Shown: piece after piece, positions 1-64,000 of the stretch
Numbering within the stretch: the first letter of the stretch is position 1
Layout: the number at the start of each line of letters is the position of its first letter
Made by a program: the position numbers and the translations under genes
Origin: Trichoplax adhaerens
Taxonomy: Eukaryota > Animalia > Placozoa
NCBI RefSeq assembly: GCF_000150275.1
Contig: NW_002060957.1
Span: 722,170 to 786,169 of the forward strand
Length of the DNA stretch: 64,000 nucleotides
Reading direction: 5' to 3'
The notes under the pieces: model-generated
Told to the model about the DNA's origin: nothing
What the model saw: the letters and a program-made list of their open reading frames with translations, nothing else
Database searches by the model: none

Positions 1-431
1 GAATACATTGCTTACCATTGTAGTGATTCTTGGCAAAATTAGTTAATTTGTATAAATTGCAGATATCCTCGTAACTTTCAGTAGAGGAAATTATTGGCTT
101 ACTTCTTAACGTAATCGATAGAATTGTCAAATCTTTTGATATATGAATACTGAGCTACAGGTTATCAAAACGTGACAATATCTCACGATGGCGATATCCG
201 CTAGTGAAGTTTAAATATTATTTACTATCATCTTAGTCTATTATATATAGACTACCAAATTATGACAGCATGTCTTAATGATGTCTTTAAATTTACGAAG
301 GCTTAAAAAGAGTTTTTGAGCTCCATCTTAGAATAGAATTTTAAATTATGGCTGCATCTTGAGTAGCAATAGGGTAATTCTGTTCCTATCCTTGATAAGG
401 CTACTTATTATACTGCTTATTATCATTAAAA

Positions 432-870
432 GTAAGTATAATCTAGATAGTATAATTTGTACTAGGTAATTAGTGACCCATATTTATTAGATTGATTTTG
501 TATAGTTAATGAATAATCATCATTGAAAAATAAATAAAATCATTAAAATCTAGACCGTTTCAGTATATTACTGTACCTGATAGTTATTTGCTTAGTTATA
601 TATTGGATAGACTTTTATGAAATTATTAATAGAGCTAACACTTTCAACGCTAAGGCGGCAATAGGTTACAATTCGGTTACAAATCTTCATAAGGTTAGTT
701 ATTTTATAGCTTACTATTGTATAATCTTGTAGTGATTACAGCTAGTTACAGTAGATATATGTTATAGGGATGAGAACCCAAGCACTAAAAATCTAGATAG
801 CATAATCTGCAGTGTGTAATTGGTTAGCTGCATTTATTAGATTTATTTTGTATAGGTAATACATGATCAT
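432..870 (+). repeat. Two diverged copies of an ~85-bp segment, ~350 bp apart
   Basis: aatctagatag.ataat.tg...taatt...atttattagatt.attttgtatag.taat at ~440-520 and ~790-870. Confidence 0.7.
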
Positions 871-1729
871 TTCATCGTTAATTGTGGCTGGCTAATTGCA
901 GGTATGACTATCAACTAACTTTAGTAATGTCTACATCTAGCTGATTATTACTGGAAATAGTAAACAACATGTATACTGTATTATTAAACTGTCCGATTAG
1001 GTCTGCTATCAATATTTATTATTCTAGTTTTATATCTAGAAATTGACATTAAAATTTTTATGGCACTTTATGTAAAGGCTGCAGTATATATGGGGGAAAC
1101 CTCTCGAAGTATCCCAGTTACAGGACGTATATTATATGCATATTACAATGCAACAAAATAGAATTTTTCAGAATAACAAAAGGTGCCTGTAGCGATTAGA
1201 ATAGCTATGGCATATCCTTGTACCTATTTGCTGCTGTGATGTGATATTAGCATAAAATCAATTAAGAAACCAGGCTGTCTTCCGCTTTATTTACCTTATT
1301 ATAGGCTACATTATTATCTTTTTTTTAATGGATACAATAGTTGTCCTACATTAATAAATTTCAGCTTGAATTTCTATTCGTCTGTTGGTCTTCTGGAATG
1401 ATAAACATCTCCTAGCAAATTAGAGTTATAACAATTTAAAGGGTTTCATCAATAGTGCCGAAAAATATTAGGATAGCGAGATTTAATACGATTGGATAAT
1501 GTAGTTGTTAAGATAATCACCATGATACAATAGTTATTTGAGTTTTATGATAAATTATGAACTGTCTACATATTCTATTTTTTTACTTTCTATATCTTCC
1601 GTTCTTCCTATAGCTGTTTCAGACTATGAATAGCATTCTAATCGGAAAGATTATTCCATTAACCATTTGGCCCTAATTACGATAAATGTGCTTTTGAGAA
1701 ATTGTCTCCGTCAACAATTTACAGTAAAG

Positions 1730-2734
1730 ATGGCAGCGGCAACTGAATACAAAGTATGGAAATACCCAAGATGCGATAAGGATAACTGCTCTAGTCAACA
1801 GCATTTTGGACATTTAAGGATTACTAATTTAGTTCATGCCACACATTTAAAATTCGCCATTAGTATCTGTACTGCTAATCAAGATTATTATGCCTTCAGA
1901 ATGAGAGGATTGAATCTAGCGAATAACCGAAAGCAATCCCATGAAATTGGAGCGTGTTTTGGAATTCGAACGGCTAAAATGACTTCTACTAATGATGGTA
2001 TTTATCAGACCAACCCATATATGAAAGAATCAACCTATCAACGTTATTCGCCTGCTTTTAATCAAACGCGCTATGGAGGTGTTCAATTCATTGTTCATGA
2101 AGAGTTAACGAAAAGATTAATTCAGCAGTGTGTAAAAAAATCCCTGTTTACCGCTAGACATAAATCAAAATTTTCGCAACGCATTAAATTATCGATATCA
2201 GGGGGTAGCTATCATGCTTATTCGTCAACAAACGATGATTTAGCATACTCCAACTGGTCAGATATTTTATGCTGCGATAATCAAAGTGGTTACTGGTTTT
2301 GGAATTATCATAAAATTCCAACGTGGAAGGGCGGAAAATTTCCATGGGAAGAGCTTGAATTTACTATTAACGGCGATGATAACGCGCGAATTATGGATAA
2401 CCAATGTAGAAACAGCTCGCTACCCTACTGCAAGATCGATATCCAAAATAATCATCGCTATTTGTACATCCGGAAAGATATGATAAAAATTCAAGTTTTA
2501 GATCATCCAACATCGCATTCTTCTCGACAATATAAAAGTAACCGAGATGATTTTTGTATTCCCAGTATGAGGGAGCAAAATGATGGGTACAATTTTACTT
2601 GCCAATTTCAGGAATTTAAAGCAAAATTAAATGCAATGCAAGTTACAAATGAATTATATCGTAGCTGTGATTTATTCTTAAATAAGGACGATTTTGAAAT
2701 TTCAACAAGGGAATACATCAAAGATTTGGATTAA
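1730..2734 (+). CDS. Single-exon uncharacterised protein (~334 aa); possible ADP-ribosyltransferase-like fold
   Basis: 1-kb stop-free frame in very AT-rich DNA. First in-frame ATG is 1730 (the track's TTG at 1667 follows an in-frame TAG at 1631). Motifs LVHATHLKFAISI, YSPAFNQTRYGGVQF and FPWEELEFTI. The fold assignment is inference only. Confidence 0.6.
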   Translation: MAAATEYKVWKYPRCDKDNCSSQQHFGHLRITNLVHATHLKFAISICTANQDYYAFRMRGLNLANNRKQSHEIGACFGIRTAKMTSTNDGIYQTNPYMKESTYQRYSPAFNQTRYGGVQFIVHEELTKRLIQQCVKKSLFTARHKSKFSQRIKLSISGGSYHAYSSTNDDLAYSNWSDILCCDNQSGYWFWNYHKIPTWKGGKFPWEELEFTINGDDNARIMDNQCRNSSLPYCKIDIQNNHRYLYIRKDMIKIQVLDHPTSHSSRQYKSNRDDFCIPSMREQNDGYNFTCQFQEFKAKLNAMQVTNELYRSCDLFLNKDDFEISTREYIKDLD

Positions 2735-5700
2735 CTTTTTCCTAATCAACGTATACGCCAGGAAGCTGTTATCCCCAATTTTATCTGTTTTGATATTCTA
2801 ATATTGAAGATACTATCGACTAATGATAATATTGACCCCAAATGTTTTCCGTTTACATTAGGCGTGTAATGATTTCAGATAATGGTAGTTACACAGTGGG
2901 CAGCTAATAGGATGAGATGGTGCACTTGTAGTATTTTTATTATGAGATTGGGATTTTCCAATTAAGGCTGTATCTGATAGCCAACTATAGGATTAACAGT
3001 AAAGACAGGAGACTACTACTCGGTCATTAACATTGCAAGGCAACACAGCTATTGGATCTAAGCCTATTTTCGAATTGCAATAGTTAATGATCATGCCAAT
3101 CCTACGAAAGGTGACGTAAGTAATGCAGAATCCGTCAATGGTATATATCAAAGGAATATTCATATTTAGCTCGATTTCTAATTCAGCCAGGAGAATAGTT
3201 TTTCCTTTTAAAAAATGTTCCAAGGATATTAAGATTAATGTTCTACAGTAATATACGTACGTTGTTCCTTCTTCTTTCTCGATTAGTTTATTTATGAAAA
3301 AACATTATAAATCATATATTGGAATACTTTAGAAAAGCCATAAGAACATCGAAGATTGCTATTCTGCGGTATTACAACTACCGTGGGCATTATTCAAACT
3401 ATGGACTTCAGTTGGTATCTTCATCAGCCGCTATATATACACTACCGACGATTAATTTAGAATCAAAAGCAAGTAATTTGAAGCTTGATCTTGGAGATAA
3501 GCTCAGAGATAATTTATGAACGTTGTTCTACGTATAACGCTTTCTCCTCTAAGATAGTTTTCTTTAGTGGTTAGCTAAAGGGATTCCAGTTATAGATCGA
3601 ATTATCACGTAATCGCTATCTGCAAGTCTACTAGATAATAATTCTTAATATTCATATGTGCTAAAATTTCGGTCTTGAAATGACTTACTGCACTCATGAG
3701 AAATTTAAATAATGCAGTGCAGAATTTTGTAATTTTTTCATAAGGGACCCACAGAGATGTAAATTAAAATCGCAACCGTTTCAATTTGGTAAAGATATTC
3801 AGACTAGCTTAAAAACATATAATACATATTTTGATAAAATCCGTTAATTAGAGTTTATTATTAATTGCAGTTTGGAAATAAGAAATTGTGACTATGATAG
3901 CAAATAAATTAGGCAGTCTAATAACAATATTAAATAGTGACTAACTCACTAACTATACTGATCACATCATAATCTAGATGGATAATTTTTCATCCATTAA
4001 AGGATAATCTAAGTAATACAATAACATGTGATTCTTGCAGCTCTAGAAAGTTATTACGTTGGCTGTATTTTACACTTTAGAAATAATAAATGACTGTTAT
4101 TATATTACAGAAACGTTTAAGTGTCTCATTATCTTTCCTTATCATCATATCTGCAGGATCTACTTTTGACTTGACAGGCTTTCTTGCATTCTTTAAGAAT
4201 AATTTGCTATTCACTATTATTTCTTTCTTCTCTATTTCAATAATAATGCGATCTATTATGTAGTGCCGTTCCTTTAATATCAAGAAAGAAAACAATATAC
4301 TAAGCCGAAATGATGTTCTATTAAGAACTAAGCTATTGTTTTTGGTATAGGATTTCTTGCTAGAATTGAACTTTCATCCACTTTATTAAATTTTATCTAA
4401 TAATAAAATTAAAATACAATAGACTATCATCTATTGTATTCTATGTTATCTATGCTATCTAAGATCAGTTCGCTTAATATTATATTCCTTAGCCATATTA
4501 TTATACCTAACATATGAATACAGAAAACTAGATTAGGCATGAACAATAATATGTCTAATTGTTCTTCCCATATTATCTACAGTTATAATTAAATCGACTA
4601 AACATCACCTTCAGTACTTATGTTCAGCCATAAATGACGACTGTAGCGTATCTTTACGAAACCATCAGTATTAAGCACTAATATAATCACATCGATTAGA
4701 TACTGTATTTATCGATGATGATAATTTGTAGCTAATCTGAACTTAAGAGAAAGCTAGATGATAACAAAAAGCCATTAATTAACTGACGGATTGCTAATAA
4801 AGTCTAGCACGATTAGAGAGATATTGGATGTCAGCGGTGGGCTGAGATCTACAGGAAAATGTTATAGTCATCGTTATTTTGTTATCAAATTGAGAATTAA
4901 ATCGCAGGAGTCCAATATTTACTTATTTCTTGCAAAACATTCGAAATATCCTCGGAAAATGAAAGGATCTAAATATAGCTAAATATAGATTATGAACGTA
5001 CATAAAGGGGTCTGTTAGATATCTTGTTCAATGACTGTAAATATTTAGCTGCTCCTAGAGTGAGTTAGATGCGAACTGGTTGTCCACTGTTGAGGTCGAG
5101 ATGATGTCTTGCCGATCATGATTTAGAAATTGGAAAAGAATTTATTAAAATAGTTCTTCATCAGTTCGTTTAAAGTTACTAATAAATCTATTTGATCCCA
5201 TAATTAATATTGTAGCAATTGAAGAACAAACCGAAGAACAAGATTGTCGAATATTACATACTGCTTTTTAATCTTCCCTGATTTAAAAAGTTCAAGCTAA
5301 AAATCTCAAATATGGCCCCTAGCTCGCCTTTGCAATTGTGACATTCATTAATTAATGCATCATCAATATTATAATTTTGTTGTGTGATGAATCATATGTT
5401 GACACCTAGCTACTAATTAACTAATATTAAATGTCATAGAAAGTGTGTTGTGATTCTGGCTATAATAAGTATGTAGACTGGGTTATTAATTAATTACTGT
5501 TTTTGCACCAACGAAGTTGGTGAGGATATATAAAGTCTCAAAGTTCTTAATTGAGAGTTAGTTACGTTAGTCGATGACAGATGGTTATCAGTTGCTAGTC
5601 GTAATTGTAAGTTGTGCGTTCAATCGGACATTTTAATAAAATAGCTTCTAGAATAAAGTTTTGATCCTTAGCGTGAGTAATCTATCGTCTAAGACTCGAA

Positions 5701-7014
5701 TCTAAGTTTGGTTGATTAAAGAGTGCTTAGAGTTAGTTGCTTAGATAGTTAAGTCTACTTTAGAGGAAAGAATCCCGTTTAATTCTTGTGTTACAATCTC
5801 GGTTGTGACAGCAATACACACATGTTACTAGCAACTCTAGCATCTTGCACTAAAATTGTTTACAATCAGCAATTATAACAAGATATAGTCTCACTTGTTA
5901 TATGACGGCAAAAATTTAAAATTCGTTACAATTGTATTATGAAAGCGATAGAACTGTATTAAACAGAGATAGAAATAGCGATATCTATATTGCAACAATG
6001 ATTGCCGATGTTCTTCTTAATTGATCAACGAAGATTTACTGCCTCTCTATCGCATCACATAGGTCAAAGTTTACTCAGAAAGTGATCAATCATTATTTAA
6101 TTCATATATCATAGATATAGCGGCTAGGCAATTAGATAAATTCACGTAATCTTAACTGCTATCACTTAACATTTTCTACTTGTACAGCAGAATGCCAACC
6201 CAACATGAAATTTAGCTTGGATTAGTAGCAGACATACAGACAGAGAGATAGAGTGTGCTTGGCGCTCCGCGCAGATTGCAAAAGTAAATTAAATGCATAA
6301 CCACAAATGTTATAATTAGCTTTCACCATGAAAAATTCTATTTGAATTATTCATGACTGCTATGATTATCGCTGTAGGCGATTTAAATCATCATATACTA
6401 AATGATTAACGATCAGACTGATATTATCTCCACGAAATTAAATCTATCATTATCGTAACGATCGCCCTATAGGTAAAATCATTTTAATGCCTATCAACTT
6501 CATTACTAAGTATATTAGATTAATTCTAAACAGATTAATTAACGTAAAAAGCTGTAGCTGACTGTTGCCAAGTCAGACTACACATAGTATGAATCTTAAT
6601 GGCCATCAAGCCATGATAGAATAGCACTATCAATTTATTCCTTCAGGCTATCAATCAAGTAGACTTCTAATTAACATATTGTAAACTATGCAGATCACGT
6701 TAGTACCCAGGCTTTTATCATAACCAATTGACCATTGTCTTGTTGATCGTTAATATGCAAGTAATTATTCAACTTTTTATTTATTTGCTTGGTCTTTTGC
6801 TCTATATGCTAATGACTGTTAATGCTGATATTGTTATGATCTTTCCGATGCTGATCATTCTTTAATCACTACTGTACGAGTACCATATTATACTAACCTG
6901 GATTAAGTTAGTTGGACCCTAACTTGATTTCCTCCTTGATCTTATTCGTAGCATCTGGCGCGTTCATTTTGACCCATTTATCTAACCTAATTTGTTCAAT
7001 TGATAGTTTCAATT

Positions 7015-10000
7015 ATGGATAAATCCAGTAAACGAACAGCATCTGGACTACGAGTTTATAAAATTGTCTTATTAGGAGAAGGTGGAGTAGGAAAATCAGG
7101 TAACGTCGATTTCCATACGAATTATAATTATCACCGAATCTCGTCATGTTGTGCATTAATTGAAGTATTTGCATTTTTTTTAACATTCTCTTCGTTTATA
7201 GTGATAATCTACTTTTAAAATCTTAATCTAATATAGTTATATACGAATCATCAGGTTATCGTTACTACATCGGCTATAACCAATTAAGGATTGACTTCTT
7301 TAGTTTGGCTCTTTAACATGTTCATTTTTATAATTTTAGATACTTTATTGCAGTTTTGTAGAATACAACATTGATATTCATCTAATCGTCATTCTATTTT
7401 ATATTCCGGCTATTTAATTTAAAATTCTCAACTTATTAAGTCGAAACACAATTGCCATTGTCGATATGCTTCATTTCTACATTAAAAAGCCTCCGAGATC
7501 AACTTTTAAATGGAACGAAAACCTATTAATTCTGCTGTAGAAAGGATTGATGAAGCAATTGCCATCATCTTCAAACTTTTGCTAGAGGCTTCTTCAAACC
7601 TGTTGCTCTTCTTATCGATTATTAATTATGAAGCACATAATCGATTTCATCCTCCATTCTACAGACCAAAGTAGCGGCAATGACCATTACAATCTAACAT
7701 TTAAAATCTATGAGTTGAAATGGCAGTGCCACCGTAGTAATTGTATGGCAAAATGGGGCTGTACTAACTGTAAAACAACGTTACATTTAGATGCCCTTCC
7801 TATACTGTACACTTACGTCGATAGTATCCTACAATGAAAACCGATTTAACACGTATTGTAGTGATATTGATCAAATAAATCATTCAAGATATAGATTATT
7901 CCATTAGAATTATTCATCATCGTCATTATTTAATAAACTTATATGGCGGCTCAATAAATGCTTGTGTTAAGCAAACGGAGTAATTATTGATGAATGAACG
8001 TTAGGGACCGCATAAAAAAGGACCGAGAGCACGTCGTAAAATTTATTAATGAAAATAAAATTTCGTTTTCCTATAGCTTGTGAGTAAGCTATCACTTGTT
8101 AATCGAACTACTATCATTTCATCTTGCTTCTTATTATTGCTAATATCTTAGTTTTTAATCGATCTAGAGCACTTTCATGCTACTTATTTTAGTATGATTT
8201 CTTCATACAACACGTAGTCAGGAATAGACGTGAAACAGCAGTATTTTTTGTTGCCATATCCTATTTTTGAGTCCATACAGGGAGTAATTAATTCAGTATT
8301 CATTTTCATCTATTAGTGACAGTTAGCACTTAGCAGTAATATCATCAATTTCCTCTGCTACTATGATTAAAATCGTTCTGATTCATGCTGTGTAGTCCAT
8401 CACACCATATCTATCAGTATAACATATCTTTGCCGGGTATATATAAATATTTGATTACAAATTCTAGGGAAATGTAACTGTTTGATATTCGAAATCAGAA
8501 TGTGTTTACTAACCCAAGTAATATACAAATATCCATGATCAAGATAGGGGTGTATTTTATCAATGTCAATTTGATCAACGTTCAAATTTTGAAATATTAT
8601 AAACGAGCTTCTGGCCTTTTTATAAGATTCGACAACGACTTAGGTGTAGCTATCGTTCAGGTTACTACTGTTAAATTCGAAATTCTGTTTCTTGATAGCT
8701 ATGTCGAAGTCAGATGCACTTTTCATGTATCTTCTTAGTGGATTGATCAGCTGCACTGTTGATGTCAAAGTCCCATCGTAAATAATCCACGGTATTAGTA
8801 ATCTATACTGTTATTTCCACGCTATATCATGCTAGTAACTCTACCGGAAAGAGCCTCTATTAAATAAAAGCCAGAAACGATCTCATATTTCACTTACTCT
8901 AGAATCATGCTTATTGCCGTCTATAATGAAATGAAACAGATCTACACTTTAAAAACGGTAACATGATTTATTATTATCTTTTTTTCTTTTAATATCAGTC
9001 TCTTTTCACAAATAGGTTGTATAGATGAATTAGAACGGAATATAATCATGTACCTTTTTTCAAGCTAAATCTAATTTTATACTTTAATATCTAAACATGC
9101 CAACGTATAGTTACCATAATTTCCTATTAATAGCAATATCATTTCTAGCGAGAAGTTCTACTAATTAATTAGAATAATTGATAACTTCCTCTGATCATAA
9201 TCTATGTCTTGCTTCTAGCTGTTACATTGCAATTTGTCAACCATAGTTTCGTCGAACACCATGATCCCACTATAGGTAAATGATATTGTGATAATTGACT
9301 ACAGGCTCAAACGGTAAAGTTATCTAAGCCAGAGATTGGTCTAATAGTATGATTCTTTGTATTTAGAGAACTATCCGTCAACTAAAACGTAAATATTTTC
9401 TTCTGCTAATATTGATCAATACTGTATGTCATAAATAGAGGACGCATACCAACAACAAGCTGTGATTGATGGTGAAGCTGGTTTACTTGATATCTTGGAT
9501 ACAGCTGGACAGGTTGATTGTCAAATAATCTAATTCTGTAGGATAAAATTTCGTCATGGAGTGTTCATTTTAATAATTTAGCTCGATTGTATAGAAAAAC
9601 TTTAACTGAGCTTGATATATCATTTCTATATTATTTTTCAATTTAGGAAGAATTTACATCTATGAGAGAGCAGTATATGCGTGGTGGCGAAGGTTTTATC
9701 TTGGTTTATTCTATCACAGATAGAAGAAGCTTTGAAGAAATTTCCAATTATATCACTCATATCGAACGAGTAAGAAATTGTAACGATACACCAATTGTTA
9801 TTGTGGGCAATAAGTCTGATTTAGAACATCAAAGAGTAGTTAGTACAACTGATGGCCAGACTTTAGCACGGCAGCATAATTGCTCATTTTGGGAAACATC
9901 AGCAGCCTTGCGCCAATTTATTGACGAATCATTTCACGGCATCGTTAGAAAAATACGTGAAAAGGAAAAAATTACAGCAGCAAATGATAAAAGTAAGAAA

Positions 10001-10054
10001 AAAAGTAGTAAAGCCAATGCTGTCAAACGGCTGTTTAGTAAGCATAAGAAATAA
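7015..10054 (+). CDS. RIT1: Rit/Rin (RIT1/RIT2-like) Ras-family small GTPase, 4 coding exons
   Basis: Exons 7015-7099, 9219-9275, 9439-9512, 9647-10054 splice in frame via GT-AG. G1 GEGGVGKS, Rit-type effector loop HDPTIEDAY, G3 DTAGQ, G4 NKSD, G5 ETSA. Polybasic C-terminus (KRLFSKHKK*) without CAAX, as in Rit/Rin/Ric. Probably co-orthologous to RIT1 and RIT2. Confidence 0.92.
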
Positions 10055-12533
10055 GCCATCACCAACGAAACAATGCTTATAGCACGCTAAAGATGACGAG
10101 GATCTCATTTATGTCCATATGTAATCGATTGAAATATTAGAAATACTAAAAAATAATTAGATATAAATCATTTTTAGTGTCTTTTTAACATCGAATCGCT
10201 TTGTTATTCCCTAATCCATGTTGTACAAAGTCAGAACACTTTTTTGCACTCGTGCTATGTAGTTTTAGACTAATCGTATTTAATATATTACTCTCTTTTA
10301 AACAGTGATTTTGGCTACCAAAGAATAGCTAGTTTAGAAGAGTTGTAAATTAAATTTATGCGAGAATGATAATCATAATTATGTTCCTTGTTTATTGAAA
10401 ATTCTCCAAGCTACCATCAAGCACTTATGATGTGTCAACATCATAATATATTGTCGCTAATGCTAGGCGATTATATTTAATATTTTTTATTTTGCTTCAA
10501 AGGGCTAGTAATCAATCTTTACATCGTGATGAATATTGCTAGAGAAATTTCCTATCTATTGTTTGATGATTATTGCTTGTTTATAGTACATCAGGGTATC
10601 TAACAGCATGTAGCTCGAATAAATTGCAGATGTAGACTAGTATTTTTACCATTTTTTTACTAGTATTAGCACGTAGAATTTTTGTAATATGGTTTTTTAT
10701 TAATGGTATCAGCACACTTAAATTTTTAACTTTATTGAATTTAAACTCAGCTCAGGATATTGATGGTAAAATAGTAGTTAGCACAATGGTATTGTGATAA
10801 TGGAAGGATTCATGAATAATATATAGTAAATAGCGGTGATGCTGATTATCGTCCATCACCTTGTAGTTAAATTTTATTAGTAGAAGCTTGAATTGATCTT
10901 TCATCATGCTTTAACTTCAATTTAAATTAATGATCATCTCGCTTTGTAGCTATTTGAATGGTCTCTTTAGCATTTTAATTAAAAATTTGCAAACAAACCA
11001 ACTGATATGACCGATTAAACGTATTGCAGATAGCTCATAATATGATCCATACAGAATCTAAAATCTATAAAAAATCGATCCTTCATTGTTTATTACGATG
11101 CAGTCAAATTTTTAGATGCTATAGGTGTACCTTCTACCCTTAAATTTAAAACAGTAATAAGAAGTACCATTTGACAACCTTCTTTGTCAATGTAAGATCG
11201 CCCTGCAGCGTAATGGATATTTAAAATCTAGCAGGAGTAAGTTACAAAGGCTGATTACCATACAAACTTTCGCAATTAATTCAATTTCTTAAAACTCATG
11301 ACTGTTAAAGCTAGCACGAAAGTTTGTAAATGCTTACATCAGTATATTGACAAATCATGAGATTATTAATATACGAGTATTAACGGATTATACAGTACTG
11401 CAACGGCAACTGCAACTACGTGATAAGATGAAACAATCTAATTAATTAGGTACCAGGAACTTCTGAATTATTCTCCTAGAAGTCCGTGTTAAGTGCTAGC
11501 AGGTTATAATATTCAATAAAGACCGAAATCGATATTTGTAAGGGTTCATTCCATTATGCAGTAAGAATAACTGACGATGTACACATGAATGATTATAATT
11601 ATAAGTATACTGTAACCCACTAATAGCTCGTGTCTCGTAAAAAAATTAGATCGAATCATTAAGCATATCATACAGAAATTTCTTTAACGTCAATTTCTAT
11701 ATTAGCAAATTGCGTAATAGCTAGCTCTAATCAAAAGAAAAAGTAGATCAGATCAGACTTGACTAATTAAAAAACTCGAATATTAATGACAGCATTTTCC
11801 AAGAAATCTTTAATAATTATATACAAACCAGCAAAATCAAACTTTATTTGCTGTTGTAGTGTGGTAATATTGATATCAAACAAAGAAAGACATATGGAAT
11901 TGAAATATATTTTTAATAACATTAATCAGGGAATGCTGATAAATTATATCATATCCAAAAAAAAATTTCGATAATTAACGATCTTCATTAGTTCTTGTTG
12001 ACCAAGAATGAGATTGAAATTTTTACAGAAGCAACGAAATATACACAAGAAATACAATCTTTACCACAGCAATACTTTAACACAAGTATTACACATTTTA
12101 TACGGTTAAAGTATGATATGATGGAGTAACAAAGGAAACATACAAGATGTTTATCAATCAAACTTTGGTTTTAATGATACGATAAATTTAATTACGCCTT
12201 ATAACTCTTTCAGTAAATGCATACAATATACAGCTTGGTAGTATTTAAGTCACAAAGGCATGATAATAAATTTTCAGCAGTTGCGACACGAGCATGATAT
12301 TCTAGAAAAGCATACGAACACTAATTTTGATTTCCATTGTACGCTATCTAAAGATAGAAATTTAGCATATCAGTGTCATTCTTATCCTGTTATATATATT
12401 TAAACTAAGTCTGGAAATTTAGTCTGTACATTAATCATATTCGGAAGTTATAATTCACAATTCCTACGAGCAAAGATTCATAATTCTTGTTGGATACATC
12501 ACTGTACAGAATAAGTTATCATCAATAAGCCGG

Positions 12534-15500
12534 TTATGACGATACATCTTCTCTTCTTTTCTTTGCTTCCCGAATTTTAGACTACAGTTAAAACCGATAG
12601 TATTACTAATAAAGCAAGTGCATAGATATAATACACACTTAACAAACCTTCCGCGATTCCTTTACAAAGAGTACCTCATCATCATCGTCATCTCCATGTT
12701 TTCTCTTTCCAGATCCAGTGTCACCATCATCAAACTTAAAATCGCCAGTAACAATACTTCGTAAAGTATCAAAATTACTAAATGTAGCTTCGCTACTTAG
12801 AGCTCTCAAAACTGGTCGCAGCGGTTTCAGCTCTTTTGAGGTAACATATTTATGGTTGCGACTATAGATTTCATTTAAATATCGTAAAACTAATTCTTTA
12901 CTGGATGGCAATATATTTCGTGAAATCGATTTTCTGGAAATGTTAAAAATTAGTTAATAGGAAGTTAAGCGAATTTAAAACCGTAATTACATCACTATTA
13001 CTTTTCTGGTAAATTTTTTAATATTTCGATAAAGCTATCTATCACTTCACAGCGGAAATGCTTCCACCAATGGCTGAAGATACATATCAGAAATGAATCA
13101 TCTCGCTTCGCTGTTGAGATTAGTTGATCAATCAACGATGTACTTGGTCTATAATCCGGCAAAATTTAGTAATTAATTCCTCAGTAAATAATTATTGTTA
13201 ATAGGGACGAGAACTAAAATGATCAGGTACCGTATAGTCTTCATGGCAGTCACGAAACCTGTAGAAGCTTCTGGGTGATCTAAGTCCAGTGAAATCTTTA
13301 GTTAAAAGCAAGCTCTATCTTTCAGTAACACTGTCTAAATAGATACCTTCTGCTGATAGCTTCGCTAACACTGGAAAGAACACATCCGATTTTGGATCCT
13401 CTGAGTGGACAAGTTGCCATAGTGTACTTTGCTCATAATAATCCCAATTTAAAGAATCCACTACAATAGCAAGAATTATTAATGGACAAAACCAACAAAG
13501 AGCATAGTAACATTTACTGTAATACCTAATAACTGTGGCATATTTTCGTTTCCTAGTAATTCGCACTTATTTAGTGCAATCTGCCGCGAAATTTCGAATA
13601 ACTACAAAAATAATTAGAATACCGAAAATTTTTGGATTACGATTCTATAGATATTACATAGGCCTGATAATTCAATAGAATAACACCCATCTAACCTGTA
13701 TAGGGTCTACATACGATGCAACAGTCTTTATTACTTCCAATTGCCCATTAAGCGTATCCTTAAACTATTGCAACAATCATACTAATGTTAGATATCATCG
13801 AAACGTAATATCTAGTCATCGATGCTTCAAATGTTATGACAAACGTACTTGGGATAGGACACTAGGTAGGATGTAGCTAAAGACGCTGCGATCGTCTTCA
13901 CCGCAAATCTAGAACGCGACATTAGATAGTGATAAAATTATGAATTTCTTGAGTAAACATACAGTTAAATAAATGTCTGTTTACATACTCACCTTCAAGT
14001 CATACGATAAGCACTCATTTAACTTAATTTTCTCATCGAATCGCATTAAATCTTCAACGTAGTCTTTGTACATAGTTACGGAATTGTAACTAACAACAGA
14101 ACGTATTAGTGCTATCAATAACAAAAATTGAAACCTAAATAAGCATGTGGTACTTACTTAACTTTTATATAAAATAGGACCATATATCCTAGCCTTCTTT
14201 CACCGGCTTCCTTAACATAGTACAACAACTTTGAAAGAATATTCTTTTCAGTCGAATTTACGTCCAAAACGTTCCTGAAAAGTAAGTGTTATATATTCAA
14301 AGTTAATAACTGTAACGATACTAATTTTATTTCCAATTTTTAAAGATAAGCTTTGGTACCGTATCATTGCAAAATGAGGAGTATAAAGAGACTTTGTAAC
14401 CGATCTGTCAAAACATTATATATAATGATTGAAATTAAATGAAAATACATCAGAAGCAACATATCGTAAACAAATCTAAATAGAGGTAGTATTAATTAAT
14501 ACACATACTCATCAGATTTATCTTCGTCTAAAAGGTGACTACCGGGTCTATAATCAAGTATCAATGACTGCGCCAAATACATAGCTATTTTCTTTAAAGT
14601 CTCATTTGGTAAATGCTACATTCAAGAAATAAAATACGCAAGATATAGATACAATATTTAAACATGTCTCATTCGTGAACTAATAATTGGTTTTTAAGTG
14701 GTATAACTGCTATAATATTTGATGGTAAATAACAATTTACATTATAATTAACAATCACCTGTTCAATTAATAATTGGAAAAGGGTGTCGATGATTTCACA
14801 TTTTCCGGCCTTATCTCTGTTAGATTTAATAGAATACCCTCAGCGTTGACGCAAAGTACATAGATATCTAGTTTCAGTTTCTTAGCAGGTTACCTTCCTA
14901 TCTGATTAAGCTCCACTAATGACTGCAATATTTTGTCAGAAAGGCTTAACTCCTTCAATGCAAGAAAACTGCGATCATTTTCAATGCTATCCGTGTTTGT
15001 ATTTTCACTATCAGCTAAAGGACTTTCTGGCATAGGTGATTCTGCTATGGGCTTAAATGTATATTTGCTACTTGGATAGTCTTGCTTTGAATCAGTATCC
15101 TAAAATTATATGTTGTCTTTAATGGTATTCAAAACCAAGAAATAATTATTTAGTAATTTGATAATCTTACATTTGGTTCATCGTCTGAATCTGAAAAACG
15201 AGCCGTATCTTCTTCGTCATCTCCATATCCTTTGTTGCTGTCCGATAAATTCGTAGTAGTTGTTGATTTTTCTAGAGAAGACGCAGAACTATCACCAGTA
15301 GCATCTACTGGAGGTGATTCATTGCCTGATTTAACCGCAACACTTGCGGAATTAGTTACAGGTGGGGCTATAAGAGAACAAAATCAAGGAATCGTTAGCA
15401 CAAACGGCGGAATGTAATCCTATCAATACTATACTAACTTGAAGCGCTTTCTATATTGAAAAATTCAGGGAAATTATATTGTAACATCTCTTTTAATTCT

Positions 15501-18500
15501 TTATCAAGCTTCTGATGATCAAACAATGGAGAAAGAGAGCTAAATTTAAAACGGAAGATTTTTTTAATTCAATGTTGTTGTCGTTAGCTGTGCAGCGGTC
15601 CTGGTGTTCACATATATCACTCATTACAGAACTAATTACTAATAGAAAAATAACGAAAAATTCTTAGTAATATCAACAATTTCATGAAATCAATTTTACT
15701 TTAAAACACGTTTCTCAACCACAAAGTGAAGCGCCTTTCGAACTGCATTTCGTATTTGAGTCTCCATTGGCTTATAAAAGCTGGTTATAATCTATCAGAA
15801 GGATAGACACTTAAAAAAAAATATTTTTGTTGTAATATTTAAAGAGAAACAGCTAATTAATCAACATACCCTACACAGGAAATCGAGTAAGGTAGCGGAT
15901 ATTGTGATATGAGATCTCGTAGAATGAAGCATAATCAAAATGCCTGGTTCTGCATACAAATAAGTTTCAGTTAGTCATCAGCATAGATACGGCATTTGTT
16001 ATTATAGCAAATAACCTATATTCATAATATTTTCCTGTCCAGGTTGATAACATAGCCAATCAAAGAATAACGTTAATTTTGCGTTAGCGGATGTTGCATT
16101 ATTCTATTTGCAAAAAAATTAAACGCATTTTATTTTACTACGTATATAAAGCAAGATAAAGTTACATATAATAATGTAGATGGAAGTCTAGTGGTAGCAG
16201 TTTTTACTCGCAATCGTTGATTGGTAAATTAAATTTTTAAAGCGGTACCTGACAACATTGTAGCAACCACCCAATCACAGCCCATCTTGGAATGATATCT
16301 GATCCCAAGATCTCGTTGGTAGGATGAATTACTCCACAAATAAAGCGGATTATATCGCATAAAAGGGCATGACTTTCCGGATTGGCTAAATACTATTTTG
16401 CAGACGTAGGAAAAGAGTTGATAAAAATTTCGAAAACAAACACATATCCGCTGACTAAGAAATTATATTAAGTAAAAGTCAATCGATTTGCTTACTTTTT
16501 TCTGAAACCAATCCTGATATTTCTTTTGATGGCCTAACTTTACCTAGATTTCCAACATTGAAAACAGTAACCAGAGAATTAGAATTTGTTGATATATCAC
16601 TGACATTAGTACAATATGCATTTTACGTGATAAATTTTTATGCATTAACGCTAACAAACTAGTTTAATTTGGGTTACCTTCGAAGTAAGAAAGACTAGTT
16701 TATTTTCCATATCTGGAGTTATACGACTGATTAAGAACTTGCGGGAAGTACGTAATTTTAGTAAGTGCGAGATACCTAATAAAATAGAACAAAATTATAG
16801 TACTAACTATACACTTTATAACTCGTCGTATACATGGAGGCTCTTTATAAAACGAACAATTACCAGTAAAATGAGGACTAAGTGATCGAGGATTATGTAT
16901 AATGTCTTTCCAAAGAGTATTAAAGACAGGAATTCTAACAAATCAGGTTAAAAAATGATTCATGATCGAAAAGAAACTATAAATATCACTATCCGGTTCA
17001 AATATATTATATATATATATCACATCTTACTGGGCAACTGCTTGCAATAAACGTATGAGGTCGCGACCAATTTGAATGCAATCGGTAAACTATATTTGAT
17101 AAATTGGAAAAATAAGGAAACTTTGTAAAAATTCATAATAACAATGGTATTGAAGAGAATGTAGAATTACTTTTTCTCTTAGTGTAGAACAGCAAAAGTC
17201 GATTTCTCGTTGCATTAAATGGTGCAATGGTGGCACAGAATGATCAAGTATCAGACGAAGGAACACGTATACTACGGCAGCCGTAAGAAAGTTGTAGCTA
17301 AATAGCCATGTCCTTGGATTAAATAAATAGATATTAATTGTAAATGTTCAAATTCCATCTACCGTTTAACGCTAATCGTAGAGATATATGACTTTTACTT
17401 ATGTTCTTGAAATATATTCAATAGAGCTTCGATGTAATCAATGTTGGTACGACCAACATCTCCTCCTACAGTAAAACGATATCATAAAATATTGCAAATT
17501 ACGCGACAGCATGTACTGCATGACAATGACAAAGTCGAGATATTCTTACCAATAATTTGTCTTAAGAGATAAAAGCACATCGCATCAGCTCCGGCTGCTG
17601 AAGATTTCACAAATTCAGTAAATAGCCATATAAGCTGTTTCAATGTAGAATAATATAGCATAAGGAGGGTGTAAGTCTGTGACATAATACTATTAGGAAA
17701 ATTAACCTGATTCCGTGTACGTAGCTGGAATTTAAAAAACTTTTCAACAATAAGTTGATTGAGTTTCGTAAACGCCAAGGTAAGACCATCTCGTGATAAA
17801 AGAGTTAAATCACGATACGCCTGAGTTTTAATTATAATTATTTGATAACATTTACGATTAGAATTTAATAATTTGACTTAGCGTACAATGTGCCTGTAGT
17901 TGCAAATAGGAATCTTAAAAGTGGATTTCAATTGACATTAACTTACCTTTTGCGCAGCATTTTCGTCCGTTAAAATAGTGTAAAGTAAGCCAATGGTAAC
18001 ATCTTCATACTCTTGTTGTCCCTTGCATACCTATGAAATGGCGATATGCTAATGAATGGTATTTTACTTTCTACTAGAGTAATTGCTTACTTTTTGCATT
18101 TCTGACGTGCACTGATATAGCGATAGACAGTATATCTAGGTTAAGTTATATATATAACGAAAGACGATATTACTTCTGTTAACATTGAATTGAAAAGTAA
18201 ACAACGTAGCGGTCTATAATTAATTTATCAAGCTATCAATTAATTATTCGCATATATCTTACGTTCTGTTCCAGTAAAACATTACGGTAATCTAAGTTGA
18301 AAGTTCATATGATGTGACACATGTACTAGATTATTAAACTATTAATTACGGTGTCAATAAACTATCATGACCCATTATTACTCTACATTAGTATAAAGCA
18401 TACAAGGCTCTAAGTAGTTTAATATAAATCTTACATCTTAATTTAATTATTGTAAATTCTAGAGATCAATTTGATATCCTAATTTGTATTTAATTTAGAA

Positions 18501-20124
18501 ATACAATTCGTATTTTACATCTAATTTATTCCATACGAGTACTAATTAGTTCACATGTTATAATTCCTATGTAATGCAAAATTTTACAAATTACTAGACT
18601 GTTTATCATACATTAAAATTATTAGTCTGCATGGCTTACCGTTGAGCTTAAACTATCATGAGCATCTCTTTCGGATAAATTATTAGTTAACGATGTCAAA
18701 AATTGATGGCTCTTTTCCCATTTCTGAAATTATAAAGATGAAGACATTTAGCAACGCTACAATAGTAAAGATCTATCCATGGCTAGCAATAGGTCTATAA
18801 CTACTTGATCCAGTTTATAAAAAATCAATGCAATATCATTAGTATTTTATATTTCAGGTCGATCATTATAGAGTAGCAACATTGTGCGCTTAAAGTCTAT
18901 GTTAGGTATACACTCTTTCCTTTCTATGATTGAAATCATTTCGAAATTCTACATTTCAGGATCATTAATTACAGAGTCGAGAGATTGTAACCTTTTTAGT
19001 CTATGTCATTTATCTTTTAATTCTTTACTGCCAGCATTGATCTATTTACAAATAGTGTGTAATAACTTCAGTATTGTGCATTACAGGACAAACATTTACA
19101 GAGTCAAGACATTGTAACCTGTTAGATACAGTATGTTCTACTTCTAGACTGATGGGGAAATTTTGATTGCTTTGCATACGTTTCGATCATCGCTCTTTGT
19201 CACTGCGAATTTCAATAGCAACAAATGATGTTCGAGTTTGGCATTGCTGCTAGAACAAGGAGGAATTGAACTTTTGCACTGTAAAATTTGCGTTTTAGTT
19301 CATGCAGCATCACCGGCATGACTTGGCCGTGATTGTTGATCTACAAATCGAACTCAATCAATGCCAATTGATTACACCTGTTACTGCTAGCACGCATTCC
19401 GATGAGGATATCTATGACAACCTTGATCTGCAAAATGAGCCCAACTCATCAATCGATGAGTTGGGCTATTGTTTTGATAAGCAAGTTCTACCACTACAAT
19501 ATAGCGTGGTTGTTAAGCCATATACAGTACGACTAATCAATCTATCATTTAATTATTGTCCATTTTTAAGTTACTGAGCATAAGGTTAAGATTACTGCCA
19601 TTGCATACAAGAAAACTAGGATAAAACAGCTTACTATGGATTACAACCTACTGGTTATAGCACGCCATGTTAGGAGTGCAGCGCTAGTATGAAAGTCGTC
19701 TATTGTTGGTATGATGCTCTTGCGATACGAATGGATTGAATCCTCTATGCCATGCATACTATCCTAGATTATGATACCATGAGCGATGATACTTTACATG
19801 GATATTAATCACTGTATAGATTGATGATTGAAGGCAGTGATAAATCAATTGGCTATCTAAACGACAACACTACAATATTCCCGTTGGACATGCACTACAC
19901 GCTCAATGGGTAGTAGTCCAACGATCGCTTGTCGATGAACAACTTTGCAAATGAAATTCTACTACAGAGCAAGCATTTTCTTTGAATTGTGACGTATTTG
20001 AATAAAATTAAGAATTCTTTACTATTCATCATCTAACCTGGTCGAGTTCATCTCTTGCATCCAAGGCATTATTGATAAATAATTGGGATAACGGTCGAGT
20101 AGGAATCTCAGCAGCTGCAGCCAT
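12534..20124 (-). CDS. INTS3: Integrator complex subunit 3 (SOSS-A), about 30 exons
   Basis: ATG 20124. Spliced peptides match INTS3: [103 protein letters not shown]. Last exon inferred at 12534-12581 ([15 protein letters not shown]); the unspliced alternative would stop at 12639. Confidence 0.95.
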
Positions 20125-20149
20125 GTTGCTTTTTCCACTTGCGGGAGCT

Positions 20150-21210
20150 ACAGTATACAGTACAACAGCGTCAACCGTGCTACAGTCCGCTATGCTCAAT
20201 ACGGTACTGTACACTGTACACTATGTCTACAATTGAATCCTATAGCGCAATCATGAAGCAGGACTGTATGTCGTGTATGGGCGACGATATAATCCTGGTT
20301 ACTTATGGTTGAATTCCAGTCCGGGATTGATGCAATGCCTCAAATTATTTACTACAGCACAGTATTGGATCGATACCATGGTTCGGGACACATAACTCAT
20401 TACACTCTCTTTTACAGTCTTCTCCTGTCGACATACAGTGTATAGTACGGTAGAGGATGCACTGTAGGGTTCAGTACTGTACACTGTACACTGTGCCCCG
20501 AAGCCTCCCAAAAAGAAAAGAATTTATTGCACTGGACTGGAGTATTCCATACTTCTAATTCATTTCTTTATACAATTTAAATTCAGCCATTTTCCTATAA
20601 CACATCCAGAAAATGCCGCTCAATCTATCTGCCAGTTCTGGACAAATATACTAGAACAAGTATAATGAAGTATACTGCCATTTCAGCAGCATTTTCAATA
20701 GGTCTAGTCTTGACTGTCATGACTCATGAGACAGTCTACAGTAGGTACAACAAGGGGCAGAAAAATGACTGCGTCGTTACAGTACTTAGTACTGTGATAC
20801 ATTGTACTGTAGTACCGTACCAAAGTGTGTAAAATTCATGTCGCTCAAAATTCCAACGCTAAGTTCCAAATTTTTGACATCTATTTAACACTGTACTAAG
20901 GTACTTGCTATGCCGCACTGTTTGTACTCTTGCACTCAAGATGAGGAATATGGAGTGCAATGGATAGGTTAGAACTTATGGAATCCAGGTTAGCAATCTG
21001 CTGATCCGAAATTGGACTGGTTAACCAACTGTACTATGATCCAGTGTATTACACCGTCAATGGTTACGGTGGACCGGAAGGCTCAACACTTCAATTGTAC
21101 AGTACTTGCTATGTTACGTTGTACCGTGGTAACAACCGTAACATACGAAAGTGTGCAAAATATATGTCGCTGAAAATTGTGACGCTAAACCCCAATTTCT
21201 AGACATCGAT
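20150..21210. promoter_or_regulatory. Putative INTS3 promoter region rich in CAGTACTG/TACAGT/TGTACA motifs
   Basis: Immediately upstream of the INTS3 ATG. Clusters such as tacggtactgtacactgtacac (~20200), cagtactgtacactgtacactgtg (~20472) and tacagtacttagtactgtg (~20778). Function inferred from position. Confidence 0.55.
20822..21207 (+). repeat. Two diverged copies of a 60-bp element (20822-20881 and 21148-21207)
   Basis: aaagtgtgtaaaattcatgtcgctcaaaattccaacgctaagttccaaatttttgacatc versus aaagtgtgcaaaatatatgtcgctgaaaattgtgacgctaaaccccaatttctagacatc. Confidence 0.8.
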
Positions 21211-23120
21211 TGAATTCCTTGCATGCACTAGAACAGCTTAGTGGACGTAATGTGCTTTTTGCAGTTATAGCACAAGAAACTGATCGGGTAAACTATTCTT
21301 TAGATTCTTCTGCTCGACTTGCTCTTTCCTCTCTCGTAGATAAAATAAAATTATGAATAAACGCATTTAAAATTGCCTGTCTAAATCTTCCTATTTGCTT
21401 GACTCGTCCAGATACGAGGTGAAGAGCACCTCTAATCCCTACTCTACTTCTTTCGAGCACAGCTAAAGCTCACACAAATTTTCAGTAATATCAATGGAAT
21501 TGTACGCACCAGAATAGAATTTATATATCTTAAAGACTGAAAACGTTCATAGGGATGACAGTATTAGATCCTGTGCTAAATCTGGTGTCAGAGTTGAAAA
21601 TACCCGTATAATGAAAAATTAACGTGAACGAGTGCATCTACAAACTAAATAATATCGAATAAAATTAACAGCATTGATATTATTCATTGGGTAGACAAGT
21701 AATGTTAAAATGCAGCAAATCATGACCCAAGAAATTTTATTCATTTGTATTGAATAGGTGTAGGCTGAGTGTACAGTCTACCAACGTTAAATTAAAGCAA
21801 GGGCATCGCAACTTCGCTAAGCACTTAATAAACGTGTTGATATTCACATTATTAATAGCATCAAACGGTGGAATTATACAATTACGGTTATTGACATTTG
21901 CAACATTACTATTCATTATAACAAGTTGTAAAGGTCAAATGATAAAATTCATTACGAACAAATTCAAGGCAATAAAAAATCCTTATTTGATTGGTATATA
22001 ATATTATAGCTATGCATTTAAGTAACTAAAGTAGAAAAGATACACAAGCCAAAGCAAAACTTGTCAAATTAGAGATAGATAACGGCAATCTGACATATAG
22101 TATTTTACTACATAGCGAAAGTTTTCAATGGTACGTATTGAAGTCTATATTACAGGTAAGCTGAGAAATATGAAGATTCAAGAGGACATGATTCATTCGT
22201 CAATATGCTATCTTCTGTAATGAAAACCATCTAATTCGTTAACTTTCCACTTTGTCGCCGGTCCAATTCTTATGTATTTCGTACTGGATGCATGGAGCAG
22301 GATGGAAAATGACAGAAAAGCAAAGTACACGTCTGTTACTGAACTATACTGCCCTGAGCATGCACTGTTAGAATGGTAGCTGGGCATAAATACAGCTGGA
22401 TAGATACATCAGTAAATCAATAAAAATGGAAGAAATATCGTATAACAGATCAAATATGTCATTCGCCGGTGAAAATAGGCTGTAAATGCAATAGCAATTC
22501 AAATTTGAATAGGACTATTGGTGTACAGCAGAGTATTGACCTACTGAATATATTCAGAGACAGTATCAACAGCTCACTATTCATCATTACATATCCAGTG
22601 AATAAATGGGCAGTTAAGTAGAGTCAATGAATACACAACTGGCAAGTTGTAGTTAACAAATTAAAGGTTACTCTTTGTAATAACAATTAATCCCTCTAGT
22701 ACTCAATGTCATTACGCTCCATTTTACGATAATACTCAAATTATATTTTAAAAAAAATAAATGTAGCATATTGTCTTATTTAGAACCGGCTCGAGTCAAT
22801 TATTCAAAACTAGTGCTTTCCATTTCAGGCATTAGAACTATTGTACAATCTTAAACATGTTGACTAGCGTTGAACGCAAACCTATAGAACAGTTCAAGTT
22901 TTGTTATCCGTCTCTCTTGAGGTAAAAATCTACAGTTACAATTTACATGAAAAATAAAATTGAAATTAAATCAATGCTTTTATCTGCAAAATTTACATAA
23001 CGACAATTTGCAAGTATAGTCTAAGCTGGTAGTAAGATCTTTCATGATCCGTTATAACAATTTCCGTTTGTCATATAATGTTGTTGATACTTTCGGTACA
23101 AATATTTATAGTCCAGACAT

Positions 23121-26100
23121 TTAAGATAGTACAGCTGCACTTTTACTTGGAAGGGGATTGAGGCTAATATAACGTTTTACATTTGGACGAGAATGCTCAG
23201 GCCAATTCTCATTAGTTATTCTATTCATTGCCTGTAGGTTGAAAAATGATAATAAATAAGAGATTGCTTTGCTTTCCTAATACAATATTGTTTCTATGTG
23301 AGTCGACTATCATACGCTTTGATACATAGGAATAACGTTTACCTCTAACTTTCTCGCTCTTTCTGTACTGAGAGGTTCAGTAGGTAATATGTAATTATTT
23401 TCATCGGCAACAGTTCTTAAATCAAAGTAATATTTGGCATAAATACTAGACGGAACATTGATATTAAACATGATCAACTGAAGGATTTCTCTTTCTAACG
23501 CATTCCTATCATATCCAGAATAGAAAGTCAAAAAAAGTTACTCTTTTCAATGAAGACATCAACGATAATTACTACGTAGATAAAGATCAATTAAATTTTA
23601 AAATCGCGAATGATTACATATTGAGAATAACATACATATCTTCGACTGTGGTATCCTTTAAAATTTGGCAGTAATCTATATTCCAAACTATTGAGCAAAA
23701 TATAAAATGATATCTGAATATAGATATCTTCGATAGTAGTCTATAAAAAGTTATTAATGGAAAATGCACATTATAACACTATCAAGTACCCTTACCGGCT
23801 TGATCGTCCCATACTTTTGATGCTAATAAAATTGCGCCTAAAACTACTCGTCGCCAATTACTAGGATGAATATCAATCTCGGCATATTCCATTAATCGTT
23901 CCACATAAATTAAAGAAATAATGGCACATTCTGCAGTAAGCTAAAACCAACAAAATGAAATAAACAGTAATTCAGTAAAACCTCAATGAATCACTAAGAA
24001 TACGCTACTATCAAAGAAATGGAGTAATAATGACCATTAAGCAGCTTCGATATTATTATTATTACTAATTAGTATAAAATATAGAACATTCATGATAGAA
24101 GACTTTAAATTACTGTTTTCCAGAAATAAGGCAGACAAGCTTACCTGTGCGGAAGAAAATAAAGTTTTGAAAAATTTATAGACATGGCGGTGCTCAGGTA
24201 AATTTATTATCGTCTCCTTTCTGACGGGCCGCTGTATTTTTGAAAAGTGAAAGATACTTATTCAAAATAAAAAGTAATCGTAATCATATCAAATTTACAG
24301 AACGGTAGCAAATCGGCAATCACCTTCAAGTTCAATAGCGTATTTCTATGTCATTATTATTAATAATAATAACTAAATCATGTAATGCACTCGTATTTTT
24401 CAGCGATAGTTGTATATAGTCTTGTGACAATACAACATTTTCATAACTAGTAGTAATTAGACTGACGACTTACTAACCATTAAAGGATGTAGTTCTTCAT
24501 CGAAGATATCTTTAAGCCTGGGAGGATCATGTCTATACATACGTAAGGCAAAACATATAAAACTATTTTAAAACAAAGAATTTGATTTAAAATTGTTGAC
24601 AAAGAGAATATGAAATGTAGCAGTAGTCTGTAGTCTTGACAACTATTGACATAATTACCGAAAAAAAAGGTAAAAAACTATACAACTTGTTTATAGCTTC
24701 AATCCGATCTCATAGATATTATGTATTGAAAGTAATAAACAGATTCTGTTGTCGATATTGAACAATCATTTTTTTACTTACGCTCCTTTCATTAGGTAAC
24801 ATACAGCCAATGATACACTAAGCGTGTTCAATTTGAAAGAAGGATTAACGATAGAAGAAAAAAGAACCATTTAAGGTCATAGGAAACGATTCATATTAAT
24901 GATTCGATACAATAAAAATAGTAATCATGACTTATGGTTTATATGTTGTCATGTAATACCATATCACAGGTTAATTGTACAGTACTGTAGCGGTGAAGGC
25001 TTAGCGTCAAAAATTCTATGGTAGCTATTACACTTATGAAATCCATTCCATGCGAAAGACTGAGCTAGTTCAAACTAGATAGTTGCTGATATTATTATTT
25101 ACTCAATAGTACAAAATGAGAGAGTGTAGCATTTTCAACCTAAGAAAGTCAATGTTATCGATGATGCAGCATAAAGTTAATTATGATCTAACCCAATTTG
25201 AACTCTTTTACTGCCATAATTGTTTAAAAATATCAACGTTAAAATCAATCTCTATGTTAAGAAAATGGTATGAACAACAACTGATCAACAACGGCTAAAA
25301 ATATTTCTTTCACTTGTGACAAATTTGTCATCATAAACTGTAATCTAGCGCTTACCACTTTAGCGTACACCTTAAATTGGGTTGGCTTACAGTACTATCG
25401 TCCAGATAAATAGAAGAACATGAGCTATATCTTTTGTGTATAGTGCCATTCTTTATGAAAAAGAAAAGGTGAAATGATATAAATTAGATTTTTTTCAGCT
25501 ATGTATTGCTACCTTTCATAAACCAACAATTAAAATGAAATTAAATATTTCACACGTTAGTCATTTACATAACTGGAATATAAATTATCAATTATGGCCA
25601 TTTCTGACAATATATCTTATATGTCAAAGATCTTTCAATATCAATCAATCAATCAATTAATGATAACCGAAATTAACTGAAAATTTTTATCAAATTTATT
25701 TTTGAACATAAAGAATTTAAACGAATACAGGATCATTTTAATTATGGCTAGAATAGAAATTAGATTACAACGGAATTCTGTTGTTGGATTGAATATTATA
25801 CAATCATGTGGATGTAGTTAATTGTAAGTTGACACTGAATGTCTCTAGTTACAAATTGGTTCAGTAAAATCGCAGACAGACACCATTTTTCATGACCATT
25901 TTATGGGTAACTTAAAACATTTCTCGCATCTATTCTTAACGCTGTTATTGAGTCCAAAATGAACAAGTAATAGTTTTCACTATAGCCAGTAGTCAACTTA
26001 TTTTACATCATGTAAGACGTTAAATATGGTATCGTAATACGGTTTAACTTTATGTCATTTGTCCTCACTAGACTACTTATAACAAATTCCATAAGGTATA

Positions 26101-29100
26101 GTAACACAGCCTCAGACTATCAATTGATTAATCAACGAATCTACTTACTTCTCTTGAAATAATAGAATCTCTTTTACTTTTTAAAACTATCATTACTTTC
26201 AAATGAGTTCGAGTTGTATCACCATGGGGGTAATTTTTTTACAATCAATTTGTCATTAGATTGAATATATTATGCATTATTTATTTCTAACGATATTACT
26301 ATTTCATCTATACAGTATTAAATAAGTATAACATTGTTATGTGGCACAATTCTACAATGTCTTTTTCTCAGTCTATAATAGTTATAATCCTTAGCATTTA
26401 AAGTGACTTTAAATCAAGAAGGAATGTGCAACCGACGTTATGGTGACATGATAGAAGTTGTCGAAGTTAGTTAAAAGCAAACTCTAAGTGTAATAATGAA
26501 TATCTACCATGTTTGTATCAATAAATTGACTATGTTGAATTGGTAGTCGCGTCTACTATTGAATCAGTCAAATAGAATTACATCTCAAATCTACGAATTC
26601 CAGTTATTGCCAAACAAATGAAGTAAATGGACAACATGTATTAATCATTATTGTCCTAGTCTTGGATACCATAAGTATTTATACAACAATTAAAGGATTT
26701 TTTTTTTTTTTTGGCCAAGTGGTACAGTAATCGTTAAATAGTGTAGTAAGAGGGCCAACGTAATGTGAATGAATAACACAATTATTATTATTATTGGAGT
26801 ACGTGAAGAACAGTATTATCGTGACAATATTTTGAAGAGTAATTATTCATTTTGACTGCAGGACATCAACTTGATGGGTATTATTACGGTAAATAAACTG
26901 TAGTTGAAATTTTATTTATTTGTATTTAATGATAAGAGTATTACTAGGCCAGATTATTTCCTGGTCATTATGTTGAAGAGGAACCCTAGGTAGCTGTTTG
27001 ATGATACACATCCGATAAAATAGCAAGGATATTTTTTCTTAGCACCGTAGGCAAGAAAAAATTTGCGTTAATTGAAAAAGAAATAAAAGCTGCTATTAAA
27101 TCAAATCGCATCAAAATAGCAGCAACGTATTGTGGCATTCTAACTAAGATAGAGAATCCTATTGGTGATATCATCGTAATAAATGTAGATTATCAATGTT
27201 AAGACAACATATTAAAGTAACTCTATATATCGAGGATAAAAAAGTCTTCAATAAAAAGTATAAATTTTAAAAATGGGGGGGGGGGGTTGAATTCTTGCAT
27301 TAGAAGTATTTAAAAAGCAATGAATAGAAAGCAGCCTTTGTTATCCCGTCAGTAGTATAAGTTAAAGAAATCTGGCGAGCCCCTACTTCTAAAGTATCGT
27401 ATTAGGAAACAATCAATAGAAACAAACCTCTACTTTAACCATTAATTTAATTTACGCTTAGAGTATCGCAACGTCATGTTAAGGATAGTTGAATTGATGA
27501 AGAAATCCATTGGGTAGGAATAGCAAAGAACTGCAAAGTGCAGTTGTATAAAAATATTACATAGTCTAGGTTGCAATAACTCATCTATTAATCTTGTAAG
27601 ATAACATTGACAAGATTATCATGTTTCAAGTTGGATTGATGAAACCAATACTCAATGCTTGACCTTGTTATTGCGCGCTATTAACCACTAAGCGATGACG
27701 TACTTTTGATCAATGAATTGTTAATGTAATGAGGATAAAGATTGCAGTTTTGACTATCAAGCGAATACAGTTGAATTTCTTGTATCATCATTAATCCTAT
27801 TGCTGTCTTACCTGATGCGATAAAAAACGTCGATTGCCTTTTCTTTTTCCACCTTGATAGAGAAAAATAAACAAAAAAAAGGCAATTTTATTTTGTGTTG
27901 AAGGAGATGGCATCGTGAACAATTAAAATTATATCAATCCATCGATTGAAGTTAATATCATTGTTATCGTATTCAATTTAGCACTTGATAGTAATAACGC
28001 CAGTAATATTCATGTTACTGGCCATCATTTGAATGATATAACTGTTATTACTCAATGATATTCTATTTTGACAGCAGATGATCAAAGTCAAATACATGTG
28101 GATTTTTCATCCTACTATGAAATACAATTTTAATGACCACATTGTAACTCGATGCAATCGCTATCATCTTATTAACCATCTTTGCCTACATCATCGCTCG
28201 TATGTGGATTAGTATAAGGGCCAAGGATGGAGATAGGGCAACATCCACATCCAACGCTATTTATTGACAAGAAAATTACTCATGGTGATGATGGTTTAAG
28301 TTGTTGTAGCTTTAGCAAGCTGAGTATTGTTTCAAGGGTATTGTATTGCCTGGACAAGAAGTCATATCGTCAAGACAAAACTATCAATAACAGATGAAAG
28401 ACAAAAAAAAAATTGCTTCCATAGTGGGGCAAAATTGTGACCGTAGGTCATGAGTTAATACTACTGGATGTAGTTGTACAATCTGCTTATTTTATTCACT
28501 AGACTAGTGGATTAAAAAAAAAAATATTAAACAATCGGACGTAGACATTCTGTAGGGCATAGCATCAGGTTAATAAATATAAACCAAGTGACAACAACAT
28601 CCATCCTATGCTTAGCAATGACTACAGGATATACTCTCTGGAGAAGGAGGGTATATCATAGAGTCATAAGTCCAATAGGGTTGAAAAAAACAAAAAAGAA
28701 ACAACCCAATTAAGACGGTAGACTTTGGTGCTGCTCTATGTTATACGTAGATCATTTTCAATGCGATGGAGTATCGGCATGACTGAATTACTGTAGGATA
28801 ACTGGTCATAACGATACAATCGATTGATACTAATTGGATAAATTTTAGTTAATTTATACAATACTTTCTTCGTCATCATTAAATCACTTCAAGTCAAGAT
28901 ATAGACTGAAAATACTCGTATTTTGATCGATCGTTGCAATAATCCATTGGCCAAGGTAAAGGGACTTGTAATACTGCCATGATAAAGCCCCCCCCCCCAA
29001 AAAAATAAATGTGGAAATACAAGACTATCGATCGTTTGGTAAATTGTACCCCATTGACCGACATCTCCAACATTAGATCGTATGTCGGTGCTTTTCAAGT

Positions 29101-30375
29101 TGGAAGGCCTTGAATATACAACACAGAGTACGTCTTAGCGTAGTCTATCAACGTTGCCGTTGAAAATGGAGTATTGGACTAAGCAAAACGATCGATACCC
29201 ATGGCATTTTTAGTGTTATCAATGGCTTGACTGTATGCTTAGACAATTCCTAGTTAGCTGACAAAGCGTCCATTATCTTCTCCTTGAAATGATGAGAACT
29301 GGATGGAGAGCAGCTGCACTATTATAATGTGATAGGGAACAAGTGGAGAGAGTAATGGCAAAGCGTACAAGGGTAGAAACATGTCGGCTTGATTTTTCGA
29401 ATCCTTGTCCACTTGGATGAGTGTTATTTATGGTTGGAGATGAACAAGACACTATCAGTGGATTTTGGCAATAAGGTGAAACAACTGGTGATGGAAGGAT
29501 AGCCGTGGATGGATATTATTTGCTAAATGAATACTGCACTATGTACACAATATCAGGAATGAGGTGAAAAGTAGAACCTTTTATTTGTGTTGTTTTCTCC
29601 GCCCCAGATAGGATCGACTATCATGATTCCTAATATAGTGGATATGATGTAGGAAAGAGACAAGAGATAAAGGATGATCATAACAGACGAGTGATCGCAT
29701 CACTGAATATGATCGCTTTGCGTTTTATCCGCAATGAAAGTGTTTATCCTATGCGTTGACCAAATCATTATTGAATGATTGAGAAAGGGATGATGAGACT
29801 AATGCGATTATACGATATGCAAGTAGTCAATTGAATAGGTAAGTGTTTACACCCAAGACAAGTTATCCTCTTCTCTCTATCCTTTGCTTACCGTTATTTT
29901 CGTAATGATGAATAAAAATGGTTTCTTTATGTTGCTGTGATAAATCTACACATCGATTGCAATCGGATAGCCAAAATAAAGGAAGAAGGATGATCGAGAA
30001 AGTAAAGAGAGAGAGAGAGAAAATAGTTATCCATCAAGTCCATTGAACGTTATCTACTGTAATACCATTTTAATGCTAGTCGTTATCAATAACAGATTGA
30101 CTAGTGCCAAATCAATCTCTACGCTAATACAATGATAGATGAATCAGTTGGAGCTAATTAGCAAGACTATTCCCTTGTTGGACATGAAAAACTAAGCCAC
30201 TATTGGCCTTGATGGCCATGAGATTGCAAAGAGGATAGTACTGACCTTCTCGATCGCTAATATGTTGAATGTTGGCATCGAGGCCAGGGCTATTGTCTTC
30301 CGAGGGTAGAGGATCGAAATCGTCATTGGCCGTGTTGGACGATGCAGTTAAGACACAACAATTGAGATTGCCCAT
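23121..30375 (-). CDS. CCNY: Cyclin Y, 11 coding exons
   Basis: Exons 30375-30246, 29945-29892, 27852-27812, 25450-25356, 24817-24782, 24532-24478, 24231-24145, 23940-23796, 23687-23636, 23505-23343, 23231-23121 join in frame. N-terminal MGNLNCC (myristoyl/palmitoyl-type motif), [77 protein letters not shown]. Confidence 0.96.
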
Positions 30376-33031
30376 CTGATCGTTTGAAGACGATGTTGAC
30401 GAAAGGATCAGCAATGAAAGATCAAAGTCAGGCAGGCTCTATCCTTCCTGATCAATGTTACAACACTGATCCAAATGCGATCAGAATATCTCCAACGGTT
30501 GCCAAACAAGAATGATCAAGCTTGGTCGACGATTGTGGCTTCCTTTTCAACATTGAACCTGATGCCAGACAGTCTTTAAGCCAGTTGGAGTCTTCATCGC
30601 CGGATTGCCAGCTTTTTACTAGTGACAATACAGGTCCACCAAGGGTCAGGCCGGATGCCTAGCAGGACATCGCTTTCCACTGTAAGATAGAGTACAGTCT
30701 ACTGTAGACGACTATACAGTACAGTGTACAGTACTGTATACAGCGTGCTCTTTTTCGTTCCAGATTATTAAAGAAGTACTGTAAATGCTTTAATATTGAT
30801 CAAATTATGTAAAAAGTAATTCAAAAGGCATGTTGTTCAGAGCTTCTTCTTTCCGTACATAGCAATTTTGATGAGTTTCGTTCTCAAAATGTCGCTAAAC
30901 ATTAGTGTTACTTTATCGAAAAGGAAAAGGATCATGCTGCACAGTACTGTACAGTGTACAGTACTGTCCTGCAGAGTGCACAGTACTGTGCACTGTGTGT
31001 CTCTGAAGGGCGTGGACAGTGTGGACTATCCAGTCCAGTACAGTACTGTTCCATTGCTCAGTGCTCACGGTCTTCTAACCCATTTTTTCCAAGCGACAAC
31101 GGTATGTGTGCCCCCCCCCCCCCCATTCTGATACTGAATCAACCTTTGATGCAGCGTGTGGACGGTAGGCGTGCGTCATCGCTAGGCTTCAAGTGGGCCC
31201 AACTTGACCGTCACAGTGATTCTCCACATTAGACGTTTGCTAGGGAGGGGGTAAGCAAAATCCCACTTTACCCATTTTATCCATTCGTCATGGTGGTTCC
31301 CATCTTTTCATACTACATCAACGATTGCGGTACTATATGCCTATATCCACGTTGTAGGCATGCATCGTGTAGGGCTAAATTACTGTATTACAGCGCGGCA
31401 TGCCAGGCTGCCCTACATCGACCTCCCAAATCCAACTTCATGGTACTGTCTATGATGTCATTGATAGGATAGAATGGACTTGATTGGATCGCTTTTTACT
31501 TTTTTTTATTTGCCTCCATGCTATCAAGCATTGTTCCTCAGCATGAGTACCGAACAAGTGGTCATGGCGCAGTCACAACGACAGAAACGATAGCCCTGTC
31601 CTGATTTGCAATGAATCCAATCTTGGGCTGGCTCAATCCATTCAAAATCACTTTATGATTGGCTAAAGTGAATATGGACCCAGTGGGTATTTCTCAATGA
31701 CAAGAGCAGTGGATAGCGATCTCAATGTTAACTGATCTACTTTACATGTCTAATGTTTTGGTCATTCGACTATCCACACAGTCAATGACTATTATTATGA
31801 ATAAACTAACAAGAATGATACTCTCTATCGGCCATGGAGCAGTAGTCCCAATCCATCATTCATTGATTAGTCGTGTTTGTAATAGCTTGTAGACAGTGAA
31901 GCACAGTCAGTTCTATACTAGTACAGTACTTGTACAATGTCTACAATGGATAGTCATGCTGGTAGCGACTAGGGGCCGGGCCCGGCTGTACCTTTGCTGA
32001 GTCAGTGTCGAATTTTCATCAATACGATCGATAACGCTTCAAAAAGCGACACGATTTTTGCTCGAGGTGTCCTTGAAATTTCTACCTTCAATACTGTCCA
32101 TGCTATTTAAATTGGATGTCACCTTCAGGAATGGGTATGGAAGTAGCGATAACGCTTCAAAAAGCGACACGATTTTTGCTCGAGGTATCCTTGAAATTTC
32201 TACCTTCAGTACTATCCATGCTATTTAAATTGGATGTCACCTTAAGGAATGGGCATCTAACTAGCGATAACGCTTCAAAAAGCGACACGATTTTTGCTCG
32301 AGGTGTTCATAAGTAAATTGGCTGATTAGTCAGCATCATGTACAGTACCTTCAAATTTGATATGGGTCAAGGGAGGGTTCTCTCTCAATACGTACAGTAC
32401 AGTACAGTACAGTAGTCTCTCCTCTCTACAAAAGACAGTACTGTACTGAACTTTGTTCTACTGTACCACAGACTGTAGTCTACAGTACAATCGATCTGTC
32501 CCTTCGATGTACGTCCGATGCTTGATTATGCCTAAAACAACAGGGTGGAGTCCATCCCATATTGGTCAATGGAAAGCTTTCCTTGGCTCTCTCTATCAGG
32601 ACGTAGTCCCTCCCTCCCAGTGCCAAGGGACTGACTCATCCAAGACTGTACGCGACAGTACTGTACTGTCCTGTACTGTAGTTTGAAGGCATTTCGAAGG
32701 TCAACCGGATTGGTATGACTTGCGCGCGACATGCGCAGTGCCGCGCCACGTCCCAGTCCCGGTCGGGTCCCGGTACGTCGTAGTTGGTAACCATACCGAC
32801 TGTACTGTCAATGTACTGTACACTGTACAGGTACAATGCACATGCAACACTGATACTGTAGACAATATTGCATACACTACTGTATAAAACTTCCAATGTG
32901 AATGGAAACGTGTCATTGCCAGTCTTGCCTTTTTCCCAAAGAGGGCAACCTTGATCTAGTCAAGATTCTTGCGGCCTTCCTTCATTTCTCCATTCCATTG
33001 GACGACCACAAAAGGAAAGAATCAAGTAATC
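30376..33031. promoter_or_regulatory. Divergent (head-to-head) CCNY/DNAJC7 intergenic promoter region, relatively GC-rich and motif-dense
   Basis: Lies between ATG 30375 (-) and ATG 33032 (+). CAGTACTG-type clusters at ~30690-30745, 30940-31050, 32340-32490, 32640-32680 and 32800-32885; CpG-rich block at 32720-32785. Confidence 0.65.
32029..32306 (+). repeat. Tandem repeat, 118-bp period, about 2.35 copies
   Basis: Core CGATAACGCTTCAAAAAGCGACACGATTTTTGCTCGAGGT is identical at 32029, 32147 and 32265; the intervening sequences are near-identical. Confidence 0.95.
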
Positions 33032-36000
33032 ATGGAAAAAATGGATGTAGCTGTTGACGAGAACGGGGATAACTCTGCGTAAGTCATGTTATGTTACTTT
33101 GAGAAAGGAATGAGTTGTAAAGATTTGACTACAGTAGTCTTCAACAGTAAATACAGCCAACGCAAAGCATGACTACACTAGACTACGATATGCTCGCCCA
33201 TATGACATCCAGTAAGAGCATGAAGAATCAATAGTTTAACCAACTGTCAAAATGGCAAATACTACTAATACAGTCATCCAATGGCTATTTCTATCGGCGT
33301 AATACAACGTTGCAGAATTCATTGAATGAGTGTATGCAGGATACAATCAACGTTAGGAGTACTTCCTTCTTCTCAACGCTGATGCAATGGTAGACGACGT
33401 TCTTGGTGACGTTGATCCAAAGGGAGACGAGTTGAGACCGGGTAGAATCAATCGCCGATCCTAGCAGCAAACGCATCGTACAAAATTCTCATCCATAATT
33501 GACATCTTCTAATAAGGTCGCTAACCAATACACTACTACCCGTTGATTTTGTTGCTGATGGAACACTTCAATCCAGTCTACTATAAACAAGCATTCTTTG
33601 CAATCCAGTCTTGGTTGAATGCATTTCAACCAGATAGATCATTGGCTAGTTGCCACCTTCTCATCGACGTATCAAGTTTCCTGCCAACAACTACTCGACT
33701 CGACTGTAACTTGTAGAAATAGGACCACAATGAAGTAACATTACCATAATGGTCAAGAATCATACAATAGATTGGGTTCTACCACGGTATAGCCAATGCT
33801 GTGCAATCACCCTATAAAATCCAAACAATTTTCTCATATTATCCCATTCTATTTCATCCAAATCAAAGTCTGAAACACAACGTAAAAATCTACGTATTAG
33901 ATAGTCAATTCTTTCTCATACGACTTAGATCGTTCCTTTTAACTCAATCAATGTATTCAGCTTGCAATAGTTAACTTACTGTCAGGATAAAATGTCCTAA
34001 TTCCTTTTAGAAGCTTCTACAAGCTAGGCAATTATAGCAATAATAATCAGAATCATAGACCACGTTAACTAGTGTTATACCTAGTGCAAAAAAGTGGCCT
34101 ACAGCCAAATTTCCTATTCAATAAATAAATGATATCACTCCAAATACCTAATAAAGCAATTTTTAATACCCCCATCAAGGATACTCAATTACCACTATCA
34201 ATCATCGTTTGCGTGTCCAGCCTGCAGTCACATTCTTCCGTACTTACAGTATACCATAAACACAAAATAAACTTTAGACATCAATAATAATACGTTTTCT
34301 ACATTTATTCACACCTGGATTAATTGCATTTTATGCCCCTTCAAGTACGCATTAGTCATTTCAAGGAACTTACCGTTAGCAATATGCTTCATCTTTATAA
34401 TATTATAATTGATAGTGTGGCATGATACTTATGAGAATCAACAGATAGGTGTTCATACCTGTACGTAACGAACTCATTATAACGATGAAACATCCACCCT
34501 CTCCTTAAAGATCATACCGATTTTTACGTCTATTCAAATAGTGACACTAATGCAGTCTGACAATTTTACTCATAAAAGGTAGCAATAGTCAAATAAAGTA
34601 CACCATCAATTATAATGGAAATTCTATCTCTTAATCATTTACTCTTGCATGCTTATCAATATATAGGCTAGCGGAAGAGAAAAAAACTCTAGGCAATGAA
34701 GCATATAAGAAAGGAGACTACAAAGAAGCTTGCAAGTTTTATACGGAAGCTATAGGTAAAATTCTAGATAATTTATTGAAATACTGATCCTTAATTTTAT
34801 GTCTATTTCATAGAGGATTTTACATCTATAGTCTCTTTACTGTAAAATACGACTAGCATTATTAAATTTAAGATTGATTAAAGAACTTTACTCACAACTC
34901 TTGCACGACTAGTCTATCCATGATTATATATTTGGTGTTAAGACTAGGCAAAGCGATTGATTTCGTATACATTGTACCTTGCTATGATGCACTCTCGTTC
35001 TTTCTCATAAAAACTCAAAATTATCTAACAACTTTATGATATCTTTACTCAAAAGAGTTGAAGTCAAACAATCCCAACTACCTCTGCAACCGGGCTGCCG
35101 CTTTAATGATGTTAAATCGTCACAATGAAGCTCTAAATGATGCAGTTAGAGCCATTCAATTTGATGATAATTACGTTAAGGTTAGCCTGCTATTGTAATT
35201 AATCGACAACTACTCTACTGCCAAACTAATAAGGTTTGTTGCAAGTTAGTTGAAGTAATGATGCATATTGACCTCAAAGTAGAAAAGTGTCTTCAGATAT
35301 TATTTGCTTGAAATTCTGTAAACATAAAGAACTTCTTAATGTATTATGAACAATATCAATCATGTATTAATATCGGTAATTTCGTTAGGCATGCTTGTAT
35401 TACGATTTTCAAAGTCTGATCAATTACTGATCTAATACTAACATATAGAAATCATAATAGAATGATTCGCCATGCATTCTTTAAACTTCTACCGTCACCT
35501 AATACATGTACATCTTTTTTTGTCTTTTAGGGCCACTTACGTGTTGCTAAGTGCTATATGAATTTAGGAAAATTCGATTTGGCCCTACAATCCTTTGCGA
35601 AAGTAAGGTCATTAGATCCAGCCAATAAGCAAGTCAAACATGAGGTAAGTTAATGTCCGATTGTGCATAATTTCCAAACGACTTATAGCTAGGAATAATG
35701 CTCATAGTACAAGTAGTTAAAAAGCGATATTCTTTACGGCAATTCATCAAACATGGATGTATTTTAACGGCGAACCTTAACATTTGTTCTATGATTAACT
35801 ATATTATTCATTCATCGTTTAAGATTCAAAATGCCACATCACTCAAATTGTATTTCGAAAACGCTACAAAGCATATGGATAAAGAAGATTATCGACAGGT
35901 TTTGAATTTTAGTAATGTATTGCTACGGTTGATATTTCTCACTCCGTAAATTGATATTAATATGTTATGATCTAATTTATGTTATGTTAATTAAGTCCTC

Positions 36001-38001
36001 GAAATAGCTTAAGCTAATAGGACGAAACATTAAAATCTAAAAGCCTCTTGTTATAACCAATATACTCATATAGGTCATATATTGGATCGATAAAGCGCTA
36101 CAGATTTCACCCAGCTGCTTACAATTTAAATTTTTAAAAGTCGAAGCTTTGATTAAACGCGGGATCTTTAGCGAAGCCAGCTCTATTGTCAAGTCAGCAT
36201 GAACTATTACATTGTCGATTTTATTAACAGCCATTGTTGAAATATGCATGAATATTTTTCTATATCAATTTTTTTTTTTGCAATATTCAGTGACGTACTA
36301 CGAATGAATGATATGAATGCAGATGCATTGTATCTTCGTGGACTATGTCTTTACTATCAAGATTATGCAGAAAAAGCGAAGAACCATTTTATGCGCGTAC
36401 TTAAAGCAGATCCAGATCATAAGCGATCTAAGGACTCGCTGAAGGTATACCCTTCTACACAATAGCCATGACTACGTTAGTAATAATAAGTCCTACATTG
36501 CATTTTCTGTTATTTATTTATTTGCGAATAATAATTCATCTAGTTAATAAAAAGATTAATCAGTGCGAAGGAAGCTGGTAATGAAGCCTTTAAGAAAGGC
36601 AAGTATGAGGAAGCGTACAACAGCTACACGCAAGCATTAGAAATTGACCCTTATAACAAGTATATAAATTCGAAATTATACTGTAACAGGGCCACCACAC
36701 ATGCTAAGGTATAATATTGACACAAAATTTATTTCTAATCTTTAACTAAAATTCGAATTTTTAGTAACATTTTTGTAACTACCTGCATGTATGATTTCAT
36801 TAGCTCAATAGAGCAGAAGCAGCAATAGCCGATTGTTCGGAAGCAATCAAATTGGACGATAGCTATGTCAAAGCATACTTACGCAGGGCTAAATGGTATG
36901 ACGAATGATTACTTCATATTTTACCGCTATTTCGAATGGGTACATTTTACGATACGGATAACACTCTTTTTCTTCAGTTATATGGATACTGAACAATACG
37001 AAGAAGCGGTTAGAGATTATGAAAAGGTACTCCAACTAGATACGTCTCAAGGTAAGTTAGGAAATGTAAGGACAACTACCTTAATACTTCGGATTGTAAT
37101 GCTCGCTATTAGAAAATTGCAAGTTGTACCCTATACCAAATAATTAAGCCTATGGAATGTATATTTAATCTAATTACAGAACACAAGAGATTGGTAAAAG
37201 ATGCGAAATTAGAATTAAAGAAATCTAAGAGAAAAAACTATTATAAAATTCTTAATGTATCTAAAAATGCTACCGATGACGAAATTAAGAAAGCTTATCG
37301 TAAAGAGGCATTAAAGCATCATCCAGGTACTACCTACAGTTTTATCTGCCTCGATGGTATCTCAATTTAAGCTATTGTAGTTAACAATTTTTTCTTCTAA
37401 ATCTAAAGATCGTCATGCTAGTGCTACTGAAGAGGAGAGGAAAAAAGAAGAACTATTATTTAAAGAGGTCAAAAAGATGAATTTAGATTAGTGGTTTTAA
37501 CGTTATTAATATACTAACTGTGGTCGATTTATATTCAACAAGTAGGTAGGAGAAGCATATGCAGTTTTATCCGATAAACAGAAGCGCCATCGCTATGACT
37601 CAGGTCAAGACTTGGAAGATAGTTCATTTGGAGGTTTGTACTTTAATGATCGAAATACTAAAGCTACATTAAAAGACATGTATTGTCTTTCAAATCGTTG
37701 ATTCATAATTAACTCTTTAAAATTTTACAGCCGATATTAATCCTAATGACATTTTTCAAATGTTCTTTGGTGGCGGTGGTGGTGGTAATCCCTTTGGTGG
37801 AGGATCTCGATTTCGTAATAGTGGGGGTCATGATGATGGTACTTATTTATGATGACATAGTATTACAGCCAACAATTATTATGATTTATTATTAACTTTT
37901 ATTCAGTTTTAACTCAATTGATACAATTTACTATGACGCTGACACTTTTTTACTTTTTCATTTTACTAGGATATCCTGGCTTTACGTTTACTTTTGGTTA
38001 A
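33032..38001 (+). CDS. DNAJC7: DnaJ homolog subfamily C member 7 (TPR2), TPR repeats plus C-terminal J domain, 15 exons
   Basis: Exons 33032-33078, 34667-34755, 35056-35180, 35531-35644, 35824-35898, 36074-36192, 36291-36444, 36544-36708, 36804-36895, 36978-37051, 37180-37326, 37409-37467, 37546-37633, 37731-37838, 37970-38001. TPR motifs ([33 protein letters not shown]), [15 protein letters not shown] split by an intron, RYDSGQDL, Gly/Phe tail ending GFTFTFG*. Confidence 0.96.
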
Positions 38002-40329
38002 AATTATTCCTGTTCATTCTGTATTATTGAGTGCATTTATACTTTTATATTGATTATAATAATACTCGTTAAGTTAATGTAAATGCAATAAATATCTATG
38101 CGATTTGTTGGATTGCTCTTCCGTACTAAATGTATTGATATCGTTGAAGATAGTAAGTGAGGCTTTTAACCGTACGATAATTGCTAATCAGTTATCTCTT
38201 GAATTAGTAATTTTTGAATCATACTGATATTATCGATAGCAGTAAAGTAAAGCATTGTTTGAGATGTGAAGGAGGCGTTGATCACATTTGATTCACTGGT
38301 GTACCATAAGTATAGGCAACTACCAAAAGCCGAACAGGAACATCCTTCAATGTAAATGCACAATTTTTGGAAAAAAGTTTGACCGTAATTGATGTACAAT
38401 TTGTATCCCTAAATACAATATCCAGCTATGGAAAGCTAGAAATAAACTGTATTTTAAACTATTTACCTTTTATTCTAATTGATTAAATGCTAAGTTTATG
38501 TCCCTACGATACAATCGCATAGTACTTAAGTAGACGTGATCATATGCACCACCGTGCGCGTAGAAATTAATATTAGCAAGACGACCAGTAGAACTATCAC
38601 GATTTACATTTATGCATGTTTTGATTACCCACGTTACGTCCATGTTCCGTGTGAATATTGATCAATTACATCATGTCGTAATTCAAAACGATTCGAGATT
38701 ATTGGGGCAATACGATAATATCTCAAGTACTTTTATCAAATATCAACAGTCTTTTAAACCTAATAACACAGTTCTAACTATTAGAAAAGCAGGGATAGAA
38801 CTGGTAACAGCATAATAATTATAGTTAATCAATATAATAACCCACTTAAATATCTACCATACGCTGATTCATACATTTAAATAAAGTCCTGCACTCGATA
38901 AAGAAATGCTTATTAGAAGTTTTCCGTAAGAGATTATGGTTAAATTTCATTGCTTAATTAAACAGTTTATTTCGACATCATATATAAATGAAATAGTTTG
39001 CTTTATCAAGTTATATATGAATTTTCTCTTTAAGACAACACTACTGCCTGGCAATGACAACTAATTTACCATAATAATAAAAATAGTTGTTTAAAGGTTC
39101 ATTAAATTTATCGCACATATCATTTAAGTATTAGTAACTCCGTCGTAGTTCATTTAACTGTCAAACTATTTGTTTCTTCACAGATACGTTAATATCTTAG
39201 AATGGTGAATGTTGTCCGCATGAAAGGAAACTAAGAACGGAAAGTAGCTATGTTATAGCTCTAAACTAAAATATAACGTAGTACCTAAGGTGATATTGTC
39301 AATGTCTCCTGTGATAATGATCAAGGTTTATTTCTTTACTCAATACGCCTGTACAGTTGAATTAGGGTTATTTCTTCATAAATTATATATCAGTCAAATT
39401 TATATTAGAAACCACAACTATTTACGATGAATCACTATACATAGTCTTGCATAATTTCACCCATGATCGATTGCATCACGAATTACATAAAAAAAATCTT
39501 CAATTTTTAGAATTAGCTAGCAGTTATTGTTGTTAAAGCATGCCGCTATCGTACTGATTCTATCCCAGTATCTATAGTCGAGCTTTCTGAAGAGTGTACA
39601 TTATACTCCGCACGATTTCCAAATGCTGGTGTGTGACTAAATTAGTACGTAGGCAGTTTTATTCCTAGATTTGCTGCATATGCCCTATAAGTTACATGAT
39701 CCTTTAATTTATATGACATGATATGAACACGTTGCACACCATCAGTAAATTTCAAAACTCTTAAATTAATGACCCAATTACAAATAGATAGTTTTATTTT
39801 TTTTTTTTCAAGTGATTCTTAGACCTAATTATAATGAAATATGGCCACTTATATACTGTCCCATTTTATGCGGCATATAATAAATAATCAGAGAGATCGC
39901 CCACGTACGATATTAATGGACATAAATCAAGCTGATAAAACAGAAATATTTGGCAAGCTCTGGTAAGCTGATTCAATAATAATCTATTTTCAGAGGTACT
40001 TTTTTGGTTTAGATTATTCGTCACAAATTGAACGAGAAAACCTCAATCTTGCTTATTTTCGAAAATATTTTATTAGTAGCCAGGTAATGCATGTAAAAAT
40101 TTGACATTAAATTCGAAGAATAAAACACTTTTCAAGTTTAAACTATAGTTGTAGCCAGAAGAATAGGTAGTAGATGAGTAAAAAACGTACTCTACGCCGG
40201 ACATCAATGAAATCCTAACTATCGCTACATAAGCCTAGTATCAAAACTGTGCAGAAAATAGTTGCTCATTGAGTAAGTAAAGAGGAATATACCTGTGATA
40301 GCATTAATTTTACTAATATAGTAAATGTT

Positions 40330-40615
40330 AAGCTATTCCTTTACTTAATATCAGCTAAATGCTAAAATTGCTACTAAGATATATAATAGCTCGGAATTAT
40401 GCCACATCAATTCTTTCTTTGGTTACGTTCTAACTTTGCAGGCAGTGGTTGCTTATTGATTGAATAGAGTAGAATTTACTTACTACGGCGTTGATTTTAT
40501 AACGATAGTAAAGGTAAGACGTTACTCTATCTAATATCAGCTAATTACTACGATTGCTACAAGATATGTAATAGTATAGCATTACTCCATATTAATTCTT
40601 CCTTCAGCTACGTTA
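40330..40615. repeat. Diverged duplication of the stop-codon/3'UTR segment of the adjacent membrane-protein gene
   Basis: taatatcagctaaatgctaaaattgctactaagatatataatag...aattctttctttggttacgtt (~40345-40429) parallels taatatcagctaattactacgattgctacaagatatgtaatag...aattcttccttcagctacgtt (~40532-40614). Confidence 0.7.
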
Positions 40616-43600
40616 TTGAGATCCTGGCTGCTAGTTACAGCTGCTTTTATACTAAAACCGGCAAGTACAATCGCACTTAGTGTGGTAATAGTAGTGAATG
40701 CGTAAATGAATCCGTAATATGTCGTAATAAGACTAGTCTGATAATTCTGGTCAGCCAAAAATTCATAAACACTCATTGCCATCGCCCAAAAACTACCAGC
40801 GCTATTGAAAACATTGAGCACAAAGTATGCATATTTCTACATTTTAAAACGAGAACAAAGATAGTTCAGAGTTTGAGAATGGATTCTTTTAAACAAATGT
40901 AATCAATGCAATGCCCCACTTACTGCTAGTTCGTTGCTAGTAGATTGGATATCGATTCCGTATCTAGCTCCTACATAAGCCTACAGAAATGTTATTAATA
41001 ATTAAATTATGATCAAGGTGTCAGGCAGTCCATGCAATTTATCAAACTAAAATGATTTTCAATCGCATGATGTATTGCAATCAGTCATCACTATCATTAT
41101 AAATTTACCATGACTGAAACAATTAAAACAGGAAACCCATATGTGGGATAATTCATGACTGCGATATTAAAGATTCCAATCCCACTGACTATGACAGCAG
41201 TGCTCAGCATGCCGGCACTAGTAGTGTCAGTAATAGGTGTATTCCTATAAGTTGGTGTTTTATTTCTGACATCATCGGCAGCTATCATAGTGATTAATGA
41301 GATAGTAAATCCAAGGATAGTAAAGATTGCTTGAGATAGAGTTAAAGCCGTAAAATCGCCTCTTCGCCAGCCCGAATTTATTAGATTGCCAGTGAAGAAA
41401 ACAAGAAGACGAACGATAGAAACAACAGAAGCGGCACCAATTCCGGCGGTATAAGTGGTAAAAATCTTATGCCATATGTTCTAAAGCAATAAATGAAGCC
41501 TTTAATTTTCGAAAGGAGAGTAAAATACACCTTTTTAACTGCTGCCTTTCAACTATCGAATAGAAAGGTAACTTTAAAATAAAATTAAGCTCACCAAATT
41601 ACGAACACGTTTTTTTTCAGTAATGATACCTAGGATTCCAGTAGCAAAAAGCTAACGCGCAATTTTTAAATTAGACAATAATTAATTAATTAAAAATAAA
41701 TAAATGTTACTAAGCAAATCAATACTACGGATTAGCAGAGTTTCTATTTAGGAGAAGAATAAAGTATTGGTTGATTGAATGCGACTAAATAGACGTATTA
41801 AGTATCACTGACCAGAGCTGCGTGAAGATTAGCTGTTACGACATGATATAAAGGCCAACGTTCCACAAATAGAGTGATCGATATTCCAAAAATGATCAGG
41901 CCACATGTCATCATCGTCCAGGATAAGGCAGATTTGTTAAAAGGAGTCTGAATCAGTAAATAACCATCCTCATCCGAATGAATACGATGAACTTGCTTGA
42001 CAATCACGTAGATAGAAATTATTTCTATTATAATTATGCCAAGTACTGCCAATGCCATAGGCACAAAAAAGGCTACCGGTGAATTATAATTGCTTAAAAT
42101 CAAGACTAGCACCATTCTTGTTAGTGTTGCAGGTGATATTCCAGCAGTTATTATCGCTACAGCTGTAAGAGCGCAAGCCTATATTAATGAATATAAAGTA
42201 GAGGAATCATCGCAGTAGATATTAGTTACAGATATCTATTACGGCATTTAACATAAACATCCAGATGAAGTTACTTGTCGAGCTGATGATGAGCAATAAA
42301 GTCTAAGTTTGCTTACCTCAGTCACAGTGGATGAGATGAAATCTTTAACTTTTAGTAAAAGAACGCCATGAGTAATAGCCTGTAAATTTGATTCATCAAA
42401 AAGAATACGAATAATTTTGAATAATCATTTGAACAAATCCGTCTCGAAAAGTTAGATTTTATCTGTATAAAATAAAGCTGAAATACTATCGTGGCTGAGG
42501 CCAAGAAAATATACCATAGTTTATTGGCTTAGTAATTTCGTTGCATAAAATTCGTTACTTTATTTTGCAGTAGCATGTTCCATACAGTATCGTGAAATTG
42601 TGACCAGATTATTATCAATTGTATTGTATTAGTAAACTATTTCGCTTCCTTAAATTCTGTGGTTATGTGATAATTTATCTTAACGAAAAATTCTGCATCG
42701 AATATTTTACTTTTCTATAAAACTAAACTGAAACAGCCACTACGCGTAGTAAATCTTTTTAAGAGTGTATATATCTTTATGATATTAGCCAATGGCCTTA
42801 TTACGAAGTGAATTATACATTGCAATCAAAACAAGACAACAGCTAGATAACTGAAGTTGAAATTCACTAATTCTAACATCATCTACGATGCCGTACTTAT
42901 CTGCAAAGATTAAAATTAGTTTCTATAGTATTATCTAAGTAACACACATTGATATTTATTCGGCGCCTTGAATCTTGCTAGTGTAAATTTATTTAACAGA
43001 ATTTATTCTGCTCTTGAACTCATGATTTGATAGTTATTTCAATATTCTATATACAGTATCCTATGCTATCTTCTTACTTCAGTATTATGTCTATAAACAT
43101 TACTAAAACTTTATAATTATCTGTTGTAGGTAAGCTAAAACCAGAGTGGCAGTTAACATGCGCTTGCTACCTTACTATTGATACAATATTTGCCTGATGA
43201 TTTGCACTAGTTATACAGCTGTAGTTACACCTGTCGAAGGTTTGGTTTAAAAGTATGATAGAAGTAGAAAGCCAAGTAGCATTCGGTAATGTGGCATCCT
43301 AAGAATTTGTTCTATCGAAAATTTTAAATTCTCATCTGTTAGACTGCTAATTATAAGGGTAAAAATCTTATTTTTACAGCATAGTTCATTTTATTTTAGA
43401 CTTAAAACTGTTGTATATTATACCGAATATTATTTTTCGAACTGAGAAGATTAGCAGCGAGTCAGTTCTACAATTTACGTATACTGTAGATGCCAATGAT
43501 CATTTTGTCTTAAACTGACAAACCTTGACGGTAATAAATAAAAACCAATCGTGCTGATTAAAATAAAGAATAAAAATCAACTTACAAAAAGTTCCATAAC

Positions 43601-43735
43601 CCCAAGATCAATCATCACTGTATTTTCATGGCTTCGTAACATAGATTGATTAAAAATGAAAGTGAGAAGGCCACTAACTATAACATCTGCAGCTGCTATA
43701 AAGAGGCAAATACCCATAACGCGTTGCGAACTCAT
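40582..43735 (-). CDS. Copy A: ~439-aa, ~12-TM protein of three tandem MS4A/CD20-like four-helix modules, 7 exons, intact
   Basis: Exons 43735-43586, 42379-42317 (63 nt), 42178-41813, 41651-41595 (57 nt), 41480-41109, 40980-40924 (57 nt), 40836-40582. All introns are GT-AG and phase 0; no internal stop. Twelve hydrophobic stretches. Motifs LFATGILGIITEKK, YGFPVLIVSVMAYVG and VLNVFNSAG. The gene model is well supported; the family call is inference. Confidence 0.8.
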
Positions 43736-44805
43736 CCTTTCTCCTAAAAGGTATCAGAAATTTTGGTAATGAGTTGAATATATTATTGAAATGATAAGAA
43801 AGAGAGAGTATAATATACTGTCAAACCTTAATTTGTGAGAACAGCGGTTTTATATTAATTTTTTACTTAAAGTGCGCACGATATTCACCAAATAAGTTGC
43901 AAATATCACTATCAGCTTTGACGGCAATAGCTTAGAAATAAACGGTAAATTAAAGTTGGTGTGGTCTTATAAATAATTATAATACGGTAATGTATAAACA
44001 GTGATTAACTATACCGGTATGTATTAAGTGATTGGCTATTATGTTGCCATAGCACTATAATTAATCCAATATGAGAATAAAGGATCTTAATTAGGCTAAA
44101 TAAAAGTTGCTGAATGGTAGACTTTTGTAGTATAGTCTTACTTTCAACTCTACAATATGATTTATTGTACTAAAGTAACTTTTAAGGCCAAGAATTTGAT
44201 TATACCTCGCATATTTTGTTACACTATTCGTTATTTTGCAATAAATTGCATAAACCCTTAAGAAAAGCAAATTAAACTCTCTTTTAATTTTCATCCTAAA
44301 TGCAGAAATCATTTTTATGTGACATAGAAAGCATCAACTAATGCCATTTCTTAAATAGAAGTATTTGACTATTAAGTCTTGTAGATGTGTAGTTTAGGTA
44401 AAATTTAGATAGATTTCGAAGTCTTTATTTCAGTATCTTAGAATACAGTGTCTTATATACTGTACAGTTCTTAAGTTCTTTTTAATTAATCTTCTTACTT
44501 GAAACGTCTTATTATAATCATAATTAAATCGTCATTAGAAATACTTTCCTAACTAAACAATCAATAAATCTAATATTGCGGAACTGTCTATTTAAGACGA
44601 TATTACTCCGTATAACTCTACGTCATAAATGGCCAAAATGTAGCAATCAATCCTCACTATTGTGAATGTAAGGTAAAACTATAAAGTTATTTCAAAATTT
44701 CTAGGCCATACTGCACTAAGTCTGGCATAACCTTCGAGATTGATATTGGAAGAAAATCTGTAAATCGATTTCTAGTAGCAATGAATCAACTTCTGCTGTT
44801 ATAGT

Positions 44806-45110
44806 CAATGATATTCTTTACAAGTATGCCGATAGGATGAAATTCCTCTTTCCACATTTAAATTTTTTGCGGTAGCAAAAAACAAATATTTTAATTTAAA
44901 ATCTTATGATGATTATGTTGTTATAAAATTTAGTAGATTAGCTTTAGTAAAGAGTCAATTCAGTTTTAATAGTAACGCTCAATGATATTCTTTATAGGTA
45001 TTTCGATAAAATGAAATTCTATTTTCCACAGTTAAATTTTCTACCGTAAAGAAAAGAGAAATTTTCATTTATAATCTTGTAATGATGGTATTGTTGTAAA
45101 AATGAGTACA
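44806..45110 (+). repeat. Diverged tandem duplication, ~174-bp period
   Basis: caatgatattcttta...gatgaaattc...ttccaca.ttaaatttt at 44806 and 44980. Confidence 0.8.
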
Positions 45111-45559
45111 CTAGTTTTAACGAATAATACAAGCCGCATAAGAATTAGTACATACGCATAAAATTGCGGAAAAATATCTTTATACTTAATCGTCAGTATC
45201 TAAATACTATCTAATGAGAAGATACTTATGAATTACTAGCTATGAATTATGCTAAAATATACAGTAAGTAATTACGCTGTACAAGCCCAATTTATCATTA
45301 TTTGTATGGTGAGTCATTTTTAGTAATCATTCGAGAGAATGGTATACAAATTGCCATTAATGCCAATCATTAAATTCAAAGCTCCACTAAAGAATCTTCT
45401 ATGTGCTGCATAAATTACTATAGATTGAAGATGGTCCATAAGCTAATTATGATTATTAGTTGATAAAAGTAGTCTGAACCGAATTACTTCGTTATTTATT
45501 AACAAGCATAAAAACGTTCGATAGAATGAATTAGTCAGTTCAATAGTATATAGTAATGT

Positions 45560-45900
45560 CTAACAAGTTAAGTGCGATTGCTGTAATTGGATTATAGTAA
45601 TTTTGTAAAATTCAGTAAGCAGAGCTACTAATAAGCTAATACATGCAATTAAATTTAAAAATAATCAAATTTCTAGCAAATATGAAGTGATTACTATAAT
45701 CAGATAATGCTTTTGTAAGACTATGGTAGACAGTACTACTCACAAGCTAATACAAATAAATTAAATTTTAAGATTGATTGAATTACGAGTAAGTTAGGAG
45801 TGATTGAAGTGATCGGGTAATACTACTATTGTAATATTATGGTGGATAGTACTCCTAACGAGCTAATACATGCAAATAAATATTTATAAAAATTAATAAA
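45560..45900 (+). repeat. Degenerate tandem repeat, about 3 copies of ~110 bp
   Basis: agctaataca(tgc/aat)aa.taaa core at ~45634, ~45745 and ~45861, each preceded by agtact/gctact. Confidence 0.65.
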
Positions 45901-48199
45901 TTAAAAGAAGGCCTTTAGTGAGTCAAGTAAAAGTAACACAGTTTTGATTTTAATTATTGATTATCATCAGTTAACCATTAACCTATTATTTCATAATGTG
46001 AAATGACGGATTTTATGCTTATTTGTGATACTATAGAAATATCGCTAACCTGAAAACTTCCAGTATATCCAAATTGCAAAATTTCGTTGATAGAGCGCAA
46101 CAACATTTAGAATCAGGTAATTCGGATACTCTATCTGACATAGATGTACTAGACTTTTTCTAGAAGGTTCGTCAGTCGATCTTAGTGAATTGCAACTGAA
46201 GCAGGCGATGAAGAAATAAAATTTGGGGATTCATGAGTATTAGGTACGATAAAAATAATAATAAATTTAAGGCATCAGTTTGTTATTAATCCCAAATCAC
46301 ACTTGGGCCCTCTATAAAATACGTTTGATTTTCACTGGCAATGTTTAGAAGTAGCAAGTCAACGTCGAAATCTAGAAAATATTGTACCTTTAAGAGTAAA
46401 AAACGAATATCACACCTGCCCAGGCACAAGCTCTGAATGCTCAGGTATAACATAAGATTATTACACACCTTAAACGGAAAGAAATGAATGTTGCTAAGAA
46501 TGAGCATGAATACACTAACGATGAAAAAAAATGAAAGACTTCCTGGATGGGTTCACTATAACTTTAGCCCAGCAACCACAAATAAATGAAAGTTGTATTA
46601 AACTTAAAATAGCTCAAGTAATCCTTAAGGAAGAGCGAAAATATCTTCAGAAAAAGCAACTACATATCTTAATTCAGATTATTTTAATCTGTAAATTAAT
46701 TAATAGGATGTTTCTAAGGGCATTTATGAGAACTATCTTATCGTTTCTATCAGCGGGTTGCATTAAACTATTTCTGTAGCGCAGATTTATTTCTTACAAC
46801 GAATAATAATACTTTTTAGCCTTGCCCTATATTCTTGCCGATTTGTTTAACTTATAAATACTGTCTTGTATCAAAGAGCAAGAAATCAGTTTTGAGATCA
46901 TCTTGCTTCATATCGCTATAAATTCGAATGCTATGTCACACTTATATTGATATTCTACTCTAACGCTCACTATATGTCTAGAAATAGTACGGATATTATA
47001 TATTATTTTTGTACACTTTCAGTCTTTACTTGGATTACTAGTGTACTTCTACATACAGAATAGATGTAATAGTATACTTCATATAATAAGTATTGTACTA
47101 TTATACAGAATAAAGTTAACATATCATTTTGATTAAACATTGTTAAGCTAATATGTACAAATGCGTTCAGGCATGGAAAAAATTACACAAGTAATTGTTG
47201 TATCAAGATAAATGATGCAATGATAGCGCTCTTAATATTTCAAAAGACTATCTTTACTAAAGAGGTTACGATCAAAATCCATAATCAGCCATTATGCATA
47301 GCCAAAGTCAAATAATTTAAGCGAAATTACCATATTTCGGACTTCGTCCGAATGAATCTATTACTCAAATCCTAACTTACGCATAACTTACAGGGAGGCG
47401 TAGAATTAAGCGGTAAAAGTTTCATTAATATAATATGGGTAAGTATTGAAATTATAACCTACTGCTACCTGTTGGTAGACCTACAGAAAGTATTTGCAGC
47501 GAAAATTTTACTAATACCGTAAAAAGAAGGATTTAAAATTGTACTTTATAAATTTCCTTAACAAACATATCGTGACTATTCGTACTACACAGGCAGGAAT
47601 TTTAGCCTTGAATTACTAATAAAAATAGTCACTACTCTACCTTGCACAAGTTAAACACTTCTGGTATATATCGTTATTGTATTATTATCATAATTTACAT
47701 TCTGTGACTAAGAAACGTAAAGTAAAAGTCTATAAGTAGATAATGACTTAAACGCTCTTTTACCAAATATTATACACGCACAGCAAAGTACCGTAAAGAT
47801 GGAACTTTTATTAGCATAGACAAATCTACAACTTTTACACAGAGCTCTACTCAAAATGTTCCCATTTATATTCTTACCATCTAACTTGTAAACAGCAGCA
47901 GTATTATTATTGTACCTTACTAAGAGTGATATCTGGAACTGAGACATTCCTTACATAGCTTTTCTATCATGAAATATTTTTAACCTCATACCCATATTTA
48001 ACCTTAACCTAAGTATACTTGCTAGTTCAACTATCACTAGCTAGAATTTGAATCATCGTATCACTATCTACACACAATAATAATCAATATCAAAAATGAA
48101 ATAAACTATTACAGATAATATCCACGTAAAGGTATTACTTATTTGTGTAGTACTACAGATACGGATATTTTCCATTTTAGCTACTACTGCGCTATTAAA

Positions 48200-48484
48200 C
48201 TATCCTAGCGTTGAGGTAACACCTAAACAATTACACCCTGGGGATACTCTATTGCTTAAGTTATCCACGTCTTTGCTACTTCGAATAGCTGCTTTAATAC
48301 TGAAATAGGCGACTGGAATTAAACTAAGAATAGTGATGCTACCAAAAGCATAACGGAAGAAGAAAAAGGTCTTGAGAAGGCTAGTTTGATAGGATGCATG
48401 AGCCAAGAATTCATAGACGCTCATGCTGATTGCCCATATACTGCCAAAACTATTGAAAACGCTGAGAACGTAGTATGGATATTT
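48200..48484 (-). CDS. Terminal exon of another family paralog (closest to copy A exon 7); upstream exons absent or hidden in the gap
   Basis: Acceptor tacag, then KYPYYVLSVFNSFGSIWAISMSVYEFLAHASYQTSL...AYFSIKAAIRSSKD, versus copy A KYAYFVLNVFNSAGSFWAMAMSVYEFLADQNYQTSL...GFSIKAAVTSSQD. Confidence 0.75.
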   Translation of the reverse strand, partial: KYPYYVLSVFNSFGSIWAISMSVYEFLAHASYQTSLLKTFFFFRYAFGSITILSLIPVAYFSIKAAIRSSKDVDNLSNRVSPGCNCLGVTSTLG

Positions 48485-48498
48485 CTGTATTGCAAACA

Positions 48499-48548
48499 NN
48501 NNNNNNNNNNNNNNNNNNNNNNNNNNNNNNNNNNNNNNNNNNNNNNNN
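48499..48548. other. Assembly gap (50 N)
   Basis: Run of N directly in the sequence. Confidence 1.
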
Positions 48549-49188
48549 TAAAGGTATAAGGCATTATTAGAAATTTATTATGTAGCAGTAATAAATATAG
48601 TATCATCTTACTTATAAAAATCTAAGTGGTTTCTTTAATTAGTCTTAGCCAAATCTAAATCTTATGAAAATAAACCACAGCGTTCAAAGTATCAGCTTAA
48701 ATAAAAATAAATCGTATCTTTTCGTTATTATTAGTCAGTCTAGGCCTGTTACAGGCCTAGTAGGTTACATAATTATCCAATGTAGACAAGGCTAGTAATG
48801 GAATTTTAAATAACCGAAATTTAGGCTTAAATCTACGGTACGAACTTTATATTTCTATAGAGAATGATTCATAAATTATCACTTTTCCCAAGTGTGTAAC
48901 TTTCACTATCCCAATTGTTACGCCCGTAATTTGAAGTTATCGTTACTTATCTCGTATACTATTCTGCGATATAATTGGTCATCTTACAGTGAAATGAAAA
49001 TCTACTTCGCTGCATAAGCCAAGGTCACACACTATTAGTTACTTCAATGACAATTATAATTCACGACAATTATATTTATCGCTGTCAAATTTTAGCTCGT
49101 AAAATTGCAACCGTTTTATATAGTTATATTAATAACATACACGTATACTCGCAAAGAGCGTTTCACTTTATGGAAAGATGTACGAGAA

Positions 49189-49775
49189 ATACGTCTTAGT
49201 TTCAAGCTTTGTCTAATTCCGGTATATATTTTTACATCCTACTTTCACGGTGCTATCTCACGATAGATTAGTTACCGATGTTTTGTAGTAAAGCTTTATT
49301 TAGATTACGAGATAGTTCTTATGGTACTTTACATACCTGGTGCCGTAATATGTGATTGTGACTAATTAGCATGAGATTGTATATTTTTATCGCAATCGTT
49401 CGGCGAATGAACATATTGCAATCTAACTGCCTTGCATTAATCATCAAATATCTATGACATTAAATTACACCGTTTTAATTAATTAGGTGTCTAAAATAAA
49501 TTTACTGCCGGATCTTATTTGTACTTATGATACATCTTTACTTCAAGCTTTATCTGATTCTCGATTATATTTTATAACCTACCGTCACGATTCTATCTCA
49601 CGGTAGTTAGTAATATTTAATGACATAACTTTATTTAGATTACGAGATAGCTCATACTTTGTACATCTCATGCTATAATATATGATTGTGACTAATTCAC
49701 ATTAGATTGCATATTGTATCTTGATGGTTGTGAAAGGATATATCATAATCTAACTGCCTTGCGTTAATCATTAAA
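49189..49775 (+). repeat. Diverged tandem duplication, ~335-bp period
   Basis: Shared blocks ttcaagcttt.tct, ctatctcacg.tag, ctttatttagattacgagatag, gattgtgactaatt and aatctaactgccttgc.ttaatca recur at ~49190-49448 and ~49530-49775. Confidence 0.85.
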
Positions 49776-50717
49776 GAGCAATAGCCTAATCTAAAGGAAG
49801 TTCGTTTGATAGTCTACTGAGATTAAAGTAAATTTAAAACTGTAGTAAATCTCTATACTTTGAGAAAGGAGCTATCGTAACATGTTAGAATCGTACTGTA
49901 ATGAATAATGTAAATCTTACCGTAACGTATAACTTTGTGTTGTAACAATCCAAAGTTATTCATAACGCCAAAGATTTGTACACGACAGCCAATTAATATT
50001 CATGACCACATTTGAGATTAATGACCTGCACTATCCCGTGTATCCCTTATCTATACGTATTACAGAGCATAAGGTCAGAAATATGTAGTATAAAATATGT
50101 TTCATTATGCGCAACAATTCTATAAAGAGTCGCTATAATTAGGTTTGCCTATCGCAATCGCATGTCGTGACAATTTGTTAGGCTTATTTTCGCATTAATG
50201 TGGTCAGTTCTTAATTAGATCGATATAATAAATGCTGATAAAGACACAAGTTTTACTTTTTAATGTTAGATACAGGGACTAGATTATTAATTTCTAAGAT
50301 TTTGATATAATTGTGCTATATCTAGGTAGTATAGCGTAACATTATAGTCATGAGGTATATATATGTTATGTAACCTATACACAAGTAATTTCATACAAAA
50401 ATAAATGAAAGCTGTCTTACTCAACAGTCTGCTAACGGCCCATCAGGTTATGGTATCTATTGTTATTATTGAATGAATAATATAGCTGCCACTAGTATTG
50501 ACCTATATTTGGCTGATGAAAAATTGACTTAGCTCATATATAATCAGGGTAATGTAACTGACAGCTCACTCTTATTGATGGAATGACGATTATTGTATTA
50601 TTGTTAACTTTAGACGAATAATACCAAATACTGTACAATAAGGTAAAAATATTATTAACAGTTACCGTAGTTGTATGATCAAGTAACTAAAAGCAAATTT
50701 TGCATTCTAGTAATAGT

Positions 50718-51737
50718 CTAAATTGCAAAAGATGCTATATTTTGGGCCTTACTTTGGCAATAGAAGCCTACTTTCTTATTCCAATTCTTGTCTATGTCAC
50801 AACACATTTGGTTTGTATAGCGGGCAAGGAGTTGAACGGTAGCAAACGTAAAAGCGATACCAATTCCGGTAGTAAAGGTAGTAAAAGTCTTTAGCCAACC
50901 ATTCTAAATTTTATGAATTGGCCGTTAGTGCTAAAATAGTGAAATAACACTGTAGTGTATTTCTCACTGTACTTCACATTACTAACCTACAATAAAGCAT
51001 AACTTTTATAAACCCTTTGTTGTAATAATCGTAAATGGCGACTAAATCTCAATCCTCTGAGATATCGAACCCTCCATCACAAACATGATAGTACTTTAAA
51101 AGGGATAGATTATAATGTAGTTAGGCTAACTAATCTGGTAGCTTGCTTTTTATGGGTAACTATACTAAGAATTCGAGTAGCAAAGAACTGAATATTTAAA
51201 ATAAAGTAAATAATGACTTTAAGTAGCAATTTATAACACAATGAAATTTGATTAAAATATAAATTTAAAGGCTGTTAATTTCCAACACTGTTAAAAAATG
51301 TTTATCATCTTCTATTTACCATAGCTGCATGAGAATTAGCTACGATGAGATGATAAAAAGGCCAATATATGAAATATATTGCAGTAGATATTCCAGAAAG
51401 GGTAAGACTTATAAATATCATCATACAAGATACAGTAACCCTACTGAATGGAGTTTGAAAGAGAATATAATTATTATCGCTCGAATGGATTCGCTGAAAT
51501 TGCTTGGTAGCGATGTAGATAGAGATGATTCCAACAGCAATTAAGGCAACTGCAGTAGATGATATAGAAATAAAAATTGGAGCCATAGGATAGTGCGTCC
51601 GATAAAAAACAGAAAACGAGCAGATTTTACAGTATATCTATTCATAATAAATCTTTATGAAGAGTTAGATGGTTCTCAAATATCTTAGCAGTAGTGATAT
51701 ATTCTTGCAAGAAGATTTGCAGATCCAGGTAGTAACC
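50718..51737 (-). pseudogene. Copy B: fragmentary paralog with exon 3-, 4- and 5-like segments only
   Basis: Exon-3-like segment ending 51320 (QRIHSSDNNYILFQTPF...WPFYHLIVANSHAAM) but interrupted upstream by a stop. 57-nt exon 51187-51131 (FFATRILSIVTHKKQATRL, both conserved Gly lost). Exon-5-like segment from 50903 diverges after ~30 codons and reaches TAG at 50720-50718. Confidence 0.65.
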
Positions 51738-52823
51738 TATTAAAGCAAAGAAAGTAAATGATTTATGCAAGTCTGATTACTTGGCGTGTAGTAGTCCACG
51801 ATTATATTATAAAGATTGAGGATGGAATTGCACTGGAAATTTGGAAAATAAATTTATCAATTATATTATATTATACACTGACATCGGATTTTTGATACCA
51901 ATGTAAGATCTATCATACTTTGCTCCCATAGAATTTGTAACATTTTCTAATTCGGCATACTTTAATCCAATCTCATAGCAATAACAGACGAAATCCGTAT
52001 ATGTTATTCTGGACACATTTAAAATGGCTATTATAATCCAAATAAAGAGGCGTAATACTTTTAATCCATTTACAAATTCATAAAAAAATATTAAATCGAG
52101 ACTGTATTCTATAGTAAATACTCTACTGGAAAATTGTACAGACCTTAATTTGATCCCCGACTAAGACAAACTGTATGATTATATCTAGTTAAAATGCAAG
52201 ATATTTGCAAATACAGTACAGTGTATTGGTAATAAAGTAGTTTTATATCAATTCTTATCATGAAAAAAAGTTAATAATGAAAAAAGCTCTATCCAAATTT
52301 ACATTTCTTTATTGCATAGTAACATCATTTCTGCGTTTTTTATGTTAATCATATAACACTTGTCGACTAATTTCATTTACCAGTACAGTATATGGCAACG
52401 TATGTGACATGTAAGCGGCCGATTTATCTTAAGATGAACAGATTGTTGCATCACTACAAGTCTCTAGTAACCGTTCGTTGGCATCGTATTATAGTAAAAA
52501 TAAAATTAGCCATTAATACCATACTTAGATCGTTTTACATCTAATATGAATCTAGCCATAATTGATAGTCAATAATTAGAATGCAGAATCTAAATTATGT
52601 TTCATATTTACAAAAATTAAATCTATAAATGATATTTACAGAGTTAAGGTATATTCTAAATATTTACGTGGGTACTTTTTATTAGCATAGCGAGCTTGCC
52701 ATTAATTATTTTGATTTCGCAAAAATTATCATGGCAATTTATAGAATTTAAGTACATTTCGCTATTTCTGGTTGAAGAGGAGTGAAGGTCAACCAGCTAT
52801 GGATACATTTGACTCTCATTAAT

Positions 52824-55800
52824 TTAAGCTTTTACTTCTGATATTTCATCTTCTAGACTACGTACCGCAAGTACAGCTGATTTAATACTAAAATAAGCAA
52901 TCAAAACCATGGACAATATATGTGATGGGATGACAATTGCAGGAATTATCCAGCTTGCCAAATGAAGATTGGTATAGGAATAAGGTTGAACCAAATACGT
53001 AAAAAGTATCAAGCCTATGGTGTACAGCGATCCTATAGAGTTGCAAATATTTAAGGCAAAATATGGCCGATCCTATTTGAAACAGTTCCAAAAGGATTAG
53101 AATTTATGATAATCAATTGTTATATAGTTGAACAACGATATTCAATATCTTATAGTTCATTTAAGCTGTGCTAACCAAGATTTGTCCATCCACATAATGT
53201 TTATCAAGTCCAATCGTTGCTGTAGTAAAAGTCTAATCAATAGCAAATACGAGTAATTAGCAACATATTAGTCGAGACTACAACTGCTGCATTACTTCTA
53301 TTCAGTTTTTAACATACAGTAACAGCTATAAATAGAGTTGGGAAACCCCAAATTTCCTGGTTTAGTAGGCCTAAACTTAATATCCCAATACCACCGGTGA
53401 GCAATGCACTAGCTAGCATACAAATATTGTTAGAATCACTTCTAGGCGAGTATCTTATAGAATGATCAAAAATATCTCTAGGATAACGCGATGCTTTTGC
53501 TCCAATTAATGCTACAATTAATCCAATAATAGCAATGGCAGTGTAGAGAAGACGAAGGGTAGCAAATTGGTTGTCTTTCCACAGTAGATCTTTCTTATTG
53601 TTGTTAATATATGTCAGGGTTTGTAAAACAAATAGAATGGAAGTGATACAAATTCCAGATGTAATGGTAGCTATTACCTTGTACCAGGCATCCTATTCAA
53701 TTAACAAGTGGAGCATTAACTCGATGATAATTTACGATCACATGATTTCGTAATATACTCAAATGTAACTGCCAAGTGCTACGATAAAAATATGAGAGCA
53801 TGCAACGTTCAGTTATTCCATTAACTATGGTATAACATCTTACTTTAGCACGTTTACTCTTTAATATTATATAAATGTGAGGTATTACTAAAGCGCAATC
53901 TATAACTCACATAACACACCAAAAGTAGAGACACACTGAGAGAGAGAGAATCATTACTAGAGCTATATTCGACAAGCTATAGTTAAAAAGAATTTTTAGT
54001 CTGATTTTAAAAAAAATTGTTAGAAGCGATATACTAACCAATTCGGCAACATTTTTTTGATATGAGATTATTCCAATCACTCCGTTCGATAATAGCTAAA
54101 AAAAAGGATGAAATAGTCTTACGATCGATTGGCTGGCTTGGCAGTTAAACTGACTAGCTCCAATTCTCAACAGATCTTAATCTCGTATCATTTTGGTTCG
54201 CTTGGTAGTTGAACCTTGGTAGTTACAATATTTGTAAGATCTACAGCATGTTATTAGTTATTGTAGTTATCATATTTGATTATAGCTTTTGCTAGGAAAT
54301 AAAATAATTTAATACATGGGGCTTACTGATGTAGCGTATCAAACCCTAGCAGAATGATCATGAAGCCTATTAGATCTAACTCAAAAATCATATTTTTAGT
54401 TTGATATCGATGTAGATCATTAGAACTACTAGTAAAAATTTAAAAGACGGAATCTGAGACCTAACTAAGCCAGCGTCAAAGCACTCTTTCAAAGATCTTT
54501 ACAGCTCCATTTGAAATGGTCATAACTGCTGGTTAGATACATATCAACAACAAAGATTGATGACAAATATTACTACCAGGACCTTACCATTATCGAGAAT
54601 TTAAAGTGCTGGCAAAATAATCAAATTAAGATGAAAGTGATTAATCCTAACTACACCTTATATTAGCTAAGCTGCTAGGCTGAAGCAAAGAAATGAAAAC
54701 AGATTCCTTCAGATAACTAAGAATATGATCAAAGACCTTGCTAACATAATTAATTACAACTATTACATGGTATTAAAATTAAAATTATCAAAACTGATAG
54801 CCTTATCTAGCTAAAATACTATGAAAGTAATATTTGACAGATACGTATTTCATAGCTGCCCTCAAAAAGTTACAACAGCTAATAAGAAATAAAATCTGAT
54901 TATTAATTTCATTTGGAAGTGAGAATGACCATAAATATAACTATTATTGCTACGAGATAATGCTAATGGTCACTTTAATACGACTTTTACGTTATACAAG
55001 ACGACTATAATTAGGATTCTCAAAATTGCATACCATAACTGCGCTAAAATTAGTTGCTGCAACTCCATAATTTTGGTGAGATCGGATATTCAGTACTATA
55101 CCAATGCTAAACATCGCAATGCCGATCAAAATCATGACGATCGACAGTACTGGTTTATTAAAAATGGATATGGTCATATATGATGTACTTGGATCTGGAA
55201 CTATTCGCTTGGCCAGGTTAACCACGACAATGAAAGAGATTATACCGATAATTGCAGTGCTGATAATTAAGATTATGATAGGAACTGAGAAAGCAGAAAG
55301 TCTATAATCGAGTCCCATGACTACTTGTCGGGCTACATAAGTAGGACATGACACAATAGAGACTACTCCAAACGTTACTATGGCAGATGCCTGTAATTTA
55401 ATTTGCGTATAAAAAAAAATGAGCGAATAAAATATTCAATCCTAAGTATATCATTTACTTATCATTATTAAGGCATAGTAAGAGCTAAAACTTACCTGAG
55501 ATGGTGAAATACTTGAAAACTGGCTTAACTTTACGACAAAGAGGGAATTCGCTAGAGCCTAAAATAAAACGTTCATCTATGACTCATATCCTATAAATCA
55601 CATTGTTATGAATTATAAACCGAAAATATTTTCACCCTGCAAATCATCTTGATAGATCTGATATTACTGATTTTAATGCATAAACTCTTCTCGCTTAAAT
55701 CTGTTTAACCTAAGCCCATTTCTATTATCATACACTATAATAAAGTCACTGATTGAGTGAGCTTATCAAAGTAAAATTGATCAGATCATCTAAATTTATT

Positions 55801-56427
55801 ACCACAACCAAAGCTGATCGTGAGATCTTTAGTTGCGACTGGCAATATCTTTTATCAATTAAGCATCTTAGAAGGAACAAATTCGATAAAAGTAACTTTA
55901 CAAAATCTTTCTTTCTCCAATTAACTCGGTCATAAATAGCGAATATTTTAATGCACTACAATAATTACTCAAAGTTAGGAAGGAGCTAATAGAAACAAAT
56001 TTCAATAATTTTTGCCTAGATTTTCATTGTAAGCCTAAGTGAAGTGTTTCGTCTTTAACTGTAAATTATATTGTTCTTGATCAGTTAATCAATATCACAA
56101 TTTCTTAATTTGATCGAATTCTATCGGAATAGTAATTGCATTTAAGCTAAATTTATCTTATCTTAAAACTGCATCCACCCAACTTAGTGGCTTGTAGGTG
56201 TGAAAAGGTAAACCGTTAACGAACGACTGTACTGTTTTAATCTACAGTATAATATTTGAAATAGCAATACTTACGAAAAATCCCATAAGAGAAGGATCAA
56301 CCAGAGTAGCACTCAAGTTTATACGGTCTAACTTTTAAGTATTTCCAGCAAAAATAATAATACCACTAGCTAAACTAGATAAAGCAAATACAATCAGAAG
56401 ATAACCATAAATCTTTCCTGAACGCAT
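52824..56427 (-). pseudogene. Copy C: full 7-exon triple-module paralog with one in-frame TAA at codon 31
   Basis: Exons 56427-56275, 55558-55496 (63 nt), 55390-55034, 54095-54039 (57 nt), 53692-53318, 53232-53176 (57 nt), 53072-52824; same phase-0 architecture as copy A. TAA at 56337-56335, and the frame continues to LVDPSLMGFF|GT. It could be a functional gene with a base error or a null allele. Confidence 0.7.
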
Positions 56428-57414
56428 AGCTGGATTGAAGTTAATTCAATGGGATACGGTAAAACTAAGTCGATAATTATGAGCAGGGAAATGAAATAGA
56501 ACGAGAGATTATAGCTGGCAAAATAATTGATGACGCGGGCAGATCCATAAAATAGTTGGCTATGACATCATTTCTTTGCGATCTTATTGGTCAGCATTGT
56601 TGATGTTCTAAATTGATTACAATAGGTAACATGATGGCGGACAATAGCTTCATTGGTACTCAAGCCAGAACCCTATCATCTGCAAATATCATGACCAGTA
56701 CAGTACTACGTGCAAATCAAGAATAATCTAATTTAATAGCCGTGTATACCTATACATTTATAATCGTTTCAGTTCTTAGAATACTTATCAATTTCTCAGG
56801 TACAATTGTCTGTTTATCTCGGATATTATCATTTGATATATACGGCATTCGCTATCAATGTTATAGTCTAGCATAAAAATGAGTTGTGTTGTGCACTTGT
56901 GAGCTCCACCACAGTCGTTGTATCTCAAGCTCTGCTAGCTTAGTAATCCATCGATATCAAGTTGAGCAGCAACAATCTACAGTTACTTGCAATTTATGGA
57001 GTGTTTTAACTAATTATATTAATCGCATGTTTGAAATTATTACTATACTATACAAGTAATACCATGCTTTCTGTAGTGTATTTAGAATATACTGTAACTA
57101 TATTCTACTCTTAAATATAGACATGTTCTATTGATCTTATATTTAGATATATCTACAGTCTGTTCGCTCTACATTCAAATATGGCTTACTACATTTAGTT
57201 ATTACAGTCCTCGCTATTTTCTACAATCATCTCCTATTCTATAACTTGTTATGGTATATGTTGTATCTAATCCTACAATCATGTTCTCTGCATGTGTTCT
57301 AATGCCATAGCTATAAATACTGCCATTTTCTACCTTAGATTTCTTAAGTTGCATTATTAGTCACAGTTAGTATTCACACTTTACTCACGGCAGCTACCAC
57401 GCAGACCTACCGTA

Positions 57415-57535
57415 ATTATCACACTGTACCTAACTACAATCTACAATAAAGTATCCTCTTTTCTTATGCTCCTTGTATAATTCTCTGCATGGCGACTAAA
57501 ACCACATTATCTGACTCTTCGAACCCTCCATCGCA
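57415..57535 (+). repeat. Dispersed ~120-bp element with a second copy at ~50960-51085
   Basis: ctacaataaag.at...atggcgactaaa.c.ca...tctga...tcgaaccctccatc present at both sites. Confidence 0.7.
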
Positions 57536-59964
57536 CTTTCAAATCTCGTAGCTAGTGTAATCAACTAAAGTTTTTACAATTATAGTTACATTGTAGAATT
57601 TTGTACTTTCCCATAGCTTTCGGACTTCTTATATTACGGTAGAAAGTGGTAAAGAACTGCATTATGCAGATTCTGGTGTAACTGCAGGTAACTACTTTAG
57701 TCTATCTAGTTTTCACCGTTTAATACGAGTATTATCATACTTTCAAATTCCATAACGTCAGCAGTAATTAATCGAAGCCTCTACAGTTACACTGTAGATT
57801 TCACAACTTATCTATTTTATTTCATTATAGCTATTAAACTTGATATATTACGTCCTTGCTGTAAATACTAAAAGTTTGCCATTATCAGGAGAATCAGTAA
57901 CTATCACTAGTTTCTTAGACAAAACTAAACCTAAGTTTTATCAAAGTATCAGTCAATTCATAGCAACTATACATAAAACCATTCATTATAAATATTAATA
58001 CCTTAATAGTATTGTAAAACTGTGTACTTATTCATAAAAATGTAAAACATTATGGATCTCGGTATTCTCAAAAAATACCAAAGTATACGTTTTATTTATT
58101 AGAGAATAAGATAAGCGTTCATTAGTAATAGTCACTGGATGATTATCCTTTTACGCTATAATCTCTTACTTTAGTTATTTGAATGCATTGAATGATAAAA
58201 ATGCCCTTTAATAATTACATGAATGTAGCCAGTCTAAGGATTACCATCTATCCGATGCAAGAAGTTATACAGTAAGTGTAGGGCCTCTTGCACTTGTTAA
58301 TAATACAATATTGATAATTTAGCGTAATATAGGTTACTGTAGCCAGTTCAATTATTACAACTTATCAATTTTCATAAATTCGCATCAAATATGGAAGACT
58401 ACCCGGACCTTTAACCCCAAATTAAGTAGATGCTCGCATAGAAGATTGTACATTTTATAGTATTTATAAACATGATCGAATATCACACATGACTTTCAAT
58501 GGGCGTACAGTAACTAATATCAAAATCGTTACATTATTTTGTAAGTTTAAATGAATAGTAAACGAGAAAGTTGCTTGATGCTACGGGGTATTTAACCAAC
58601 CATGCCACTTGTAACTAAAGCAGTCATTGATTGCTCCCTTAGTAACTTTAAAAATTTTCTGTTACTCCTACATCTAAACTGGGGTTTAGCGTAAGGGAGA
58701 TAAGGGAAGATAACAGAAATCTAATTACAGGAAATGTTTACTCAAATGCCTCTATCATGTTTACTTTTTAATTTAAATATTCTTTGTTTAAGCTGCAGTA
58801 ATAAAATTGAGAAAGGGGTAGATCTTGAATTTTCTACCCAGGCTAAATTAAAGTAAACAGCTTGCCATTGACTAATGAAGTATGAAATATTACGAGAAGT
58901 TACCTCTATTAAATTTTTCTGTAAACCTTTGATGTTCAATTTAAAACAGGAAACTATGTACTGTACGATGTGATATTAGCAATAAATGCTGCATGCATCA
59001 GTTATAACATTCAGTTATCACTTGTCATAAATGATTAGATCAATTTCGTAAGAGAAGCTATAGTATAAAATACAGCATATTCCGTGAGCATGAATCATAT
59101 ACCAAATAAGTAACACAGTTATAAGTACTTTGCAAAATTGTATTTTATTGAAAATGCGTAGGCTTTCATGGATAAAAAATAAACTAGTATGATACTTCTT
59201 ATACTTGAAATGATATTGCAAATTTTCAACATCATCACTGATGTAAATCCTGCAAATATATTCTTATAGCTACTTAAGCTGATTGACATAGTTGATGGGG
59301 ACATAATACATCAAATATGCTTTCAGTTTTAATTTCAGTTTAGTTTGTAATTAGATTATTCCGTTATCAATGACTACAAGTATCAAATCTTCTCAACTAC
59401 TCTGGAAGCCTAAACGCTGATTGCCTTTCCAATTTAGTTCACTAGCAGCTACCACTGTTATCCAACTGAAAGCAAACAGATCGCTGCTTATATCTAAACA
59501 ATTTACAAATAATAAGAACATCATTTTAAAAATCGTAAAACAATATTGTGCATTATTACGTTGGATTTAAACGATTTAGATAAAGGAACTCAATGTGGAG
59601 CTCAATTAATATTTTGCAATTTTCGTAGCTAGGAAGATTTTTCTAAAATTTCTTGTTAGATAAATTCTCTTGATATAAGTTTAAAGGCTAGAATTATAGA
59701 CTGTAACTATGTTTTATCTTGTAATAGAGCAAAGTTAAGACGCTTTACATCTGTAAGGCAAACACTCTTTGTTTTTGTAGATTTAGGTCTAAGAAGTAAT
59801 TAAGTATAAAATTCACTTTTTGATGTGAACTAAGTAAGCTAACGCCGCTTGTAGTCTTTACTTCTAAATACGGTATAGCCTATTCTTAGCAAAAAGTAAA
59901 TTTCTACTAGACCGTAGCTTAACTCCTTATTTGTGTAATCTATATTTAATGATTCACCCTCGGT

Positions 59965-61200
59965 GTGAATAATAGAATATATAAAATTCAATCAGCTTTT
60001 AATTCTGTATATAAAGGTTATCATATTGTAAAGTTTAATACATTAGGCATACGGTAATATTACAGTATTCGATAGTCATAATATTCAAGATATCACAATA
60101 AAGTAAGAAATTTAACTTTGCAAATATCAAGAAAACAAATCGCATATTCTTATAAAACTATTTGAAACTTACACGCTGTAAAAGAAGTAATTGTTGCAGC
60201 CATAGTGTCAGCATCATACAGTGTAAATAATAGAAATTGTAAAATTCAATCAGTTTTTAGCTCTGTATATAAAAGTTATCTTATCGTAAAGTTTAATACA
60301 TCAAGATAGCACAATAAAGTAAAAAATTATTTAACTTTGCAAATATCAAGAAAATAAATCGCATATTCTTATAAAACTGTTTGAAACTTACGCGCTGTAA
60401 TAGAAGTTATCGTCGCAGTCACAGTGTCAGCATCATACAGCGTAAATAATAGAAAATGTAAAATTCAATCAGTTCTTAGCTCTGTATATAAAAGTTATCT
60501 TATCGTAACGTTTAACACATCATACATAGTACGATATTATAGTATTTGACAGTTCATGATATGCGAAGCACATAGATAATACGAAATTCTAACTATTAAT
60601 TTATCATGAAAATAAAATATACGAGTATATGATTGTTCTAGACTTATCAGCTGAAATCGGTGTTATCGTTAGAGCAGTAACGTTAAGATTGTGCAGTACA
60701 CAAAATGGAAAATACATAATAAAATCAGTTCTTAGTTCTGTATTTAAAGGTTATCTTATCGCAAATTTGATTTATCACACATAATACGATATATGGTATT
60801 CGATAGTTTGTAATGTCTGAGATAATGAGATAATGTATAAAATTTGACTATCAAATTATCAAGAAAACAAAATCATACATGATTACTTGCGACTCGCCCA
60901 CTGAAGTTGACGTAATTATCAGAGCCATAATATTGACATATTACAATGTGAGTGATAGAAAATATATCATTAAGTTAGTTCTTAATTCTGTATTTAAAAG
61001 TCATCTTATAGCAAAGTCGATTTGTCATGCTCATTACGATATTATAGTATTTGATATTTCATAATATCCGAGATATCGAGATAAGATAAATAAAATTTAA
61101 CTAATAAATTATCATGAAAGTAAAGTCACATACGCATGTTTAAAACTTACCACCTGAAACGCAAGTTTCGTTTTAAACCACGATGTTCGCGTCACAAAAT
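59965..61200 (+). repeat. Tandem array of about five ~220-260-bp AT-rich units
   Basis: Anchor aatcag.t.tta..tctgtat.taaa.gttatc.tat at ~59990, 60248, 60467, 60723 and ~60975. The left units are highly similar and the right units more diverged. Confidence 0.85.
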
Positions 61201-64000
61201 GTAAATAAAAGAGCAAATTACTCATATTAGTGAAGCTTATTGTTAGTTAACATATCATAACGAATATCTCAAAGTAGTAAGCAAGAATTAGTATTTCTTG
61301 CAAAGTTCAGTCCATCAAATAAACTTGATTCTTCGAGTAATAGTAAGGACTATCTGTCTTCAGTCTGTAACTGTTTAACTTATTACAGCAAGGTAGCAGA
61401 ACAGTACTTAGTAAAGAAAAATTCCCCATCTAGCTATGGCATTATCTAAATATAGAAGTATCGTAATACTAGGATCACTGGTTTATGTATAACAGCGATT
61501 ATAGATAGCATGATAAGATTAATATACCATATATTGAACTAGCGTACAGTACTTTAACTACGATAATATTCGCATCAACGATACTAGATACTAACGCCTT
61601 TTGAACTAAATGTTTCTTATAGTAATCTAGATTAATACTGTGGATTAATTCACTCATTTTCTACCGATAAATAATTAAAAGTAAACTTATACTTTATAGT
61701 AAATTAAATCGAATTACTAAAGTTTCATCTATGAAAAAATGCTATATCGTTCTATATCATTGTATTAGAAATTATTACGAAGAAGTTTGAATGCTATTGT
61801 ATCTAAATTTTCAAATTTATAATATAACTGTAGCGTAAGTTTACTTAGAATGTGACTCTTACTCGAATATCTTTAATGTGGCACAATATCTCATGAAGTT
61901 AATATGTAATTATCGTCGAATAATATGAAGTCAATGTATTTAATAATGTATCACACAGGAGTTATCCGACTACATAAAATGGCAATCGAAACTATCTTTT
62001 GCATTCAAATATTACATATGATTGAATATTGCCGAGGACAGCATAACTGAGTAAAAGAAATACGATGCTACACTAATAATGTGACTTTAGTGACCGATAA
62101 TATGTAGAGTTCTATTTGCAATATATCTATCAGATAGATACTTAGCTATCTTTCAGTGTACCTAGATATAAGATCTATGACTTACTTATTATACTAAACA
62201 AAAGAGATTAAAAAATAATAAGCACTGTTGCTTAAGTATTAATAGGTTTCTTCAATATTTTATTTATGACAGCTATCTAATTTAATTTCTAACCAATTTC
62301 TTCTCTAGAACATTCAAATTTTCCTACGAATTTGGCCAAGTTGTTTTAAAGTGCATGAAATTAGAAAAAAGTATGATAAATTGTCAAAAATTCTACAATT
62401 ATAAGCTCAAATAGTTACTGTTGGAGTATTTAAAGTATCCTTTGTTTAACTATCCAAAATCATCTATACAATACTACATACAATACTATAAAATATTCTT
62501 ACAGGGCAATCTATTTTAAAACACGAGTAAAAGTATCTACTGTAACATATTATACGATAACTAAAATTACATATGATAAACATGGCAGCAGGCTATTATT
62601 AAAGATATAGCGAAGCATAAATGCGTGCAATACAAAGTAAATATTACAAATCGTCTCTTACGATATTAGCTTACAAAGAGAAGATCAACGATTTTAAATG
62701 ATTTTTGTACATTATACGGCCAATTATTTTAGATTAAGTATTCCGACAAATTTTGATGCCAACTGTATTTAGTACTAGCGGAATCCGTGTACTATATTGT
62801 GTGAACGATCGCATTTAAGCTCTAACTATATAATTTATATTAAGCGTTTAAAATGCGGATCCAAATTGGGTCTAGTAATATTTATGTCTAAAGTTTATTG
62901 GGCATATTACTTGATATCCACTTACATCTGAAGTTATAATGTATTAAGTTTAAGCTACGTTGGCCATCATGAATAGTACCCGAGCGTGATTATAATTCGT
63001 CTAAGCATAGTAAGTTGTGAATTATATCACTGATAGCGTTTATATATAGTAATAGAGATTAGTTGGCACTTCTATCACTTTTTATAAGAGAAACTAAGCA
63101 AGAATAGATCGAATAATATATTGTAAAAACTACAAGTAACTATATTATATTCTAATTATCTAGAACTAATAATCGCTTTGTTTACAGAAAATATCAATAT
63201 TTATAAATATCGTTGTATTAATGACACTATAGCTATTATAGAAGAGTAATATATATATATATATAATATAAACTCGGTATAATAGAATGTACGAGCGATT
63301 TGCGCTTATATTAAATATCTGATAGTATTCCAGCCTATCTAACTTTGGCAAGAAACTTAGTCTATTAAATAGCGTAGTTTACTGTAATATATTACACTAA
63401 AGCGCTAGTAGACTGTAGCTAATGATAAAATGACTTATCTCACTCTATTATTTGTTCTAAATAATACTCTAAGATCGAGACTGACAGCCCTAATCGGCAC
63501 TTAGTAATTTCACATACTGTATTAAACTGCGAATTCTAAGACTACATTAATCACACAAAAACCCGGATCTAAGTGTATTTGTAATACGTATAATGTTTTA
63601 TGTAAAATTCAGATTTATCTCTTACCGAACTATCCAAGGACTTTGTCTAGTTATCCATAAAATAGGTCACGATAGTATTATAAAAGTGAAAAAAATTTAT
63701 ACAGTTATCTTTTTAGAAAAACTAAGAGTGCTTTAGTTATCTCAATGTATAGAGCATATCGATGTACAAATAATTATACTATAATTTATGTAAGGTGCGC
63801 TATAAAATATATAATATATTACACATTTCGTCTACACTATCTCTGCAAGAACTTTATTACTTCATGTCCATATTGGTAAATAATCACTACAGCATAAAGC
63901 TCACTTTTTGATAAGAGCTAAGTATACTGATACTGCCACTTACAGTTATCGTAGGTTACTATGTGTTTTACGCATGCTGCATAATAAAGTCTGTAAATAA

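What the first reader, a model, noticed from the sequence alone, without database searches (positions are those of the whole stretch)
40582..43735. A 12-TM 'triple MS4A/CD20-like' concatemer protein
Seen: hand-splicing gives an intact ~439-aa protein with 12 hydrophobic segments in three blocks of four. The exon structure is itself triplicated: [TM1 + half TM2] | 57-63-nt mini-exon | [TM3, TM4 and next TM1], with all introns phase 0. Known: vertebrate MS4A/CD20 proteins are single four-helix units with GYPxWG..F(I)xSGxLxIxxxKK in TM2 and LNIxS in TM3; as I recall, the second half of TM2 sits on a 57-nt phase-0 exon. Here the modules read LFATGILGIITEKK, GFPVLIVSVMAYVG and VLNVFNS / ALNICNS. 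Inference: three divergent MS4A-like units were fused into one chain, a hard-wired pseudo-heterotrimer that could act as a receptor or channel. The ORF track does not show it as a single gene.
Basis: partly seen in the sequence, partly recalled or inferred. Interest (0 to 1): 0.85.

Follow-up and report, generated by a model that had tools for sequence, protein, structure and literature searches.

The report
Triple CD20-like 12-helix membrane protein
This is a real, transcribed gene of the placozoan Trichoplax adhaerens for a 439-residue membrane protein built from three four-helix units in one chain; the units share their exon plan, and one its predicted fold, with CD20/MS4A-type proteins, but sequence statistics do not prove kinship and the function is unknown.

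Summary
Observation confirmed. On the minus strand, 43735..40585, seven exons with canonical AG/GT sites and only phase-0 introns give a 439-aa protein with 12 hydrophobic helices. Introns recur every 143 residues, around mini-exons of 63, 57 and 57 nt. The genome is Trichoplax adhaerens. The gene is already annotated as uncharacterized TRIADDRAFT_60412, which is this model plus a doubtful 10-aa exon. Spliced RNA contigs confirm introns 2-6; the exon 1-2 junction rests on paralogs and the sister-strain model.

It belongs to a placozoan-only, tandemly arrayed family: at least 8 loci here, and only 13 hits among 1.84 billion representative proteins.

The MS4A reading is partly supported.

All outside loops are 4-13 aa, so an adaptor or scaffold, or possibly a channel, is likelier than an ectodomain receptor. 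The scan has noted similar triple genes elsewhere in this genome.

The parts
43586..43735 (-). Exon 1 (50 aa): start codon, TM1 and the first half of TM2 of module 1
   Evidence: ATG at 43733-43735, donor GTAAGT, phase 0. Conserved in paralogs B, D, E and F. The junction to exon 2 was not seen in RNA contigs. It is supported by the H2 model P0024 and by the gapless alignment to P0020.
43524..43553 (-). 30-nt AG/GT-flanked frame that the NCBI/JGI model TRIADDRAFT_60412 uses as an extra exon (HDWFLFITVK); probably not a real exon
   Evidence: Present only in P0023. Absent from the H2 ortholog P0024 and from every paralog, and it would break the gapless alignment to P0020.
42317..42379 (-). Exon 2, 63-nt mini-exon (21 aa): second half of TM2 plus the cytosolic KVKD loop of module 1
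   Evidence: AG/GT, phase 0-0. The spliced joint 42177|42316 (+1) appears in RNA runs X6 and X7.
41813..42178 (-). Exon 3 (122 aa): TM3 and TM4 of module 1, the cytosolic linker, then TM1 and the first half of TM2 of module 2. The module 1/2 boundary lies inside this exon, near 41950.
   Evidence: Joints 41651|41813 and 42177|42316 appear in RNA contigs.
41595..41651 (-). Exon 4, 57-nt mini-exon (LFATGILGIITEKKRVRNL): second half of TM2 plus the basic loop of module 2
   Evidence: AG/GT, phase 0-0. It has the same size, phase and position as the mini-exons of the Trichoplax CD20-like genes, such as YLMAGIFAIVSRKTRNIHL and YFIAGILSACSRKTKDIHL. Joints lie on both sides in RNA contigs.
41109..41480 (-). 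Exon 5 (124 aa): TM3 and TM4 of module 2, the linker, then TM1 and the first half of TM2 of module 3. The module 2/3 boundary lies near 41240.
   Evidence: 8 loci in the genome; 13 hits worldwide. Joints 41480|41595 and 40979|41108 (+1) appear in RNA contigs.
40924..40980 (-). Exon 6, 57-nt mini-exon (AYVGARYGIDIQSTSNELA): end of TM2 plus the cytosolic loop of module 3
   Evidence: AG/GT, phase 0-0. A single X6 contig is spliced on both sides of it. Conserved as a 57-nt exon in 7 foreign placozoan contigs.
40582..40836 (-). Exon 7 (84 aa plus the stop at 40582-40584): TM3 and TM4 of module 3 and the C-terminal tail
   Evidence: The joint 40836|40924 in RNA run X6 supports this acceptor over the internal one used by the H2 model P0024.
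41951..41974 (-). DEDGYLLI (aa 140-147) in the cytosolic linker between modules 1 and 2: an acidic stretch plus a YxxΦ motif, hemITAM-like
   Evidence: Read from the sequence. Related motifs occur in paralogs: DDNEYSLV, SDKEYSIL, YMTI. Its function was not tested.

Best explanation
A real, expressed seven-exon gene of Trichoplax adhaerens (TRIADDRAFT_60412) encodes a 439-aa membrane protein with 12 helices and both ends in the cytoplasm.

The protein arose by triplication of a four-helix unit. The ancestral unit most likely belonged to the CD20/MS4A/sarcospan-type tetraspan superfamily. It keeps that family's local gene plan: a phase-0 intron in the middle of TM2, a 57-nt phase-0 exon carrying the rest of TM2 and a basic loop, then TM3 and TM4. 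Its best-modelled unit folds like FcεRIβ and the presumed sarcospan chains.

The three units have diverged beyond recognition at sequence level, so the chain is in effect a fixed hetero-oligomer of three different tetraspan bundles.

The outside loops are tiny and the conserved parts are helices and cytosolic loops. I therefore infer that it works in the plane of the membrane, as an adaptor or scaffold (auxiliary subunit) for other membrane proteins, as FcεRIβ, CD20 and sarcospan do. An ion-conducting role is possible but less likely.

Shown: the gene model, splicing of introns 2-6, the family and its range, the 12 helices, the topology bias, the shared exon plan and the structural match of module 2. 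Inferred: common ancestry with CD20/MS4A, the triplication as an event, and the function.
For: Gene model:
- Canonical sites and phase 0 throughout.
- Gapless 439-aa alignment to P0020.
- 100% identity over 439 residues to P0023, which carries 10 extra residues, and 99% to the H2 ortholog P0024.
- Five spliced joints in RNA runs.

Family:
- 8 exon-5 loci in the genome, with the same seven-exon plan in paralogs and in 7 foreign placozoan contigs.
- Only 13 hits in 1.84 billion representative proteins.

Topology: K+R is 15.8 inside against 4.5 outside.

Exon plan shared with three Trichoplax CD20-like genes, whose first exons hit PF04103 positions 1-40 at E 2e-4 and 3e-4.

Structure:
- AlphaFold model with pLDDT 68.7 and pTM 0.70, modules 2-3 at 75-90.
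- ESM Atlas: the best structural neighbour of paralog P0025 is a CD20 cluster (TM 0.63, residues 141-283). The feature neighbours of both paralogs are CD20 and MLC1.
Against: - No PF04103 hit at E<=10 on exons or on six full-length or near-full-length members.
- No PDB sequence hit to CD20, FcεRIβ or sarcospan.
- hhalign of the modules against the Trichoplax CD20-like genes gives scores of 18-22. A reversed control gives 20.6, so this is noise.
- hhalign of module against module is not significant.
- Modules 1 and 3 have no CD20-specific match, and module 1 is poorly modelled (pLDDT 36-60).
- Atlas feature scores of 0.82-0.83 are 'lead only'.
- The Trichoplax CD20-like genes themselves are below Pfam's cut-off, because only single exons could be scored.
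- The vertebrate MS4A exon plan was recalled, not checked.
- No functional data exist.
Confidence: 0.6

Rival explanations
1. A placozoan-specific 12-helix protein made of three up-and-down four-helix units that are not related to CD20/MS4A. On this view the fold match reflects the generic geometry of four-helix membrane bundles, and the shared exon plan is coincidence or convergence.
Against: The four top structural hits are all CD20-family members or presumed members. An independent Atlas model of a paralog only 30% identical again finds a CD20 cluster first. The very specific gene plan (phase-0 split of TM2, a 57-nt exon, phase 0 again) is found in all three modules and in all three CD20-like genes examined.
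Confidence: 0.28
2. A 12-TM transporter or channel. One version is a secondary carrier of the 6+6 type. The other is a protein whose three four-helix arcs enclose pores, as in subunit I of heme-copper oxidases.
For: 12 helices. Conserved polar residues lie inside helices (Q236, D282; the N/H of TM6). Foldseek's best PDB hits for the whole model are ba3 oxidase subunit I, with probability up to 0.97. CD20, TMEM176 and MLC1 have been linked to ion fluxes in the literature.
Against: There is no Pfam transporter hit. Atlas TM-scores to MFS, APC and CLC models are only 0.31-0.33. TM-score to ba3 oxidase is 0.33-0.36, and I saw no conserved set of metal ligands (not checked systematically). The period of the exons and helices is 4+4+4, not 6+6.
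Confidence: 0.1
3. A gene-model artefact: three neighbouring four-TM genes or pseudogene pieces wrongly joined into one reading frame.
For: The two public models of this gene differ: P0023 has an extra 10-aa exon and P0024 skips 30 aa of exon 7. The E1-E2 joint was not seen in RNA.
Against: The module boundaries lie inside exons 3 and 5, so no splicing choice can separate the modules. Overlapping spliced RNA contigs chain E2-E3-E4-E5-E6-E7. The same architecture recurs in at least 6 intact paralogs and 7 foreign contigs.
Confidence: 0.02

Closest known systems
CD20/MS4A family (Pfam PF04103), including FcεRIβ (MS4A2), CD20 (MS4A1) and sarcospan
   Different: There are three units in one chain. 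No Pfam or profile-profile match is found. The signature motifs are only faintly recognisable (TGILGIITEKK against SGxLS..K). TM3 and TM4 sit on one exon. The family is restricted to placozoans.
[quoted passage not shown] 2010, PMC2826416)
   Same: Several MS4A-type four-helix units are encoded head to tail in one polypeptide. The authors took this as support for oligomers being the working form.
   Different: Those units are recent and clearly MS4A by BLAST, and they come as 2 or 6 units. Here there are three ancient units that are unrecognisable to each other by sequence, fixed as a conserved family architecture in a different phylum.
MLC1 (Pfam PF27925, eight helices; trimer in detergent, PMC8633789)
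   Same: It is the nearest named family by language-model features for two paralogs (0.81-0.83). One Atlas cluster carries both MLC1 and CD20 annotations, which hints that MLC1 is itself a two-unit relative.
   Different: 8 helices, not 12. The PF27925 model is not in the local library, so membership could not be tested. The scores are below the tool's level for more than a lead.
Single-unit CD20-like genes of Trichoplax (G000:C1409 about 5.090-5.097 Mb; C1408 about 3.618 Mb)
   Same: They are in the same genome and have the same three-exon core plan with a 19-aa mini-exon.
   Different: They have one unit only. Their first exons are recognised by PF04103 (E about 2e-4), whereas no part of the triple family is.
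Subunit I of heme-copper oxidases (for example Thermus ba3, 3s8f_A)
   Same: 12 helices, classically described as three arcs of four. It is the best whole-chain Foldseek hit (probability 0.97).
   Different: TM-score is only 0.33-0.36, there is no sequence relation, and I saw no conserved set of metal ligands (not checked systematically). This is an analogy of layout at most.

Membership tests
CD20/MS4A (Pfam PF04103) | Significant match to the family profile | tested here: not met
   hmmscan at E<=10 found no PF04103 hit on exons 1, 2, 3, 5 and 7, nor on P0002, P0004, P0005, P0009, P0020, P0023, P0024 and P0025. A six-frame genome search with PF04103 found other loci only.
CD20/MS4A (Pfam PF04103) | Four transmembrane helices per unit, with N- and C-termini in the cytoplasm | tested here: met
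   12 helices in three groups of four. K+R is 15.8 on the predicted inside against 4.5 outside.
CD20/MS4A (Pfam PF04103) | Gene plan: phase-0 intron within TM2, a 57-nt phase-0 exon, then TM3 | tested here: met
   Met against three CD20-like genes of the same genome for all three modules; module 1 has 63 nt. The vertebrate plan was not checked: no paper was found.
CD20/MS4A (Pfam PF04103) | Fold like solved family members | tested here: inconclusive
CD20/MS4A (Pfam PF04103) | Profile-profile similarity to family members | tested here: not met
   hhalign against a 3-sequence alignment of Trichoplax CD20-like genes gave a best score of 21.6 (P 0.03), in register with module 2. The reversed control scored 20.6. 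No vertebrate MS4A alignment could be obtained.
MLC1 (Pfam PF27925) | Match to the family profile; eight helices | not testable with these tools
   The model is absent from the library. There are only Atlas feature scores of 0.81-0.83. The helix count differs (12 against 8).
Tetraspanins (PF00335) | Large second extracellular loop with a CCG motif; profile match | tested here: not met
   The loops between TM3 and TM4 of the modules are 5-13 residues without CCG. There is no Pfam hit.
MFS / 6+6 secondary transporters | Two six-helix halves; profile match | tested here: not met
   The period is 4+4+4. There is no Pfam hit. Atlas TM-score is 0.31-0.33.

The most novel reading that the evidence does not exclude
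The three diverged tetraspan bundles form a fixed pseudo-threefold assembly around a central polar pathway, or present three different ligand or partner faces. On this reading the tandemly arrayed, fast-diverging placozoan family is a repertoire of sensory or recognition receptors or channels in an animal without neurons, and an ancient counterpart of the MS4A chemoreceptors and of trimeric MLC1.
Probability: 0.12. Interest if true: 0.8.

Novelty: new variant of a known kind. Interest (0 to 1): 0.5.

Why it matters
Zuccolo et al. 2010 (PMC2826416) concluded that invertebrates lack MS4A-like genes.

If the kinship holds, CD20/MS4A-type tetraspans, together with their intron positions, go back to the base of animals. 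Placozoans would then have turned the family's usual non-covalent oligomer into a single three-unit chain. That would be a natural experiment on how MS4A-type proteins assemble.

It would also give a name and a testable fold to a family of 'uncharacterized' placozoan membrane proteins.

The practical value is limited for now. Homology is not proven statistically and nothing is known about function.

Tried and rejected
- Pfam on exons and full-length members gave only chance-level hits: Cyclin_C, DUF7139, 7TM_GPCR_Srd and others, all below their cut-offs.
- PDB sequence searches with the family profile and with P0020 gave only chance hits: 2lyi_A, light-harvesting chains and ribosomal P2.
- The first AlphaFold run, on a shallow alignment (A2), gave pLDDT 42. 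The Foldseek list from it (GPCRs, TM 0.15-0.29) is meaningless and was discarded.
- Alignment A1 misplaced the short exon fragments. It was used only as a word source for a homology search.
- hhalign of module against module and of modules against the CD20-like genes is not significant; the reversed control is as high.
- The weak in-register second stretches from phmmer (exon 5 on the exon 3 region, 0-6 bits) were noted but are not evidence.
- A homology search seeded with a Trichoplax CD20-like exon found one unannotated ORF only. No MS4A alignment from other animals could therefore be built.
- PDB sequence searches with the CD20-like first exons found nothing useful. The identity of chains 9c3c_n and 8yt8_S as sarcospan, and of 8k7t_B and 8yvu_F as FcεRIβ, is therefore inferred from the entry titles and from these being the only four-helix subunits of those complexes.
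- PF27925 (MLC1) is not in the library.
- Literature searches for the MS4A exon plan and for placozoan MS4A found nothing specific.
- The joined spliced protein was never sent to a search tool. Searches used exon references and database ids. The joined model was built only inside local scripts from window.fa, for hydropathy, local tblastn against fetched loci, MAFFT and hhalign.
Full report
**Where and what.** The window is G000:C1400:722170-786169 of a 105.6-Mb, 1414-contig, AT-rich genome. Database hits name it Trichoplax adhaerens.

| Exon | Window coordinates | Size |
|---|---|---|
| E1 | 43586-43735 | 50 aa |
| E2 | 42317-42379 | 63 nt |
| E3 | 41813-42178 | 122 aa |
| E4 | 41595-41651 | 57 nt |
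| E5 | 41109-41480 | 124 aa |
| E6 | 40924-40980 | 57 nt |
| E7 | 40585-40836 | 84 aa, stop at 40582-40584 |

All acceptors are AG, all donors GT, and all six introns are phase 0. The product has 439 aa.

**Is the model right?** Four lines of evidence say so.
- It aligns without any gap over all 439 residues (48% identity) to P0020. This is a 439-aa model of a paralog in Trichoplax sp. H2, TrispH2_011665.
- NCBI's TRIADDRAFT_60412 (P0023, 449 aa) is 100% identical to it. The only difference is an extra 10 residues from a 30-nt frame at 43524-43553. No paralog and no sister-strain model has that frame.
- The H2 ortholog TrispH2_010549 (P0024, partial) is 99% identical and joins E1 directly to E2. 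It uses an internal acceptor that drops the first 30 residues of E7.
- Contigs of two RNA-seq runs (X6, X7) carry spliced joints at 40836|40924, 40979|41108 (+1), 41480|41595, 41651|41813 and 42177|42316 (+1). These are exactly introns 6, 5, 4, 3 and 2, all CT..AC on the plus strand. Overlapping contigs chain E2 through E7.

The E1-E2 joint was not seen, and one X7 contig runs 263 nt into intron 1. These are assembled contigs of runs that also hold unspliced sequence, so they show presence, not level.

The gene is therefore real and transcribed. It is already annotated as one 'uncharacterized' gene.

**Family.**
- Exon 5 finds 8 loci in the genome.
- I built exon models for ten loci. Six or seven are intact and keep the same seven-exon plan: A (this gene), B, C, D, E, F and G (window 52827-55558). 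Three are degenerate: H (window 48203-51637), I and J.
- A search of 1.84 billion representative proteins with exon 5 returned only 13 proteins. All are Trichoplax models or unannotated ORFs on short contigs from marine metagenome assemblies and sequencing-run assemblies.
- Seven of those contigs, fetched and modelled, keep E4 and E6 at 57 nt, E5 at about 124 aa and E7 at about 85 aa.
- The family therefore looks restricted to placozoans. It is tandemly arrayed and diverges fast, at 28-57% identity between paralogs.

**Architecture.**
- Hydropathy and the AlphaFold secondary structure give 12 long helices.
- Intron positions recur at residues 50/193/336 and 71/212/355, a period of 143 residues.
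- The unit is [TM1 + half TM2] | mini-exon | [TM3 + TM4, running on into the next TM1 + half TM2].
- The boundaries between modules lie inside exons 3 and 5, so the fusion cannot be a splicing or annotation artefact.
- Across 13 family members, loops predicted inside hold 15.8 K+R and loops predicted outside hold 4.5. This fits both ends in the cytoplasm and all three units in the same orientation.
- Every outside loop is only 4-13 residues long.

**Tests of the CD20/MS4A reading by sequence: negative.**
- Pfam finds no CD20 (PF04103) match at E<=10 on any exon or on eight database models of the family.
- The PDB sequence library gives only chance hits.
- Profile-profile comparison (hhalign, local scripts) of the three modules with each other gives P of 0.016-0.2, some of it out of register.
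- Against an alignment of three Trichoplax CD20-like genes, the best alignment covers exactly module 2 (residues 149-293, score 21.6, P 0.03). It places both intron junctions in the same columns.
- A reversed-sequence control reaches 20.6, so this is noise.

**Tests by gene structure: positive.**
- A six-frame search of the genome with PF04103 found three loci.
- Two of their first exons were scored by hmmscan. They match profile positions 1-40 at E 1.9e-4 and 3.2e-4 and stop exactly at a phase-0 donor after 'APIW(S/M)G..'.
- All three genes continue with a 57-nt AG/GT mini-exon: YLMAGIFAIVSRKTRNIHL, YFIAGILSACSRKTKDIHL and YFISGVLCVYTTSKKTYCM. One exon with TM3 and TM4 follows.
- This is the plan of each module of the triple gene. 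Compare module 2's mini-exon, LFATGILGIITEKKRVRNL.
- These single-unit genes could only be scored exon by exon, so they stay below Pfam's whole-protein cut-off. I left out the joined search.

**Tests by structure: suggestive for module 2.**
- A first AlphaFold run on a shallow alignment was useless (pLDDT 42).
- After adding the foreign exons (alignment A3, all fragments in register), the model of P0020 reached pLDDT 68.7 and pTM 0.70. Modules 2 and 3 score 75-90 and module 1 scores 36-60.
- All four align to model residues 147-292, exactly module 2. CD20 itself scores 11.3 and 10.4. Sarcospan has been described as structurally close to the CD20 family (PMC3599653).
- The ESM Atlas holds models of P0020 (pTM 0.79) and of the 30%-identical paralog P0025 (pTM 0.81). 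For P0025 the best structural neighbour is a CD20 cluster (TM 0.63, 143 residues, query 141-283, which is module 2). For P0020 an MS4A6C-like cluster scores TM 0.56.
- The top named feature neighbours of both paralogs are CD20 and MLC1 at 0.81-0.83, which the tool rates as leads only.
- Modules 1 and 3 behave as separate four-helix units in these searches, but their neighbours are not CD20-like.
- Foldseek on the whole model finds ba3 oxidase subunit I first (probability up to 0.97, TM 0.33-0.36). That protein is a 12-helix chain laid out as three arcs of four. This is an analogy of layout, not kinship.

**Reading.**
- I take the triplication of a four-helix unit as well supported, at about 0.85. 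The support is the exact period of the exon plan, the three groups of four helices, and conservation of this plan across the family.
- I take descent of that unit from the CD20/MS4A/sarcospan-type superfamily as likely but unproven, at about 0.6-0.65. It rests on the shared, very specific exon plan and on a structural ranking that is consistent but not discriminating.

**Mechanism (inferred).**
- Solved relatives act in the membrane plane as partners of other membrane proteins: FcεRIβ in the IgE receptor, sarcospan in the dystrophin complex, and CD20 as a dimer organising nanoclusters.
- The triple protein has almost no outside surface. I therefore favour an adaptor or scaffold built as a fixed hetero-oligomer of three different bundles (about 0.4 of the total).
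- A channel-like role comes next (about 0.2), then a chemoreceptor-like role (about 0.15).
- The cytosolic linker between modules 1 and 2 carries DEDGYLLI, an acidic YxxΦ motif that resembles a hemITAM or sorting signal. It is kept in weaker form in several paralogs. This fits trafficking or phosphotyrosine signalling but was not tested.

**Compared with what is known.**
- Polypeptides with 2 or 6 tandem MS4A units are known from chicken, platypus and opossum (PMC2826416), so a concatemer as such is not new.
- That same paper concluded that invertebrates lack MS4A-like genes.
- What is new here is an old, conserved three-unit architecture in placozoans whose units are no longer recognisable by sequence.
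- Earlier notes of this scan report other triple CD20-like 12-helix genes (462 and 473 aa, and an intronless pair) and single-unit CD20-like clusters elsewhere in this genome. I read them after forming my view. They agree with it, but they are not independent evidence.

**Verdict.** This is a new variant of a known kind, of moderate interest.

Noticed in passing
window 41951-41974 (-), aa 140-147: DEDGYLLI sits in the cytosolic linker between modules 1 and 2. It is an acidic run plus YxxΦ, like a hemITAM or a tyrosine sorting signal. Paralogs have DDNEYSLV, SDKEYSIL and YMTI; the E and F paralogs lack it.
   Followed up: partly
window 43524-43553 (-): A 30-nt AG/GT-flanked frame (HDWFLFITVK) is used as an extra exon by the NCBI/JGI model TRIADDRAFT_60412. 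It is absent from the H2 ortholog and from all paralogs, so it is probably a prediction artefact.
   Followed up: partly
window 42380-42642 (-), intron 1: An RNA-run contig (X7, record 27) that is spliced at intron 2 runs on unspliced for 263 nt upstream of exon 2. Further contigs lie inside the 1.2-kb intron 1. This could be intron retention, pre-mRNA or DNA carry-over, or an alternative start.
   Followed up: no
window 52827-55558 (-): An intact paralog (G, the ortholog of TrispH2_011664, 28% identical) has the same exon plan. No exon 1 was found for it in the stretch searched.
   Followed up: partly
window 48203-51637 (-): A degenerate family copy (H) has a truncated exon 3, an exon 4-like 57-nt exon and no exon 1, 2 or 5. 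Its exon 7 is almost identical to that of paralog B at C1400 about 692 kb. It is a pseudogene or a chimera of recent origin.
   Followed up: partly
G000:C1365 (45-kb contig), loci L010-L012: This contig carries near-copies of genes on C1400: D is 95-98% identical to B, I is close to G and J is close to H. It is either an unmerged haplotype or a recent segmental duplication.
   Followed up: partly
G000:C1409:5090390-5097000 (L020) and C1408 about 3618 kb (L016, L021): Single-unit CD20-like genes of Trichoplax: a tandem pair and one further gene. First exons match Pfam CD20 positions 1-40, and each gene has a 57-nt phase-0 mini-exon in TM2. No annotated protein was found for the one searched.
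   Followed up: partly
ESM Atlas, query P0020: A cluster of 828-aa nematode proteins without any Pfam family matches the whole 12-helix model (TM 0.70 by query, 413 residues aligned). It may be a relative of the triple architecture outside placozoans.
   Followed up: no
AlphaFold model mf46edcfabba4: The best whole-chain Foldseek hits are subunit I of Thermus ba3 cytochrome oxidase (probability 0.87-0.97, TM 0.33-0.36). That protein is a 12-helix chain laid out as three arcs of four helices.
   Followed up: no
window 9662-10054 (+): A 130-aa open frame reads like the C-terminal two thirds of a Ras-family small GTPase; presumably an exon of a neighbouring gene.
   Followed up: no
window 28000-34000: G+C rises to 0.37-0.43, against about 0.31 elsewhere, without any long open frame.
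   Followed up: no
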